Source: Candidatus Iainarchaeum sp.
GTDB lineage: Archaea; Iainarchaeota; Iainarchaeia; Iainarchaeales; VGJJ01
DNA length: 64,000 bases
NCBI GenBank assembly: GCA_016699555.1
Contig: CP064981.1
Location: 554,558-618,557 of the forward strand
Direction: 5' to 3'
Part shown: positions 1-64,000 of the stretch, piece after piece
How positions within the stretch are numbered: the first letter of the stretch is position 1
Layout: every line of letters starts with the position of its first letter
Program-made: the position numbers and the translations under genes
Notes under the pieces: model-generated
The model's database searches: none
What the model saw: only the letters and a program-made list of their open reading frames with translations
What the model was told of the DNA's origin: nothing

Positions 1-525
1 CTTGTACAATGCAATGGAATCCTTGATGATCTGCTTCGCCTCTGCCGCGCCCTTCCATCCCAACACTTCCACTTTCTTCTTCTCGAGCAATTTGTAAGTG
101 GCGAAGAAGTTGGCGATTTCATCCAAGGTGTGCTGGGGAACGTCCTTGATGTCCTTCACGTGCGCAAAGCGCGGATCGTCTTTCGGGACGCACAAAATCT
201 TATCGTCCTTCTCTCCTTTGTCGAGCATGTGCATCACAGCGATGGGCCTGCCTTCCACCAAGACGCCGGGATGGAATGGATTCGTGGAAAGGAAAATGGC
301 ATCCGCGGGATCGCCGTCTTCGCACAGCGTGTTGGGGATGAACCCATAATCGCCGGGATAAAAGACACTCGAAAAGAGGACACGGTCCAATTTCACTAAT
401 CCCAATTCCTTGTCGAATTCATATTTGTTGTTGCTGCCCTTGGGGCATTCAATGATGACATTGATGACCTCGGGGGCCTTGCTGCCATAACCAACTGTTG
501 AAACGTCCATGCGGAATCCCTCCAT
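1..525 (-). CDS. ppa: inorganic pyrophosphatase (family I), partial - 3' end runs off window start
   Basis: Reverse-strand translation from ATG (523-525; second ATG 508-510) gives MEGFRMDVSTVGYGSKAPEVINVIIECPKGSNNKYEFDKELGLVKLDRVLFSSVFYPGDYGFIPNTLCEDGDPADAIFL...KDDPRFAHVKDIKDVPQHTLDEIANFFATYKLLEKKK. This carries soluble-PPase signature blocks (KYE.DK, DRVL, YPxDYGFIPxT, DGDPxD, FFxxYK). The frame is open to position 1; absent from the ORF table because no stop falls in the window. Confidence 0.8.
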   Translation of the reverse strand, partial: MEGFRMDVSTVGYGSKAPEVINVIIECPKGSNNKYEFDKELGLVKLDRVLFSSVFYPGDYGFIPNTLCEDGDPADAIFLSTNPFHPGVLVEGRPIAVMHMLDKGEKDDKILCVPKDDPRFAHVKDIKDVPQHTLDEIANFFATYKLLEKKKVEVLGWKGAAEAKQIIKDSIALYK

Positions 526-618
526 GCGATACTACTCCCGTGGAGAATGGGGATTTAAACCCTCTTTTCGGCGGTTTATTTTGCGTATGCATTTATTCCT
601 TCCCATCGTATTACGTGC

Positions 619-1005
619 ATGAAATACATCCCCGCTCCCGAATGGACGCAAAAGACCCATGAGTTGGTGGCGCGCCTGGAGATGAAACATGTCATGACCG
701 ATCGCGTCATCTGCTTCAAATCCGAAGGATCGCAATCCCGTCGCACGATTGCACGCATCCATACGATGCCCAAGATCATCCAGATGGGGATCAACCAACC
801 CCCATTCTATGCCATCGAACTCATCTCCGAGCGCTTCGACAAGCAGAGCGAGGAAGAAAAGATCAAGACGCTCATCCATGAGCTCATGCACATCCCCCAT
901 TCATTCAATGGCGGTTTTCGTTCGCATAAACCTTTTGTGACGCATGCCAAAGTCAACGCCATGTATGCGCGCTATCAGTCCCAGGCCCAGTTGTTGTTGC
1001 CCTAG
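619..1005 (+). CDS. hypothetical protein with HExxH motif (putative metal-dependent hydrolase)
   Basis: 128-aa ORF containing LIHELMHIPHSF (HExxH..H). Preferred over the overlapping minus-strand ORF 532-900, which has no recognisable features. Confidence 0.4.
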   Translation: MKYIPAPEWTQKTHELVARLEMKHVMTDRVICFKSEGSQSRRTIARIHTMPKIIQMGINQPPFYAIELISERFDKQSEEEKIKTLIHELMHIPHSFNGGFRSHKPFVTHAKVNAMYARYQSQAQLLLP

Positions 1006-1056
1006 CGGGCAAGCTCTTTCTCTCCACCCATCAACCAGATTCGGACATAACGCAGG

Positions 1057-1064
1057 ATATAAAT
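1057..1064 (+). promoter_or_regulatory. TATA-box-like element (atataaat) 23 nt upstream of the leuS ATG
   Basis: A/T octamer at the canonical archaeal spacing for a leaderless or short-leader transcript; a GGAGGT also lies 8 nt upstream of the ATG. Confidence 0.4.
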
Positions 1065-1086
1065 CCCTTTGGGAGGTCTTACTCAT

Positions 1087-3795
1087 ATGGAACCGCAAAA
1101 GCAACAGGACATCACACGTGCTTGGAAGCAGCACCAGGTCTTCGAACCAAAAGAGATCGCGGAAAAAGACAAATACTACGTCACGCAGCCCTATCCCTAT
1201 CCCACTGGGCCGCTGCACGTGGGGCATGGAAGGACGTACACCACTACTGATGTGCTCACGCGCTTCGCACGCATCCAAGGAAAGAACGTACTCTGGCCGA
1301 TGGCCTTCCATGTAACGGGGACGCCCGTTCTTGCGATTGCCGACCAGGTCAAGCGCAAAGATGCGGACGCCATGCAGATGTATCGTGGTTACATCGGCAT
1401 CTATGAAAAAAATCCCGAAAAAGTAGAGCAGATCCTCCACTCGTTCGAGGACCCCAAAAAAATTGTGGCATTCTTCGGGAGCGTCATCGAAAAGGATTTC
1501 GATGCGATGGGTTACTCCATCGATTGGAGAAAACAATTCACGACCATGGATCCCTATTACCAGCAATTCGTCCAGTGGCAATTCCACAAATTCAAGGAAA
1601 AAGGGGCATTGGTAAAAGGAAAATATCCCATCCTCTATTCGGCCGTGGATGGAAATGCTGTGGGAGAAGACGACATCAAGGATGGGGACACTGACAAAGT
1701 CGCCATCACGGAATTCCAACTCATCAAATTTCCGCTCGCAAACGATCCCCACACATTCATCGTCGTCGCGACGCTCCGACCCGACACGCTTTTCGGCATC
1801 ACCAACATCTGGGTCAACCCCTCCTTGGAATACGTCAAAGCCGAAGTCAATGGAGAAAAATGGATCATCGCCAAAAACGCCATCGAAAAACTCAAGCTGC
1901 AACAAAAGACAATCGGCGATATCGCGGCTGTTCCGGCACATGAGTTGGCGCATAAAGACGCATTGCACCCGCTCGATGCGCATATGCACATTCCCATTCT
2001 CCCCACTACTTTCGTCAATGCCGAGAAAGGAACAGGCATTGTATGTTCCGTTCCGGGCCACGCCCCATTCGATTTCATGGCACTCGAAGAAGCCAAGAAA
2101 CTCGGCGATGCGACGGCGCAACGCATCCATCCCAAATACATCATTGCCCACCCCAATGGATTCGAGATGCGCAAATTCTTGGACACTTTCAAGGTCCAGA
2201 GCATGAACGACCGCACCCAATTGCAGCAGGCAACGGAAGCGATCTACAAGATCGAATTCTATGAGTGCCGCACCAATGGCGAAAATGGGCCTCTCTCCAA
2301 TATGTCCGTGCGCGGGGCCAAGGACAAATCGGTCGAGCTGTTGAAGGCCGTCAATCGGTGGGATCGCATCTACGAGCCATCGCGCAAGGCATTGACGCGC
2401 GCAGGGAACCCCGTTGTAGTGGCCATCCTTTCCGACCAATGGTTCTTGGACTACACCTCAAAGGAATGGAAAGAGAAAGCCCATCGCTGTCTCAATCGCA
2501 TGCGCATCTTCCCCGAAAAATACGCCAAGACGCTGCATGACTCCATCGATTGGCTGGAACAGCGCCCGTGCATCCGCAAGCGCGGACTCGGAACCCCTTT
2601 CCCTTTTCTGGGAGGGTGGATGATCGAGCCGTTGTCCGACTCCACGCTCTACATGCTCTTCTACCTCTGCATCGAGACCCTGCGCGAGAATGGAATGAAG
2701 CCTGAGGATTTGGATGAGGCATTCTTCGACGCCGCCATTTTGGGAAAAGCGCTCCCGCAAGGGGATGCACGCAGCGCTGCCGCGCAAGAGATCCATGGGA
2801 AGCTGCAGTACTGGTATCCCAATGACATCCGCCATACCGCGCCCGCACACATCCAGAACCACTCCTCTTTCTGGATCCTCGCGCACACGCTGTTATTGCC
2901 CGAAGAATGGTGGCCACGCGCGGCATCGTTCAATGAGATGATGATCCGGAACGGGCAGAAGATGTCCAAGTCCAAGGGCAACATCATCCCCCTCATCGAC
3001 GCCGTCCAAAAATTCGGCCCGGATTTGATGCGCCTCTACACGATCGCGTCTTCCTCGCTCGAACGAACGGCCGACTGGAAGGATGAGCAAGTCCCGCAAG
3101 TCGAAAACAAACTCAATGAGCTGGAGAAAGTCCTCCGTCAAGGATTGGATTTCATCCGCAAGGGCGGAGCGGACTTCATGATCCAACTGGATGCAGCCAC
3201 GAACACGGCGGTGAGCATGAAGAATACCTCTGCGACTCCGCAACAGTTCTGGCTCAAAGAAAAGATCATGCAGCGCTTGGGAGAAAGCTATGAGGCGTAT
3301 GCGCAGATGGACTACAAGATGGCCGCGCAAAAGGCATTCTTCGAACCACTGAATGACATCAAGCAATTCAAGAAAGTCTTTGCGGAAGACGAGAGCTTTG
3401 CCGTTTCGCTCGTCTTGAAGCGCTGGCTGATCATGATTACGCCCATCGCTCCCTTCCTCGCGGAACAGTTGTGGAAAGAAGCCGGTTTTCCCGGATTCGC
3501 TTCTGCACAACACTTGGAGCAGCCCGAAGGCAAGCCCGCGAAAGAAGTCCAAGAGCGCGTGGATGCGGTCGAGAAGATCTTAGGAGACGTCGAGCGCGTG
3601 CGCAAGCTCGCGAAAGGCAATCCCAAGACGTTGTACATCTATTCCATTGATGCGCAGGAAACGGAATGGATCGAAGCGGCAAAGGCACAAATAGAAAAGT
3701 ATGCCCTGCTGCAGGTCAAGATCAACGACGCCCACGACCCACTCGGGAAAAAAGCCAAAGCGCAGAAAGGAAAAGCTGCGCTTTACTTGGAGTGA
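1087..3795 (+). CDS. leuS: leucyl-tRNA synthetase, archaeal/eukaryal type
   Basis: 902 aa from MEPQKQQDI. HIGH region YPYPTGPLHVGHGRTYTTTDV, KMSKS region NGQKMSKSKGN. Long collinear blocks recalled from archaeal LeuRS (WVNPSLEYVKAEV; SDQWFLDYTSKEWKEK...IDWLEQRPCIRKRGLGTPFP; IEPLSDSTLYM). Confidence 0.95.
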   Translation: MEPQKQQDITRAWKQHQVFEPKEIAEKDKYYVTQPYPYPTGPLHVGHGRTYTTTDVLTRFARIQGKNVLWPMAFHVTGTPVLAIADQVKRKDADAMQMYRGYIGIYEKNPEKVEQILHSFEDPKKIVAFFGSVIEKDFDAMGYSIDWRKQFTTMDPYYQQFVQWQFHKFKEKGALVKGKYPILYSAVDGNAVGEDDIKDGDTDKVAITEFQLIKFPLANDPHTFIVVATLRPDTLFGITNIWVNPSLEYVKAEVNGEKWIIAKNAIEKLKLQQKTIGDIAAVPAHELAHKDALHPLDAHMHIPILPTTFVNAEKGTGIVCSVPGHAPFDFMALEEAKKLGDATAQRIHPKYIIAHPNGFEMRKFLDTFKVQSMNDRTQLQQATEAIYKIEFYECRTNGENGPLSNMSVRGAKDKSVELLKAVNRWDRIYEPSRKALTRAGNPVVVAILSDQWFLDYTSKEWKEKAHRCLNRMRIFPEKYAKTLHDSIDWLEQRPCIRKRGLGTPFPFLGGWMIEPLSDSTLYMLFYLCIETLRENGMKPEDLDEAFFDAAILGKALPQGDARSAAAQEIHGKLQYWYPNDIRHTAPAHIQNHSSFWILAHTLLLPEEWWPRAASFNEMMIRNGQKMSKSKGNIIPLIDAVQKFGPDLMRLYTIASSSLERTADWKDEQVPQVENKLNELEKVLRQGLDFIRKGGADFMIQLDAATNTAVSMKNTSATPQQFWLKEKIMQRLGESYEAYAQMDYKMAAQKAFFEPLNDIKQFKKVFAEDESFAVSLVLKRWLIMITPIAPFLAEQLWKEAGFPGFASAQHLEQPEGKPAKEVQERVDAVEKILGDVERVRKLAKGNPKTLYIYSIDAQETEWIEAAKAQIEKYALLQVKINDAHDPLGKKAKAQKGKAALYLE

Positions 3796-3852
3796 CGATA
3801 GCTATATTTACCCGAAGTTTGTGCTATCGAGAAACTTGCCTGATGGGTTACT

Positions 3853-5199
3853 ATGGTTTCCACTTTTAAGGGATTAGGAAAATACCCGTTTGGGAGATCC
3901 CTGCGGTTTGTGATTGGCCGTACCGGGCATTCGAGGGCCCGTCCCAAAAAATTATCTCCCGCTAATGGCCTGAAGCAGGTATCCGAGGAGTTACAGCGAC
4001 GAATTGATTTGGCCGAAAGAGATGGTAAGAATAAGCGTTTCGTGAAGAGTTGGAAACGCATGCACGTGCTCATCGAAGCCATACGTCAGCTCCCACTTCC
4101 AATTCAGCAACGATTTCCATTCGATGCCACTCATGTATTGGCCGCTAGCGGTTTGACTCATGGGATCGGGAAAAAAGAATTGAGCGAACAGCTCAGCGCG
4201 CTGCGTTACCTGCAACGACATGCTTCACGCCACGGAATCAAGATAGTCAAGGATGTCAATCTAGGCCTGATTACCACCGTGAATCGCGATACCGTGCAAC
4301 GCTTGGATACGTGGATGAGCCGTCAAGCAAAACCCATTCGTGTTGCCGATGCAGTGAATGAATTGCAACTCCCGCGTCACATGGTCTATCACGCGATTAC
4401 CGTGCTTCATCAAATGGGATTGGTCAAACGTACTCGTTTGCGCTCGTCGGGGAAAAATAATGCTATTTATCAATTCACGACGGCGCATCCGGAAAAGAAA
4501 GAAACAGCTGCACAGAAAAAGGAAAAGATCCCACGTGCAAAAAGAGGATCGAAGATGCAATTATGGAATCGGAGACTCAGCGAGACAGAAAGAAATGAGA
4601 TCGACATGTGGCTGAAACGCAATATTGGTCTCGTTCACCACGCCGCCAATAGATTCTATTACAAACATCGGAACTTCTTGGGTCGTATCGGGTATGGTCA
4701 AGAGGATTTACTGGGAGTAGCGTTATTTGCGGTCCAAAAAGCATTCCTTACGTTCGAACCCGAGCGTGGCATCAAGTTTTCTACTTTCGCGTTCAAATGC
4801 ATGCAAAATGAATTAGTTCATCTCGTGCGACGTTACGACTCCGAAAAACGCGGAAAAGATGCCGTTTCTTTGAGTGAAGTGCGTGAATACAAGGGAGCCC
4901 GTACTGGCACGCTGCTCGATCGCATCGTAATCGAACAGGCGAAACCATTACTCTCTGCGGATGCCCGTGCTGCACTGCGCGAGGCCGTTTCTGCTTCGAA
5001 TCTCACGGATATCCAACGCCTGGTAATTGAACGTCGATTCGGATTAGATGGCAAAGCGGCATCGGCGTTACGGGAGATCGGGAAGGAAAGAGGTGTTTCG
5101 GGCGAGCGCATCCGTCAAATAGAATCCGCGGCTCTAACCCGATTGGCCGAGAATCCCAAAATCCGGAAAATTTTTATGGATTATCTAGGGAATGAGTGA
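3853..5199 (+). CDS. sigma-70 family protein (regions 2 and 4) with about 250-aa N-terminal wHTH-like extension; compositionally atypical
   Basis: C-terminal half matches sigma-70 region 2 (NIGLVHHAANRFYY...GQEDLLGVALFAVQKAFLTFEPERGIKFSTFAFKCMQNELV) and region 4.2 HTH (LTDIQRLVIERRFGLDGKAASALREIGKERGVSGERIRQIESAALTRLAE). Arg codons are CGT/CGA/AGA-rich and TTA Leu is frequent, against CGC/CTC dominance in leuS and smc. A tatattta element lies at 3803-3810. Confidence 0.7.
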   Translation: MVSTFKGLGKYPFGRSLRFVIGRTGHSRARPKKLSPANGLKQVSEELQRRIDLAERDGKNKRFVKSWKRMHVLIEAIRQLPLPIQQRFPFDATHVLAASGLTHGIGKKELSEQLSALRYLQRHASRHGIKIVKDVNLGLITTVNRDTVQRLDTWMSRQAKPIRVADAVNELQLPRHMVYHAITVLHQMGLVKRTRLRSSGKNNAIYQFTTAHPEKKETAAQKKEKIPRAKRGSKMQLWNRRLSETERNEIDMWLKRNIGLVHHAANRFYYKHRNFLGRIGYGQEDLLGVALFAVQKAFLTFEPERGIKFSTFAFKCMQNELVHLVRRYDSEKRGKDAVSLSEVREYKGARTGTLLDRIVIEQAKPLLSADARAALREAVSASNLTDIQRLVIERRFGLDGKAASALREIGKERGVSGERIRQIESAALTRLAENPKIRKIFMDYLGNE

Positions 5200-5211
5200 C
5201 ATGTTGGGGCG

Positions 5212-6929
5212 CTACATCTCCTGCAGCGTCTCGATGTTCAGGCAGAACATGCCTTCTTCCAGCACGCAATTGACCGCTTTCACGAGTGCCAAGCGGGCGG
5301 ATTCCAATTCCTTATTCTCTTGGATGACGGCCGTCTCGTGGTAATAGGAATTGAACGTGTTCGCGAGATCCAAGATGTACTGCACCAGGATGTGCGGGGA
5401 ATAATGCGCCGTGGAATCAGCGAACACATCCGCTTTTTTTGCGAGCAGATACAGCAATGCCTTTTCTTTTTCCGTTGCTAGTATGTGCGCGAGCGCTTCA
5501 TTGGGCTTCGCATCCGACTTTCGCATGAGCGAGTAGGTGCGCGCCAGTGTGTAGAGCACATACGGCCCGGTCTGTCCGTCGAAGGAAAGGCTTTCCTGGG
5601 GATTGTACTCGATGGGCTTCTTCGCATCCTGGCGCGTCATGAAGAACTTGATGGCGGAAAGCGCGACCACGCGAGCGCGATTCCCTATGACGGACTCGCT
5701 CATCTCGGGATTGCGCTTCAGCAATTCGTCGCGGGCCAAGCGATAGACCTCATGGAATGCTTCGTCGGCATTGAACGCCTCCCCTGCGCGCGAGGACATC
5801 TTTCCCCGCCGGGTTTTTCGATCAGTCCATAAGAGAGGTGATAGCACTGTCGCGCTTGCGGGACTCCCAACAATTGCAGGATCGCGAACAACTGCTGGAA
5901 GTGCAGGTCCTGCTCGCTGCCGACGACATAGATGATCTTGCCCAATTCGGGATAGTCCCTGAAACGCTGCTGCGCGAGATAGATGTCCTGCGTCACATAC
6001 ATCGTCGTGCCGTCCGAGCGCAACACCACCTTATCGGGGAGGCCGAACGACTTCAGCGGGGCGGCGATGGCTCCATTCTCGAGCTTGATGAATTTCCCGC
6101 TTTCATAGGCGGCGAGCGCGATATTTTTTCCCTTGTCATAGATCATGGACTCATAGTAGTTCTTGTCGAACTGGATCCCGAAAAGGCGATAGCTCTGCTG
6201 CACGCCCTCGAACCACCAGGCGTTCATCTTCTCCCATAGTTCGCGTACAGTGGGATCGTCCTGTTCCCAGCGCTGGAGCATGAATTGGGCTTCTTCTTCG
6301 AGCTTGGGATCGGCATCGGCTTTCTGCTTGAACAAGACATAGTATTTCCCCACGAAATAATCTCCCTTCATGTCGATGCTTTGGGGCGTCTCTCCTTTGC
6401 CGAAGCGCTGATAGGCCAGCATGCTCTTGCAGATGTGCACGCCGCGATCGTTAATGATCTGCGCGCGCAACACGCGATGGCCTTGGTGCTCGAGCAAGCG
6501 CGCGATGCTCTCCCCTAAGGCCATATTACGCACGTGTCCGAGGTGCAGGGGCTTATTGGTGTTCGGGGAAACAAATTCTACCATGACCTGCTGCGCATCC
6601 TTTCCGGGGATTTTGGGCGCAGCAACGGCAGAAGCAAGAATATCCTTGTTCATCTGCTTCTCGTCGAGAAAAATATTGATGTAAGGCCCCACACTCTCGA
6701 AGCGGAAATTGTCCGTGGAGAGATTCAGCTCATTCGCCAGCTTTTCCGCATACACGGGGGGCTTTTCCCCTTTGGGAGTAAAGCGAAAAACGGGCAGGGT
6801 GAGGTGTCCGAATTTGGGATCGGTAGGCTGTGAAATGAAACCCACAATGGTCGTCTTTCCGGGGCTATTGCCCAGCAGCAGTCCGTCGACGAGTTCGGCG
6901 ACTCTTTCCTTTGCTTGGGCCAGGGACAT
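5212..6929 (-). CDS. argS: arginyl-tRNA synthetase, reading frame broken by a 1-nt deletion in an A5 (T5 on plus) run near 5814-5818
   Basis: ORF 5718-6929 has the ArgRS catalytic core (FVSPNTNKPLHLGHVRNMALGESIARLLEHQGHRV). ORF 5212-5847, in another frame, has GKMSSRAGE (KMSKS-like) and the DALR anticodon-binding C-terminus ending ...LNIETLQEM. Reading ctgatcgaaaaa(a)cccggcgg with one extra A yields a continuous LIEKTRRGKMSS. Confidence 0.85.
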
Positions 6930-7818
6930 ACCTAAATGATGCGGGCGAATGGAGTTTTAAACCTGCATCCAGGAGATGCGACTCGAGGGCGAATAGGACT
7001 CCCACGACTGCCACCATGACCCCACCCAACAACGTGAGCGGGGGCAAGACCTCATGGAAATAAGCCACGCTGAGGAGGATCGTCCCGATCGTCGTGACGA
7101 TGAGATCCATCATCGAAATCACGTGCACGCGCAGCTTCCCGAGCGCGATGTTGTAGAAGAGGTAGCCGAAGCCCGTGGAGACAACGCCTAATCCTATCAG
7201 CACGGGCCAGTCCAGCGTGGGGACGTTGAACAATCCCTTATCGAAGCCGAAGGGAAGCAGGAAGAGCGAGGCGAATCCCATGAACCAGGCCACGTCTCCC
7301 AGGGAATGGTGCTTATCCGCCTTTCGCGCATACACGGTCATCAATGCATAGCTCGTGCCCGAAATCAACGCCAAGAAATTGCCGATGATGCTCTGTCCCG
7401 TGAAGGGATTGATGAGTGCGATCCCGATAACCCCCAGAATGGTCAGCAACACATTATTGCGCGAGAACTTCTCTCGCAACAAGAACAATGCCGCAAGGGG
7501 TGCAACGAAGACATGCACGTAATTCAAGAAATACACATCCGTGAGCGGCGCCAGCGTCAAAGCGACATTGAATGTGAGCATCGTGAGCGCGAGCAGGAAA
7601 CCCACTATCGCATAGTCGCGCAAATCCCGCAGCGAGACCTTCCAGAATTCCTTGTCGAGGAAATGCGCCACTATGAGTAAGAAAATGAACGCGAAGAAGG
7701 CGCGGTAGAACGAGATGAGTTCGATGGCGATCGTGTCATGCAAGAGGCGCACGAACAATCCGATCGTGAGCAAGCACAGGATCGAGAGGAGCGCAGAGAA
7801 GTAATAGCGTTTGATCAT
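6865..7818 (-). CDS. EamA/DMT-family membrane transporter (about 10 TM helices)
   Basis: Highly hydrophobic 300+ aa ORF with duplicated 5-TM pattern. Start chosen at MIKRYYFSALL (atgatcaaacgc, rc of 7807-7818); the 3' end overlaps the argS start by about 60 nt. Confidence 0.65.
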   Translation of the reverse strand: MIKRYYFSALLSILCLLTIGLFVRLLHDTIAIELISFYRAFFAFIFLLIVAHFLDKEFWKVSLRDLRDYAIVGFLLALTMLTFNVALTLAPLTDVYFLNYVHVFVAPLAALFLLREKFSRNNVLLTILGVIGIALINPFTGQSIIGNFLALISGTSYALMTVYARKADKHHSLGDVAWFMGFASLFLLPFGFDKGLFNVPTLDWPVLIGLGVVSTGFGYLFYNIALGKLRVHVISMMDLIVTTIGTILLSVAYFHEVLPPLTLLGGVMVAVVGVLFALESHLLDAGLKLHSPASFRYVPGPSKGKSRRTRRRTAAGQ

Positions 7819-7883
7819 CCACGCAAGTAAAGAAGGCTCAAATATAAATGCGATTTTAATAGCCGAAGCGTTTACTCCCACGT

Positions 7884-9455
7884 ATGCCGCGTAAAGTGAT
7901 TAAACAACTGCTTCCAGGTCATCCTCATTATTGGGAAGTCGTCATGCTTCCTCCCACGACGCGTCAATTGCGTAAATTCCAGAAGCATGGGCATTTTCTG
8001 ATTGACGTTCCTAAAGGGAAGAAACCCACTCCAGAAGAAGTCGAACACGCGCGCACGCATGGGATCAAAGTCCCCCCGGTCACGGAAGGGGTGCGTGACT
8101 ACGCCCTTGAAGAGTTTTTCAAAAAAAAACTGACCCCCGAGCAAAAATCGGCGGTGTTGGGGGCAATCGAGCGCGAGATTAATCGCGCATACGCCGAAGA
8201 TGGGTCCAAATACCGTACGCGAGTGCCTCATGTAACCCCGATCGACAGCGTGCAATCCATTTTCGCGAATGCGCACATCAGTTCCATTTTCAAGAACACG
8301 ATCGAAGATCCTCGTGCCCGCGAAATCGCCGTAAAAATAGAGAGCGCTATCACGCGCGTAGGGGTCGCGTTCGTGATGCACGAACATCTGCGGGCGAAAG
8401 GCATCCATACGACGCTCCCAGAACTCGTGACCGCAGCCGTACGATTCATGAAAGAGCGTGGTCCGAAAGGAAGCGTCACCGTCGTCTCTCCGGAGTATGT
8501 TGCAGGAGTGGAACGCCAAATCCTCCAGGAGAACCTCGAGAAACGCAAGAAGGAATACGCTGCTCGCATCGCGCAGAACCGACAGGCGCGCGAAAAACTC
8601 CACCAAGTCAGGGAAATGATGGCCAATCTACTCATCCCGCGCGCGGAACGCAAGGAAATATTCCAATTCGCGCGTCAGCAATTCGCTCAAAAGGGGGGAA
8701 TTGACGCCGTCACTATCAACCGTCTTATCTACAAGCGTGCACGCCTGCATGCGATGGGTGCCATCCAAGCGGCAGGACTGAATGGCGATCGCCTCATTGG
8801 AGAAATAGGAGTCGATATGACTCCCGATGGAATGCGCCGTTTGCAGGCATTCGGAGAGATGCTGCGGGCCACTCCTCCTGAAGCCAGGCGTGAACGCATC
8901 GTCGCAATGGCGGAACAGGCGAGGCCCACTCCGAACGCAGTGACTTCTATCCCAATTCATCCGAAAGGCCCCCGGCGCGAAAAGGAAAGACGAAAACCAG
9001 TGCGTCCAGTAAAACCGCCCGTCAAAGCCACGCCTAAAAAACCAGTTGAAAAATTACCAGAAGGATTCAAGGGACTTGTCAACCATGTCGAAAGGGCGCC
9101 CCATGTGACGCATGAGATGTATGTTCGCCTGCGCGATTTGCTTTCTAATGAATCCGCCAAAAAACCAAAACAACAAAATAAGGACCTCATGCGCCGTGCG
9201 ATGCGCATCACGGTTCTTGCATATATCACGACCGAATTCAATATGTCGGGACGTCTGCATGTGGACCACCTCAAGGACAAGTACCGCAATACCCTACACC
9301 CCTTGGTGGACGAATGCGTAGCCAGTCTCGTTCACAACAATTTTTTGGAATATGAACATCATAAAGGACATTTCCGCAATGTCGCCTTGACGGAGTATGC
9401 TAAAGCACAAGGCGTCCTCGAAAAATATAATACCCGCAAAAACCAGCAAAAATGA
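7884..9455 (+). CDS. hypothetical basic protein (523 aa), Lys/Arg/Pro-rich central linker
   Basis: Long uninterrupted ORF with no recognised domain; PxKP-rich stretch KPVRPVKPPVKATPKKPVEK. Confidence 0.5.
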   Translation: MPRKVIKQLLPGHPHYWEVVMLPPTTRQLRKFQKHGHFLIDVPKGKKPTPEEVEHARTHGIKVPPVTEGVRDYALEEFFKKKLTPEQKSAVLGAIEREINRAYAEDGSKYRTRVPHVTPIDSVQSIFANAHISSIFKNTIEDPRAREIAVKIESAITRVGVAFVMHEHLRAKGIHTTLPELVTAAVRFMKERGPKGSVTVVSPEYVAGVERQILQENLEKRKKEYAARIAQNRQAREKLHQVREMMANLLIPRAERKEIFQFARQQFAQKGGIDAVTINRLIYKRARLHAMGAIQAAGLNGDRLIGEIGVDMTPDGMRRLQAFGEMLRATPPEARRERIVAMAEQARPTPNAVTSIPIHPKGPRREKERRKPVRPVKPPVKATPKKPVEKLPEGFKGLVNHVERAPHVTHEMYVRLRDLLSNESAKKPKQQNKDLMRRAMRITVLAYITTEFNMSGRLHVDHLKDKYRNTLHPLVDECVASLVHNNFLEYEHHKGHFRNVALTEYAKAQGVLEKYNTRKNQQK

Positions 9456-9486
9456 TAAACGCGAATCGCAGCGGGAGAAATCCGAA

Positions 9487-9536
9487 GGCCTGTTTCGGCA
9501 GGCCGCCTCGAGAACAGGTGTTGTGGACAACACCTG
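9487..9536 (+). repeat. structured hairpin repeat, family 1, copy D (GC stem with UUUCG-type loop + gcc-tcgagaac + variable hairpin)
   Basis: ggcctgtttcggcaggcc | gcctcgagaac | caggtgttgtggacaacacctg; same architecture as copies at 16800-16852, 23895-23946 and 26513-26565 (rc). Confidence 0.6.
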
Positions 9537-9599
9537 ATGTTTTTTCTTTTTGACTGGTCGTCTAATTTTTCTTTTTTTCCAAAAAAGAAAAAGGAGTGA

Positions 9600-9682
9600 C
9601 GCAGCGGGAGAGATTCGAACTCTCGTAGGATCGCTCCTCTAGCTCTCAAGGCTAGTGCGTTTGACCACTCCGCCACCGCTGC
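9600..9682 (-). tRNA. tRNA-Ser (anticodon UGA), long variable arm, no encoded CCA
   Basis: rc reads GCAGCGG..GCTAG CTTGAGA... wait-free form: acceptor GCAGCGG/CCGCTGC, anticodon stem CTAGC/GCTAG with loop CTTGAGA (anticodon TGA), long variable arm, T-arm GAGAG-TTCGAAT-CTCTC, discriminator G. Confidence 0.85.
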
Positions 9683-9743
9683 AGGATTTCTTGAGTGATA
9701 GTACTACCATTAATCTCCTGGAGATGGGATTAAAAATTAGGGG

Positions 9744-9751
9744 TTTAAATA
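9744..9751 (+). promoter_or_regulatory. TATA box (tttaaata) 22 nt upstream of the pilin ATG at 9773
   Basis: Canonical archaeal TATA spacing for a leaderless mRNA. Confidence 0.5.
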
Positions 9752-9772
9752 CGAGAAACGGTTTCTCCGCCT

Positions 9773-10354
9773 ATGGTTTCGAGAAAAAATTCCCTTTCCA
9801 TCAAGGGACAGGGTGCCCTCGAGTATCTGCTGTTGATCGGAGGGGCCGTGCTCATCGCAGTAGTCATTATCTCACTCTTGGCCACGGGGATCATCCCTTA
9901 TGGCAATCAACAGGTCCAGGGCCAAGTCCAGCTCAGCCAGGAAGAGATTTGTCTCCAGTCAGGACTCTTCACTCCCGCCGAATGCGCCGCCATCGACGCC
10001 GGCCTGCCGGGAGATTTCCGCAATTTCAATCTCAGCTATTCCAGCGGCGCACCGCAGAACATTACTCTTTCCTGGGTGTGGCCCGGGGACGATGGGATAT
10101 TGCAGGGAGGAACCATTGCCGGTTATGAATTGCGTTATTCCCCTGCCATTATCACCAACTCCAACTTCTCTTCCGCGACGCCCATTACCGGGCTCGCAGG
10201 CGCATCACCCTTACCCGTACCCGGTCCTGCCGGGAGCGTGGGAAGCTATTCCATCACCCTCCCCCCCGGAGGCTACTATTTCGGGATTCGTGCATTCGAT
10301 GATGTCGTTCCGCCCAATTACTCCGCCAACGTGGTAACGAACCACTATCCATAA
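9773..10354 (+). CDS. archaeal type IV pilin (class III signal peptide) with FN3-like C-terminal domain
   Basis: N-terminus SIKGQGALEYLLLIGGAVLIAVVIISLL matches the archaeal prepilin QxxxEYLLLI motif (PibD/FlaK substrate). C-terminus ITLSWVWPGDDG...GYELRYS...YYFGIRAFDD resembles a fibronectin-III fold. Confidence 0.8.
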   Translation: MVSRKNSLSIKGQGALEYLLLIGGAVLIAVVIISLLATGIIPYGNQQVQGQVQLSQEEICLQSGLFTPAECAAIDAGLPGDFRNFNLSYSSGAPQNITLSWVWPGDDGILQGGTIAGYELRYSPAIITNSNFSSATPITGLAGASPLPVPGPAGSVGSYSITLPPGGYYFGIRAFDDVVPPNYSANVVTNHYP

Positions 10355-10436
10355 TCCTGCTGCCGATGCGACCATTTTGTGCGTATTCGCTCTCGGCGAA
10401 TGCAATATTATAAGCCCTAGCCCCTTTTTGGTGGGT

Positions 10437-12392
10437 ATGCCAGAGATTCCTCCCGAGCAACTGGACAACGAAATGAAAGCCAACCCGTCCGGCACGGACA
10501 CGCGCTATTACATCTCTCCCCCAACGAGTGCAACCACTTCAGGAATCCCTCCCGCGGGCGCACCGCCTGCGCGCGCACCAGAACCGGCTCCAGCAGCCGT
10601 TCCAATACCCACTCCTCCCAAACTCGTCGAACGACCACTCTCGGTTGCGGCGGGGGATTCGTTGACCATTGACGACGCCATTCGCATCATCCAGCAACGC
10701 AAAGACATCCGCTTGGACGAACTCGCGCGACTCGTGGGGTGGAAGCAACCGCACCTCGAAAAGGCATTCAAACTATTGGAAGCGCGCGGCATCCTCGAGT
10801 TGCAGTATCCTCCTTCCCTCGTGCAGAGCCCGCGCATCAATATCCTGCAGCCCCTCCAGGAAAAAATAATCCCCCCACCGCAGGGCAACGTCATCGAAAC
10901 CTATGTGTCTTCGGCCGATCGCGTGGAATCAACGGTGCAGATCATCTCGCTCGCGGACGAGCAGCGGCCATTCTATCACTTGCATGTGCAAACGTATGGG
11001 CCTTACACCAATGCCCTCCTCGATGAGATGCGCGAAGGCGTTGCGGCGCAAGTGCCCATCGAAAACATCGATCTCTCGGATGCGGAGCAAGCCCATTCCC
11101 TCAAAGAAAAATTCCAAGTCGCCGCGCGGAGCGAAATCACCAAACTCTTCGGGAATCTCTCCGAAAACCTCCTGGCGAGCATGGCAGGGCAGCTGTTGCA
11201 CCAATTGTACGGACTGGGAGAGCTCGAACTCATGCTGGCCGATAACTACCTCGAAGAAGTGGCCATCAATTCGTCCAAGTCCCCGGTGACGGTGTATCAT
11301 CTCAAGTACGGCTGGATGAAATCCAACCTCCTCATGAGCGGCGAAGACAGCATCGCCAATCTTTCCTCGCAGATCGGAAGAAAAGTGGGGAGAGAGATCA
11401 CGAACCTCCACCCCATCATGGACGCGCACTTGCTTTCCGGGGATCGTGTGAATGCCACGCTGTTCCCCATCTCCTCGCTCGGAAACACTCTGACCATCCG
11501 CCGCTTCGCCCGCAAGCCATGGACGATCATCGATTTCATCGGCAAAGAAAAGACGATGTCCACGGAAATGGCCGCGTGGCTGTGGATCTCCATGCAGTAC
11601 GAATTGTCCATCCTCGTCGCAGGAAGCACGGCGGCCGGAAAGACGTCCGCGCTCAACGCCCTGCTCTCATTCATCCCCGCGCACCAGCGCGTGATTACGA
11701 TCGAGGACGTGCGCGAGCTCAATCTGCCCGATTACATGAAATGGAATTGGGTCCCCCTCACGACGCGCAATCCCAACCCCGAAGGGAGCGGAGAGGTCTC
11801 CATGCTCAACCTGCTAATTTCCTCTCTGCGTATGCGTCCCGATCGACTGATCGTGGGAGAGATGCGTACGCGCGAGGAAGCCGAAGTATTATTCGAAGCC
11901 ATGCACACGGGGCACAGCGTTTATGCCACCATCCACGCCGACTCGGCGCGTCAGGTATTGCGCCGCCTCATCGAGCCGCCCATCTCCATTCCCCCGCTCG
12001 AAGTCGAGGCCATCGACCTGGTGTTAGTGCAATACCGCGATCGCAAGAGCAACTCGCGTAAGAGCTATGAGATCGCCGAGATCGAAGCCGGTGTCACGGG
12101 AGAACAAGTGGGGATCAATGACGTCTATCGCTGGGTCGCGCGCGGGGACACATGGGAAAAAGTTTCCGAGCCTACGCGTCTCATCCAGAAATTGAATCTC
12201 CACACCGGAATGACGCAACGCGATATCGAGAACGAGGTCGCGGACCGCGTGACCATACTCAACTGGCTCGTGAAGCGCAACTACTCCAACATCAACCAAG
12301 TCGGAAACGCCATGCGCGCATTCTATGCCGATCCCAAGCGCGTGAAGGAAGCGGCGATGGCCGACCAAGACCCCGTACAGGTGCTCGGATGA
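10437..12392 (+). CDS. type IV pilus assembly ATPase (FlaI/PilB/GspE/VirB11 family) with N-terminal wHTH-like region
   Basis: Walker A VAGSTAAGKTSALNAL, Walker B/Asp box RLIVGEMRTREEA, His box HTGHSVYATIHAD. TATA-like aatattata at 10404-10412 sits 25 nt upstream of the ATG at 10437; the ORF-table start 10377 is less likely. Confidence 0.9.
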   Translation: MPEIPPEQLDNEMKANPSGTDTRYYISPPTSATTSGIPPAGAPPARAPEPAPAAVPIPTPPKLVERPLSVAAGDSLTIDDAIRIIQQRKDIRLDELARLVGWKQPHLEKAFKLLEARGILELQYPPSLVQSPRINILQPLQEKIIPPPQGNVIETYVSSADRVESTVQIISLADEQRPFYHLHVQTYGPYTNALLDEMREGVAAQVPIENIDLSDAEQAHSLKEKFQVAARSEITKLFGNLSENLLASMAGQLLHQLYGLGELELMLADNYLEEVAINSSKSPVTVYHLKYGWMKSNLLMSGEDSIANLSSQIGRKVGREITNLHPIMDAHLLSGDRVNATLFPISSLGNTLTIRRFARKPWTIIDFIGKEKTMSTEMAAWLWISMQYELSILVAGSTAAGKTSALNALLSFIPAHQRVITIEDVRELNLPDYMKWNWVPLTTRNPNPEGSGEVSMLNLLISSLRMRPDRLIVGEMRTREEAEVLFEAMHTGHSVYATIHADSARQVLRRLIEPPISIPPLEVEAIDLVLVQYRDRKSNSRKSYEIAEIEAGVTGEQVGINDVYRWVARGDTWEKVSEPTRLIQKLNLHTGMTQRDIENEVADRVTILNWLVKRNYSNINQVGNAMRAFYADPKRVKEAAMADQDPVQVLG

Positions 12393-13279
12393 CGCGCGTC
12401 GGATTCATGCTGTTGACCATCGAACAGGCCAATCGGCTGCCGAGCAACATCCAGGGAGCGGCGGGCAATTTCGCGCGCGTACTGCCATTCCTGGGAGAGG
12501 CATTGCGCTACGCACGGCTCAACATCACCGCCGCGGGTTATCTCGCGGGCGCTATCCTTTCCGCAATGGGATATGCGCTCATCTTCGGGGTGCTATTCGG
12601 GTTCTTGGGATTCATCACGGGCGGGGGAGAAATCATTGCGGGCGTTACGCTTGGAGTCGCGGCGGGTTTTTCGGGTTTCCTAGGGGCATTCGCGGTCCAC
12701 CTCATCTATCCCCGCATCATCGCCCAGAATGCCCGCGCGGGAATCGACCAAGGGCTCATTTTCGCGCTCAAGAGCCTGCTCATCCAAGTGAGCTCGGGGG
12801 TTTCGCTCTACGACTCCATGTCCAACGTCGCCAAGAGCAAGTACGGGACCATCTCCCAAGAATTCCAAACCGTCGTACAGGAAATCAATGCCGGGATGAC
12901 GGAAGCGACCGCACTCGAAAGGCTTGCGTTGCGCACCGAATCCGAATTCCTCAAGAAGACCGTATGGCAACTCGTCACGAGCCTGCGCACCGGCTCTTCC
13001 GTCGCCAGTGCGCTGCAGGCGATCGTGAACACGCTCACCGAATACCAGTCGCGCGTGATCAAGAGTTACGCGGCAGAGCTCAACCTCTACATCCTCATGT
13101 ATCTCCTCATCGCGGCTGCGTTGCCCACGATCGGAATCACGTTCATGGTCATCCTCTCCGCCGTCGGCGGAAACGAAATCAGCGAGGGGACCATTTTCAT
13201 GGCCGTTGGAAGCGCACTGGTCATCCAAGTGGTGATGATCGGGTTCATCCGCACACGCGCGCCGCAGGGGATGTTCTAG
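12389..13279 (+). CDS. pilus platform membrane protein (FlaJ/TadB/GspF-like, T2SS-F domain)
   Basis: Polytopic membrane protein immediately after the ATPase; ATG overlaps the ATPase stop (gATGAcg), suggesting translational coupling. Topology and position fit TadB/FlaJ. Confidence 0.7.
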   Translation: MTRVGFMLLTIEQANRLPSNIQGAAGNFARVLPFLGEALRYARLNITAAGYLAGAILSAMGYALIFGVLFGFLGFITGGGEIIAGVTLGVAAGFSGFLGAFAVHLIYPRIIAQNARAGIDQGLIFALKSLLIQVSSGVSLYDSMSNVAKSKYGTISQEFQTVVQEINAGMTEATALERLALRTESEFLKKTVWQLVTSLRTGSSVASALQAIVNTLTEYQSRVIKSYAAELNLYILMYLLIAAALPTIGITFMVILSAVGGNEISEGTIFMAVGSALVIQVVMIGFIRTRAPQGMF

Positions 13280-13280
13280 C

Positions 13281-14309
13281 ATGAATGCATTGCTCTATCG
13301 CATGGCGCGCAGCCTCCCCGTTTCCCTCCAGAAACGCGCGCAATCATTCGTGCGCGAGGCCGGAGGAGAAATCGATTCGTCGGTGTGGCTGGCCAAGACA
13401 TTGCTCTTGGCGCTATTCGGAGGAATCCTCCTCGCGTTCGTGATGGCATGGCAGGTCGACTTCCTCAACGAGTGGTTGCGCACCCTGCGTGCGGGATTCG
13501 CGTTGGATCCCAGCGTCGCGGGAATCATCGGTTTCGTCGTGGGATTGGGTTTGGCTGTGGCATTCCGCTATGTGCAGATTTACTACCTCACCGAAGCCCG
13601 TTCGCGCACGGTCGAAAACATCCTGCCGGATTTCCTCTTGTTGGTCGCGGGGAACATCCGCGCGGGAATGACCAGTTTCTCCGCATTCCGCGGGAGCGCA
13701 CGCCCGGAGTTCGGAGCGCTCAGCGAAGAGATCAAAGCCGTGAGCGCTCGCTCGCTGGGAGTCGAATCATTCACGGAAGCGCTGTCGACGATCTCCAATA
13801 AGATCAAGTCGCGCAATCTCACTGAAACGGTTGGATTCTTCCTCCAGGCCATGAAGAGCGGCGGAAGGCTCGCGCAGTTGTTGGAAAATACTTCTGCTGA
13901 CTTACGCCGGACGCAAGACCTCAAAAAAGAACTCCAAGCCGCGACGGCCACCTATGTCATCTTCGTGGGGTTCGTCATCGTCATCGCGACCCCTCTCCTG
14001 ATGGCCGTGAGCGTGGAATTCGTCGAGCTCATCGGCAAGATCCAAGGGCAATCCATCGCCAGCGGCGCCCAAGAGCTTGCGGGAACGGGTTTCGTCGGGG
14101 GAAAGGTTTCCATCACTCCTGAGTTCCTGACGGGAATCGCCTATATCCTGCTCTTCGGCAACTCGATCCTAGCGGGGTTATTCATGGGGACCATTGGCAG
14201 CAGCAAACCACTATTGGGCTTGCGTTATACGCTGCCGATGTTTGCGATATCCCTCGTCGTATTCTTCATCTCCAAGCAATTCCTCAAAGGGCTATTGGGG
14301 TTGGGATGA
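13281..14309 (+). CDS. second pilus platform membrane protein (FlaJ/TadC-like)
   Basis: Paralogous polytopic membrane protein starting 1 nt after the previous stop; a TadB/TadC-like split pair. Confidence 0.7.
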   Translation: MNALLYRMARSLPVSLQKRAQSFVREAGGEIDSSVWLAKTLLLALFGGILLAFVMAWQVDFLNEWLRTLRAGFALDPSVAGIIGFVVGLGLAVAFRYVQIYYLTEARSRTVENILPDFLLLVAGNIRAGMTSFSAFRGSARPEFGALSEEIKAVSARSLGVESFTEALSTISNKIKSRNLTETVGFFLQAMKSGGRLAQLLENTSADLRRTQDLKKELQAATATYVIFVGFVIVIATPLLMAVSVEFVELIGKIQGQSIASGAQELAGTGFVGGKVSITPEFLTGIAYILLFGNSILAGLFMGTIGSSKPLLGLRYTLPMFAISLVVFFISKQFLKGLLGLG

Positions 14310-14393
14310 GCCGCTGCCGTAAGACATCATTTATATAGCTGAAGGGGTTTGCTCTCTACAAGATGGGCATGGCCCACCAGGAGATGTGTTAAT

Positions 14394-14852
14394 ATGTTTT
14401 CGAGGAGAGGACAGGGTACCACGGAGTACTTGATTATTTTAGCGATTGTGATTGTGATTGCATTGGTTGTCGTAGGTGTTTTGGGCGGATTCGGTTCGCA
14501 AGGAAGCGCCATCAACGCATCCCAAAGCCGATCATACTGGGGAACGGTTCAGCCGCTTGCCGTAACCGATTGGTTGATTTCGCAGACCGGTACGGGAAGC
14601 TCATTGGTTTTCAAGAATTTGACCGCGAACACGATTACGCTGACGGATTTGAATTGGAATGGTGCCGCCATCAATATCACGGATGTCAACATTTCCGCTG
14701 GCGCCACGGCTACCGTCACCAGTACGAGCATGACATGCGGAAGCAATACCGGACAGAATTTTTCGCGAACATTCTCATACACCTACAATACCGCCGATTT
14801 GACGGGATTGAAAGTATATGGCTCCTCCCCCATCGTGGGAAGCTGCCAGTAA
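14394..14852 (+). CDS. type IV pilin (class III signal peptide), tandem paralog 1
   Basis: MFSRRGQGTTEYLIILAIVIVIALVVVGVLGG... followed by a beta-rich domain ending GSCQ. Confidence 0.85.
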   Translation: MFSRRGQGTTEYLIILAIVIVIALVVVGVLGGFGSQGSAINASQSRSYWGTVQPLAVTDWLISQTGTGSSLVFKNLTANTITLTDLNWNGAAINITDVNISAGATATVTSTSMTCGSNTGQNFSRTFSYTYNTADLTGLKVYGSSPIVGSCQ

Positions 14853-14896
14853 TCGCATAACGGATGGAGCGAGTGCTCCATTCCATTTTTTTTTAG

Positions 14897-15367
14897 GTGA
14901 ATGGCATGCAACCAATACGCGCACGCGGGCAGGGTACCACGGAGTACTTGATTATTTTAGCCATTGTGATTGTGATTGCATTGGTTGTCGTAGGTGTTTT
15001 GGGCGGATTCGGTTCGCAGGGGAGTGCAGTTAGTGCCTCGCAGAGCCGATCCTATTGGACGACGCTCCAGCCCTTTGCTCTAATCGATTGGTCGGTTCCC
15101 GCGAGCGGGACAGGGTCTTTAGTGCTCAAGAACGTTTCGACAAATTCTATTACCATTACCGACGTCAATTGGAATAATTCCGCTGTTGACGTTACGGATG
15201 TGACACTGCTAGCCAATCAGACGACCACGATCAGCAGCTCACGCTTCACCTGCAACAATTCGACCGGACAATCGTATGCATTGCAGGTCGGTTTTACCTA
15301 CAGCACTTCCGCCCTTACCGGCATCAAGTTCTATGGGCGCACTCCCTTAGTGGGAAGCTGCCAGTAA
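14897..15367 (+). CDS. type IV pilin (class III signal peptide), tandem paralog 2
   Basis: N-terminus nearly identical to 14394 (RGQGTTEYLIILAIVIVIALVVVGVLGGFGSQGSA); divergent middle; same C-terminal ...VGSCQ. Confidence 0.85.
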   Translation: MNGMQPIRARGQGTTEYLIILAIVIVIALVVVGVLGGFGSQGSAVSASQSRSYWTTLQPFALIDWSVPASGTGSLVLKNVSTNSITITDVNWNNSAVDVTDVTLLANQTTTISSSRFTCNNSTGQSYALQVGFTYSTSALTGIKFYGRTPLVGSCQ

Positions 15368-15428
15368 TCCACTGCATTGCGTTCTGCGATTAAAAAAAGA
15401 AAAGAATGGAAGCGGGCTTCCGCTCCCA

Positions 15429-15698
15429 TTATTTCATTTCCTTCGCCACGAGCAGGAATCCTATCAACAATAGGGTTTCGGCCAAGAGGTGGCTGAAGAG
15501 CGTGTGGAATACCCCGATGTGCGCCAACACGAACCCGAGCTCGGCGATCGCATAGAACGCAAACAGCGTGCCCCAAGCCCCTTTATTGGAGCTGAACGCC
15601 TTTGATGCCAGCCAAACCCCCACGAGCAATGCGATCAAGTGGATGATGATGTATGCTTCATTGGGCAATAAGTTATAGATTTCCAATCCAAATGCCAT
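15429..15698 (-). CDS. small hydrophobic membrane protein
   Basis: Start chosen at MAFGLEIYN, preceded by ggaggag 6 nt upstream; three predicted TM segments. Confidence 0.4.
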   Translation of the reverse strand: MAFGLEIYNLLPNEAYIIIHLIALLVGVWLASKAFSSNKGAWGTLFAFYAIAELGFVLAHIGVFHTLFSHLLAETLLLIGFLLVAKEMK

Positions 15699-15964
15699 AT
15701 TCTCTCCTCCCATGAATCCGGTCGGGATTCCAAGAAGGGAGTGGCCACTTGAATATAAATCACATGAACATAACAAAACAAAATCAGACAATCAACGTTG
15801 AGGGGTAAGGGAATGGGTAAGAGGAAACGAGGGTCTCCCACGAACGTTTTTATACTTCGAAGCCATACTCATTGCACGTATTGGGAGTTAAGGAGGGAAG
15901 CCATACTGCTGAACGCAGATCCCTGGCTCCCTTCTATTAAATTTGCTGATTCTATACCCTCATT

Positions 15965-16447
15965 TCACGAATACGAAATGGGCTTTCGTTGAATGGGTTC
16001 ATCCCCTTTCTCAACGGTCACATCCACAATACATCCGAAAATGAAAATGCCTTCCGGCGAAGGGATTACCCGTGCGAAAATCTTTCCCCAAAAGATATTC
16101 CTGTCGCGGTCGCGGAGCTGCACGGTCAAGCCCGAAATCTGATAGGACTTCGTCAGCTCTTCCAAGAAACGCGAGCGCTCCACGCTATTGACCCAGAACT
16201 CCGGAGAGAGCAAGGGCTGATTGATGAGGTCGAGCGAATTGAACATATTCGTGAGCACGGGATTCACATAATACACGCGCGCCGAAGAGATGGAGTCCTG
16301 TGCCGTGCAGCGGGCCAAGAAAATACCCCAAGGAGCATTGCGCATGAAGTTGTTGAACTCCGCGTCTTTCAGCTGATTCAGCTGCTCCAACTCCCGAATG
16401 CGCGCCTTGAGCCGAGCCCCTTCACGCAGTCCATCGATCTCTTCCAT
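15965..16447 (-). CDS. PAS-like sensor domain protein
   Basis: Region GIFLARCTAQDSISSARVYYVNPVLTNMFN...WVNSVERSRFLEEL...IFWGKIFARVIPS...IFGCIVDVTVEK fits a PAS fold. The ORF-table start at 16579 would overlap tRNA-Ala, so an internal Met (MEEIDGL) is used. Confidence 0.45.
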   Translation of the reverse strand: MEEIDGLREGARLKARIRELEQLNQLKDAEFNNFMRNAPWGIFLARCTAQDSISSARVYYVNPVLTNMFNSLDLINQPLLSPEFWVNSVERSRFLEELTKSYQISGLTVQLRDRDRNIFWGKIFARVIPSPEGIFIFGCIVDVTVEKGDEPIQRKPISYS

Positions 16448-16564
16448 GCAACCACGCAATCGCTTGCGTGCTATAAACCTGCGCCCGAGGGGGTTATGCC
16501 CATTTTTAAACGATTCCCAACCCCATTCTACTATATTCTGATGAATCTTTTCCTGAAAGATTCC

Positions 16565-16636
16565 GGGCAGGTAGCGCAATGGTAGCGCATCCGCTTCGCA
16601 TGCGGAAGGCTGCGGGTTCGAGTCCCGCCCTGTCCA
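16565..16636 (+). tRNA. tRNA-Ala (anticodon CGC), G3:U70 present, no encoded CCA
   Basis: GGGCAGG-TA-GCGC-AATGGTA-GCGC-A-TCCGC-TTCGCAT-GCGGA-AGGCT-GCGGG-TTCGAGT-CCCGC-CCTGTCC-A. Confidence 0.9.
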
Positions 16637-16639
16637 TAC

Positions 16640-16860
16640 ACCGTTCCGTCGGTGTGGTGCGGGAACAGGGATTGCTGCGCAATCCCTGATTTGATGAACC
16701 TTTATCTAAAGGTTCTGGTGCGGTATCCAGGTGCTGCCAGCAGCACCTGTCCTTTCACGCATCTTTCTCAAAGATGCTTCTGGGTCCAGTCCTGTCCATG
16801 GCCGTTTTCGTCCGGCCGCCCCGAGAACGAGTGATTGCCGTTGCAATCACTCCTTTGACC
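16640..16860 (+). repeat. hairpin-dense structured element, family 1 copy A (most complete; six or more stem-loops)
   Basis: Consecutive perfect hairpins: gggattgctgcgcaatccc; gatgaacctttatctaaaggttc; ccaggtgctgccagcagcacctg; gcatctttctcaaagatgc; ggccgttttcgtccggcc; then gccccgagaac + gagtgattgccgttgcaatcactc. Confidence 0.65.
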
Positions 16861-16873
16861 CCATTGTCAAAAA

Positions 16874-17776
16874 CTACTCGTACACCCACTGCGTGGATTG
16901 GATGACGTTGATGTCTTTTCCCATGATGCTCAATGGCAAGTCATATCCTGCGCGCACGGGCGTCGCATCCGCCGCGGTCTGCCAGCGGATCGAATAATCC
17001 ACTTGCAACGGTGTCATATCGCTGCTATCGTATGGTTGGATGCGCAGGCTTCCTCTATTCTCATCGATCGTGCCAAAGGTCAATGCGATATAGGATGAGG
17101 GAGTGGTGTTGAAATCGATGAGATACGTGTAATCATTGCCCACGCTGCCCCATCCTGTGGCGGTAAAGTCGTGCCCGGAATTGGAGTCCTCGAAGCGAAA
17201 ACGGATGTAGGTGTCTCCGCTCGCGTCGAGCGTCCATGGAGTGAGAGTGACGTATTCGCGGTTCGAGTGGATATTGATATCGATGATTTCGGGAAAATTG
17301 CTCGATTGCTCGGAGTAGATAGTAATACGCGACATATCGATGGGTTGCTTCCACACCGTATTATGGTCCGTCCTCCCGATGATATTCAGGTCTTGCACGA
17401 ATGCATTCAAATCCAGCCACGCCACGATATTGCTATCTTGTCCCAATTTTTGTATCTGGGATTGGTATCGAAGGAGATTCGTATACACGTTCAAATCGCT
17501 CGGCAAGCTACCCCGGAGGAAGAGGTTCACGCCTATATCATTCTGATCCACCACCAGAGATTGATTGAGCAAGGCATTCAAGTCCAAGCGCAGATCCGCG
17601 GATAATTGCGCGGCGCGCGTCTGCTGCCAGACCCGATACTCATTGGCGCGCAGCTCGTGCAAATGACTGGCTTGGAGCTGGGCATACACGACGATGTACA
17701 ATGCCAAGATGAACAATGCAAAACTGAGCACAAATCCTTTTTTGTCAGGAGAAGGTGCAGAGGGAAAGGGAATCAT
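16874..17776 (-). CDS. pilin-like protein (class III signal peptide), last gene of minus-strand pilus operon
   Basis: Start at MIPFPSAPSPDKKGFVLSFALFILALYIVV (charged residues - KG - hydrophobic helix); the ATG overlaps the upstream stop (ATGA). Confidence 0.6.
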   Translation of the reverse strand: MIPFPSAPSPDKKGFVLSFALFILALYIVVYAQLQASHLHELRANEYRVWQQTRAAQLSADLRLDLNALLNQSLVVDQNDIGVNLFLRGSLPSDLNVYTNLLRYQSQIQKLGQDSNIVAWLDLNAFVQDLNIIGRTDHNTVWKQPIDMSRITIYSEQSSNFPEIIDINIHSNREYVTLTPWTLDASGDTYIRFRFEDSNSGHDFTATGWGSVGNDYTYLIDFNTTPSSYIALTFGTIDENRGSLRIQPYDSSDMTPLQVDYSIRWQTAADATPVRAGYDLPLSIMGKDINVIQSTQWVYE

Positions 17777-18219
17777 GCCTGATTCACCCACGTCGTCACG
17801 ATGACTTTGTAGAGATTGGCATCCGGCGGGGAGGAGACGATGACGCCATTGCTCGCGCGCTCTTGTATTCCTGTGGCACTCGTGCACGAGGACTTGGAGA
17901 CGACCAACGTGGGGGCATTCGTGTCAAAATCAGGGTATACGCTCACGCTCGCGCACACGTTCGCGGGCCACGAGTCGAGGAAGGAACGGATCTCCGTGGT
18001 GTTGTTGCCGATGACGGCCTTCGGGATCAAGCGCGATTGCTCGAGCGCAATGCCGGCATAGAATGCCTGCTCGCGCAATCGCGTGCGCTGGCCGAAATCG
18101 ATCCCTTGCTGGGAAATGGTCTCGAATGCGATCCCGATCATCATGAACAACACAAACAGCGCCAGCAGCGCATCCACGGAGATGACGAACCCCTTCTGCT
18201 TTTTTTTCAACGATTTCAT
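17773..18219 (-). CDS. pilin-like protein (class III signal peptide)
   Basis: MKSLKKKQKGFVISVDALLALFVLFMMIGIAF. Confidence 0.65.
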   Translation of the reverse strand: MKSLKKKQKGFVISVDALLALFVLFMMIGIAFETISQQGIDFGQRTRLREQAFYAGIALEQSRLIPKAVIGNNTTEIRSFLDSWPANVCASVSVYPDFDTNAPTLVVSKSSCTSATGIQERASNGVIVSSPPDANLYKVIVTTWVNQA

Positions 18220-18785
18220 GATTCATACACCTGCAGCGTCACCAAGACGGGCTTTCCGTGGTAGACGGAAGAAAATGTGCTGGTACTCACTTTGACCGCA
18301 TCGACGGGAGAGATACCCGCATTCCAAATGATGTTTTTGTTCACGTCCGAGATATAGAAATAAAAATTCTTATCGCCGATGCCCATGCCCACTTTGAGGG
18401 AGCGATAATCATCCACGTTCCAATCGCGGAATTGGGCCAACTTTTGGGGGTCGATTTCTTTTCCGTGATCGATGAGGCCGATCCATGCGACAGCATTCCT
18501 GTCGGAGAGGTATTCCCAATTGGTAGGGTTTCCCGGAGAAAAGATCATCAATTGTGCGAGGCGGTCCGTGACATGATTCAGGCGTTCTCCCTCCGCCGAG
18601 GAGGTGGTTTGAGTAACGAGTTGGTCCGTGAGGGCAAACGTCACGGTAAGCGCGAATAGGAAGACCATCATCGCCAGGAGGGCATCCGATGAGAAGAGTT
18701 GCCCGCGCGCGCGAGAGGGATTAGCGGCCATCATCCTCATCTCCATCCCCTCCGCCGCCTCCACCGTCTTTGCCTCCGCCTTCAT
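18216..18785 (-). CDS. pilin-like protein (class III signal peptide)
   Basis: ...RARGQLFSSDALLAMMVFLFALTVTFAL. True start possibly an internal Met (MRMMAANPSRARGQ). Confidence 0.6.
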   Translation of the reverse strand: MKAEAKTVEAAEGMEMRMMAANPSRARGQLFSSDALLAMMVFLFALTVTFALTDQLVTQTTSSAEGERLNHVTDRLAQLMIFSPGNPTNWEYLSDRNAVAWIGLIDHGKEIDPQKLAQFRDWNVDDYRSLKVGMGIGDKNFYFYISDVNKNIIWNAGISPVDAVKVSTSTFSSVYHGKPVLVTLQVYES

Positions 18786-19200
18786 CGATGCTGGCCTGGG
18801 TTATCTCAGCCGGTCCGATCGTGAGACCATCCGTGCGATGCGTGACGCGGATCAACATGCCATCCGTGAAGGAATTGCTGTCCACCATGATGCTAGGGAT
18901 GGGGCTGATGAGATCATATTCTCCGGCGGAACCATAGAGGTTCTTTCCCTGCACAAAGAAATTCTCATCCACCTGTGCGCGAGGGATGAATGAGACGATG
19001 TGGGTCCCGCTTGGGCTGTGTGCGGCCTGGTAGATGAGCTCCAATATCTTTTCCTGGTTTTGCCGTAACTCGAACAGGTTTTGTCTGGAATTCGCCACTC
19101 CCGCTTGGGTGCTGAAAATATTGATGCTCACGAGCAGGATGACCAAGAGCACGGAGATGATCAGCAGCAATTCTACCGTGACTTGGCCGTGTGCGCGCAT
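18721..19200 (-). CDS. pilin-like protein (class III signal peptide)
   Basis: Start chosen at MRAHGQVTVELLLIISVLLVILLVSINIF; C-terminal Gly-rich tail. Confidence 0.6.
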   Translation of the reverse strand: MRAHGQVTVELLLIISVLLVILLVSINIFSTQAGVANSRQNLFELRQNQEKILELIYQAAHSPSGTHIVSFIPRAQVDENFFVQGKNLYGSAGEYDLISPIPSIMVDSNSFTDGMLIRVTHRTDGLTIGPAEITQASIDEGGGKDGGGGGGDGDEDDGR

Positions 19201-19249
19201 GCCCAGAAAGGGCTTTTTCGGCTTATAATGGATAGCGTTTTTTCCACGA

Positions 19250-21538
19250 TTAGTCGTCGGCCGTAATGGTGATATTTGCATCCATAATCCCATTGGCCTC
19301 CTCGATGATGAACGTATTCACGTTCGAAATCAATATCGCGGAGGGGGGATCCAGGTTACCGGCGTATTGGAATAACACATTGGTCACATAGGTCGTGCTG
19401 AGCAAATCGATAGTGGTATATGGGTTGGAATGCCTGTTGTCCACATTAGCTGCCGTGTTCTTGATGTTGCTCGTATATCTTGTCGGATACCATACCCGCA
19501 CGCGATTGACGGTCCTGGCACCGAAATCGAAATTGAGATCCACGGTGTAAGAGACACTTTGCTCGTTAGAATCGATATGGAATAATAGATTCCCTGTCCT
19601 CGGACTGGAAGGGGTCAATTGGATGTCCGTGATGACCAGCCCGGTCACATTTGTAGCAGCCGGGAAGAACTGAAATGAATTCCCATCTTCTTCGATCGAC
19701 ATGCTGTTGAATGCTTGCGCAGAGTCGGTATTGGAGAGGCCGCTCCAATTGTATGCTTCATCCCTGAATTTGGCCGCAAAATAATAAGTCGGACCAATGT
19801 TCAGGTCGGAGACCGTGATATAGGTAGGATATCCTCCCACGGCCTTGCTGAAATAATAATCATCCACGGGCGTTGCGCTGTTGAATTCAGATTCGTTATC
19901 GATAGAGCTCAGCGAGTAACGCAGATTCGCATCCACGGGAGTCCCGGTAAAATTATCATCCCCGGGAGAAGTGAAATTCAATCGGATTGTGCGGAAATCC
20001 GGTCCAGGGGAGGCGACGAGATTAGTTACCGTTCCGGGAGCAGTCGTATCGAGGAAGCAACCCGTGCCCCAAATGCCGGAAGAATAGACGGACCCATCCG
20101 AAAAAGTGACATGGGATTGGAATTGCTCTCCTTCATCGGAGATATTGCCCGTAAAGTAGAGGAAATTATTCTGGTAAATCCCATTGCCGCTGATATTCAA
20201 GCTGATCGCATTCGTCTCATTATCATCCGCCGCAGGAGAAAAGACGAAATCCCCTCCGCTGCTCCAAAATTCCTCGAGCTGCGCATGATTGGAATCGCAC
20301 GCCCACCATCGCTGCACGCGCAACTGGGATAGAGTAATGGCTCCGGAAGAATTATTCTTGAGCTTGAATCCCTGCACTGTCGTGGTATCCGGGAAGTAGG
20401 CCCCATTCCAGTCCCAAAGGAATGCGCCCGCCTGACCGAATACCTCGAGCTCGATGGGAATCACTTGATTGTTGGCGCCCGAATAATCCGTTACCGCGAG
20501 GCTTCCTAAATAGTGTCCATAACTCGTTCCTCCAGGAACCGTTATGGTGACCGTTTCCGTCGTGCAGCTTTGGCCCGAAAGCGTAGCGATCGTCGCGATG
20601 CTTTCGATCCAATCACCCGCGTTTCCCGAAGAAGGGATGAAAGAAATATTTTTCAGCTCTGCATTGCCCGTGTTGCAGATCTGGATTCCGATCGCGTTGG
20701 AGTCCGCTCCCAGCGTAGTGAAATAGAGCGAGGCCGGGAGGATATTCATGAGCGTGCCGGTGTTGGAAAAGACCTCCACGTTGATGGGGATCGCAAACGT
20801 CTCGACGCGATCCGAGAAGGTCGCAGTGATCGTGAGCGTGCCCGTGTAATTCCCGATGGCGCTGGCCGTAGAGACTGCGTTCAAATCGATATCGAAAGGA
20901 GCGTTGCCGACGATGGTTCCGCTGCTCGGGGAAATGACCGTCGTCACGAGCGTATGCGACCACGAAAGGGAAGCGCTCAGCGTGGCGGAGGAGGAATCGT
21001 GATTCGTCAAGGTGATGCGCGTGGTTTGATTACTGTCGCGCGCCATGGGAAGATAGATGCTCGCGGCCGAAGAAGAGAGCGTATTGGAACCCACATGCAC
21101 CCCGGTAGCGGTCGTGGTCAAGAGCAATTGCTTGGGCCCAAACGTGGTGGGGAGGCTTCCGGTCAGCGTGACGTCGGTGGTGGCAGTAATATCCGTGTCG
21201 TACACGCGCATGACGATGGATTTGCCGCTGAAATAGACATTCGCGGGATCGATTCCCCGGGGGAAATGGATGATGATGCTTTCCTGCGCGCCAATCCCTT
21301 GCGCATTCACGCCATTGATGGCGTCTGCCATCTCCGCTACCGCGATCTGTCCGGTCTTGATGGCCTGCTGTTGCTGCAATTGCAATACGTGCGTCGTGGT
21401 AAAATTCACCAAATATGCGAGGATGACCGTGGCGATCGCCACGGCCACGAGCATCTCTACCGTGCTCTGCCCGCGTGACTTTGTTGGCGGGGAATCGGAT
21501 TCCATATGGGGGAGAGCGGCTTTACCCAATAAAAGCAT
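19250..21538 (-). CDS. giant pilin-like adhesin (762 aa) with class III signal peptide and Ig/FN3-like beta domains
   Basis: N-terminus RGQSTVEMLVAVAIATVILAYLV; repeated beta-rich modules; FN3-like block TVTNLVASPGPDFRTIRLNFTSPGDDNFTG...LRYS...YYFAAKFRDEA. Paralog of 21557-23797. Confidence 0.75.
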   Translation of the reverse strand: MLLLGKAALPHMESDSPPTKSRGQSTVEMLVAVAIATVILAYLVNFTTTHVLQLQQQQAIKTGQIAVAEMADAINGVNAQGIGAQESIIIHFPRGIDPANVYFSGKSIVMRVYDTDITATTDVTLTGSLPTTFGPKQLLLTTTATGVHVGSNTLSSSAASIYLPMARDSNQTTRITLTNHDSSSATLSASLSWSHTLVTTVISPSSGTIVGNAPFDIDLNAVSTASAIGNYTGTLTITATFSDRVETFAIPINVEVFSNTGTLMNILPASLYFTTLGADSNAIGIQICNTGNAELKNISFIPSSGNAGDWIESIATIATLSGQSCTTETVTITVPGGTSYGHYLGSLAVTDYSGANNQVIPIELEVFGQAGAFLWDWNGAYFPDTTTVQGFKLKNNSSGAITLSQLRVQRWWACDSNHAQLEEFWSSGGDFVFSPAADDNETNAISLNISGNGIYQNNFLYFTGNISDEGEQFQSHVTFSDGSVYSSGIWGTGCFLDTTAPGTVTNLVASPGPDFRTIRLNFTSPGDDNFTGTPVDANLRYSLSSIDNESEFNSATPVDDYYFSKAVGGYPTYITVSDLNIGPTYYFAAKFRDEAYNWSGLSNTDSAQAFNSMSIEEDGNSFQFFPAATNVTGLVITDIQLTPSSPRTGNLLFHIDSNEQSVSYTVDLNFDFGARTVNRVRVWYPTRYTSNIKNTAANVDNRHSNPYTTIDLLSTTYVTNVLFQYAGNLDPPSAILISNVNTFIIEEANGIMDANITITADD

Positions 21539-21556
21539 GCCTTGTAAGGGATGCGG

Positions 21557-23797
21557 CTAGGCGAAGCGAAGCGTAAACTCGTCAATGCCATTCATGCTCG
21601 TCACATAGAAGGTATTCGGCTTCACGATGCCCGTCAGGCTGCCGACCAGGTCGAGGCACTGGTAGGTATAGCTCTCGCAGGTGGCGATATTTTCTTCATA
21701 ACTCATCAGGTTGACCGGGGTCAAGTCATTCATGAGGCCGGTATTCCAGTCATATCCCATTTCTTCTATGCCGGTGAACTCGGTATAGTCGAATTGGATG
21801 AATGTGATGGGGTGCTCATCCGACTCGCCGAAATTGATATCCATCAACCACGTCCCTGTACCGGCTTCTTGACCATAATTATCCTCGACGATCGCAATCG
21901 CAATATTGCGGACGGGGAACGTGCCTTCACTGAAGACCACGTTCTGCAGGATGAAAGACGAAAGCGTATTCGAATCCATGAAATGCGGATACTGGGTTCC
22001 GCTCTCGGTAATGGTCACTTCATCCGTGGGAGTGGCGGAGGGGCTGTTGGTATACGCATAGTGCGGCACCTCATCCTCGAAGCGCCCACCATAGTACCAG
22101 GTTTCCCCAAGCGGCATCCCGAATACGTGCATGCTGACGTCCGTGTCTCCGGTTGTGATGTTGAAATCACCATAAAATAATGCATCGGCTAAAGCCCACG
22201 TCGGTTCGTCATTCACGCGACCGCTCCGATAGCGGAAGGCCGCATCCGCCACTCTGCCGGAATAATCGTCATCTCCGGGGATGGTGAACTCCAAGAGCAC
22301 CGACCCCGGGTAATCGCCTGTGCCCGCAGTGAGATTAGTGATCGTCGCGGGAGGCGTCACATCTGCGGCGCATCCGCCTAGTCCAAAAACGGATGAGGTG
22401 TATGTGGTTCCGTCCGAGAAAGTGAGCGCTGCGACGAATTGCTCATTCTCATCATTGATGCGCCCGCTGAAATGGAGGGTATTATTCGTGTAATAGGACA
22501 ACACGGGCATGATGAAATCATTGATATCGCTTGCAACTCCGGCTGCGCTGCTCCCGGTGAAGCGAGTGCTGCCGTTGAATATGATGGACGTGAGCGCATT
22601 CTGGTTGGAATCGCAATTATTCCACCCGTCGAGGGTAAAACTGGTGATATTGAGGGGATTGGATCCCGTGTTGGCCATGCCATATTCGATAATGGAGGTG
22701 TTCGTGAGATAGGCGACATTCCAATCCCACACGAATGCGCCGCTCATCCCTAAGACGTTCACCGTCAAGGGAATGGCAACGGTATTGGTGCCATCGAAAT
22801 CACGCAGGACGAGGGTGCCATAATAGGTGCCTAATCCCGTTCCATTGGGTGGAGAGATCGTGACTTGCACATCGGTGCATTCTTGCCCGGTCAAGGAGGC
22901 AATATCCGCGATGCCCTGCACCCAATCCCCTGCATTGCCCGTGGAGGGAGTGAAGGAAATGGATTTGATCGGGGTGTTGCCGAGATTGCATAATTGGATT
23001 AATCCCGAGTTGGAATCATCCCACAACGTATTCACGGTCAGCGATGTGGGGTAGGGCGTGAGCAGCGTGCCAGTGTCCACCAACACCTCGACATCGATGG
23101 GGATGCGCAATGATTCTAGGTGGTCAGAAAAACTAGCGGAAACCTGATAGGACCCGGTGTAATTCCCAACGGCCAGGGGGCCTGCATACACATTCACGTC
23201 GCGGTTGACATCCGCGGCAGACGAAATAGAAAAAGGCGTGGTATCCGATGCGCTCGTCACGAGCGTGGGATTCCATTGCAGGGTCGGCGTGATGAGTGCG
23301 CTCGTCGAGGAGGTGCTCCGCAATTGGATGTTCGCCGTGCTGTTCTGATCGCGCGCCACGGGGAGATAGATGAATGCAGGAGAAGCCGACAGCGTGAGCG
23401 TGCCGACGCTCACATACCCATCCGCCGCACGGATGTTGATGCGTTGCGTCCCGGCTGTTGTGGGGAGCGAGCCCGTGATATACGGGATGGCCGTCCCCAC
23501 GATATCGGACTTGTACACCCGCAACCGGATGGATTTGTTGGCGATGCTCGAGAGCGAGGCGTCGATGCCGGCGGGCCATATCACGGTGACCTGCTTGGCG
23601 GCCCCGGGGCCCTGCGCATACACTTCGTTGATTCCGTTGATCAACTCATTCATCGAAGCCTGCGCCGTCTTTTGCGCTTGGGTCTCTTGGAGGATGGCGA
23701 TCTGATTGCCCACGAATCCCACGAGACTGGCTACGACGATGAGCCCGATGGCCATGATGACCATCAACTCGACTGTCGTCTGGGCCTTGCGCTGCAT
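21557..23797 (-). CDS. giant pilin-like adhesin (746 aa) with class III signal peptide; first gene of operon
   Basis: N-terminus MQRKAQTTVELMVIMAIGLIVVASLVGFV. Collinear with 19250-21538 (for example LCNLGNTPIKSISFTPSTGNAGDWVQGIADIASLTGQECT against ICNTGNAELKNISFIPSSGNAGDWIESIATIATLSGQSCT). Confidence 0.75.
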   Translation of the reverse strand: MQRKAQTTVELMVIMAIGLIVVASLVGFVGNQIAILQETQAQKTAQASMNELINGINEVYAQGPGAAKQVTVIWPAGIDASLSSIANKSIRLRVYKSDIVGTAIPYITGSLPTTAGTQRINIRAADGYVSVGTLTLSASPAFIYLPVARDQNSTANIQLRSTSSTSALITPTLQWNPTLVTSASDTTPFSISSAADVNRDVNVYAGPLAVGNYTGSYQVSASFSDHLESLRIPIDVEVLVDTGTLLTPYPTSLTVNTLWDDSNSGLIQLCNLGNTPIKSISFTPSTGNAGDWVQGIADIASLTGQECTDVQVTISPPNGTGLGTYYGTLVLRDFDGTNTVAIPLTVNVLGMSGAFVWDWNVAYLTNTSIIEYGMANTGSNPLNITSFTLDGWNNCDSNQNALTSIIFNGSTRFTGSSAAGVASDINDFIMPVLSYYTNNTLHFSGRINDENEQFVAALTFSDGTTYTSSVFGLGGCAADVTPPATITNLTAGTGDYPGSVLLEFTIPGDDDYSGRVADAAFRYRSGRVNDEPTWALADALFYGDFNITTGDTDVSMHVFGMPLGETWYYGGRFEDEVPHYAYTNSPSATPTDEVTITESGTQYPHFMDSNTLSSFILQNVVFSEGTFPVRNIAIAIVEDNYGQEAGTGTWLMDINFGESDEHPITFIQFDYTEFTGIEEMGYDWNTGLMNDLTPVNLMSYEENIATCESYTYQCLDLVGSLTGIVKPNTFYVTSMNGIDEFTLRFA

Positions 23798-23894
23798 AGC
23801 CCAAAGGACCTTTTTGGGGCTTAAAATGGATTTGCTTGCACGGCAGCTTGTGCCATTTAAAACCTTTAGCGGGGCTTTTTGGTATTATAGACTC

Positions 23895-23972
23895 GCCGCT
23901 TTCGAGCGGTGGCGCCGAGAACGAGGAATTGCCGTTGCAATTCCTCCTTGGATGAACCCTTCTCAAGGGTTC
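23895..23972 (+). repeat. structured hairpin repeat, family 1 copy B, abutting the tRNA-Ser 5' end
   Basis: gccgctttcgagcggt | ggcgccgagaac | gaggaattgccgttgcaattcctc | cttggat | gaacccttctcaagggttc; the last hairpin ends 1 nt before the tRNA. Confidence 0.65.
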
Positions 23973-23973
23973 T

Positions 23974-24057
23974 GCACCGATGGCAGAGTGGTCTAATGCG
24001 CCGGTCTGGAAAGCCGGTCTCCTCACGGAGGCACGAGTTCGAATCTCGTTCGGTGCG
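23974..24057 (+). tRNA. tRNA-Ser (anticodon GGA), long variable arm, no encoded CCA
   Basis: GCACCGA...CCGGT-CTGGAAA-GCCGG...ACGAG-TTCGAAT-CTCGT-TCGGTGC-G. Confidence 0.85.
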
Positions 24058-24191
24058 AAGTTCATCTCATTCTTCTGCGCTTGCGAACACGGATGAATGA
24101 TTGATTCCTATCAGAATAATTGCCCACCCGAAACAGTTCGAGTTTTTCTCTGGAATGCGTCATTAAATAGTTTGGGGGATATCCCACGTAC

Positions 24192-24608
24192 ATGCCCTCC
24201 GATTCCACCTGCATCTTCTGCAAAATCATCAACAAAGAAATCCCTGCCGACATCCTGTATGAGGATGCGCACTACCTCTGTTTCCTGGACATCCACCCCA
24301 TCTCTCCCGGGCACGCGCTCGTTATCCCAAAAAACCACTCGCGAGATATCCTCGATGCCGCTCCCAAGGACCGCGAAGGATTGCTCGCTGTCGTCGCCAA
24401 GGTCGCGCCCGCGATATTGAAAGGAGTCCACGCCACGGCGTTCAACATCGGCATCAACACGGGTAAACCGGCCGGACAAGTGGTATTCCACACCCACATC
24501 CACATCATCCCGCGCCAGGACGAGGACGGGTTGAAGAGCTGGGACGCGCACAAAATAGGGATCAAGGAATTACAGCTCATCCGCGCAGGGATCAGCCCCC
24601 ATTTGTAG
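24192..24608 (+). CDS. HIT-family (histidine triad) nucleotide hydrolase
   Basis: CIFCKII...HALVIPKNH...GQVVFHTHIHIIPR (HxHxHxx triad). Confidence 0.85.
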   Translation: MPSDSTCIFCKIINKEIPADILYEDAHYLCFLDIHPISPGHALVIPKNHSRDILDAAPKDREGLLAVVAKVAPAILKGVHATAFNIGINTGKPAGQVVFHTHIHIIPRQDEDGLKSWDAHKIGIKELQLIRAGISPHL

Positions 24609-24635
24609 GGCATTTTTAATCCCCAAGAGCGAAAA

Positions 24636-25196
24636 GTGAGTGTGACGCGTACGACTGTGCACACGATCGCATTCGCCCCCAGCAAAGGACCCGGCATGCT
24701 CGACCGCTTCATGTGGGAACACCTCCCGCTGATCGCGCGCAGGATGGGGGAAAAAGAACTGTTTGTGCGCATCGCCCCGGAAAGGTCGTTTGCGCAGTGG
24801 CATTTGGCATTGCACAAGAGCAAACCCTTCGTGCAAGCCCAACTCGACAACCTCCTGGCACGCCAAACCCATTTCGGTATCAAGGCCGGATTCAAAGAAC
24901 GTCCGCGCGAGGCCGAAATAGTGCTCCAATTGCCTCTCGCGCACGCGGATGAATTCCTCAACGCGCATAATATTTTCCTCTATGCCTGCATGCCATTCCT
25001 GCGCGTGCAAGCGGGACATTTCGCGATCGACTTCTCCAAAGCGAGCACGTTCCATGTCCAAGTCGAGGGCGATGCGCAGGCGCTGGAACAATTCACCTCA
25101 TTCGTGCGCAATCCCAAATTGCTCGCGACAACTCCCGTGCGCAAAAAGCGTTCGCGTACCAAAAAACAAACCAAGCGGCGGCGAGGGATACACTGA
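24636..25196 (+). CDS. hypothetical protein with KR-rich C-terminal tail
   Basis: 186-aa ORF, no recognised domain; ends PVRKKRSRTKKQTKRRRGIH. Confidence 0.45.
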   Translation: MSVTRTTVHTIAFAPSKGPGMLDRFMWEHLPLIARRMGEKELFVRIAPERSFAQWHLALHKSKPFVQAQLDNLLARQTHFGIKAGFKERPREAEIVLQLPLAHADEFLNAHNIFLYACMPFLRVQAGHFAIDFSKASTFHVQVEGDAQALEQFTSFVRNPKLLATTPVRKKRSRTKKQTKRRRGIH

Positions 25197-25681
25197 TGTT
25201 CGTGAATGGGAACGCCACCACCGCATTAATGCACCTCCTCACATGGAATGAACTGCACCGCTTGCGCGTGAACGCGGAATGGCCCATCACCAAGATGAAA
25301 GCCGAACAAAAAGTACTAGTGAATTTTGCCCGGCAACAGAATCCCAAAGAAGGAGCGTTCGACTTCTATGTGGAAACGCCTCGCAAGCGCATCGGATTCG
25401 AAGTGCTCACGCGCCCGAGCAAAGGAAAGATGCTGCGCAAGATTTCCTACCGCGATGAAGTGGACGAATTCGTTTTCGTGATCCCGCACGACTCATTATT
25501 GCCCTATCAAAAAACAGAAACCGCTCCCGGATTCCACGTCCGCAGCAAGGCGCTGCCCAAAGAATTCGCCCAAAAAGGGCTCTATATCTGGCTCGTGGAC
25601 CTGGCGGAGCAGCGCATCATCAAGCGCGCACCCATCGCCAGGATTTACCACGTCGAATCCGCTCCCATGAAGAGAAAATAG
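25196..25681 (+). CDS. hypothetical protein
   Basis: 161-aa ORF; start overlaps the previous stop (TGATG). No recognised domain. Confidence 0.45.
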   Translation: MFVNGNATTALMHLLTWNELHRLRVNAEWPITKMKAEQKVLVNFARQQNPKEGAFDFYVETPRKRIGFEVLTRPSKGKMLRKISYRDEVDEFVFVIPHDSLLPYQKTETAPGFHVRSKALPKEFAQKGLYIWLVDLAEQRIIKRAPIARIYHVESAPMKRK

Positions 25682-25749
25682 CCCTCGGAGATTCCTCGCT
25701 TTAAATTCTCTCCGTTTCCATTCTGAGTAACGCCTATCCAATCCCTACT

Positions 25750-25824
25750 GCCCGAGTAGCTCAGCCTGGATAGAGCACCTGCCTTCTAAGCAGGTGGTCG
25801 AGGGTTCAAATCCCTTCTCGGGCG
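25750..25824 (+). tRNA. tRNA-Arg (anticodon UCU), no encoded CCA
   Basis: GCCCGAG-TA-GCTC-AGCCTGGATA-GAGC-A-CCTGC-CTTCTAA-GCAGG-TGGTC-GAGGG-TTCAAAT-CCCTT-CTCGGGC-G. Confidence 0.9.
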
Positions 25825-25827
25825 CTC

Positions 25828-25853
25828 CTTTTTCTTTTTAAAAAAAGAAAAAG
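25828..25853. terminator. perfect 12-bp A/T inverted repeat (ctttttcttttt-aa-aaaaagaaaaag) immediately 3' of tRNA-Arg
   Basis: Strand-symmetric hairpin flanked by T/A runs. A similar element (tttttctttttttccaaaaaagaaaaagg, 9565-9595) lies 3' of tRNA-Ser(UGA). Candidate oligo-T/hairpin terminators. Confidence 0.5.
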
Positions 25854-25914
25854 TAGTGCGCAGTCAAAAAGAAAAAACAGAAGGTGGTGCGGCACAATAC
25901 CACTTCGCAGGCGC

Positions 25915-26388
25915 TTATTTCTTGAAATGCAGATGCAGCTTCCGGCGCAGCCATCTCTTTGTGCTGCGGATGGGGTGTTCAATGAATTGTCCCACGCGCG
26001 TCTTCTCGAACGCATGCCATCCCAGCTTGATCAAGCGAACAAAACGAAAGGCATTCCCAAATGGCACTACCGAAAGAATGGTCATCCACTTCGTCTTGAT
26101 GAAATGGATCTTATTGCGCGCCACCAAGAAAATCAACAACACCTCGGTGATTAGGATCACTTCGGCCGCGATGTCCGCCAAATGGATCAATTCCAGCGTT
26201 GCCTTGCCCGGGTGGAAAAAAATTTCCAATGCGAACGTCATGGCCAGAAACAGCACGCACGCCAGCCCCACCATCTCCCAAATCACAAAGAAAGGAGAAT
26301 GCCTATGATGCGCCCAGGAGTGAGATTTAGCATGAGCTTCTTTACTTTCTCCCTTGCGCGCATGAATGGAAGCACTTGCATGTGTCAT
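25915..26388 (-). CDS. hypothetical membrane protein (2-3 TM helices; ion-channel-like architecture)
   Basis: Hydrophobic helices VGLACVLFLAMTFAL and IAAEVILITEVLLIFLVA. No selectivity-filter motif seen. Confidence 0.4.
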   Translation of the reverse strand: MTHASASIHARKGESKEAHAKSHSWAHHRHSPFFVIWEMVGLACVLFLAMTFALEIFFHPGKATLELIHLADIAAEVILITEVLLIFLVARNKIHFIKTKWMTILSVVPFGNAFRFVRLIKLGWHAFEKTRVGQFIEHPIRSTKRWLRRKLHLHFKK

Positions 26389-26421
26389 ATCGGAAGGACG
26401 AAAAACCGCTATTTAATCCCC

Positions 26422-26565
26422 GAACCCTTGAGAAGCCTTTTTGGGAAAAAGGCTTGCGAAAAACGGTTTTCGCTAACCTTTTCTGAAAAGGTTAAAGGGT
26501 TCATCCAAGGAAGCCAGATGCTGTAAAACAGCACCTGGCCTCGGTATCGCCGGTCGAAAACGGCG
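26422..26565 (-). repeat. structured hairpin repeat, family 1 copy C (reverse orientation) with about 60-nt insertion of three A/T hairpins, in the 5' leader of the ATPase gene
   Basis: rc reads cgccgttttcgaccggcg | ataccgag | gccaggtgctgttttacagcatctggc | ttccttggat | gaaccctt [taaccttttcagaaaaggtta gcgaaaaccgtttttcgc aagcctttttcccaaaaaggctt] ctcaagggttc. Confidence 0.65.
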
Positions 26566-26602
26566 TAATACTTAAATGCCCGCAAATGGTTGGAATAGGC
26601 AT

Positions 26603-29600
26603 ATGGCTGAAGAAAATCCTTCCCCCAATGAAGGACGCGTGCGTAAAATCAAGGGGCATAAGGATCCCTTTGAAGCCGCACTCGAAGACACTTCTACACA
26701 ATCAGGTGCTCCTCTGATACTCGACCTCGGTGAAACTCCTCCCGAAGAAGATGAAACCGCACTCCAAGGACGCATGGCCTCCCGTGCACGCCGAAGGCAG
26801 GCAGCAGAAGATGACGATGGCGACGAGGATGGCGATGACGACGATGGAGAAGGCGACGACGAAGAGGAACCTCCTATTCCGGATGATGAAGAACCCGACG
26901 ACGATGAGGAAGGAAATCCCGAGGATGGGCTCGATGACATCCAGGATGGAGATAATCCCGACGAAGTCACTCCCAGCGTGGACACACGCACACGCTCCCG
27001 CAAGACAAAAGCAGCGCCCGCGGCAGCGGAAGGAGAAGAAGCGGTTGAGCCGGAATCGGAATGGAATGAAGAGCACGACTTGCAGGACTTACTGCACGAA
27101 GAAGGGGTAACCGAAGAAGGAATCGACTCCATCGACGAGCTCCATCCGGGAATGGAAGAAGACGCTGCGGCGAATGAGAACCCAAGCGATGAACCACTGC
27201 CCGAAGACGCCGCACCGCGCAAGAGACAACTCCTGCACGCTAAAACGCTCAGCCCCTTGCACGAGAAACTCAAAGAACAGCTCCTGCTCAAAGCCCGCGC
27301 GCACGAGATGCCTGTCACATCCCCTTCGGTGAAATTGGAATTGCTCGAGCTGCCAGAGAAAAAACAGGCATTCATCGGGAGAAAGAAAAGCATCCTCCAA
27401 AAATCAGGACTCGATGGCGCACTCTATATCGGAAAAGTCCAAGACGATGAAAAGTACGGCGACTATTCGCTCTACCTCGACTCGCTCAACCCCCACGTCG
27501 TATTCATCTGCGGATCCCGCGGAAGCGGAAAGTCGTACTTGTTAGGCGTTATCGCCGAGGAATTGGCGCTGCACAACAAAGACGTCGGCGTGGTCGTCGT
27601 GGACCCCGTGGGGGTATTCTGGTCCATGAAATTCCCCAACAAAGAAGAACGCGAAGTCAAGACGCTCAACGATTTCAATCTCATGCCGCAGGGACTGGAA
27701 AACCTCCGCGTGTTCATTCCCGAAGGCAGCAAGAACGAGACGCCCAAGAACACATATGACGGGCTATTCTCCATTCCCCCTGCCATGCTCACCAGCGAAG
27801 ACTGGGCGCTCACCTTCGGAATGGAACGCTTTTCTCCAACGGGATTGCTATTGGAAAAAGCCCTCAAGAAAGTCGAAACCGGATTCAAAACAATCGAAGG
27901 AGAAAAAGTTCCCGGAAAGAAAAACAAATTCAGCCTGGACGATTTGATCCTGTGCCTGGAAAAGGACTTCGAACTCAACTCCCGCGAACGCGGATACAAA
28001 CCCGATTCCGTGCGCGCGCTCGTCTCGCGCTTTGAAGCCGCCAAGGCATGGGGAATATTTTCCGAGAAAGGGACCCCGCTCAGCGAGATCTCGCGCGAGG
28101 GACAGCTCACGGTCATCGACACCAGCTTCTTGGACGATTCCGTCACCGCACTCGTCATCGGAATTTTGGCAAGAAGATTGCTGGCCGCGCGCAAAGTGCA
28201 AACGCGGAGGGAAGCCGCACAGAAATTCAAATCCGATGAGGCGGATGACCTGCTCGAGACCGAGATACCTCCCACATGGCTGTTCATCGATGAAGCGCAC
28301 ACACTCATCCCCAGCGGGAACGTCAAGACCCCCGCGACGAATGCGATCGTGGAATACGTGAAACAAGGACGCAGGCCCGGGTGCTCGCTCGTGTTCGCGA
28401 CCCAGCAACCCTCTGCCATCGACACGCGCGTGCTGTCGCAGTTGGATGTGATCGTGGCCCACAAACTCATTTTCGACGATGACATCAAGGCCATCATGAA
28501 GCGTACTCCCACCATTATCCCCATGAAATACAAGCACCCCAATTTCCTGAAGACGCTTCCGGTAGGAATCGGTTTGACAGGCGACCGACGCGAAGAGACC
28601 TCGCGCGCATTCGTGCTGAAAGTGCGCCCGCGCATGTCGCAGCACGAAGGAAGAGATGCCGAAACGGGCGAGCACAAGCAACAGCTCTCCGAGAAAGAGG
28701 TCATGAAGCTCGCCATCGAGGTCATCTTCTCCAAGCTCGAGAAAGAAGGGAAATTGGAAAAAGAAGAAGTGGAACAGCTCGTGCAAACCCTCAATTCCAA
28801 GTACCGGAGCAAGATCATGCTATCGGACGTGCTGGATGGCCTCGAGGAAAAGGGCGCGCGCATCGATGCCAAGACCATGGAAGTGATCTCTCCCACGTAC
28901 ATCGAGGTCAAGATACCCGTTCCCGCGGAAAAAGAAGCGACCGCCAAGACTCCCCAGCAGAAGGCACAAGAACTCCAGAAACTCATCGAAGAACCGCAAG
29001 CCGAAGAAGAAGAGACCAGTTTGCGCGCGTTGCCCGTGTCTTTCTCCAACGCTCAGATTATCCAGAAACTCGAAAAGGCAGCGAAGAAGAGCATGTTCGG
29101 ATTCGGCGGGACGCAGGAGAAGCTCCAGGAAGTATCGCTGCACTACAAGCCCATCTATCATGTGGAATACCGCCAATTCACCGGCAAGACCACTTTTATC
29201 CAACGCTCGTGCGATGTGGATGCCGAGAAAGGGGAGTTCGTCCACTACCTCAACAACCAATTCGTCTTATCCAATGGCTTGAGCGAGGTTGGTTCGCTGA
29301 GCAAGCAAGAAGGGCAACTCCTGCATACGATTGCGCGTAAATCCACTACCATCCCACAGCTCGCTTCTCAACTGGACATGAGCGAAAAAGACGTCAAGCG
29401 CGCCTTGACGAAACTCTACGACCAAAAGCTCATCGATGTCACGGGAAGCAAGGAAAAACCAGTGGTGCAGCTCTCCAAGTCCCTCGACTTGCCGTTCTCC
29501 GGAAGCGAAAAAGCGCTATCCTCGCTCGCACCGCTCAAGCTCGTGCACGTGCCCAAGATCAAACCCATTCGCGCACGTATCAGCGCGGATGAATTGAATG

Positions 29601-29752
29601 CGTTGCTTTCCACGCTGTGGCCCAACACCAACATCATGCACGTCTCCGAAATCTATCAACCCGTGATCGAGGCCACGCTCATGAATGCAAAGACAAATGA
29701 ATTCCGCAAGGTCCTATTGGACGGATTCACGGGAAACATTCTTGAAGAGTAG
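26603..29752 (+). CDS. HerA/FtsK-superfamily (DUF87-type) P-loop ATPase with acidic disordered N-terminus and C-terminal wHTH
   Basis: Walker A FICGSRGSGKSYLLG, Walker B WLFIDEAHTLIP, VFATQQP motif. N-terminal 250 aa is D/E-rich (DEDGDDDDGEGDDEEEPPIPDDEEPDDDEE). C-terminal TrmB-like HTH (LLHTIARKSTTIPQLASQLDMSEKDVKRALTKL). TATA-like tacttaaat at 26568-26576 favours ATG 26603 over 26576. Confidence 0.8.
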   Translation: MAEENPSPNEGRVRKIKGHKDPFEAALEDTSTQSGAPLILDLGETPPEEDETALQGRMASRARRRQAAEDDDGDEDGDDDDGEGDDEEEPPIPDDEEPDDDEEGNPEDGLDDIQDGDNPDEVTPSVDTRTRSRKTKAAPAAAEGEEAVEPESEWNEEHDLQDLLHEEGVTEEGIDSIDELHPGMEEDAAANENPSDEPLPEDAAPRKRQLLHAKTLSPLHEKLKEQLLLKARAHEMPVTSPSVKLELLELPEKKQAFIGRKKSILQKSGLDGALYIGKVQDDEKYGDYSLYLDSLNPHVVFICGSRGSGKSYLLGVIAEELALHNKDVGVVVVDPVGVFWSMKFPNKEEREVKTLNDFNLMPQGLENLRVFIPEGSKNETPKNTYDGLFSIPPAMLTSEDWALTFGMERFSPTGLLLEKALKKVETGFKTIEGEKVPGKKNKFSLDDLILCLEKDFELNSRERGYKPDSVRALVSRFEAAKAWGIFSEKGTPLSEISREGQLTVIDTSFLDDSVTALVIGILARRLLAARKVQTRREAAQKFKSDEADDLLETEIPPTWLFIDEAHTLIPSGNVKTPATNAIVEYVKQGRRPGCSLVFATQQPSAIDTRVLSQLDVIVAHKLIFDDDIKAIMKRTPTIIPMKYKHPNFLKTLPVGIGLTGDRREETSRAFVLKVRPRMSQHEGRDAETGEHKQQLSEKEVMKLAIEVIFSKLEKEGKLEKEEVEQLVQTLNSKYRSKIMLSDVLDGLEEKGARIDAKTMEVISPTYIEVKIPVPAEKEATAKTPQQKAQELQKLIEEPQAEEEETSLRALPVSFSNAQIIQKLEKAAKKSMFGFGGTQEKLQEVSLHYKPIYHVEYRQFTGKTTFIQRSCDVDAEKGEFVHYLNNQFVLSNGLSEVGSLSKQEGQLLHTIARKSTTIPQLASQLDMSEKDVKRALTKLYDQKLIDVTGSKEKPVVQLSKSLDLPFSGSEKALSSLAPLKLVHVPKIKPIRARISADELNALLSTLWPNTNIMHVSEIYQPVIEATLMNAKTNEFRKVLLDGFTGNILEE

Positions 29753-29768
29753 CAACCTCACTAGTGGT

Positions 29769-30065
29769 ATGCCCCCCCTCAAGCTCGAGCACTACCGCGG
29801 CCAGCTATGCGATTCGCATCTCTCCTACGAGTTCATCCCCCGCAACGAATACCACTTGGACTTGCTCAAGATCGGCGCCGCGCTCGAGAAAGCAGGAAAA
29901 CAACTCCAGATCAAGACTCCCTTTATCCTCGTGGCAAAAGTGAGCGGAATCAAGGTCAGCTTCTATTCCACGGGAAAGATCCTCACGCAAAACGTCCCCG
30001 ATCAGGCGACGGCGAACGCGGCATTCAACGCCTTCGTGGGATGGGTCAATGCCCTTGATGTCTGA
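29769..30065 (+). CDS. hypothetical small protein
   Basis: 98 aa from MPPLKLEHY; the ORF-table start 29685 overlaps the preceding gene. Confidence 0.35.
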   Translation: MPPLKLEHYRGQLCDSHLSYEFIPRNEYHLDLLKIGAALEKAGKQLQIKTPFILVAKVSGIKVSFYSTGKILTQNVPDQATANAAFNAFVGWVNALDV

Positions 30066-30120
30066 TTCCCAGAATCCGATTTAAATTATCCAACCCATTC
30101 CTTGCAGCGGTGATACACGT

Positions 30121-30471
30121 ATGCGTGGAATGATATTGGAACGGATCGACGTCATGAGCTTCGCCAAGCTCAATGCGATTTTCGGATTGGTCGTGGGATT
30201 GGCGATGGGCGTCCTCACGCTTATCTTCACCAGCCTCCTCTCCGATTTCATCCGCTCGCCCTCCATCGATGCCGCGCTCGCAACACAACAAACCATCGCG
30301 CAGGGGCCCCAGCTGATCGTGCAGCTCCAACAACTAGGATTTTTCGGGGTCATCTTCTTCTTGATCGGGGGCGTGATCACGGGATTCATCGTCGGCGCGG
30401 TCATGGCATTCGTCTACAATCTCTCCGCCAAACTGGTGGGAGGGGTCAAGATCGAGTTGGAAGAACCCTGA
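30121..30471 (+). CDS. small membrane protein (2 TM)
   Basis: Two hydrophobic helices; TATA-like tttaaatt about 25 nt upstream. Confidence 0.5.
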   Translation: MRGMILERIDVMSFAKLNAIFGLVVGLAMGVLTLIFTSLLSDFIRSPSIDAALATQQTIAQGPQLIVQLQQLGFFGVIFFLIGGVITGFIVGAVMAFVYNLSAKLVGGVKIELEEP

Positions 30472-30546
30472 AGCGGTCCCTTGTAAGGGCATTTTTCCCT
30501 TCGCATTCCGAAAAGCTGTATATAGTCGAATCCCTTCCTGGGGGAT

Positions 30547-31509
30547 ATGGACTACTCCACCTACACGGCCCAGAACTCCATGTTCGTACCCGGATTAGAC
30601 GGCAAACCCAAACTGGATGTCATGCTGCTCGTGCAGAACCTCCTTGTACTCACTTCCATCATCTTCCTCTACTGGCTCATCGACGCCCAAGCCATGCGCT
30701 TGAATGCATCTCCCATCGGCATATTCCGTCCGGGAGGAATCCTCCTCACCTTCTTCCTCTTGGCCGCGATCGGGATGCTGTGGCGCACGGTCGCACAGCT
30801 GTTTGAACATTATCCCAACGTCCGCAAATTCCTGAAGTGGGGAATATTCTTGCTGTTCGTATTCTTGGCGGTAGGCGCGTACTTCTTCCCCCAACCCTTC
30901 GTGACAGCTTACTATTCTCCCGCGCTCCAGCAGCACATCGACAGGCTGGAGCCGGTGCGCTACATCTATGGGTATCATGCCCAAATCCCCAAAGACACGC
31001 TAACTCCCTCTTCCACGACGGCGAGCGTTTCGGATAAGTACAAGTTGACCGCGCAAGAGATTACGGTCAAGCTGCACGATGCCGTCAATTTCGAAAGGAG
31101 AAAATTGGGATTGAATGCACTTATCTACGATACGCGCCTCGCAAGCATTGCGGAAGCGCACTCCAATGACATGCTGGCGCGCCACTATTTCGATCATGTC
31201 TCGCCCGAAGGGAATACGTTCATTTCGCGCTATGAGCGGGCAGGTTATACCTGTGAACTCATCGTTGGAAACGAAACCATCCGCGGAGGAGAGAATCTCG
31301 CGGAAAGCGTCACGTACAACAGCACCTACGCCAATGGGCTGATTTCCGACTACAAGTCCGTCGAAGAGATCGTGAATCAGACGATCGGCATCTGGATGAA
31401 CTCCACCTCGCACCGCAGCAACATCCTCCATCCCTATTGGAGAGGAGAAGGGATCGGGGTCGCGATCGAACCCGATGGCAAAATACTCATCACGGAAAAC
31501 TTCTGTTAG
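30547..31509 (+). CDS. membrane-anchored CAP/SCP/PR-1 (YkwD-like) domain protein
   Basis: N-terminal TM helices; C-terminal AHSNDMLARHYFDHVSPEG...GENL...IWMNSTSHRSNILHPYW matches CAP-domain signatures. Confidence 0.75.
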   Translation: MDYSTYTAQNSMFVPGLDGKPKLDVMLLVQNLLVLTSIIFLYWLIDAQAMRLNASPIGIFRPGGILLTFFLLAAIGMLWRTVAQLFEHYPNVRKFLKWGIFLLFVFLAVGAYFFPQPFVTAYYSPALQQHIDRLEPVRYIYGYHAQIPKDTLTPSSTTASVSDKYKLTAQEITVKLHDAVNFERRKLGLNALIYDTRLASIAEAHSNDMLARHYFDHVSPEGNTFISRYERAGYTCELIVGNETIRGGENLAESVTYNSTYANGLISDYKSVEEIVNQTIGIWMNSTSHRSNILHPYWRGEGIGVAIEPDGKILITENFC

Positions 31510-31555
31510 CCGCACCCTGCGGCTGTGCGGAAGTTAGGGTGTTTTTCAAACACCC
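31509..31555 (+). repeat. bipartite hairpin element, family 2 copy 1, immediately 3' of the CAP-domain gene
   Basis: gccgcaccctgcggc ... gggtgtttttcaaacaccc; second copy at 35307-35353 has an identical first hairpin and a covarying second hairpin. Confidence 0.55.
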
Positions 31556-31612
31556 ACACGCTACTCTACATAATAGTTTAAGAGCTCTTTTCCGCGAGAA
31601 AGAGGTATTGGA

Positions 31613-32380
31613 GTGATGTCTATGGTGCTTGAGCTGATTGGAATCGTAGTGGTACTATTGATGTTGGCTGTATTTGGGATGCGCTTAATCCAGCAATACG
31701 AAACGGCCGTGGTATTCCGCTTAGGAAAATACGCACGTACGCTTTCTCCGGGACTGAATTTCATCATCCCTATCATCGAGCGCAGCGTCACATTGGACAT
31801 GCGTATTCTCACGATTGATATCCCTCGCCAACAAGCCATCACGAAAGATAATGTGCCCGTTTCAATCAATGGAGTGGTGTACTTCAAAGTCAAGGATGCA
31901 CAGAAGGCCATTATCAATGTGCAAGACTACGTGTATGCGGTTTCGCAATACGCCCAGACGGCCTTGCGCGATGTCGTGGGAGGCATGAGTTTGGATGAAG
32001 TTCTCGCTGAGCGGCAAAAGATCGGCGAACAGATCGCGGAGATCGTGGAAAAGCAATGCTCCAATTGGGGGCTGGACATCGACGCCATCAAGATGCAAGA
32101 CATCGAGCTGCCCGAAGACATGAAACGCATCATGTCACGTCAAGCAACCGCTGAACGCGAGAAGCGCGCCAACATCACTAAAAGTGAAGGCGATAAGATG
32201 GCCGCGAAGAATCTCGCGGATGCCGCCAAGATCATGCAAGAGATGCCGGGAGCGATGCAACTACGCACATTGCAAACGATCGATGGATTGGGCCCCACGC
32301 CCAGCAATACGGTCATCTTGGTTCCGGTTGAATTGATGGAATTCGCCAAGAATATGTTCGGGAATGCGAAGAAAAAGTGA
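31613..32380 (+). CDS. SPFH/band-7 (stomatin/prohibitin/HflC-like) membrane protein
   Basis: N-terminal TM; YETAVVFRLGKYARTLSPGLNFIIPIIE...DNVPVSINGVVYFKV typical SPFH core; coiled-coil C-terminus. Confidence 0.85.
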   Translation: MMSMVLELIGIVVVLLMLAVFGMRLIQQYETAVVFRLGKYARTLSPGLNFIIPIIERSVTLDMRILTIDIPRQQAITKDNVPVSINGVVYFKVKDAQKAIINVQDYVYAVSQYAQTALRDVVGGMSLDEVLAERQKIGEQIAEIVEKQCSNWGLDIDAIKMQDIELPEDMKRIMSRQATAEREKRANITKSEGDKMAAKNLADAAKIMQEMPGAMQLRTLQTIDGLGPTPSNTVILVPVELMEFAKNMFGNAKKK

Positions 32381-32446
32381 TGTGAGAAGCTGACAGGTAT
32401 TGCCATGCAATACCTGGATTTCGCAGCGGCCAGCCGAAACTGGCCA

Positions 32447-32529
32447 CGCAGTGGGTGGGATTCGAACCCACGAGCCCGTAAAGGCCCGGTTTTCGAGACC
32501 GGTGGATTAGACCGCTTTCCTACCACTGC
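32447..32529 (-). tRNA. tRNA-Ser (anticodon CGA), long variable arm, no encoded CCA
   Basis: rc reads GCAGTGG...CCGGT-CTCGAAA-ACCGG-GCCTTTACGGGCTC-GTGGG-TTCGAAT-CCCAC-CCACTGC-G. Confidence 0.85.
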
Positions 32530-32580
32530 ATAGGGATTGGGGAAAATAACCCATATAAATCCAAAAGGAATTCTCCCTCT

Positions 32581-33645
32581 ATGGCATCCCCTCGAAAGCC
32601 TCGCAGCTCACGAAAGCCCTTTCCCCCGCGCAAGCCAGAGCCCATTATCGGTTTCCAGGAACGTGCTCCCGGACAGCCTGGCAGGTATCGTCGCGGGGAG
32701 TTGCTTCTGCTCTATGAGGCATTGCCCAAACAGACCAGTGCGCTTGGAATTGTCTTTTCGCGTAGTGGAGAAATAAAGTTTCCCCGCTATGAGACCGTGG
32801 GCGGAGAATTAGGGCCGCTCAAACGCGTTCCTGGAGCCGTTGTCGTTTCTACCTTGCCGCGTGCGCAACGCGCGCAATTCCACAAACAAGAAAGCGTCGC
32901 GGCGGAATACAAGAAGCTCTTCGACGTCGGAAGCGAAATCGCTCACATCCATGCTTATCTGGTACGCCACGGAAAACCATTGACGCCGGAAGAAAAAAAG
33001 AGATTGAAGGGGAAGCTCGCAACGCTAGCGAATACGATCGGATTGCGCTCGCGCAAGGAATCCAAATCCAATGCGGTGCAACGACTTTCTCGCGCGATCG
33101 AGTTGGCGGATTCCAACCCCAATGCGATGCTGCTCTCATTGATAGGCGCGCACAATGATTTGGCTGTGCGACTTTCCGCGTTGCGGCGAATGATTCCAAA
33201 AACGGTGCGCACGATGCAATCCGTCGCCTCGCGCTTCTTCTCCGAGCGCAACCGCTCGTGGAAAAAAATTCATGATTCGCGCCAACGATTAGCGAAAGGC
33301 ACATTGACTGCAGAAGGAAAGGCCGATTTGCAGCGCGAAATCGATTCCTTCTCCAATCGTTTCATCTTCGATGCGGGAATGGTGGATGATATGCGGCGCT
33401 GGAAGAGTCCTGCAGCGCGCACCCGCATCGCCTCGAACCAATTGCGATTGGTGTATGAGAATATCGACTTCTGGCAAAAGAGAGGAGAAGCCCACTGGGT
33501 CGAACCCTGGATGCGACACGTGGTGAATGCCCTCGCAAAAGAGCGCGGCACCCAAACGCCTGCCGAAATGGCCTATCACGCATTGCAACGCAAGGATTTT
33601 GCCGCGGCCAAGAAGGCATTGGAGCCATTCGCTGAGGCGACGTGA
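32581..33645 (+). CDS. hypothetical basic protein (354 aa)
   Basis: Long ORF, Arg/Lys-rich, no recognised domain. Confidence 0.45.
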   Translation: MASPRKPRSSRKPFPPRKPEPIIGFQERAPGQPGRYRRGELLLLYEALPKQTSALGIVFSRSGEIKFPRYETVGGELGPLKRVPGAVVVSTLPRAQRAQFHKQESVAAEYKKLFDVGSEIAHIHAYLVRHGKPLTPEEKKRLKGKLATLANTIGLRSRKESKSNAVQRLSRAIELADSNPNAMLLSLIGAHNDLAVRLSALRRMIPKTVRTMQSVASRFFSERNRSWKKIHDSRQRLAKGTLTAEGKADLQREIDSFSNRFIFDAGMVDDMRRWKSPAARTRIASNQLRLVYENIDFWQKRGEAHWVEPWMRHVVNALAKERGTQTPAEMAYHALQRKDFAAAKKALEPFAEAT

Positions 33646-33651
33646 TCGCGT

Positions 33652-34353
33652 ATGCCGGTGGTGAAACGCAAACGCATGTTCCGTGGCGCGGCGCGCGGAA
33701 GAGTATTCCAGACCGTGGATTTGGGCGCGGGGAAAGGCGAATATATCGAACGGCAATCCAGACGCTTTCCCAACCGGAAATATGCGGCCGTCGACTTCTT
33801 GCTGGGTCCTGAAAAATTCTTCGATGCCGTGGGACAACGACTCCACAAAAACGGAGTAGGAGTCGGGGATGACGTAACGACGTTCTTGCGTCAGATGATC
33901 GAGCGCAAGGAAAAGACGCGGCACCTTAACATGGACATGCCCTATCCCTTTGACACGAGCGCGTACGCTTCCGAAAGCCAACGCGCCTTCAAGAGCGCCT
34001 TGGAAATGATTCCGCGCGTGCTATTGCCTAACGGAAAATTCTATATCACGAGCGAAAGCAGCTGGACTATCCGCCTCATGCAAAAACTCGCGGAAAAACA
34101 AGGCTTCGCTGCACGTCAATTACGCACCATTCCTCCGCTCAGTTCATCCGATCTTCTCACAACTGCGCAGCAACGTGCGCTCCGAATGAAACAACCGGAT
34201 TATTATCATCCCGGCATGGTGTGGGCATTCGCGAACCAACCCATCTATCGTCTCGAAATAACCTACAACCTCAAAAAAGCGCTCCCCTCCAAGGATGCGC
34301 GGAGAAAATTGGCGCAACCGCGTGCATCGTTCGAGAAGAAAAAACCCAAATGA
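33652..34353 (+). CDS. SAM-dependent methyltransferase (possibly TrmB-like tRNA m7G methyltransferase)
   Basis: Motif I VDLGAGKGEY; downstream MDMPYPFD echoes the TrmB FPDPW block. Tentative. Confidence 0.5.
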   Translation: MPVVKRKRMFRGAARGRVFQTVDLGAGKGEYIERQSRRFPNRKYAAVDFLLGPEKFFDAVGQRLHKNGVGVGDDVTTFLRQMIERKEKTRHLNMDMPYPFDTSAYASESQRAFKSALEMIPRVLLPNGKFYITSESSWTIRLMQKLAEKQGFAARQLRTIPPLSSSDLLTTAQQRALRMKQPDYYHPGMVWAFANQPIYRLEITYNLKKALPSKDARRKLAQPRASFEKKKPK

Positions 34354-34369
34354 AAAAATCAGACGAAGG

Positions 34370-35272
34370 CTAGTGATCGGAAGGAGAGGCATCAATCGAC
34401 GAGGAATCTTTCTTCTCTTCCACGATCGCAAGCGGATATTTTTTCTCCTCGCGGAAAACGCCCTCGATCAGGTGCGAGGGGCCTCTGATCGTCGCGGCGT
34501 CGCGCTTGACATCCAAGGTGAACAATCCCATATGGGCTTTGATCCCCGGATGCGTGGGCTCGACTTTTTGGATGTGCTGCAGGACGTCATGCAAATGATG
34601 CAACGGGAGCGAGGCACGATTTCCCTTGGGGGTGTAGGGCAATCCGTCCAATACCGTGTGGGCAGGATGCGTGTTGCCTTCTTCTTGGATGTAATCCACA
34701 TGCAACTCCTGCGCATTCGAAGTGGAAATGAGTTGTGCGAGCTTGGGCTGCAACTCCGTCAATGTCAAATGCTTGCTCGCGGGAAAATTCAATTCCTTCA
34801 AGGAAGAGATTTGCGCGTGCATGGTCTGTTCCAAGTACTGCATCTGCTTCAAGTGCGACTGCACATCCTCGTGCACCTTTTCGATGTCGGCGATGGAAAA
34901 ACTGACTCCCGCGCGGGCATTATCCAATAAGCGAGGGTCGACTTTGCTGCGTTCCAGCAAAATAGAGAGGTGCTGCACCAGGGGACCGGGATTGCTTTCG
35001 ATGGAACGGACTTTCATCAGCTGATTCAATTTCAGCACGAGCTTGTCGTGCATCTTCACTTTCACGTTGGCTTGCCCTTTGTCGGTCACAAAGAGCTGGT
35101 GGTCTTTCTTTTGCACCATCCCGAAGGAAATGGCATCCTTTAGCACGCGGGAAAGGGCAGCTCGCGAAGAGTTGAGATTGGAGTAATTGGGGGCAATCTT
35201 CGAAAGCAAATCACTATAGGTAATGCCTGGATTCTGCGAAATAATTAACAGAATAGAATTCTTAGAAGTCAT
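34370..35272 (-). CDS. hypothetical protein with N-terminal winged-helix (MarR/TrmB-like) domain
   Basis: ILLIISQNPGITYSDLLSKI...LSRVLKDAISFGMVQKK resembles a wHTH; remainder unassigned. Confidence 0.45.
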   Translation of the reverse strand: MTSKNSILLIISQNPGITYSDLLSKIAPNYSNLNSSRAALSRVLKDAISFGMVQKKDHQLFVTDKGQANVKVKMHDKLVLKLNQLMKVRSIESNPGPLVQHLSILLERSKVDPRLLDNARAGVSFSIADIEKVHEDVQSHLKQMQYLEQTMHAQISSLKELNFPASKHLTLTELQPKLAQLISTSNAQELHVDYIQEEGNTHPAHTVLDGLPYTPKGNRASLPLHHLHDVLQHIQKVEPTHPGIKAHMGLFTLDVKRDAATIRGPSHLIEGVFREEKKYPLAIVEEKKDSSSIDASPSDH

Positions 35273-35306
35273 GCGTTAAGGGTTAACGAATCAGGAGAAT
35301 AAAAAA

Positions 35307-35353
35307 GCCGCACCCTGCGGCTGCGCGGGGGTTAGGGTATCTTTCAGATACCC
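35307..35353 (-). terminator. bipartite hairpin element, family 2 copy 2; on the minus strand the gccgca-ccc-tgcggc hairpin is followed by TTTTTTATT (intrinsic-terminator-like), 3' of rpl44e
   Basis: gccgcaccctgcggc ... gggtatctttcagataccc; rc gives hairpin + cttttttatt directly downstream of the eL42 stop. Confidence 0.5.
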
Positions 35354-35361
35354 ATACAGAA

Positions 35362-35643
35362 TTAAGCTTCGAGCTCGACCTTTTTCATTCTTTTATCGAT
35401 GACGAAGTAGCGCTTCTTCTTACAAACGGCGCATTCGGCCAAAAAGGTGGGCTTCTTGGTCTGTTTCTTGACCTTGATCACGAACTTGGCCTTTCCACCG
35501 TAACCGCGCTTGTGCTTGCGGACATTTCTACGGGTTCCGTGCGCCATCGAGCGGGACTGACCGGACTTGAAGAGCTTCAATTTGTGAGCCGTGTGTGAAT
35601 TGCACTTCTTACAATAGGTTTTCACGGATTTGGGCATCTTCAT
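35362..35643 (-). CDS. rpl44e: 50S ribosomal protein eL42 (L44e)
   Basis: MKMPKSVKTYCKKCNSHTAHKL...RKHKRGYGGKAKF...ECAVCKKK: C4 zinc ribbon and the eL42 family KRGYGG block; an archaeal/eukaryal-only ribosomal protein. Confidence 0.9.
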   Translation of the reverse strand: MKMPKSVKTYCKKCNSHTAHKLKLFKSGQSRSMAHGTRRNVRKHKRGYGGKAKFVIKVKKQTKKPTFLAECAVCKKKRYFVIDKRMKKVELEA

Positions 35644-35819
35644 AAGCGATCACAATCAAACAATAATATACAAAAACGCCAAGAAAACGCTTATAAATGG
35701 AAGTTATTGAGTGTCCTGGCGTAAGCCCCCTAGGGGGCTCCCATTCTCTCGCTAAATACCCCCTCCTTATAAATGCCAAAACCGTTTTTGGGGTATATTG
35801 GAGTCGGTGGGGTTATGCT

Positions 35820-36599
35820 ATGATACACGCATTCGGGGAAGCCATTGCATTCATGCGCACACGCCCTATCGTAGTGGTGGGGATGGCCATCATCATTCTC
35901 CTTCAAGCCGGAATCGCCCTCTTGCAATTGCCGGTGGCCAGCTATTTCCTTTCCGTGCTTGACTTCAACACGCTCATAGATGCATTTGGGGGGATCCAGC
36001 TCGCGGGGTTCTTCATCCTCTTGCTCATCGGCATGATCGTCAACTTCACCGGATTCTTGTGGGTCGCACAGCATGTCAAGGCATGGAAGCTGCACAGCGG
36101 AGAAAAGACATCCCTGCAGCTGATCAAGTCTGCTGGTCTCGTGGCCGCTGCCATCATCCTCGTGGGCGGGCTCATGCTCGGACTCACGTGGGTCCTCACC
36201 GCCATCGTCGATGCGATCGGATTCTTCGCCTTGCTCTTATTGGGAGTCATGGTCCTGCTGGCGTTCTATCTCACCATCAAATTCCTGTTCGTCTTGCCAC
36301 TCATGGGATTCGGATTGGGGTTGAAGCAAGCGCTCCAGCAATCCTGGCACATCACCCAAGAACATTTCTTCGCAAGCGCGGCATTGCTGATCGGGCTCTT
36401 CATCGTTACGGCGGTCATCGATTTCATCACCCAAACGCTTTTGGTGGGGATCGACGCGGACATCATCGTGGTGCCGCTCAACTTCATCATCGCCGTGCTC
36501 CTGAGCACTTATAGCGCTGCCGTGGTGGCGTGCGCCATTCCCTTGCAGGAAGTGGACACCATTCCCCATCCCAAACACGCACACGGGAAAGCCAAATGA
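35820..36599 (+). CDS. polytopic membrane protein (hypothetical)
   Basis: Start chosen at MIHAFGEAIAF; 6-7 hydrophobic helices. Confidence 0.5.
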   Translation: MIHAFGEAIAFMRTRPIVVVGMAIIILLQAGIALLQLPVASYFLSVLDFNTLIDAFGGIQLAGFFILLLIGMIVNFTGFLWVAQHVKAWKLHSGEKTSLQLIKSAGLVAAAIILVGGLMLGLTWVLTAIVDAIGFFALLLLGVMVLLAFYLTIKFLFVLPLMGFGLGLKQALQQSWHITQEHFFASAALLIGLFIVTAVIDFITQTLLVGIDADIIVVPLNFIIAVLLSTYSAAVVACAIPLQEVDTIPHPKHAHGKAK

Positions 36600-36641
36600 T
36601 GACACGTATGCGAATGGACCATTGCACGAGCTGAAACCCAC

Positions 36642-39600
36642 ATGATCCGCCTCACCAAATTACGCATGAAGAATTTCAAGTCCTTCCGTAACGCTGCTAT
36701 CACCTTCTCCAACGGATTCACGGCCATCGCAGGAGCCAATGGAAGCGGAAAAAGCAATGTGATGGATGCAGTATTATTCGCGCTCGGAGAGACATCCCTC
36801 AAGAGCTTGCGCGCCGGACGCCTGACCGATCTGGTGAACACGGGTTCCAGCGACGGATATGCCGTCGTCAACATCACCCTCGAAGAAGGAGACAAAGCCT
36901 ACGACATCTCGCGCACGATCGACAAGCAAGGGAAAAGCGTCTATCGTTTGGGAGAGAAACGCGTCACGCTCAATGAGATCTCCAATCTCCTCCAAGAACT
37001 CGGACTCAGCGCCGACGGGCACAACATGGTCGTGCAAGGGGACCTGCTCAAGATCATCGACATGAACCCCATCGAACGACGCGGGCTCATTGACGAGGTC
37101 GCCGGACTCCAAGAGTTCGAGGCCAAGAAAGCCGAAGCCATGAAAGACTTGGACAAGGTCGAGCGCAAGATCAAGGACATCACCATCGTGCTGAATGAAC
37201 GCGTGGCCGTAGTGGAACAACTATCCAAAGAAAGGCAAATCGCCCAACGCTATACCCAACTGGAAAAAGAATTGCGCGAGACGAAGGGAACTATCCTCCA
37301 CACCGAAGCCAAAGAACTCAACGCGCGTTTGAAAAAAATTCTCGACGAGCAGATGGAAATCATCGAGAAAAAAGAAGAAGCCCACGCGAAAAGGCAAGTC
37401 ACCCTCACCCAAATCAATGGACTCGAGAAAGAGCTCAATGAATTGGACGCCCAACTCATCGGAGTCAAACGCCAAGCATTCGAAAGTTTGGGGAAGAGCG
37501 TCGAAGAGCAAAAGGCAGAGATCAAGGTCAGCGAAGAACGACTATTGCACTTACAACGCAGGAAGCAAGAGCTCGAGCAGGAAAAAGTAGAGCTCAAGGC
37601 CCTCGTCGAAAAAGCAAATCAGGCCATCGTGCAGAAAAAGAGCGAAATGGAGAAGCACGCGGCCGAACTCAAAGAGCTCATGGAGAAACTCACTCCCTTG
37701 CAGGCCAAAAAAGACGAAACCCTCAAGAAGAAAATGGAACTGCTCCACCACTCGCAAGAATTGGAAAAAGAACTCTCCACGCAGCGCGATGCACTCACTC
37801 AATTCCGCGAGAAGATCGCAGGACTGAACGCCAAGATGGATTCCGCGCGCAAAGAAAAAGAAATGCGCGAGAACATGCACGCGCGCATGCAGATGGAATT
37901 GTCGCGCGCCCAGGCGGAGATGAAGAATCTCGAGAAAGACCTGCATGAGATCGAGAAGATCCACAAGCGATTCCCCAACATCGCCAAAGAAAAACAGCGT
38001 TTGCAGGAGGCGTTCGCGGACTTGGAGAAGCAGATCGCCGAGCACAAGGGAATGGCCTTCTCCCATTCCTCCAGCATCGAACAGCTCCACAAGACAAAAG
38101 CGAACTGTCCCATCTGCGAGCGGGATCTGCCCAAGGAACTCAAGGACAGCCTCCACAAGCAAAAAGAGACCATGCACAAGCAAGCGCTCGCCCACGTGGA
38201 AAAGCTCGAGGCCCAGCGCGTGAAACTGCATGAGGAGATGGATTCCCTGCGCAAAGCAGAAGGAGACCTCAACCATTTCTCTCACTCTCAGACGCGCAGC
38301 CAGCATCTCAAGGAACAGGAAAAGCTCATTACGAAAGAATTGGAAACGCTCAAGAAACAGTCCCCCGCGTCCAATGAAAACGAATGGAATGAGCAGCGCA
38401 AGGAATTGGAATCCCAACTCCAGCAAGCAAAGTCCGAAGTCGAGAAGACGGAAGCCAAACTCCTCAAGGTACGCGACCAATTGCATCAGACGACGATGGA
38501 TGAACAGCTGGCCAATTTCTCCAACCAGCGTGCGCAGCTCGAGAAGAAGCATTTCATGCTGCAGACGGAATTGGAGATCCCCCAGAACGCCATCGCCCAA
38601 TCCAAAGCCCGCGAGAAGGCCATGAAAGAGGAAGAGAAGACGGCGCAGGAACAGATCAAGACCGAAGAGACGAGACAAAAGGCGTTGCATAAGGCGCTGG
38701 TCGATGCCGAGGCCGCTTACCAATCCGCGCTCAGCGCCAACCAATCCCTTGTGCGCAAGCGCGAGCAACTCTATGAGCGCGTCAACAACGAACGCGAAAA
38801 AGAACGGACGTGGCAGGAAAAGGGCTATCGTTTGGAATCGCAGCTATCCGAACTCAAGATCGACCAATCCAAGTATGATACGCGCCTCGTGGATGTGAAT
38901 GAGGAGCTCAAACACTACGAAGGAGTCAAATTCCTCGAGGGAATGGAGCAAGTGGAATTGAAGAAGCGCATTCCTGTCTTGGAGCACGAAATCAAGCAGC
39001 TCGGCGCCATCAACATGCGTGCATTGGAAGACTTCGGGCACTATGAGAAGGAAGTCCTCGACATCCGCGACAAAGCCCAAGTACTATCCGAAGAAAGACT
39101 CGCGGTATTGGATATGATTAAAGGAATTGACGTCAAGCGCGGCGAAGCATTCATGGAGACATTCGACGAGATCAACAAGAACTTCAACCGCCTCTACACG
39201 AGCTTCTTCGATGGGACCGCGAACCTGAGCCTGACGAATCCCGCTGCGCCGCTCGAGTCCGGGCTCATCATCGAAGCCAAGCATGGGAGCGAGAACCGCT
39301 TGAAGAATATCGACTCCATGTCCGGCGGGGAAAAGTCCATGACCGTGTTGGCGTTCATTTTCGCGGTACAACTCTATGAACCCGCGCCCTTCTATTTCTT
39401 CGACGAAGTGGATGCGGCATTGGACATGAACAACTCCGTCAAAATCGCCATGCTCATCAAGGAAATGAGCAAGGCCTCGCAGTTCGTCATGGTCACGCAC
39501 AACGATGCCGTCGTAAAGGCGGCGGATCAGATTATGGGTGTTACTAAGAGCAATACCGTTTCAACGGTTTTGGGATTGAAGCTCGAGAAGGCCATTGCGG

Positions 39601-39659
39601 AAGGATTCATTTCCTCGGACGGATACAATCGCACCGATGGCGAGACGGCCAACGAATAA
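36642..39659 (+). CDS. smc: chromosome segregation protein SMC
   Basis: N-terminal Walker A FTAIAGANGSGKSN, 700 aa of heptad coiled coil with central hinge, C-terminal signature motif LSGGEKSMTVLAFIFA and Walker B FYFFDEVDAALD. Confidence 0.9.
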   Translation: MIRLTKLRMKNFKSFRNAAITFSNGFTAIAGANGSGKSNVMDAVLFALGETSLKSLRAGRLTDLVNTGSSDGYAVVNITLEEGDKAYDISRTIDKQGKSVYRLGEKRVTLNEISNLLQELGLSADGHNMVVQGDLLKIIDMNPIERRGLIDEVAGLQEFEAKKAEAMKDLDKVERKIKDITIVLNERVAVVEQLSKERQIAQRYTQLEKELRETKGTILHTEAKELNARLKKILDEQMEIIEKKEEAHAKRQVTLTQINGLEKELNELDAQLIGVKRQAFESLGKSVEEQKAEIKVSEERLLHLQRRKQELEQEKVELKALVEKANQAIVQKKSEMEKHAAELKELMEKLTPLQAKKDETLKKKMELLHHSQELEKELSTQRDALTQFREKIAGLNAKMDSARKEKEMRENMHARMQMELSRAQAEMKNLEKDLHEIEKIHKRFPNIAKEKQRLQEAFADLEKQIAEHKGMAFSHSSSIEQLHKTKANCPICERDLPKELKDSLHKQKETMHKQALAHVEKLEAQRVKLHEEMDSLRKAEGDLNHFSHSQTRSQHLKEQEKLITKELETLKKQSPASNENEWNEQRKELESQLQQAKSEVEKTEAKLLKVRDQLHQTTMDEQLANFSNQRAQLEKKHFMLQTELEIPQNAIAQSKAREKAMKEEEKTAQEQIKTEETRQKALHKALVDAEAAYQSALSANQSLVRKREQLYERVNNEREKERTWQEKGYRLESQLSELKIDQSKYDTRLVDVNEELKHYEGVKFLEGMEQVELKKRIPVLEHEIKQLGAINMRALEDFGHYEKEVLDIRDKAQVLSEERLAVLDMIKGIDVKRGEAFMETFDEINKNFNRLYTSFFDGTANLSLTNPAAPLESGLIIEAKHGSENRLKNIDSMSGGEKSMTVLAFIFAVQLYEPAPFYFFDEVDAALDMNNSVKIAMLIKEMSKASQFVMVTHNDAVVKAADQIMGVTKSNTVSTVLGLKLEKAIAEGFISSDGYNRTDGETANE

Positions 39660-39691
39660 AAACGTAGATTCTTGGACACTTCTCTATTGCA

Positions 39692-40399
39692 CTACTTCTT
39701 CCGCACCTTCGTTTTCTCCAATTCCCCTAAGAAGGAGTGCAGTTCCCCATCTGCTGCGTGAGAGTCGCGGTCCTTTTCTTGCTCGTCTTCTTCATCCAAA
39801 TCGTCCGGGTCGATTTCCCCACTGTTCTGCTTGCGGTTTTTTCCCAGGAAGGAAGCGCTCTTGATGTTGTTGCGCTTGCCCTGTTCGTCGTCATCGTCGT
39901 TCGCCTTTGCTTTTTTGGGGGCTTTATCGGCGGGATTGTAATAGATGAGCTCGAAATAGATGACCCAGGCGATAGTCACTAGAAATTGCACGGCGTAGGC
40001 GATCTCTTCATTCGCCAACTCTCCGGGCAACAAGCAGCAGGTGGAAAAGATCGCATACGGATCCCCAAAATGGAAGCGGAGTTGCGTGGGGTGGCTGAGC
40101 AGGAGGATGTGCACAATTTCATGGATGATTCCTCCCACTGCGACTCCGGAAATGGCTACATTCACAAACCCCGAAACAGAAATCTTTCCTCCTTGCTCGG
40201 CTTGGGATTTGGATTTGAGGAATAAGGCGATGAACGCAATCGCGACCAGCAATACCACATAGAAGAACGGTGAGTCCTTGATGGTGCCATTCTGGTCCAC
40301 GTGGGTGAACCAATTATACCCCAACAAGGAGAAACCGATGGCCAGGAGGAAAATGAAACCGAAGACGACGACTAACCCCTTTGCACGATCGGCAGGCAT
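39692..40399 (-). CDS. membrane protein with HExxH zinc-metalloprotease motif and acidic C-terminal tail
   Basis: Four TM helices; GGIIHEIVHILLL; C-terminal DDDDEQ.../DPDDLDEEDEQEKD low-complexity region. Confidence 0.5.
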   Translation of the reverse strand: MPADRAKGLVVVFGFIFLLAIGFSLLGYNWFTHVDQNGTIKDSPFFYVVLLVAIAFIALFLKSKSQAEQGGKISVSGFVNVAISGVAVGGIIHEIVHILLLSHPTQLRFHFGDPYAIFSTCCLLPGELANEEIAYAVQFLVTIAWVIYFELIYYNPADKAPKKAKANDDDDEQGKRNNIKSASFLGKNRKQNSGEIDPDDLDEEDEQEKDRDSHAADGELHSFLGELEKTKVRKK

Positions 40400-40450
40400 A
40401 TGGTGCGATGGATGGATTGGTGGAATTTAAAGCTGGCTCTAGAGGGGGTG

Positions 40451-41259
40451 CTACTCCTCGGTTGGAGGTAGGTGGCGTTCACTTCTTTTACGCGAAAGCA
40501 CTCTTTTCGGGACTGTTCGAATGAATGTTCTTTGGCTAAATGGATTGTAAAAAACAACACGACTTACTTTTGCCGCATCAAAGTTTTCCAAAATTTTATA
40601 GCCCATTCCAGGAATATAGCTGTGGTCGGTATTCGACAAATGAAAAATTTCATTCGCATGCCACTCTCCGGCTTCTAATACCACTTTGTGTTTTCTAATC
40701 ACGCGTTGAGCTTCGCGGTCAAGGGTTTCTTTTGCCTTTTCGATGTGCGCGATGGCATGCAGATTGAAGATGCGCCCGAGTTCGATATTCGAGATGCGAC
40801 GAAACGGATAGCTTACCGGCTTTCTTTTGAGAGGGTTCACTACCCGGCGTCGCGTCTGTTTCTTTTGCGATTTTGCGAGAAAGGGGATTTTTGTGGCTCT
40901 TCGTCGAATCATAGCATCACTATCGATTCCAGGAATATATGCGTTCCTGCTGGGCATTTTTATAGTTCGAATAATTCTATGTCGCTATGAAACCGCGCCC
41001 GCATCACATGCCTAGTCAACGCGGGGTAGGGCAAATCGTTTCCAGGGATATCCATCTCGTTTCCATCGGCGAACCCGGCGGAAAACAAAAAGGGCAACAT
41101 ATCTTGCGCCCAGGCCATCGCGCGGAAGCCGAAACGCATCCGCTGGTAATTGGTCATCCTGGGCAAATCGCAGAAATCTCCGCGCGCAGCGTACTGGCGC
41201 GGCATGGAGTAGAAGTTCATTTTGATCAGTCTCAAATCCCTGAAATAAGAAGCGGTCAC
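40451..41259 (-). CDS. hypothetical protein, possibly one gene split across two abutting ORFs (40960-41259 and 40451-40957) by a frameshift
   Basis: The two minus-strand ORFs meet at 40957-40960 in different frames. No recognised domain. Confidence 0.3.
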
Positions 41260-41361
41260 TTGCCCTCACGCGTATTCCTCACACACTCCGGAGAAATTCC
41301 TGTGCGCTTGCGCAGGGGAAACCGAACGCATCGCGTGTATTATCCCCACCACTTGCCGACG

Positions 41362-41805
41362 ATGCCCGTTGCAGAAGTGCGTGCGCGCATGGCGCAAGGG
41401 GATTTGCAATTGGGGAAGGATTTCAAAATCCTAAGAAGCGGAATGCTCGAATTGACTGTTCCGAATATCATTTACCACGTCGACCCGGCGCAAATACCCG
41501 CAATCGCAAAAAATAATTGGGTTTCAGGGAGCAAGCGCTCGGCATTCCAATCCAATTTCACGCGCGTGGAAGGGAAACTCAGAACACGCGATGGAATCAT
41601 CGTCCTATCCGAGACACTGCCTGTGAAGCTGCCCAAGGATATTGCATTGCTGTTGTATGGCGGAACAGACGGAAAGAGCAGGCATATCCACTCCCTATTC
41701 ATCGACCCGGGTTTTAGCGGGCCAATCGTATTAGAGATCCAAGGGCTTGGACACAAAGGCAAACCCGAAAAAATCATTGCGCGATTGGTAAAAGTAACGC
41801 CATAG
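41362..41805 (+). CDS. dUTPase-superfamily protein (dCTP deaminase/dUTPase-like)
   Basis: C-terminal block GGTDGKSRHIHSLFIDPGFSGPIVLEIQG resembles the dCTP deaminase/dUTPase motif (RSSLAR.G..VH...IDPGW.G...LE). Short at 147 aa, so tentative. Confidence 0.5.
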   Translation: MPVAEVRARMAQGDLQLGKDFKILRSGMLELTVPNIIYHVDPAQIPAIAKNNWVSGSKRSAFQSNFTRVEGKLRTRDGIIVLSETLPVKLPKDIALLLYGGTDGKSRHIHSLFIDPGFSGPIVLEIQGLGHKGKPEKIIARLVKVTP

Positions 41806-41890
41806 ATTATTGTTTTTGGCGCCCTGCTTTCAGCACCCTTAAAAGAGCTCAAAACCACACTCTATTGTTAGTCTAAAATGGTGTTGAGAC

Positions 41891-43351
41891 ATGGGCGGAG
41901 AAATGCGCAGTGGGGAGTTGGCGGAGGACCGAAAGGCAGCCGTGCGCACATTCTTGGACACGATTGAATCAACCGCCAAAACCCTCAATGGGTTGGATTC
42001 CGCCGTCGTCGTTACGCACCACGATTGCGATGGGATGACTTCGGGCGGGATCATGGCGCAAGCCCTCAAGCGCGCGCAAATACCCGTTGACACGATTACG
42101 CTCAAGCAGCTCTATTCGGAAGATATCGATCGCCTCAAGAAAATGGAGAAATGGCTCATCTTCACGGACTTCGGAAGCAGCTACATCAATCAACTCAAAG
42201 AAGCGGTGGGGGAAAAGTTTGTCGTTATCGACCACCACCAAAAAGGAAATGGTCTCCACGACTATCATGTGAATCCCATGGAATTCGGATTGGATGGAGG
42301 CGTGGAAATCTCCGCGGGAGGAATCTCGTATCTCGTCGCCAAAGCCATGTCGCACAAAAATATGGATTTGGCCGCGCTCGGAGTCGTTGGAGCGTGCGGG
42401 GACATGCAGGACTCGCGTTCCTCGGGATTGCAAGGGCTGAATGCGGAAATCCTATTGACCGATGGGATCGAAGCCGGCGTGATGCACGTGAAGAGAGACC
42501 TGCGCTTGTATGGGAGGATTTCCCGACCATTAGTGCAGTACCTGCTTTTTTCTACGTCTCCCATTTTGCCGGATCTTACCGCGAATAAAGATAATTGCAT
42601 GCGCTTCTTGGAAGGATTGGGGATTGAGTTGCAGCACCAGGATGGACGCTGGAGAAGCTATGAAGATTTGAATCCCGAAGAGAAGAAGGTTCTTTCCACT
42701 GCACTCCTCATGCACCTGCATCAGTACAATACTCCTGAATGGAAATTAAATGAACTCGTGGGAGAAGTCTATACGCTCACGCACGAAGATTCTCATTCTC
42801 CGCTGCGCGATGCCAAGGAATTCTCCACGGTCCTCAACGCGTGCGGCAGAAACGGCGCGAGCAGCATCGGCTTCCAGGTCTGCATGGGGGATCGTTTCGA
42901 ATACTATCAAAAAGCCCTGGGGTTGCTGCAAGAGCACCGCAGGAATCTCGCGGAAGGCATTCAATTGATGCAAACCCAAGGCTTGCAGGAATACAAGAAC
43001 TATTATTTCTTCGACGCGGAATCAAAAATAAAGGATTCCATTGTGGGAATTGTAGCAGGAATGCTCTATGGCAGCGGCAGCGTCAAAACGGACAAGCCCA
43101 TCGTCGCATTTTCGCGCCACGAAGATGGGAGCATCAAAGTGAGCGCGCGTGCGACGAGTGAATTAGTGCGAAACGGGGTCAACTTGGGATTGGCCCTACG
43201 CGAGACCTGCCAGTCGCTTGGAAGCACGGCCGAGGGTGGAGGGCACAAGATCGCCGCTGGATGCAGGCTCGAGGAAAACCAGAAAGAACAATTCTTGCAG
43301 GAATTCGACACCAAACTAGGATTTCAAACCAATCCGAGCATTCAATCCTAA
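41891..43351 (+). CDS. DHH-family phosphoesterase, archaeal RecJ/GAN(Cdc45)-like
   Basis: DHH motifs VVVTHHDCDGMTSGG, VIDHHQ; DHHA1-like C-terminus GGGHKIAAG. Confidence 0.75.
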   Translation: MGGEMRSGELAEDRKAAVRTFLDTIESTAKTLNGLDSAVVVTHHDCDGMTSGGIMAQALKRAQIPVDTITLKQLYSEDIDRLKKMEKWLIFTDFGSSYINQLKEAVGEKFVVIDHHQKGNGLHDYHVNPMEFGLDGGVEISAGGISYLVAKAMSHKNMDLAALGVVGACGDMQDSRSSGLQGLNAEILLTDGIEAGVMHVKRDLRLYGRISRPLVQYLLFSTSPILPDLTANKDNCMRFLEGLGIELQHQDGRWRSYEDLNPEEKKVLSTALLMHLHQYNTPEWKLNELVGEVYTLTHEDSHSPLRDAKEFSTVLNACGRNGASSIGFQVCMGDRFEYYQKALGLLQEHRRNLAEGIQLMQTQGLQEYKNYYFFDAESKIKDSIVGIVAGMLYGSGSVKTDKPIVAFSRHEDGSIKVSARATSELVRNGVNLGLALRETCQSLGSTAEGGGHKIAAGCRLEENQKEQFLQEFDTKLGFQTNPSIQS

Positions 43352-43454
43352 AAGAAGTTGAAAAAACTCTCTTCAACTTTTTTATTTTTTGTTAATTGGT
43401 ACCATTGGAACCTATGGCGCCTTGGCATTTCCTATTTGTTAAAAATGAGTTGGA

Positions 43455-44033
43455 ATGCAAAGTGTTTTGGTGATGTTCATGCGGGTTTCACAAATAGCTT
43501 TTCTATTCACAGCGGCCGTTTTGTTTTCTTCAATGGCGTTTGCATACAGTCATAGTAGTATGGAATATTATTTAGCGGAGGGATTCAATGAAAAGGGGGA
43601 ACTGCAGCCTTACTATCAATCCAATATTGCGGTTGCGAACGCACAATTGCAACAAGCGCCCGAATTCATTCGAGGAATTTTATTGAATGAGCGCATTCAA
43701 GGAAAAATCCTCATGGAAAGCGGAAAAACAGAACTAATTGGGATTGAGTTATCCAAAGAAGGGATTCAGCACGTCTTTAGAGGGGAAATGGATAACCCTA
43801 CTCTCCAAATTACGGGAAATGAAGCGGCCGTAGTTGAAATACTCAACGCGGATGCGCCCGTGGATGCCGCCGTAAAGGCCATCAATGCCGGGAGCATCAC
43901 CTATGGGGGTGTTTCTGCAATGGATGAAGTGAAAGCAGAATCCAACTTCGCCATAACAACGAAGCTCTTCTTGGTGAATATTGCTTCTTTCATGAGTGGG
44001 TTCTTAGAGAAAGTATATAGTACGCTTTCCTAA
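43455..44033 (+). CDS. hypothetical secreted protein
   Basis: N-terminal signal-like helix IAFLFTAAVLFSSMAFA. Confidence 0.4.
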   Translation: MQSVLVMFMRVSQIAFLFTAAVLFSSMAFAYSHSSMEYYLAEGFNEKGELQPYYQSNIAVANAQLQQAPEFIRGILLNERIQGKILMESGKTELIGIELSKEGIQHVFRGEMDNPTLQITGNEAAVVEILNADAPVDAAVKAINAGSITYGGVSAMDEVKAESNFAITTKLFLVNIASFMSGFLEKVYSTLS

Positions 44034-44923
44034 TGCGTGGTGGTGGCGAAAGCTACCCATCCCTGCATGCGGAAAGGAGCAATCACTTGCGATGCCACTT
44101 TCTCATCCTCACAAACCGCCACTACCGTGGGCCCTGCGCCCGCGAGCATGGCCTTGCGGATGCCTGGCATGTAATTCAAGCGCGCAATTAACTCAAATAC
44201 GGGCTCATATTCTTTCAACGTGAGATTCTCGAATACATTTCCCATTTTCTCAACAACTTTTTTGGGATCATTCGATTCTAATGCATGCTGCATGGCTTTG
44301 ATCGAATAGTGCTCCGATACATTTGCTACATTAAAGTTTCCGTAAATCCATTTTGTTTTGGCTTCGGGCACTTTTACGGGCGGAACGATGAATGCAAGAT
44401 GCAGCGTGGGGCATTTTTCTTTCAATGGAGAAATGATTTCCCCTCTTCCACGAGCGATGCACGTCCCTCCATAAATGAAAAAGGGCACGTCGCTGCCAAT
44501 GTGTCCCGCCATTTCGGCGAGTTTTTCATTGGAGAGATGGAGTTCCCACAATTGATTCAATCCCTTCAACACGGTTGCCGCATTGCTGCTCCCGCCGCCC
44601 AATCCTCCAGCGGAAGGGATGTGCTTCTCGATGAATATGCGCACACCCTCTAAGGGCTTGCTTTGTTTTTGGGCTTCGTGTTGCATCAGTTCAACCGCTT
44701 TCCAGCAGGTGTTTGTGTGATCGCGTGGCACAGTCGGATCGGTGCATTCGATTTGGATTTGGTTCGTGTGGGGGAGGGTTTCGATGGTGATGTTATCATG
44801 GATGTTCAATTCCTGCATCACGAATTCGACTTCATGAAACCCATCATCGCGCTTGCGCAAGAGATCCAAGACTAGATTGAGCTTTGCGGGGGAATGGAGG
44901 GTCAGTGTGGGCATGGAAATCAT
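44030..44923 (-). CDS. ispE: 4-diphosphocytidyl-2-C-methyl-D-erythritol kinase (MEP pathway)
   Basis: HSPAKLNLVLDLLRKRDDGFHEVEF (IspE N-terminus) and GHMP-kinase loop IPSAGGLGGGSSNAA. Confidence 0.8.
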   Translation of the reverse strand: MISMPTLTLHSPAKLNLVLDLLRKRDDGFHEVEFVMQELNIHDNITIETLPHTNQIQIECTDPTVPRDHTNTCWKAVELMQHEAQKQSKPLEGVRIFIEKHIPSAGGLGGGSSNAATVLKGLNQLWELHLSNEKLAEMAGHIGSDVPFFIYGGTCIARGRGEIISPLKEKCPTLHLAFIVPPVKVPEAKTKWIYGNFNVANVSEHYSIKAMQHALESNDPKKVVEKMGNVFENLTLKEYEPVFELIARLNYMPGIRKAMLAGAGPTVVAVCEDEKVASQVIAPFRMQGWVAFATTTH

Positions 44924-45313
44924 TCAAGTCGATCGTGTATTCCAATATTCATTCAAATAGGTGATTTTCTTACCCTTCATCTTGAGAACCATTATTCCAT
45001 ACATCAAATCATGGCGCCATTTTTTCTCGCTTCGTTTGTAATGATCGTTTTCACACTTCCATTCGGCAAAACCTGTTTTTCCATTTTTTGAAACCCAGTA
45101 GTTTCCAAGACTAAATTTAATGTTTTTTGTATTCATCACAACGGTGCGTCGCCAGAACTTTTTCATAGCATTATGGCCGTTAATTGGTTTTCGCAATGGA
45201 CTTTCCTGATAAGACCCGCGAGGAACAAAGCATTGTATCAATATTTCAGGATCTTGTTGTTCCCATGCCTTGCCATATAGTTGCATGACTTGCCTGATTT
45301 GCTTTCGATTCAT
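44924..45313 (-). CDS. NTF2/SnoaL-like fold protein (hypothetical)
   Basis: 129 aa; YGKAWEQQDPEILIQCF...GHNAMKKFW pattern typical of SnoaL-like domains. Confidence 0.4.
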   Translation of the reverse strand: MNRKQIRQVMQLYGKAWEQQDPEILIQCFVPRGSYQESPLRKPINGHNAMKKFWRRTVVMNTKNIKFSLGNYWVSKNGKTGFAEWKCENDHYKRSEKKWRHDLMYGIMVLKMKGKKITYLNEYWNTRST

Positions 45314-45349
45314 AATAGGTGTGGCGCGTCAGAAAATAAATATATACGC

Positions 45350-46363
45350 CTAATGCACCACATAGGCTGGGCGCACAATCTCGCTTTCGGCTTTGTTGTG
45401 GTCGCGGTCGTAGCGGGCGATCCATTGCACGACGTCTTCGATATCCTCATCCGGAGTAGAAGCGCCGGCGCCGATTCCCACATACTTGGAATTGGCGAAC
45501 CATTCGGGTTTCAATTCGGCTTGGGATTCAACCCAATGCGTGGTAGTGTATTTGGCGCACAGCTCGGCTTGGCGTTTCGTATTTCCGCTATTCTTTCCGC
45601 CGATGACAATCATCGTGTCCACTTGCATGGCCAATCCCACGGCGCCGGGCTGCATCTCGTGCATGGCGTTGCAGATGGTATTGAACACGCGCACTTCTCT
45701 GGCTTTGCCCATCAACGCATCCACGATGGCTTGGACATGATCGTTGCTCTGCGTGGTCTGCGAAACGACGCCGAGTTTGGGGACGGTGGGGTAATGCAAC
45801 TTTTCCACGACGCCTTCATCGGTCTTCTCTTTCATCAGTTCGTCGTTGGTGTAATATTGGGTTTTCTTCTGGAACAAGCCTTTTGCCTCGTCCAATGTCT
45901 CCACGACAATCGCATTCGGGGCATAGGACTTAATTCCTTCCACTTCGGGGTGGCCGTGTTCGCCGATGATGACGACTTGATAGCGTTCATCGAACAACTG
46001 CTTGGCTTGCTTGTGGACCATCGTGACAAAGGGGCAGGTCGTGTCGACGATCTTGAAGTTCTTTTCCTTGGCCTTCTGCATGGCCTGGACCGTCACGCCG
46101 TGCGCGCGCATCAAAACAGTCGATCCTTCGGGGATTTCTTCCATGGAATTCAAGTGAGTGAATTTGGAGATCTTGCTGGCGGCATAGGGGTTGTCTTCCA
46201 CGAGCTTTCCGCCGTGTTCGATGATCTTCTCTACGACGCGCTGGTTGTGGACAGGCATTCCATAGAGGTAAGCGGATCCCTTGTCCAAGGTCTCATGGGA
46301 AAGCTTCACGCTGCGCTTAACTCCGAAGCAGAATCCAGCGGCACGGGCGATTTCGATCTTCAT
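45350..46363 (-). CDS. ispH: 4-hydroxy-3-methylbut-2-enyl diphosphate reductase (MEP pathway)
   Basis: MKIEIARAAGFCFGVKRSV... (LytB N-terminal Cys motif) and two more conserved Cys regions (TTCPFV; FNTICNA). Start at MKIE preferred over the upstream in-frame extension. Confidence 0.85.
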   Translation of the reverse strand: MKIEIARAAGFCFGVKRSVKLSHETLDKGSAYLYGMPVHNQRVVEKIIEHGGKLVEDNPYAASKISKFTHLNSMEEIPEGSTVLMRAHGVTVQAMQKAKEKNFKIVDTTCPFVTMVHKQAKQLFDERYQVVIIGEHGHPEVEGIKSYAPNAIVVETLDEAKGLFQKKTQYYTNDELMKEKTDEGVVEKLHYPTVPKLGVVSQTTQSNDHVQAIVDALMGKAREVRVFNTICNAMHEMQPGAVGLAMQVDTMIVIGGKNSGNTKRQAELCAKYTTTHWVESQAELKPEWFANSKYVGIGAGASTPDEDIEDVVQWIARYDRDHNKAESEIVRPAYVVH

Positions 46364-46530
46364 TGAAAAACAACTCCTTGTCGTTGCGTAATAACTCAAA
46401 ATGGCGAGCACGCAGATAAAAACCCAACCCAAAAGTTTGACGGAAAGCGAATTAAAAAACGACAAAGGACGAATTGGGGGTGGATTCTGCCCGGAAACGG
46501 AATTAAAAGCAGCAATTCGGTCGGATTGGT

Positions 46531-47781
46531 ATGCCTGTGCAGAAAATGGACGTATTTGATGTCATCGTTTCGGGTGCCGGCCCCGCTGGCGCAACCACGG
46601 CGTTATTCCTCGCACGCGCGGGAAAGAAAGTCCTTCTCTTGGATAAGGAAAAATTCCCGCGCGACAAGATCTGCGCGGACAACAAGACATGGAAGTGCTT
46701 GGACATCGTGAAAGAACTAGGGCTATGGAAGCAATTCCAAAAGCTCCCCAAAGCGGAAATCTATGGGGTGTTGGTTGCCTCACCCAATGGAAGCGAGATG
46801 TACACCCCACTTCATGAAAAAGACATCGCCGAGCGGGGACACTGGTATAATGTCAAGCGCATCCATTTCGATAACTTGCTCGCGCAAGCCGCCAAGAAAG
46901 AAAAAAATATCACATTCAAGGAAAAATGCGCGGTTGTCAAACCCATTTATGCGGTGCATTCCAAAACACACATCAGTGGGGTGACCTATCACGATGCAAA
47001 AGGGAAAACGCACGACGCATGGGCACGCGTCGTCGTGGGAGCGGATGGATCGCAGTCTCCTATCGCAAAAGCGGTGGGTCATTCCCCTGTGGTGAAAGGG
47101 CGCTATGCCACGAACACGCGCGCCTATTTCGAGAACGTAAAAGGCCCCATGGATCGGTGCGAACTCTATTATCTCAAGGGCATTTGTCCGGGTTATTTTT
47201 GGATTTTCCCGGTGGACAAGAAGACTTGCAACGTGGGGATCGGTATGCGCCCGGAGGATTTCGAGAGGCAAAAGAAGTCCTTGGAACAAATCTTGCGGGA
47301 AACGATTGCGTTGCCGCAATTCAAGGGGCGTTTCAAGAAAGCCAAGCAAGTTACTGCATTCAAGGAATGGGGACTAAGCGTGTTGGGGAAACGCCGTCCC
47401 TGCGCGGGAAATGGATGGGTGCTCGTGGGAGATGCCGGGACGTTCGCGATGACATTCTCCGGAGAAGGAGTTGGTCCCTCGATGCGCACGGGAAAGATCG
47501 CCGCGCAAGGGATCGTGCGCGCGCTGAACGAAAATGATGTGTCCGCGCGCAATCTGAAAAAACACTATGAGGATGCGCTTTGGAAAATTTTGAATCCGGA
47601 AGTCAAGGGATTCCGCTGGCTCGAATTCTTGCTACTGAATGAGCGCCTGTTCGATTTCGTCATCGCAAAGTCAGCGAAAAACAAAGAGCTCATCGAGATC
47701 TCTTCGCGGATGCAGCATGATTACACGCTCTCCAAGAAGCTCGTGCATCCCAAGACCGCGCTGAAGATGCTACTGAGTTAA
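46531..47781 (+). CDS. geranylgeranyl reductase family FAD-dependent oxidoreductase (archaeal DGGGP reductase-like)
   Basis: FAD motif DVIVSGAGPAGATTALFLARAG...LLLDKE; GD(A)AG block VLVGDAGTF. Confidence 0.8.
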   Translation: MPVQKMDVFDVIVSGAGPAGATTALFLARAGKKVLLLDKEKFPRDKICADNKTWKCLDIVKELGLWKQFQKLPKAEIYGVLVASPNGSEMYTPLHEKDIAERGHWYNVKRIHFDNLLAQAAKKEKNITFKEKCAVVKPIYAVHSKTHISGVTYHDAKGKTHDAWARVVVGADGSQSPIAKAVGHSPVVKGRYATNTRAYFENVKGPMDRCELYYLKGICPGYFWIFPVDKKTCNVGIGMRPEDFERQKKSLEQILRETIALPQFKGRFKKAKQVTAFKEWGLSVLGKRRPCAGNGWVLVGDAGTFAMTFSGEGVGPSMRTGKIAAQGIVRALNENDVSARNLKKHYEDALWKILNPEVKGFRWLEFLLLNERLFDFVIAKSAKNKELIEISSRMQHDYTLSKKLVHPKTALKMLLS

Positions 47782-47811
47782 GGCTAAATAGTTGAAAATA
47801 ATTCTCATTGC

Positions 47812-48930
47812 ATGCCTAAGGCCAAGCCCGCAGGAACTCCTGGGAGAAGACCTAATTCTCGTAGGCCCGGCCTTATTTTTCCTCTCGATCGCGCTAAATG
47901 GTATCGAAGATTAGAAGTGCGTGCTGCACGCTATAAGCGACGCATAACTAAACATGAAATCAAATTTAGGGATTTGGATAGAGTAACTCAAAACGAGATT
48001 CTTGCTTTTTTAGATAAAGAGTCGCTATCTCATCACGTGACTCCTTTTTCCGCGACAATTTCTGCAGGGCTGCCTATTGCAGTAGCAAATGGTTCTGAAA
48101 AGAGTGTATTGCCAATTGCCGCGCTCAGCTTGCTCAACCTGGCAGCATCATCCGGTGCGGCAAGCACTAACAATGAACTGCTTCGTCGTGTGCGCATTCG
48201 TATTCAGCATTCGAATAATAAAAAAATCAAACACTATCTAACCGATAGCAAATATTTTTTTATCGATAAAAATGGAAATGTTATTTTTACCGATTCGAAC
48301 CCATTCCTGGCGCTACGTAAGCGTGTACGCGCCAATGAATCGGATCAACGCCCGTCGCGGGGAATGAGAGCTTTCGATAGAATGGGTGATATTTATTTCC
48401 GCGTGGCTTGGCCCTACTTATGGAGTCAAATCCAACTACCCTTTTTTCGTTATCGTGCACTTCGAAAAGCAGCGGATATTCAAAAAGGGATGACTGTCGT
48501 GGAAGTAGCCAGCGGGGCTATCCCCTATCATTCACTGTTTCGTAAAGCCGTTGGAAAAGAAGGAAAACTAATCGTGGGAGATGTCAATCCACGCGTTACA
48601 AAGGATTCGCGCCGTATTATGAGAGGAATCCAATTCGTTGAAAGGATGGTGCGAGGGAAAAAACCCAGCGAAAAGGCTGAACCTCATTACTTGACATTCA
48701 GCACCAAAAAGTTGCCCTTTCCCGACAATAGCGTGGATCGCGTGGTGGGATCATACGTGTATGAGGTTGATGTGCGGGAATTAGCGCGTGTACTCAAAAA
48801 AGGTGGGAAATTCGTTTTAGTGGAGGGAGGCGGTTGTCGCTATCATGAGCTGGACGCCATGATGAAGCGTGGAATCATACATCAAGCTCATGCCAACGGA
48901 ATTACTACTCTCACCAAACTAACTAATTAA
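47812..48930 (+). CDS. hypothetical protein with C-terminal class-I SAM methyltransferase domain; strongly AT3-rich atypical codon usage
   Basis: VVEVASG (motif I)...LPFPDNSVDRVVGSY...LKKGGKFVLVE. Basic N-terminus. Codons dominated by att/ttt/gat/aaa/cgt, unlike flanking GGR and dxr. Confidence 0.55.
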   Translation: MPKAKPAGTPGRRPNSRRPGLIFPLDRAKWYRRLEVRAARYKRRITKHEIKFRDLDRVTQNEILAFLDKESLSHHVTPFSATISAGLPIAVANGSEKSVLPIAALSLLNLAASSGAASTNNELLRRVRIRIQHSNNKKIKHYLTDSKYFFIDKNGNVIFTDSNPFLALRKRVRANESDQRPSRGMRAFDRMGDIYFRVAWPYLWSQIQLPFFRYRALRKAADIQKGMTVVEVASGAIPYHSLFRKAVGKEGKLIVGDVNPRVTKDSRRIMRGIQFVERMVRGKKPSEKAEPHYLTFSTKKLPFPDNSVDRVVGSYVYEVDVRELARVLKKGGKFVLVEGGGCRYHELDAMMKRGIIHQAHANGITTLTKLTN

Positions 48931-48987
48931 GTCAATTACCGGTGGGTTGTGGAAAGGCATTTAACTTCATTTCAATTGGTGGTGCAT

Positions 48988-50157
48988 ATGCCCACTAAAA
49001 TCCCCCATCAAAAAATAGGAATCCTCGGCAGCACGGGGAGCATCGGCACGCAGACCCTGAATGTGGTGGATCAGCACACGGATTTATTTTCGGTGAAAGT
49101 CCTTTCGGCGAATGGAAGCATCGATTTGTTGAGCGAGCAGATCAAAAAATACAAACCCGAAGCCGTTTGCTTAATCGATGAAACAAAAGCAGATGTCCTG
49201 CGCCAAAAAATGAAAGGGAATATGCACGTGCTCGCGGGATACGCGGGATTGGACGAGGCGGCGCGCTGGGAAAGCGTGGAGACGCTTGTGACTGCTGTTG
49301 TAGGAAATGTGGGATTGAAACCCACCATCGAAGCCATCCGTGCGGGAAAGAAGATTGCGCTGGCGAATAAGGAAACCCTCGTGAGCGGGGGTGCCGTGGT
49401 GATGCGCGAGGTGAAGAAGCACCAAACGCATCTGACGCCCATCGACTCGGAGCACTCGGCGATATTCCAATGCTTGAATGGGGAAGATGTGAAGGAAGTG
49501 GAGAAGATCATCCTCACCTGCTCCGGCGGACCATTCCGCGGAAGGACAAAGGCGCAGCTCAAGGGCGTCACCAAAGAACAGGCGCTCAACCATCCCACGT
49601 GGAAGATGGGGGGAAAGATTACGATCGATTCCGCAACGCTCATGAACAAGGGATTCGAGGTCAATGAGGCGATGTGGTTGTATGATGTTCCGGCGGAGCA
49701 GATCGAAGTGGTCGTGCATCCCCAGAGCATCATCCACTCGGCGGTGCAGTTCGTGGACCAGAGCATTATGGCACAGGTCGGGACGCATGATATGCGCTTG
49801 CCCATCCAGTATGCGCTGACCTATCCCCGTCGCATTCCGCTGGATATCCCCAAGTTCGATTTCGCCAAGGCCAGGCAGTTCACCTTCGAGAGCCCTGACA
49901 TGAACACGTTCGAGTGCTTGCAGATGGGATTCGAAGCCGCGAAGCAGAAAGGGACTGTTTGTTGCGTGTTGAATGCTTCGAATGACACGGCCGTAGAGGA
50001 GTTCCTCCAAGGAAAAATAGAGTTCCTGGATATCCAGCATGCCATTCGCAGGGTCATGGATCAACACAAGAACATCAAGCACCCCGAGCTGCAGGATGTG
50101 TTGGATGCCGATGCCTGGGCACGAAAGGAAACATTAAAAGTCCTGGATTCGCGATAA
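48988..50157 (+). CDS. dxr: 1-deoxy-D-xylulose 5-phosphate reductoisomerase (MEP pathway)
   Basis: KIGILGSTGSIGTQTL (NADPH site), LANKE, DSEHSAIFQ, ITIDSATLMNKG blocks. Confidence 0.9.
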   Translation: MPTKIPHQKIGILGSTGSIGTQTLNVVDQHTDLFSVKVLSANGSIDLLSEQIKKYKPEAVCLIDETKADVLRQKMKGNMHVLAGYAGLDEAARWESVETLVTAVVGNVGLKPTIEAIRAGKKIALANKETLVSGGAVVMREVKKHQTHLTPIDSEHSAIFQCLNGEDVKEVEKIILTCSGGPFRGRTKAQLKGVTKEQALNHPTWKMGGKITIDSATLMNKGFEVNEAMWLYDVPAEQIEVVVHPQSIIHSAVQFVDQSIMAQVGTHDMRLPIQYALTYPRRIPLDIPKFDFAKARQFTFESPDMNTFECLQMGFEAAKQKGTVCCVLNASNDTAVEEFLQGKIEFLDIQHAIRRVMDQHKNIKHPELQDVLDADAWARKETLKVLDSR

Positions 50158-50161
50158 GAGC

Positions 50162-50485
50162 ATGGGAAAGAATAGGCGTGGCTTCAAGCTGGAAAGGAAA
50201 ACGTACGGGGGAATCCCTCCTGCGCCGCATGTCCATCCGAGTCAGAAACCGCCGTGGTATCGTGAATTGGAGGGCCGCAGGCACCTCATCGAGCTGGCGT
50301 TTGCCGCCGAGCGTCGCTGGGACCAAAAGACGATCCAGGCCAAGACGAACCGCATGTTGGCCGAGCTCCTGCGTCAATCTGCCAAGGGCCAAGTCAATGT
50401 CAAAACGCTCACCTACTTGCAGGATCTCATCCAATTCGGACAGGATATGGTGGATCACGCCGAGCGCCAAAAGGGGAAGCGTTAA
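50162..50485 (+). CDS. small hypothetical protein between dxr and ispD
   Basis: 107-aa ORF starting 5 nt after the dxr stop; no recognised domain. Confidence 0.35.
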   Translation: MGKNRRGFKLERKTYGGIPPAPHVHPSQKPPWYRELEGRRHLIELAFAAERRWDQKTIQAKTNRMLAELLRQSAKGQVNVKTLTYLQDLIQFGQDMVDHAERQKGKR

Positions 50486-50513
50486 TTAAATCGTTGGGAA
50501 TAACTGGATAATC

Positions 50514-51227
50514 ATGCATGTCCACGCAATCCTCGGTGCAGGCGGTAGCGGCACGCGCATGCGCAATCCCATAAATAAGTCTTTCATGCTATTGCGCGGG
50601 AAACCCATCCTCGCTTATTCTTTACAGCTCTTCCAGGAAATGCCGGAGATCCATGATGTGACGATCGTGATCAACAAGGACTGGCAACCCCAACTCATGG
50701 AGGTCATCAATCGCTATCGCATCACGAAAGTGAAAGAGATCGTGGAAGGCGGAAAAGAAAGGCAGGATTCCATGCGCAATGCGGTGGAGGCTATTGCGCG
50801 TCATGCGCCGGCGAATGATGATCTCATGCTGATCCACAATGCCGCAAATCCCCTCGTCACCAAAGAAATCATCCGCGAGTGCATCCGCGCAGCGCAGTTG
50901 CATCGTGCGGCCGTCGCGGGATATCGGGTGAAGGACACGATCAAGCGCGTGCATGATGATGGGAAGATCATCGAAACGCTCAACCGCAACGAACTATGGG
51001 GGATGCAAACCCCTCAATGCGTGGAATTCGAGCTCTACTATCAGGCGCACCAAAAGGCCAAGAAAGAGGGCTTCATGGGAACGGATGATGTGCAACTGGT
51101 CGAGCGCCTAGGGGTGAAGGCGCAAGTGGTGGATTGCGGCTATGACAATATCAAAATCACCACGCCCGAGGACATCATGCACGCCGAACGCATCTTGGAA
51201 AGAAGGGAGTCGTCGGATGCCCCGTAA
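50514..51227 (+). CDS. ispD: 2-C-methyl-D-erythritol 4-phosphate cytidylyltransferase (MEP pathway)
   Basis: ILGAGGSGTRMRNPINKSFMLLRGKPIL (IspD glycine-rich loop), 237 aa. Confidence 0.9.
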   Translation: MHVHAILGAGGSGTRMRNPINKSFMLLRGKPILAYSLQLFQEMPEIHDVTIVINKDWQPQLMEVINRYRITKVKEIVEGGKERQDSMRNAVEAIARHAPANDDLMLIHNAANPLVTKEIIRECIRAAQLHRAAVAGYRVKDTIKRVHDDGKIIETLNRNELWGMQTPQCVEFELYYQAHQKAKKEGFMGTDDVQLVERLGVKAQVVDCGYDNIKITTPEDIMHAERILERRESSDAP

Positions 51228-51780
51228 GAAGAAACGCAAAGCAATGCATTCGCATTCCACTTCGCATGAGGAACCCATCGATTGGATCGATGTGCATGGG
51301 AAAAGAATCCTCACGCTCAACAAACAAATGGTCCACCTGTTTGGATTGAAGCACTATGCGGTGCATGTTTTTGTGATAAATGCCAAAGGGGAATTGGTCT
51401 TGCAGCGTCGCCGCGACGATCGTTTCTTGCAGCCCGGGAGCTGGGACACTTCGGTGGGAGGACACGTCACGAGCGGGGAATCATTGCTCGCGAGCGCGCG
51501 GAGAGAAACCAAGGAGGAATTGCGCATCACCTCTCCTTTGCACGCGTTGGGGCAGTTGGACGTGATCGACAAGCAAAAAAATTATCATAACGACGAGCGC
51601 GTGGCCTATTATTGGTGTCGCACCACGCAAATACCTTACTATCAACGCTCCGAAATCGCGGGGTTGCAGGCGATTCCGCTTGGAAAAGTGAATGCGTTCA
51701 TCCGTTCGCATCAGTGCTCGCCCATGCTCGTTGCGGGTTGGAAGAAATTTGGGAAACGCTTTATGGAGAGGATGCTTTAA
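51217..51780 (+). CDS. Nudix hydrolase resembling type-1 IPP isomerase but with Gly in place of the IDI-1 catalytic Cys
   Basis: HYAVHVFVINAKGELVLQRRRDDRFLQPGSWDTSVGGHVTSGESLLASARRETKEELRI parallels the IDI-1 segment (...FPGxWTNSxCGHP...RRxxEELGI); here TSVGGH. Start MPRKKKRK overlaps the ispD stop. Confidence 0.65.
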   Translation: MPRKKKRKAMHSHSTSHEEPIDWIDVHGKRILTLNKQMVHLFGLKHYAVHVFVINAKGELVLQRRRDDRFLQPGSWDTSVGGHVTSGESLLASARRETKEELRITSPLHALGQLDVIDKQKNYHNDERVAYYWCRTTQIPYYQRSEIAGLQAIPLGKVNAFIRSHQCSPMLVAGWKKFGKRFMERML

Positions 51781-52295
51781 TGGGAAAAATCATTCGTGGA
51801 AAATTTGGAAATGGAAAAAAATCGCCTGTCAAAAAGATTGCCTCATCAAAAAGAGAGACTCCTGTACTGCGGTTTGACTTTAGATTCAATGCATTTTTAC
51901 GTGATCGAGCGGCACGCACTCACTTGTGGACGCATCGTGTGGAAAAATATGGATTACGGGCTGACACTGGTTTTCACGCGCGTTTGCTCTATGAATTAGA
52001 GCCGAAAATGATTGATGATGCCGTGGGGGCACTCCAAAGTTTGCCTCCTCGTTTGTTCAGATGGGAAAAACTTTCTGAGGATCAGCGGTTTGCGTGTGTC
52101 GTGGGGGCGAACGTGATTCATTCGGTTTCAATACCGGATTTTGTTCGGCGATTGAATAACTACCAGCGGGGCGTGATGATGATTATTGATGCCATACGCA
52201 AGGATGGGGAATTGGCCGTGTTGCGAAATACGCGTTTATGCCAGCGCGCTGAGCGTATCATGCGTAATGCTGCTGGGAGTGATGTAAATGTATAG
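51780..52295 (+). CDS. hypothetical protein (171 aa), compositionally atypical, translationally coupled between the Nudix gene and ispF
   Basis: ATG overlaps the Nudix stop (TAATG) and its own stop overlaps the ispF ATG. cgt/ttt/gat-rich codons. No recognised domain. Confidence 0.45.
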   Translation: MGKIIRGKFGNGKKSPVKKIASSKRETPVLRFDFRFNAFLRDRAARTHLWTHRVEKYGLRADTGFHARLLYELEPKMIDDAVGALQSLPPRLFRWEKLSEDQRFACVVGANVIHSVSIPDFVRRLNNYQRGVMMIIDAIRKDGELAVLRNTRLCQRAERIMRNAAGSDVNV

Positions 52296-52776
52296 GATCG
52301 GATTCGGCGTGGACTCGCATCGCTTGCTCGCTCCCGGCGTGCAGCCGGAGAAGAAACTCATGCTGGGAGGGGTGCATATTCCTGACCACGCAGGCGTTGA
52401 CTCGCACTCGGATGGGGATCTGATTTTGCATGCGCTCGTGAATGCGCTTTCTTCTGCGATTGGAGAGAAGAGTATCGGGCAGTTCTTTCCGGATAGCGAT
52501 CCCAAATGGAACGGTGTCGCTTCTTCCAAGATGGTCGAGCATGTGTGGGAGTTGGTGCGTGAGAAAGGCTATTGTGTGGGAAACGTGGTTTTCTCGCTCG
52601 AGTGCAAGACGCCAAAAATTTCCCCCCATGAAAGCGCAATCAAGCAATCCATTGCGGCTTTGTTGGATATTCCGCTGGATGCGGTTGCGGTCCACGCCAC
52701 CACTGGGGAAAAGCTCGCTGCGTTTGGGAAGGGGGAGGGCATCTACTGCCAAGCCACCATTCTGCTACATAAATAA
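52288..52776 (+). CDS. ispF: 2-C-methyl-D-erythritol 2,4-cyclodiphosphate synthase (MEP pathway)
   Basis: MYRIGFGVDSHRL...GHSDGDLILHALVNAL (IspF Zn-binding D.H...H). Confidence 0.9.
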   Translation: MYRIGFGVDSHRLLAPGVQPEKKLMLGGVHIPDHAGVDSHSDGDLILHALVNALSSAIGEKSIGQFFPDSDPKWNGVASSKMVEHVWELVREKGYCVGNVVFSLECKTPKISPHESAIKQSIAALLDIPLDAVAVHATTGEKLAAFGKGEGIYCQATILLHK

Positions 52777-52963
52777 GTCATTATTTGCCCTCCGTCCCAG
52801 ATATTCTTTAATACTACAATCGTCGAACCCCTTGGATAAACGGCCACTATTACGTCAATCTGTAATTTTTAGATTGGCAAATAACGTATTGTTTTATAAC
52901 GCCCAGGAACCAAAAATAACGTCTCTAACGGCCTTACCTACGCTTTTGGGCTGTATATGAGGG

Positions 52964-54832
52964 GTGAACCATCCTATGACTTCCACCATGTCTGTCAGCA
53001 AGCCAAATGCCAATGGAAATGGCCATGCGAACAAGATTACGCTCAAAGACATCAATAGCCCCAAGGACCTCCGCGCGTGCAGCGTTGAAGAGCTCACGTC
53101 CATCGCAGAGGAAGTCCGCCAACTCCTGATTACGACGTGTGCGGCCAATGGTGGCCACATTGGAGCCAATCTGGGTGTTGTGGAACTGACCATGGCGATC
53201 CACTATGTCTTTAACACTCCCAAGGATAAAGTCATCTTCGATACCTCTCACCAAGCGTACACGCACAAGATCATCACCGGCCGACGCGAGCAATTCCCGA
53301 CGCTGTGCAAATACCCCGGCGGACTCTCTCGCTTCATCGTGCGCGGAGAAAACGAATACGATCTCTTTTCTGCAGGGCATGCTTCAACGGGATTGAGCGC
53401 TGCCATGGGATTCGCCGAAGCCGCGAAACACAAGGAAGCCGATTACCAAACCGTTTGTGTGGTTGGAGACGGCGCATTAACCGGTGGAATGGCCTATGAG
53501 GCGCTCAACAACATGGGCTACAACCAAACCGACATCAACATCATCCTCAACGACAACAAGATGGGGATCTCCCACAACGTCGGGGCGATGTTCGAATACC
53601 TCAAACGCTTATCCGAAGTATCGACCGACGACCGCGCGCGCCGTGCGATCGGGACCATCTTCGAGAAATTGGGCTTCAAGTATTACGGCCCCGTGAAAGG
53701 ACATGATTTCAATGAGCTCATCCACCACTTGGAAGAGATGAAACACATCAAGGGCCCCAAGATCCTGCACGTGCTCACGGACAAGGGATTGGGCGTGGAC
53801 TACATGGAGAACGACAAGGCCACGTGGCACGAACACGCGGCATTCGATATCCCCACGGGAATCGCAAAGGCCAAATTGGATCCCACCAAGCCCGTGCACC
53901 CGAGCATCGAAAGCATCGCCACGTCGGCGTTGATCAAGCTCGCGGAGAAGGATAAGACGATCGTGGGATTGACCGCTGCGATGGCCGCCGGAACGGGCAT
54001 GGTAAAATTCGGGGAAAAGTTCCCGGATCGATTCTATGACGTGGGTATTGCCGAAGAGCACGCCATCACCTTCTCTGCCGGACTCGCCGCAGAAGGGATG
54101 AAGCCCGTGGCGAACATTTACTCTCCCTTCATGCAGCGCGCATTCGACCAGATCATGCACGATGTGGCGAGCATGCATTTACCCGTGCGCATGCTGTTGC
54201 CTAAAGCAGCCATCACGGGAGACGGATGGACGCAAGGCGGAATCCTGGACTTGAGTTATTTGCGCATCATCCCGAATGTCGTTGTCGCTGCGCCCATGAA
54301 CGAGAATGAACTCTATCACATGGTCAAGATGGCCGTCGACTACGATAAGGGCCCCATCGCCGTGCGCTTCCCCAAAGGGACCGGCAGCGGGATGGCCATC
54401 GATGCGGAATTCAAGACCATTCCCATCGGAAAAGCCGAAGTCTTGAAGGAAGGAAAAGATATTACCTTGCTGGCCATCGGCTGGCCCGTGCAAGATGCCG
54501 TGAAAGCGGCGGCGGAACTCGAGAAGAAAGGGATCTCCGCAACCGTCATCAACGCGCGCTTCGCCAAGCCATTGGATGAGGAGACGATCCTGAAGCATGT
54601 GAAGCAAACAGGAAAGGTCATCACCATCGAAGAAAATACATTGATCGGCGGGTTCGGCTCGGCTGTTCTCGAATGCCTCGAACGCCACGGCATCAAGAAT
54701 GTGGATGTGAAGCGCTTAGGTGCAGCGGATGGGTACATTCCATTCGACACGCCGGCGAATATCAAGAAATCCTTCGGTATGGCGATGGATGATATCGTGA
54801 AGCAGGCCGAGAAGATGACGGGAAAGCACTAG
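52964..54832 (+). CDS. dxs: 1-deoxy-D-xylulose 5-phosphate synthase (MEP pathway)
   Basis: GGHIGANLGVVELTMAIHYVFNTPKDKVIFDTSHQAYTHKIITGRRE (TPP site) and CVVGDGALTGGMAYEALNN; 622 aa. Confidence 0.9.
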   Translation: MNHPMTSTMSVSKPNANGNGHANKITLKDINSPKDLRACSVEELTSIAEEVRQLLITTCAANGGHIGANLGVVELTMAIHYVFNTPKDKVIFDTSHQAYTHKIITGRREQFPTLCKYPGGLSRFIVRGENEYDLFSAGHASTGLSAAMGFAEAAKHKEADYQTVCVVGDGALTGGMAYEALNNMGYNQTDINIILNDNKMGISHNVGAMFEYLKRLSEVSTDDRARRAIGTIFEKLGFKYYGPVKGHDFNELIHHLEEMKHIKGPKILHVLTDKGLGVDYMENDKATWHEHAAFDIPTGIAKAKLDPTKPVHPSIESIATSALIKLAEKDKTIVGLTAAMAAGTGMVKFGEKFPDRFYDVGIAEEHAITFSAGLAAEGMKPVANIYSPFMQRAFDQIMHDVASMHLPVRMLLPKAAITGDGWTQGGILDLSYLRIIPNVVVAAPMNENELYHMVKMAVDYDKGPIAVRFPKGTGSGMAIDAEFKTIPIGKAEVLKEGKDITLLAIGWPVQDAVKAAAELEKKGISATVINARFAKPLDEETILKHVKQTGKVITIEENTLIGGFGSAVLECLERHGIKNVDVKRLGAADGYIPFDTPANIKKSFGMAMDDIVKQAEKMTGKH

Positions 54833-54907
54833 CGCTTCCTGTCTCTCTCAAAATTTTACTTAGAAATAAAATCAGTTCCCTCAACGCGTGTACGCGGTGA
54901 TTCCCTC

Positions 54908-56161
54908 ATGCAAAAACTCGAAACCTACAACGGATTTGTCAAGCGCAAGAGCGTTGCGGTGATGGTGGGGAAGATCGGTATTGGAGGGAGCAATCCCGTG
55001 CGCGTGCAATCGATGACCAATACCGACACGGCCGATGTGGAAGGGACGGTAAAACAGATCAAAGAGCTCGCCGATGCGGGTTCTGAACTCGTGCGCATGA
55101 CGATCGAAAAAGACGCCATGGCCCAAGCCGTTCCAGAGATCCACCGCCGCCTGCATGCGGAGGGGTATGAGGATGTGGCGCTAATCGGTGACTTTCATTA
55201 CAATGGACATATTCTCCTGCAGAAATATCCCGAGCTCGCGGAGGCGCTGGATAAGTACCGCATCAATCCCGGGAATGTGGGCTTCGGAGAGAAGCACGAT
55301 GAGAACTTCGACACCTTCATCAAGCTCGCCGTAAAATACAACAAGCCCGTGCGCATTGGGGTGAATGGCGGGAGTTTGGATCAAAATCTCCTCAAGAAAC
55401 TCATCGACGAAGACAACGCGCGTGCTCCCCACGAACAGCGCGGGGCGAATATGGTTTTCTTGGATGCGATGATCGAATCCGCGATCCAGTCCACGCAGCG
55501 CGCACTCTCATTGGGCATGCGCAAGGACCAAATCATCATTTCCACGAAGATGAGTGGGGTGCAGGAGATGGTGTATTGTTATTCCCAGCTCGCCAAGCGC
55601 ACCGAGCAGCCTCTCCATTTGGGTCTGACGGAAGCCGGGCTCGGGGACAAAGGGATCATCGGCAGCACGGCCGCGCTTTCATTGTTGTTGAACCAGGGGA
55701 TCGGCGACACGATCCGTGTTTCTCTTACGCCCGAACCGGGTGCTCCACGCGCGCGCGAAGTACGCATTGCCCAGCAGGTGTTGCAGTCATTGGGCTTGCG
55801 CTACTTTTTGCCGCAGGTCACGAGCTGTCCGGGTTGCGGGAGGACGACTTCGACGACGTTCCAGGAACTCGCAAAGGAAGTGACGGAATACTTGCACCAC
55901 CAAATGCCGGTGTGGAAAAAAGAAGGCCACGCGGGCGTGGAAAGCATGCACGTGGCAGTGATGGGGTGCATCGTGAACGGCCCCGGAGAGGCCAAGGATG
56001 CGAATATCGGAATCTCTCTCCCCGGAAGCGGAGAAAACTCAGCCGCTCCTGTGTTCGAGGACGGAAAGCTCGTGAAGACGCTGCAGGGGCCCCAAATGAA
56101 AGAAGATTTCAAGCAGATGGTCCTTGCGTATGTGCAGCGCAAATATCCCAAAGCGCACTAA
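54908..56161 (+). CDS. ispG: 4-hydroxy-3-methylbut-2-enyl diphosphate synthase (MEP pathway)
   Basis: [40 protein letters not shown] (GcpE N-terminus) and C-terminal Cys cluster SCPGCGRT...GCIVNGPGE. Confidence 0.9.
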
Positions 56162-56190
56162 TTTTCAAAAAAAAAAGAATATGGCTGCCG

Positions 56191-57561
56191 CTAGCGGCAG
56201 CAGATGCTTCCTTCAATCCCTAATGGGATGAGTCCGATTTCGCGTTGGCCTGCCGGGCATGAGATTCCTCCGCCGGGATTGCCATAAATGGTTCCTCCGG
56301 CTTGCGTGCATGCATCGGCTGTCATTTCGGTAGGGGCTGGCGGAGTGGATTCGAATGCGCAATTGAATGCCGCCGTACAGTCGCTTCCCACGCACCCGCG
56401 GACGCTATATTGGTTGTCGGCGGAACCGGCGATTTGGAATGTCTGCGTGACTTTTTCTCCGCGTTTTCCTGCGATCTTGATTTTCTGGATGAAAACGGGC
56501 TTGGCGTTGGTGGTAATCATGGGATTCTGTGCGGGAAGGTAGAATTCCAGCTCCATCTCGCGCTGCTGTCCTGCCCATCCGGACTTGACAGGGAGGAATG
56601 CAATCGTGGCCTCGCGTGCCTGCGTGGCGGGGTTCAGGCCGCACTGGCTGTGATTGGGGTAGAGGGCCATGGAACTCGGATAACTGGTCTCGACCAAGTA
56701 GTCGCTGGTCTGGATAGTGGTGAGCTCGAGCACGTACCCATGCCCGTCTTCATATTTCGCGGGCATATGGGTCTGCTGGTCGATGCAGATGGACTGGAGT
56801 GTGTTTCCATTCCCTGTCTCGAACGCATCGCAGTCTCTTCCGCGCACCGTCCGCACTCCGACGAATGTAAAAGGCTGCGCGAGGAGTTGGGACTTGCTCT
56901 TGAGCGTGGTGGGGAGCAATGAGAAGGGAGTGGGGAATGTTCCGGGGTCATCGGTCAAGATCATGCAATAACCCAATGGGCAGCGCAAGATCTCATCGCC
57001 TACTTTGAAGGTGGTTGGCTGGATGATCGCGCTCAAGAATAAATCGGTGAGGATGCTGCCCGTGCTGGGGGTGGTGGTCTTGACTCCGATCAGTCCACGA
57101 TTGTCAACGAATGCTACGTGGCCGAAGTCGCGTGGAGCGGTTGTGGTGGTTGTGCCTGTACTCGGAGCGGTGGGCAAGGTGGTGGTGCCTTGGCGATTGG
57201 CTATATTCTGTAGGAACGTGGTGAAGTCACTCGGTGTTGTGCTGCTGCCGAATGTCTGGATGCCGGGCATCTTGCCGTTGTACACATATTTCCCGGGAAT
57301 GGGCTTCGCCTCCAGGGCTTGCTGGAACAATGCATCGGCTAAAACGACGGGGCGCTCTTGTATCGGTGGAACGGGCAATGGTTGGTGCAACGTCACGGGT
57401 GAAATGGGTGTGTCGATTTGTGCCGTGGTCGTTTTATCCGAGAGGATGGCAGCGACGGCTAGGAGTGCAATCGTAATCAGCACAAACGCCCATTTGTAAT
57501 TCACCGGAATGGGATGCATGCGCTGGTAGAAGACTGTTTTTTTGGATTGTGTTTTCGTCAT
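56191..57561 (-). CDS. hypothetical secreted/membrane-anchored protein, Thr/Pro-rich linker, Cys-rich C-terminus
   Basis: N-terminal TM WAFVLITIALLAVAAIL; TTTTAP/TTTLPTAPSTG linker; C-terminus SDCTAAFNCAFE...GGISCPAG...GSICCR. Confidence 0.5.
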   Translation of the reverse strand: MTKTQSKKTVFYQRMHPIPVNYKWAFVLITIALLAVAAILSDKTTTAQIDTPISPVTLHQPLPVPPIQERPVVLADALFQQALEAKPIPGKYVYNGKMPGIQTFGSSTTPSDFTTFLQNIANRQGTTTLPTAPSTGTTTTTAPRDFGHVAFVDNRGLIGVKTTTPSTGSILTDLFLSAIIQPTTFKVGDEILRCPLGYCMILTDDPGTFPTPFSLLPTTLKSKSQLLAQPFTFVGVRTVRGRDCDAFETGNGNTLQSICIDQQTHMPAKYEDGHGYVLELTTIQTSDYLVETSYPSSMALYPNHSQCGLNPATQAREATIAFLPVKSGWAGQQREMELEFYLPAQNPMITTNAKPVFIQKIKIAGKRGEKVTQTFQIAGSADNQYSVRGCVGSDCTAAFNCAFESTPPAPTEMTADACTQAGGTIYGNPGGGISCPAGQREIGLIPLGIEGSICCR

Positions 57562-57781
57562 GCTGTGAGCAAAAATTCGTCATTTATATACCTGCCTGGC
57601 CAGTTACATTTGGCCACTACGAGAAGAGTATTGCTGCTCAACCCCCATTTACTCTATTTTTTTTCCAACGATTCGATCAAGTTCTCTGCATTTCCCGAAA
57701 AATGGCGGGGTGGATGGAATGCCCTTTATATGGGTAATTTGACCAGGTTGAGTAGCTACTGGGCAAGGGAGTTGGTCGGTC

Positions 57782-58563
57782 ATGCGTCCCAAATATGTCA
57801 TCGGAAACTGGAAAATGTTCACTTCTATTTCAGAAGGGAGAAAGCTCGCCGAGGAAGTGCATAAGTTCGCACAATTACATGTGGCCGGGAGCAATGTGCG
57901 TGTGGCCGTCTGTCCGCCTTTCACGCATCTCACGGAAGTCGCGCACGTGCTCAAGGAGTCCTTGGTGAAATTAGGCGCACAGGATTGTCATTTCGAGAAT
58001 GAAGGCGCGCACACGGGGACGTTTCTCCTGTCATGCTCGCGGGAGCGGGAGCGCAGTATTGTATGGTGGGCCACTCCGAAAGGCGCGCGAACCACCACGA
58101 AGACAACCGCATCGTGAATGCGAAGCTGCTCGCGGCGATGCGTAATAATCTCTTGCCTATCTTGTGTTTTGGCGAGACGGCCGCGGAAAAAAGCGCGGGA
58201 AAAACACACGAGGTCATTACGCGCGCTCTCAAGGAATGTCTTGGGGGGATTTCCCGCGAAACGATGGGGAAGATTATTCTTGCCTATGAGCCGGTGTGGG
58301 CGATCTCCACCAACAAGGACAACAAAGGCGCTCCTGCCACGCCGCAAGACGCCAATGCGGTGCACCAATTCATCCGCAACACATTGAAGGAGATGTTCGG
58401 CGCGGAAGTGGCGAATCAGACGACCATCCTCTATGGCGGAAGCGTCAAACCCGAGAATGCAAAGGCATTCTTTTCCCAGAGCGACATCGATGGCGCACTG
58501 GTGGGAGGGGCTTCGCTGAAGAAGGATAGCTTTGCCGCGATCATCGAAGCGGCCAAGCAGTAG
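57782..58563 (+). CDS. tpiA: triosephosphate isomerase, frame broken by a 1-nt deletion in a G4 run at about 58015-58018
   Basis: ORF 57782-58117 has VIGNWKMF...VAVCPPFTHL...EGAHTG; ORF 58033-58563 in another frame has MVGHSERR...ILCFGET...AYEPVWAISTN...YGGSVK...GGASLK. Adding one G (acgggggac) gives a continuous [29 protein letters not shown]. Confidence 0.8.
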
Positions 58564-58597
58564 CTTTAAATCGTGGGCAAAGTTACTATTTGATTCG

Positions 58598-59653
58598 ATG
58601 CCCACGAAAGATCTCACTTCCCAACGCAAGATAGAGCACGTGAATATTGTGTTGCAAAAACCCGTGCAGTTTACGCAAAAAACGACGGGCTTCGAAGAGA
58701 TGGAAGTGGAATACCTGACGCTTCCCGAGATTGATGCGGGAAAGATCGACACGAGAACGACATTCCTCAAGCACGCATTTTCATTCCCTTTCATGGTGAG
58801 CAGCATGACGGGTGGGCATGAGAAAACCACTATCATCAACAGGCAAATCGCCCAAGCCTGCGAGGAAGTTGGAATCGGGATGGGCCTCGGTAGCACGCGC
58901 GCGGCCATCGAGAACAAGAAAACGATGGCGTCATTCGATGTGCGCAAGTATGCGCCGAACATTTTCTTGGCGTGCAATATCGGTGTTTCCAATCTGAAAA
59001 AATACTCGAGCAAGCAATTGCAAAAGTTGGTGGATGATTTGCAGTGCGATGCGATGATCGTCCATTCCAACTCGGCGCAAGAAATTGTACAGCACGAAGG
59101 GACGCCGCAATTCTCGGATTGCTTGAAAGAGATTGGCCGTGTCGCGCGCGAGCTCGAGGTACCGGTGTATGTGAAGGAAGTGGGGAATGGGATTTCTCCC
59201 ACGAATGTCAAACAATTGGACAAGCTGCCCATTGCCGCGATTGATGTGGCCGGGGCCGGTGGGACGAGCTGGACGGCCATTGAAAGCAAGCGCGGAACGA
59301 TGGACAACAAAGAATTAGGTGAAAAATTCTGGAATGTGGGTATTCCGACCGTTCCTGCGGTGATTGGGGCCAAAAGATACTCGAAGAAACCCATTATCGC
59401 AAGCGGCGGCGTTCGTTCAGGTCAGGATGTGCTCAAGGCGATGGTGTTGGGTGCTAGCATGAGTGCGGCTGCAATTCCCATTATTTTGGCGCAAGACAAT
59501 GGTGGGGCGCAAAAAATCGTTTCTCATCTTGAAAAACTCCAACGCGAATTCCGCGCGGGAATGTTTCTCGCGGGAGCGAAGAATGTGAGTGCGTTGCACG
59601 GGAAAAAATATTATCTATTCGGAAAGACAAAAGAATGGGTGGAACAGCTATGA
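58598..59653 (+). CDS. fni: isopentenyl-diphosphate delta-isomerase type 2 (FMN-dependent)
   Basis: RKIEHVNIVL, PFMVSSMTGG, TIM-barrel FMN-binding C-terminus IASGGVRSGQDVLKAMVLGAS. Start MPTKDL preferred over the upstream extension that overlaps tpiA. Confidence 0.85.
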   Translation: MPTKDLTSQRKIEHVNIVLQKPVQFTQKTTGFEEMEVEYLTLPEIDAGKIDTRTTFLKHAFSFPFMVSSMTGGHEKTTIINRQIAQACEEVGIGMGLGSTRAAIENKKTMASFDVRKYAPNIFLACNIGVSNLKKYSSKQLQKLVDDLQCDAMIVHSNSAQEIVQHEGTPQFSDCLKEIGRVARELEVPVYVKEVGNGISPTNVKQLDKLPIAAIDVAGAGGTSWTAIESKRGTMDNKELGEKFWNVGIPTVPAVIGAKRYSKKPIIASGGVRSGQDVLKAMVLGASMSAAAIPIILAQDNGGAQKIVSHLEKLQREFRAGMFLAGAKNVSALHGKKYYLFGKTKEWVEQL

Positions 59654-60306
59654 GGCCAAAAAATTCTCCTAAACGATTACGCTTCCCATCGCGCGGGGGA
59701 ATCCAAAATGCGCGACGTCGCCCATCGGATGAACCGACTCTTGATGGTTTTACGCGTGCACTCCAACGAAGAACGCGTGCGGCAAAAGAAATGGGTTTTT
59801 TTGATGGTGAGGCAGTGGGTTTTGCGGATGCAATCCCGTTGCGTGGTAAGCACCTTCGCCTTCCCGTGCATGCGAGGGATGCACTCCCCGAGCGCATTAT
59901 GAATACGAAAGATGGATTTGGTTCTGCTACCTTACGGAAATATTGGTCGGCGCGTATCCAACGCTTTCTGCGACAGCATCCGTCCGCTGAAAAGCTAAAG
60001 CACTACTCCCTGCCCCGCGCTACTGCGTTGTTGGTTGATACGATTCGTTTTTTTGGGAAGAGCTATGGAATAGCTACTGCACAACGGATTGCGTTGAATT
60101 ATCTGTCGGGGAGCGATATCACTTCTCCGCGCGCGCCACCATTTCTTGAAGCCGAACGTTCGCAATATCGGCCATTTTTTGTTCAATTCGATTCGCATAT
60201 CGACTCTCGCAGGGGTAAGCACCTTGACGTCCAGCGGCTTCGCAGTGAAGCACGAGACGCAGGCTATCGCATCGTGAAACGCAAGCCTTCTTCGGGCAAG
60301 ACGTGA
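59650..60306 (+). CDS. hypothetical basic protein (218 aa), compositionally atypical, start overlaps the fni stop (ATGA)
   Basis: cgt/ttt/gat-rich codon usage unlike upstream fni; Arg-rich; no recognised domain. Confidence 0.45.
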   Translation: MRPKNSPKRLRFPSRGGIQNARRRPSDEPTLDGFTRALQRRTRAAKEMGFFDGEAVGFADAIPLRGKHLRLPVHARDALPERIMNTKDGFGSATLRKYWSARIQRFLRQHPSAEKLKHYSLPRATALLVDTIRFFGKSYGIATAQRIALNYLSGSDITSPRAPPFLEAERSQYRPFFVQFDSHIDSRRGKHLDVQRLRSEARDAGYRIVKRKPSSGKT

Positions 60307-60321
60307 TTGTTCTTCGTTGGT

Positions 60322-60798
60322 TCACAAATACGTCTTCGTCAAATCTCCAAGCGCATTCTCGATGTTCTTTGTGGAGGAGTGCACGCCCTGGGATATCCAG
60401 TAATTGAAGCTTGCGACCAAATCGTTCGGATCTGCGTTGGGGGCGGGGTTGAATTTGTAGGATTGCTTGTCCCTCACGAGGAAGTTCAAATCCAGCAATC
60501 GTTTGAGGTGATAGCGCAGTAGTTTTTCGGAAATCTCTTCTTGGGTCTTCTCTCTGATGTAGCTCTGGATCTCTTTCGTGGAGGGGGTGGTTTTCTTGGA
60601 GAGGTGGAAATAGAGGAGGGCATCCAATACATCCAACACCGTCTGCCGCGATTCTTGTTCGGAGATGAGGCCGCTTGAGAGCGCGAACCAGCGCAATAGG
60701 GAGCGCTTGGTCATCCGCACGTGCGGGGGGAGGTCGACTTCTTTGACGATGAAAGTTCTTCTTACGAGTTCGGCCTCTGGAAGCTGAATCTTCGACAT
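60322..60798 (-). CDS. small winged-helix protein (hypothetical transcriptional regulator)
   Basis: Start at MSKIQLPEAELV (atgtcgaagatt). C-terminal EKLLRYHLKRLLDLNFLVRDKQSYKFN fits a wHTH recognition helix plus wing. Confidence 0.45.
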   Translation of the reverse strand: MSKIQLPEAELVRRTFIVKEVDLPPHVRMTKRSLLRWFALSSGLISEQESRQTVLDVLDALLYFHLSKKTTPSTKEIQSYIREKTQEEISEKLLRYHLKRLLDLNFLVRDKQSYKFNPAPNADPNDLVASFNYWISQGVHSSTKNIENALGDLTKTYL

Positions 60799-60911
60799 AA
60801 TTCGTTTCCCCCTTCTGGAATAAAGTGTTAGCTTTGGAAAGAAAATTTTAGAGTTTAAAATGGCGCCTGCTCCGGCGTTCCGTTGGGCTTGGGGTTTGTG
60901 TGGGGGTTGCA

Positions 60912-60918
60912 TTTAAAT
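60912..60918 (+). promoter_or_regulatory. TATA box (tttaaat) 23 nt upstream of the ATG at 60941
   Basis: Canonical archaeal spacing for a leaderless mRNA. Confidence 0.45.
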
Positions 60919-60940
60919 CCTAGAAAAATACAACCATTCC

Positions 60941-61771
60941 ATGCGCAAACGCTTTGAGTCGGATTCTCCCAAGAATGATTCTCCTAAAAACACTGGTGCG
61001 GGGCCCCACTCCCATCACATGCACTTGTTCGGTTTTGGGCACGGGTGGCTGCTGCTAGTGATTATGGGCAGCATGATTGCGATTTCATTCTTGCTCGGAT
61101 ACTATGTCGCGGCACAATCGGGGCTGACGGTATCGCATACGGACGATCAGATCATCGTGAACTGGCAGGGTAACCAGACGACGCTCTATGATGCGATGAC
61201 CACGCAGATGCCGAACTGGGTGAATGGGCAGATCGTCACGGCGATCGCACAGCTCACGACCCAACTCACTGGACAATGTCCTACTGGCCAAGTGTTGGCG
61301 GGATATGGCAGCGGCCTCTCACGGGTTTGTGTGAGTCCTACTGGGGGAGGGTTGAATTATCATTCCATCCAGAGCGTTTCTCCCAATTTTGTTCCCGCGC
61401 CTATTCTTTTCAATTACACGGATACGTCGAACCCCGGGTATCCGGCGAATTGGTCGACCATCAATCTGAATGGCGCGACCTTCCTCAACCTTCCTGCTAC
61501 GGCGCTGGCGAATGTGAGGATGGTGAAGCTCCGTGTCACGTGCGGGGAGGCATTCATCTGGATGACGGGCGAGGCGAGCCCTCCTGCGACGATTACGCCT
61601 ATCGATTTCCGCCGCGTGTGTGGTGCGGGCAATAATACCGCCGACACGTCCGATGTCGATGTCGCGGTAACCGCTTCCGGGAATCAGCTCCCACTGAAAT
61701 TCAGGGCGCAGGCCACCAATCCTTCTACGGTTGGGGTCACGGCCTATCTCTTGGGCTATTACACCAACTGA
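60941..61771 (+). CDS. hypothetical membrane-anchored extracellular protein
   Basis: TM helix WLLLVIMGSMIAISFLLGYYVAA followed by Thr/Gln/Asn-rich beta-type domain. Confidence 0.5.
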   Translation: MRKRFESDSPKNDSPKNTGAGPHSHHMHLFGFGHGWLLLVIMGSMIAISFLLGYYVAAQSGLTVSHTDDQIIVNWQGNQTTLYDAMTTQMPNWVNGQIVTAIAQLTTQLTGQCPTGQVLAGYGSGLSRVCVSPTGGGLNYHSIQSVSPNFVPAPILFNYTDTSNPGYPANWSTINLNGATFLNLPATALANVRMVKLRVTCGEAFIWMTGEASPPATITPIDFRRVCGAGNNTADTSDVDVAVTASGNQLPLKFRAQATNPSTVGVTAYLLGYYTN

Positions 61772-61872
61772 TTTTTTCCTTCCGGAGAGGCATTTTGGGG
61801 CCAAACCCCATCAACGCTTAATAATCCCAAGCGCCTTTTCTGGGTATTTGTATTCTTAGGGGGAATTCAGTC

Positions 61873-62232
61873 ATGGTATTCGTACGCACATCCTTGTTTC
61901 CATATCGCCTGGTACTGGCGCGCAAGCAGCCCGTCCAATTGAGCATCGACATTCGCAATGACGAGGGAAAGGACAAGCCCTTCGTGCTCGAGATCGAAGT
62001 CCCGCGCGCGCTGGGGTTGGAAAGCTCCGGTCCCAAGTGCATGGACACGAAGAATTTGGGTGTGATTCCTGCAGGGAAGCAATTGCGCTTGTACTATGAT
62101 ATCCACGGCAAAGCCGCGAGCGACGACACCACTTACCCCATTGAGGTGCGCGTGCATGAGTTGATTCCCGGCTCGCGCGATATCATCCGCACCACTCGCG
62201 CGGAATCGGAATTGATCGTGCAGGGACGCTAG
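61873..62232 (+). CDS. hypothetical protein (119 aa)
   Basis: ORF only; no recognised motif. Confidence 0.35.
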   Translation: MVFVRTSLFPYRLVLARKQPVQLSIDIRNDEGKDKPFVLEIEVPRALGLESSGPKCMDTKNLGVIPAGKQLRLYYDIHGKAASDDTTYPIEVRVHELIPGSRDIIRTTRAESELIVQGR

Positions 62233-62282
62233 TGTCGTCGTCGCAGTGGAATGATTATTAATCGCACGCGGATAATGGATGC

Positions 62283-63005
62283 ATGTCCTCCCACTCGGAA
62301 TTATTCCCATCATTCGATGGGACTGAACGCGAGCGCGCCGAAAAGTGCATCCAATATATCAATCGCACGATCCGCCTGAAGCGCTTGGATCCCGTGTGGT
62401 TGCTCTCTTTCGCTACGCATTCTCCGGAAGAGATCATGCGCCGCAAGAAAGCGTTCGTCGCCTTTCCTTGCTTGGATTTGAGCATTGTGGGGGCGGAATT
62501 GCTGGTGCGCAATCACATCCCTTCCCAGATCATCATCGAGCAACGCCAAGCTCCCGGGGGGATGGAGGTGCACCACTACACGCTTGCGCTTTCCCTGGAT
62601 GGAAAGCCCATGCAAATCAAAGTCGGGCGCGGCCTGCATCTTTCCGATGAACCCTTGCCTTCCGCGCACGAGCGCACCATCAAGATGCGCGATCCCACCG
62701 GGAAAAAAATTGAAGGACGCGCCACGCGAAAGCTGACGGTCGATTATGCTGCGACTCACGCCCGCGATCCTGCATTCGCCATACTGGGGTATTCCTCGCG
62801 CCGCTACCTCCGCCATTCGATGAATTGGACGCTGCCCGTGGCGTTCCGCAATCTCATCGTATTCAATTCTGCGAAATTCGCCCAGCGTGTGATAGGGCAG
62901 GAGAAAAAGTCTATTATGGGCCATACCGGAAAAGCCTCCATGGTGACACGCTTCATGCTTGCCCTCAAGCGCGTGCGTGCGCGTCTCCGGCGCAAATCCA
63001 AATAA
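62283..63005 (+). CDS. hypothetical protein (240 aa)
   Basis: ORF only; host-like codon usage. Confidence 0.4.
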   Translation: MSSHSELFPSFDGTERERAEKCIQYINRTIRLKRLDPVWLLSFATHSPEEIMRRKKAFVAFPCLDLSIVGAELLVRNHIPSQIIIEQRQAPGGMEVHHYTLALSLDGKPMQIKVGRGLHLSDEPLPSAHERTIKMRDPTGKKIEGRATRKLTVDYAATHARDPAFAILGYSSRRYLRHSMNWTLPVAFRNLIVFNSAKFAQRVIGQEKKSIMGHTGKASMVTRFMLALKRVRARLRRKSK

Positions 63006-63308
63006 TAACTGCTCCTATCTTTCATTTCCTATGCCCTCTCCGCAATTCAAGCGCATCACGTGGAAGCGTGTCTTCTCGGAAGGAGAAAAACGCATCAAGG
63101 GAGTGTGGGCACAGGCATTATTGCGCGCCAGCAAGCGCGAGCGTCCATTCCTGCTGGCGAAACATGAGGCAGTATGGGTGCTCACGCGCTCCTCGCTCGC
63201 GAGCAAAAACTCGCGTCAATTGCATAGGGCGCTCAAAGAACAGTTGCGCTTGCTCTCGGAATTATACACGCTGGCGCTCCGAGAGAGATGAAATATTCCT
63301 CTGCGCAC

Positions 63309-63770
63309 TCATTTCATCTTTCGGCTGCGCAGCAATGTTTGGATGAGCGCGTCGATGGTGGCTATTACTTCTGCGTATTTTTCCGGGCCCAGCATAGCGG
63401 TCGCGCGTTTGCGTAATCTATCGGATTGCTCTGCAGGAGTACTTTCCATGCGTGCGCGGAGCATCTGCTTCACGACTTCACGCTGTTTGGGATTCAATTG
63501 TTTTACAGATGCGCTGCCGAGCGTGGTCTGCACTAAAATATTCTGGATGAGGTCGCGTAATCGACGCTCATGTGTTTTCTCGCGCTTGTCCCAATGTCCT
63601 AACGCCTCGATTTCCTTCCACCGGAATTCGTCATGAGGTTTTTGCTTGAACACGTCTTCGACGTTTTGTTTCAATCTCCGCGCGAACGGTTTCTCTTGCG
63701 ATCCTCGGATGGAGCGGTTCACATATTTGATCCATTTGCGTTCATTGCGCAGGGGTTTTGGCATTATCAT
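63309..63770 (-). CDS. hypothetical basic protein
   Basis: Start chosen at MIMPKPLRNERKW (atgataatgcca). Arg/Lys-rich; no recognised domain. Confidence 0.35.
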   Translation of the reverse strand: MIMPKPLRNERKWIKYVNRSIRGSQEKPFARRLKQNVEDVFKQKPHDEFRWKEIEALGHWDKREKTHERRLRDLIQNILVQTTLGSASVKQLNPKQREVVKQMLRARMESTPAEQSDRLRKRATAMLGPEKYAEVIATIDALIQTLLRSRKMK

Positions 63771-64000
63771 GCAAGCGGCGCCGGCATTTATTAAGTTGTT
63801 TTTTGTTTTGGCTGCATGGCCACACCCAATCCTGCTTCCATTTTGCAATCCGCTGGATTTACCGTTCCCGAGTTCGCGCGCTACGTCGACAAAAGAGGAA
63901 TGGTGCGCTTCGTGAAACGCAGCGTGGGAGAGAAGTCCGTCGCGGCGCATGGGTGGAGAGAGATTTCCCGCGCCGAGGCGGAGCGCATCCATCGGGCGAA

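Follow-up and report, generated by a model that had tools for sequence, protein, structure and literature searches.

A complete bacterial-type MEP gene cluster, probably functional and long resident, in an Iainarchaeota archaeon

Does a complete set of bacterial-type MEP/DOXP isoprenoid genes on a contig labelled archaeal belong to the archaeon's chromosome, and could the pathway work there? We addressed this question in a 64,000-nt stretch of DNA assigned to Candidatus Iainarchaeum sp. (contig CP064981.1; hereafter the window). The observed gene identities, intact catalytic residues, archaeal host and conserved synteny, together with codon usage that matches the host, lead us to consider it probable (about 0.85) from sequence comparison that the locus is a functional bacterial-type MEP gene cluster long established in the chromosome of an Iainarchaeota (Diapherotrites, DPANN) archaeon. 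The sequence-only reading of the window had treated an MEP pathway in an archaeon as a surprise. The cluster is real, but the phenomenon has already been published and is less surprising than was assumed; the same reading's mention of MEP genes in DPANN metagenome-assembled genomes (MAGs) was correct (PMC8204110, PMC6107057, PMC12892359). Co-located MEP genes, read as laterally acquired, were described in 52 Woesearchaeota (Castelle et al. 2021, PMC8204110), following an earlier report on Woesearchaeota MEP that is cited there (Castelle & Banfield 2018). A complete pathway, attributed to HGT, was then reported in three Micrarchaeota orders, Norongarragalinales, Zaosheniarchaeales and Micrarchaeales; according to that paper, MEP had previously been detected in Woesearchaeales only (PMC12892359, 2025). 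The Iainarchaeota cluster is an additional lineage among these DPANN clusters.

Genes were identified by full-length matches above curated NCBIfam equivalog cutoffs, with Pfam domains alongside. Profile searches of the window ORFs confirmed all seven MEP enzymes at the positions (44030-56161, a span of 12.1 kb) and on the strands previously proposed, and every full-length protein exceeded its equivalog cutoff (Table 1). IspE contains Pfam GHMP_kinases_N and GHMP_kinases_C, and Dxr contains three Dxr Pfam domains. The true ispH start is probably ATG 46363, which yields 337 aa, the length of the clade's homologues; AAGGAG precedes this codon. The NCBI version of Dxs is 614 aa and starts at ATG 52988. 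IspH retains the Fe-S cysteine columns Cys46, Cys144 and Cys265, and IspG retains Cys307, Cys310 and Cys354. Near-invariant columns are retained at 92-98% in Dxs, IspG and IspH (100 of 109 in Dxs and 144 of 147 in IspG).

Table 1. Features of the MEP cluster and adjacent genes in the window. Scores are in bits, with the cutoff in parentheses.
Feature	Coordinates	Strand	Evidence or remark
ispE, CDP-ME kinase, 297 aa	44030..44923	-	TIGR00154 242.7 (138.7)
SnoaL-like small protein, 129 aa	44924..45313	-	weak Pfam SnoaL_2/SnoaL_4, below gathering score
ispH, HMBPP reductase, longest ORF 371 aa	45350..46465	-	TIGR00216 244.1 (187.85)
Geranylgeranyl-reductase (GGR)-family FAD protein, 416 aa	46531..47781	+	TIGR02032 GG-red-SF 188.1 (158.8)
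UbiE/COQ5-like methyltransferase, 372 aa	47812..48930	+	Pfam Ubie_methyltran, Methyltransf_11, residues 219-339
dxr, DXP reductoisomerase, 402 aa	48949..50157	+	NF009114 507.7 (461); TIGR00243 476.6 (315.7)
Small basic putative ORF, 107 aa	50162..50485	+	4 nt past dxr, 28 nt ahead of ispD
ispD, MEP cytidylyltransferase, 237 aa	50514..51227	+	TIGR00453 215.4 (181.3); Pfam IspD 199.8
Nudix hydrolase, YfcD/DR0079/IDI-like branch, about 178 aa	51244..51780	+	Pfam NUDIX 57.4 (21.1); longest ORF start 51142
ORF, about 172 aa from ATG 51780	51780..52295	+	GC3 0.43; longest ORF start 51612
ispF, MEcPP synthase, 162 aa	52288..52776	+	TIGR00151 185.7 (116.45); Pfam YgbB 178.9
dxs, DXP synthase, 622-aa ORF	52964..54832	+	TIGR00204 678.3 (465.95)
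ispG, HMBPP synthase, long two-domain type, 417 aa	54908..56161	+	NF001540 441 (345)
tpiA, bacterial-type triosephosphate isomerase	57782..58563	+	split by 1-nt deletion near 58014-58017
idi2, type 2 (FMN) IPP isomerase, likely start ATG 58598	58532..59653	+	TIGR02151 355.7 (281.3), residues 31-360

The cluster shares its seven families, catalytic residues and predicted chemistry with the canonical bacterial pathway of E. coli (dxs, dxr, ispDF, ispE, ispG, ispH). The E. coli genes are scattered, whereas the Iainarchaeal genes are clustered in an archaeal chromosome and have archaeal-like codon usage. Two proteins also differ in length: IspH is 337 aa here compared with about 280-290 aa in the nearest bacterial homologues, and IspG belongs to the longer two-domain type of 402-440 aa.

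Two divergent units, separated by a 167-bp spacer, make up the cluster. The minus-strand unit consists of ispH, the SnoaL-like gene and ispE, and the plus-strand unit runs from the GGR-family gene to dxr, ispD, the Nudix gene, the 172-aa ORF and ispF, followed by dxs and ispG. The tight spacing described earlier holds, with gaps of -8 to +30 nt from the GGR-family gene through ispF. The cluster also contains four further ORFs that had gone unmentioned: the SnoaL-like gene, the UbiE-like methyltransferase gene and the 107-aa and 172-aa ORFs. The SnoaL-like gene (GC 0.38, GC3 0.39, RSCU r 0.30 relative to host genes) is present in 1 of 14 related loci (L008) and is a lineage-specific insertion. 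The methyltransferase, whose Pfam matches lie outside its N-terminal half, has a GC3 of 0.40 and an RSCU r of 0.38; it has no counterpart in any of the 14 related loci and is a recent, low-GC, lineage-specific insertion. Profile searches returned no family match for either the 107-aa or the 172-aa ORF. The latter shares 1 nt with the end of the Nudix gene and 8 nt with the start of ispF, and its only counterpart among the 14 related loci is in L001 (62% identity).

The neighbouring GGR-family, Nudix, idi2 and tpiA genes noted from sequence alone are all present in or beside the cluster. The GGR-family protein passes the superfamily model only. As an archaeal DGGGPL reductase equivalog it was rejected (NF041080, 104.1 against a cutoff of 580; NF041160, 88.3 against 780; NF041385, 66.5 against 700), and it is far below the other equivalogs (MenJ, 101 against 700; BchP/ChlP, 110 against 343). 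Its best PDB matches are halogenases and the Thermoplasma DGGGPL reductase 3oz2. A GGR-family gene is found upstream of dxr in L001, L003, L006 and L012. An idi2 gene likewise lies 3' of ispG in a second archaeal lineage (L015).

The Nudix gene had been described as IDI-1-like, a description that does not hold in the catalytic sense: the Nudix box is intact, but the catalytic Cys is replaced by Gly or Ser, and the protein scores below the IDI-1 cutoffs (NF002995, 52.8 against 127; TIGR02150, 39.5 against 105.8). It is also below the YfcD cutoff (55.1 against 152). At the position of Cys67 (E. coli IDI numbering), Gly is found in the window protein and Gly or Ser in 11 of 11 orthologues, in an alignment to E. 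coli IDI with which a PDB alignment agrees on the Cys67 site. None of the best 150 representative homologues has Cys at this site. In the alignment with E. coli IDI, His25, His32, His69 and Glu116 all have counterparts in the protein, which has the canonical RE-x2-EE where IDI-1 has RR-x2-YE. Its Nudix box, GHVTSGESLLASARRETKEELRI, departs from G-x5-E-x7-R-E-U-x-E-E-x-G-U solely by a change of the penultimate G to R. The best solved relatives are E. coli YfcD (2fkb) and Deinococcus DR0079 (1q27), and 11 related loci also have the gene in the interval from ispD to ispF.

The claim for tpiA stands as to its presence, but its reading frame is broken in the window sequence by 1 nt. A G run reads GGGG in the window and GGGGG in L001, the closest relative. 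The C-terminal ORF matches Pfam TIM over profile positions 78-245, and the repaired 260-aa TpiA exceeds the TIGR00419 cutoff (174.4 against 130.6), with just 40.9 against 132 for the archaeal-type PRK04302. The argS gene, which is essential, is likewise split in the window. Because argS is split too, an assembly (homopolymer) error is a plausible cause of the tpiA frameshift.

En-bloc transfer had been offered as an origin for the cluster. Descent from one donor is an oversimplification: Dxs does back a common archaeal clade, but IspG, IspH and IspF show gene-by-gene swaps. The trees were built by neighbour joining only from best-hit samples; deep relationships and donor identity are weak, and the Dxs and IspG sample was without a verified Woesearchaeal sequence. 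Monophyly with other archaeal copies, a matter that the sequence-only reading had left to phylogenies, was recovered for Dxs, in which the Iainarchaeal clade (100% bootstrap support) joined other archaeal copies (lineage unlabelled) at 93%. For IspG it was not recovered, with 0 of 100 bootstraps joining it to other archaeal IspG. The identity of IspG to its proteobacterial/Deinococcus-type counterparts is 60-63%, compared with 42% for the IspG of another archaeal MEP cluster; outside the clade, it is most closely related to bacterial proteins 402-440 aa long. In clusters that share one gene order, the IspH proteins belong to unrelated classes, as do the IspF proteins. In Micrarchaeota, the history of dxs has been set apart from that of the other MEP genes (PMC12892359).

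The core order is identical in L019, the Dxs of which is 63% identical. L015 and L016 share the arrangement ispH(-) divergent from dxr-ispD-ispF-x-dxs-ispE-x-ispG-idi2, flanked by histone, PolX and DTD2 genes. We conclude that the order ispE(-) ispH(-) divergent from dxr ispD ispF dxs ispG was inherited by a sizeable Iainarchaeal clade from its ancestor and that variants of it occur in at least one more archaeal lineage. Within this fixed order, ispG, ispH and ispF were replaced in place by distant homologues, and low-GC accessory genes were inserted. The Woesearchaeal cluster, known here by its description in PMC8204110, is also a complete, co-located bacterial-type MEP set in a DPANN genome, although of a different phylum. 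Its reported neighbours are a UbiA prenyltransferase, a bacterial G3P dehydrogenase and fatty-acid genes (PMC8204110), none of which was found among the ORFs scanned from 36.6 to 63 kb; the Iainarchaeal cluster instead has the GGR-family gene, the Cys-less IDI-like Nudix gene, a bacterial-type tpiA and idi2. The Micrarchaeota paper documents complete MEP in a sister phylum and does not describe Iainarchaeota (PMC12892359). In the one Micrarchaeia contig examined (L018), proximity is limited to ispG (407 aa) and ispH and does not extend to all seven genes.

Host taxonomy was based on the NCBI label of a 100%-identical Dxs (P0001, 'MAG Candidatus Iainarchaeum archaeon', encoded on a 1,048,949-bp contig) and on the labels of related MAGs. 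The flanking leuS, earlier named as a telling marker, is of archaeal and not bacterial type (TIGR00395, 727.8 against a cutoff of 648.5, compared with 177 bits for leuS_bact). RecJ exceeds the RecJ_archaeal cutoff (NF053576, 516.5 against 360), and the flanks also encode SMC, a FlaI-like ATPase, a T2SSF/FlaJ-like protein and class III signal-peptide pilins. RecJ (43351) is upstream of ispE, placing archaeal genes on the left side of the cluster. Codon usage was host-like, as had been proposed: the pooled RSCU-type frequencies of the MEP genes correlate with those of 14 flanking genes at r = 0.97, compared with 0.70 for the sigma-like gene, and MEP GC3 values (0.57-0.71) resemble those of host genes. 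This codon usage argues for the long residence suggested earlier, as does the gene order kept across 14 species-level relatives, with a shared archaeal left flank wherever the contig extends far enough upstream.

Since MEP genes are typically bacterial, a bacterial segment might have been misjoined to an archaeal contig during assembly or binning, and mislabelling does occur: at least one 'Pacearchaeota'-labelled Dxs (P0084) sits on an 81-kb contig with the bacterial markers AsmA, HU and Pth. However, the cluster is found in 14 species-representative archaeal MAGs that were assembled independently in different studies. The RecJ-u192-ispE junction is present in eight of these (L001, L002, L004, L007-L011), with SMC beyond RecJ in five (L001, L004, L009-L011); the remaining six loci stop short of RecJ, and thus every contig that reaches upstream has it. 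The window sequence is therefore not chimeric, and a misjoin, which also has the archaeal left flank, the 1.05-Mb source contig and the shared codon usage against it, is vanishingly improbable. A decaying relic that has lost its function would fit the frameshifted tpiA and the three atypical-GC genes inserted in the cluster, yet none of the seven MEP ORFs is truncated or below its equivalog cutoff, and catalytic cysteines and near-invariant residues are retained. Identities of 58-96% among orthologues from many species indicate purifying selection; Dxr is 73-84% identical in the 14 related MAGs, and ispE orthologues (58-74% identical) occupy the equivalent position in nine related loci. With tpiA intact in L001 and the split argS pointing to assembly homopolymer errors, we regard decay as extremely unlikely. 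Model bacteria, E. coli among them, have these seven genes scattered, and their full co-localization and tight spacing here could also reflect recent en-bloc gain of a mobile or 'selfish' operon from one bacterial donor. No mobile-element signature was found for the 'selfish operon' proposal: searches around the cluster detected no integrase, transposase, adjacent tRNA (the nearest is at 32.4 kb) or flanking repeats other than short, chance-level ones. Recent gain is very unlikely considering also the host-like codon usage, the same chromosomal site in relatives whose Dxr has diverged to the extent given above, the distance of bacterial homologues (at most 49% identity for Dxs and 42% for IspH) and the incongruent nearest relatives among genes.

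A further alternative concerns what the pathway is for. MEP could operate alongside a retained mevalonate pathway and serve mainly non-membrane isoprenoids (quinones, polyprenyl carriers, carotenoids) instead of bulk ether lipids, a reading that we consider unlikely. Mevalonate genes have been reported in other Iainarchaeota (PMC10936187, PMC6107057) and in some Diapherotrites (PMC8407392), but the pathway was detected in just 39.7% of Diapherotrites genomes (PMC8407392). The GGR-family protein fits MenJ and BchP/ChlP about as poorly as it fits archaeal lipid reductases, and the scan of window ORFs turned up no gene for lipid assembly. The UbiE/MenG-like methyltransferase gene adjoining the GGR-family gene would also suit this alternative; however, the methyltransferase lies outside the conserved system because it is a recent low-GC insertion missing from all relatives.

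On our preferred reading of a functional, long-resident cluster, established MEP enzymology suggests how the products would act together. TpiA would provide glyceraldehyde-3-phosphate to Dxs, which would join it with pyruvate to form DXP. Dxr, IspD, IspE and IspF would convert DXP to MEcPP, from which the [4Fe-4S] enzymes IspG and IspH would produce IPP and DMAPP, and IDI2 would balance the two. The scan of window ORFs of at least 150 aa yielded no GGPP synthase, GGGPS, DGGGPS or G1P dehydrogenase, and the lipid destination is therefore putative; loss of G1P dehydrogenase has been proposed for the common ancestor of Iainarchaeota and Micrarchaeota (PMC12892359). The IPP and DMAPP made by this cluster would feed archaeal isoprenoid lipids, the chains of which the adjacent GGR-family enzyme may saturate, and the MEP route would replace, rather than supplement, the mevalonate route in this archaeon.

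All seven MEP enzymes named by the sequence-only reading were recovered by listing ORFs in the window and running profile searches on them, and each exceeded its NCBIfam equivalog cutoff over the full length. The ispH start was placed by the length shared by all close homologues (337 aa). We then aligned Dxs, IspG, and IspH each with 79 to 102 homologues from outside the clade. At columns conserved to at least 97%, the window proteins keep 100 of 109 (Dxs), 144 of 147 (IspG), and 49 of 52 (IspH) residues, and the three cluster-ligand cysteines are retained in IspG, as are three in IspH. NCBI records already annotate these genes correctly.

Positions of the features discussed. L001 to L014 are loci of related archaeal MAGs carrying the MEP cluster; L019 is a locus with a Dxs 63% identical to that of the window.
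Feature	Sequence	Position	Strand	Remark
sigma-70-family gene	window	3853-5199		regions 2-4
argS, split	window	5212-6929	-	two overlapping ORFs
argS, first part	window	5718-6929	-	N-terminal and catalytic part, argS positions 20-369 of 569
argS, second part	window	5212-5847	-	DALR anticodon-binding domain
type IV pilus/archaellum-like locus	window	10377-15367
FlaJ/T2SSF-like candidate	window	12152-13279		only weak UpsF match
1,058-aa protein	window	26576-29752		weak HerA/VirB4-like ATPase core
ispE	window	44030-44923	-	profile match
SnoaL-like ORF	window	44924-45313	-
ispH	window	45350-46465	-	likely start ATG 46363, giving 337 aa
geranylgeranyl-reductase-family flavoprotein (GGR)	window	46531-47781	+
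UbiE-like methyltransferase	window	47812-48930	+
dxr	window	48949-50157	+
107-aa ORF	window	50162-50485	+	between dxr and ispD
ispD	window	50514-51227	+
Nudix gene	window	51244-51780	+
ORF without family assignment	window	51780-52295	+
ispF	window	52288-52776	+
dxs	window	52964-54832	+
ispG	window	54908-56161	+
secreted-looking protein	window	56191-57561	-	downstream of cluster
tpiA	window	57782-58563		bacterial-type TIM; downstream of cluster
idi2	window	58532/58598-59653		TIGR02151 355.7 > 281.3; downstream of cluster
tpiA G run	L001	18727-18731		GGGGG
divergent ispH	L019	4508-5449
YjbQ and RuBisCO-family pair	L008	13032-14754		inside MEP cluster
YjbQ and RuBisCO-family pair	L011	12467-14194		inside MEP cluster
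~230-aa membrane-anchored protein	L004	9201-9893
~230-aa membrane-anchored protein	L005	892-1587
~230-aa membrane-anchored protein	L006	2082-2720
~230-aa membrane-anchored protein	L011	6680-7420
~230-aa membrane-anchored protein	L013	1596-2282

A bacterial segment mis-joined to an archaeal contig, the alternative raised when the cluster was first noticed, does not fit the surrounding genes. The window LeuRS is archaeal-type (727.8 bits with TIGR00395 versus 177 with the bacterial model), and an archaeal RecJ/GAN-family nuclease (516.5 > 360) and SMC lie immediately upstream of the MEP cluster. An NCBI protein labelled "MAG: Candidatus Iainarchaeum archaeon" and encoded by a contig of 1,048,949 bp matches the window Dxs at 100% identity. 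A Dxr search of a set with a single genome for each GTDB species yielded 14 loci at 73 to 84% identity, all in archaeal MAGs and from several studies. By tblastn, these loci share the order SMC, u235, RecJ, u192 (u235 and u192 being genes of the RecJ/SMC flank), ispE and ispH on the minus strand, GGR where present, dxr, ispD, Nudix, ispF, dxs, ispG and, further on, tpiA and idi2. Eight loci reach upstream and contain RecJ, and SMC is seen in five of these. Because the junction between archaeal genes and MEP genes is reproduced in independent assemblies, a chimera is in practice excluded.

Dxs groups with other archaeal copies. About 36 database clusters match the window Dxs at 60 to 95% identity, labelled Diapherotrites, Iainarchaeum, Micrarchaeota, or "archaeon", followed by four clusters at 51 to 54% and one further protein (P0076) at 49%. 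Bacterial Dxs proteins reach at most 49% in the database search. One protein from the 51 to 54% group, P0038, is encoded on a 270-kb contig that also carries genes for an archaeal histone, PolX, DTD2, and a KaiC-like ATPase; the MEP genes there run ispH on the minus strand, then dxr-ispD-ispF-x-dxs-ispE-x-ispG-idi2. In neighbour-joining trees of best-hit samples, the iainarchaeal Dxs clade received 100% bootstrap support, and its grouping with the second archaeal group and the "archaeon" Dxs P0043 received 93%. The one patescibacterial Dxs in the sample fell near the archaeal copies. DPANN MEP enzymes have been reported to group with CPR and FCB bacteria (Hoshino & Gaucher, PMC6107057). We dropped a "Candidatus Pacearchaeota archaeon" Dxs (P0084, so labelled at NCBI) as an archaeal comparator because its contig looks bacterial. 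This 81-kb contig carries the bacterial markers AsmA, HU, and peptidyl-tRNA hydrolase and has no other MEP genes near dxs; the protein is probably bacterial or mis-binned.

IspG, IspH, and IspF do not share the relationships of Dxs. Outside its close clade (79 to 96% identity), the nearest relatives of IspG are bacterial proteins of 402 to 440 aa at 60 to 63%, labelled Deltaproteobacteria, Rickettsiales, Paraburkholderia, and Deinococcus, and it shares only 42% identity with its counterpart in the second archaeal cluster. Monophyly with other archaeal copies, which the sequence-only reading had suggested checking, is supported for Dxs in the neighbour-joining trees, whereas no bootstrap (0 of 100) joined the IspG clade to any other archaeal IspG. 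For IspH, identity to bacterial proteins does not rise above 42%, and the window and L019 copies share only 30% although the two loci have 63% identical Dxs proteins and a common core gene order. Close relatives with Dxs identities of 71 to 96% encode three classes of IspF, between which identity is only ~40%. We also noted that L019 IspH is ~31% identical to all other copies, despite Dxs identities of 59 to 82%, and that the divergent ispF classes occur in L008, L009, and L012, all with the same cluster gene order. The IspF classes and L019 IspH look like in-place replacements by distant homologues. These discordant relationships argue against the en-bloc transfer or selfish operon suggested earlier, as does the lack of an integrase, a tRNA, or meaningful flanking repeats at the cluster in the window. 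The simplest reading is an old clustered arrangement, vertically inherited, in which single genes have been displaced in place by distant homologues.

Composition likewise bears out the long residence that had been proposed from host-like codon usage. The seven MEP genes have a GC content of 0.50 to 0.56 and a GC3 of 0.57 to 0.71, comparable to 14 flanking genes (GC3 0.55 to 0.73). Pooled synonymous-codon frequencies of the two sets correlate at r = 0.97, and the order is kept in the 14 relatives. Three genes are atypical: the SnoaL-like ORF (GC3 0.39), the methyltransferase (0.40), and the ORF without family assignment (0.43). Since these are also missing from most or all of the 14 related loci by tblastn, they are recent arrivals in a cluster that is itself old. 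The methyltransferase N-terminus and the 107-aa ORF share a basic WYR(R/E)LE motif.

The Nudix gene had been described as IDI-1-like. In 11 relatives the gene keeps its place between ispD and ispF, and its product aligns with Escherichia coli IDI-1, with equivalents of His25, His32, His69, and Glu116. However, we rejected an IDI-1 identity. Every orthologue has Gly or Ser in place of the catalytic Cys67, the RR-x2-YE of IDI-1 gives way to a canonical Nudix box (RE-x2-EE), and the protein scores below the profile cutoffs of both IDI-1 and YfcD. A search of 1.84 billion representative proteins gave only two matches at E < 1e-30. The Nudix box is present in 114 of the best 150 homologues, and Cys stands at the site in none of them (GGH in 50, AGH in 37, SGH in 12). 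Judged by these residues and scores, the protein is predicted to be a hydrolase-type relative of YfcD/DR0079 and no isomerase. Our guesses at its substrates, made from gene position only, are CDP-linked MEP intermediates or IPP/DMAPP; the enzyme might act as a pathway valve by cleaving CDP-ME or CDP-MEP, or IPP/DMAPP.

The step order of the MEP route is established enzymology. The encoded pathway would begin with the condensation of GAP and pyruvate to DXP by Dxs, followed by conversion to MEP by Dxr, CDP-ME by IspD, and CDP-MEP by IspE. IspF would then form MEcPP, IspG HMBPP, and IspH both IPP and DMAPP, with IDI2 setting the IPP/DMAPP ratio. Intergenic gaps from GGR to ispF range from -8 to +30 nt, and this tight spacing suggests that these plus-strand genes are co-transcribed. 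The longer gaps before dxs (199 nt) and ispG (75 nt) would allow separate promoters, and ispH and GGR are separated by a divergent spacer of 167 nt. We infer that the MEP product may feed archaeal ether lipids; no lipid-assembly genes were found among the scanned window ORFs. The GGR-family protein passes only a superfamily model, so its substrate may be a lipid, a quinone, or another compound.

The tpiA reading frame is broken at about position 58014, where a G run is one nucleotide short (GGGG in the window versus GGGGG in L001, the closest relative), and the repaired protein passes TIGR00419. Either a homopolymer error in the assembly or recent pseudogene formation would account for the break. 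The former is likelier because argS, an essential gene, is likewise split by an apparent frameshift, which suggests errors in the assembly.

Relatives carry further genes inside the cluster. In L008 and L011, the stretch from the Nudix gene to ispF holds genes for a YjbQ/UPF0047 protein and for a 431-aa member of the RuBisCO large-chain family. The RuBisCO-family protein reaches none of the NCBIfam equivalog cutoffs and, read by eye, has Asn at what is presumably the position of the active-site Lys177. By analogy with the MTA-isoprenoid shunt of Rhodospirillum, where a RuBisCO-like protein ties methylthioadenosine salvage to DXP (PMC4958253), the pair might feed DXP from methylthio-sugar salvage. 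A membrane-anchored protein of ~230 aa recurs between ispH and dxr in five relatives (39 to 75% identity among loci), where it takes the place of GGR or sits beside it; the L004 copy, the one scanned, has no Pfam match. A broader proposal is that, in a whole clade of Iainarchaeota, a chromosomally fixed MEP cluster replaced the mevalonate route as the sole IPP source for membrane lipids and serves as a platform recruiting side branches (Nudix, RuBisCO-like/YjbQ). We consider this unlikely, at roughly one chance in seven.

Several other loci were observed in the window. Directly after ispG, a 456-aa protein has an N-terminal membrane anchor, Thr-rich linkers, and a Cys-rich C-terminus; our search found no family match, and a 62% conserved counterpart is present in L001. 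The archaeal type IV pilus or archaellum-like locus encodes a FlaI-like ATPase (671 aa), two small pilins with class III signal peptides, and one or two FlaJ/T2SSF-like membrane proteins. A sigma-70-family protein, in this archaeal genome, passes TIGR02937 (50.8 > 42.9) with best matches to SigK/SigE/RpoD, and its gene has atypical codon usage (GC3 0.49; RSCU r = 0.70 against host genes). AT skew is strongly positive around the gene for the 1,058-aa protein, whose neighbours match no family.

The lipid divide is a textbook distinction between the domains, with mevalonate-derived isoprenoid ethers in Archaea and the MEP route in most Bacteria. MEP enzymes have been reported in "a few DPANN archaea" (Hoshino & Gaucher 2018, PMC6107057), and groundwater DPANN use either the mevalonate or the MEP route (PMC5383146). 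Across a clade of 52 Woesearchaeota, the pathway is reported to be widespread, with its genes co-located (Castelle et al. 2021, PMC8204110, where Castelle & Banfield 2018 is cited on how the pathway is distributed in DPANN). Complete pathways are described in three Micrarchaeota orders by a 2025 study, according to which earlier detections were confined to Woesearchaeales (PMC12892359). For Iainarchaeota, mevalonate genes are mentioned (PMC10936187, PMC6107057), with a figure of 39.7% of Diapherotrites genomes (PMC8407392). These three papers make no mention of an iainarchaeal MEP cluster. MEP in DPANN is already published for Woesearchaeota and Micrarchaeota, and what is added here is mainly lineage breadth and detail of cluster evolution. 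This added detail is modest and consists of the conserved scaffold, the replacement of genes in place, and a Nudix hydrolase specific to the cluster. The sequence-only reading stands in its observation of the MEP genes and, in its interpretation, for the archaeal host and long residence, but not for en-bloc transfer or IDI-1.

Genomes that cross the lipid divide reveal the interchangeability of precursor supply. In Iainarchaeota, with contamination excluded, the chromosome stably carries the bacterial route and passes it on vertically, and the gene order is kept while single genes are exchanged. The 1.05-Mb contig offers a clean, nearly complete-genome example for asking whether an archaeal membrane can come from MEP-derived precursors.
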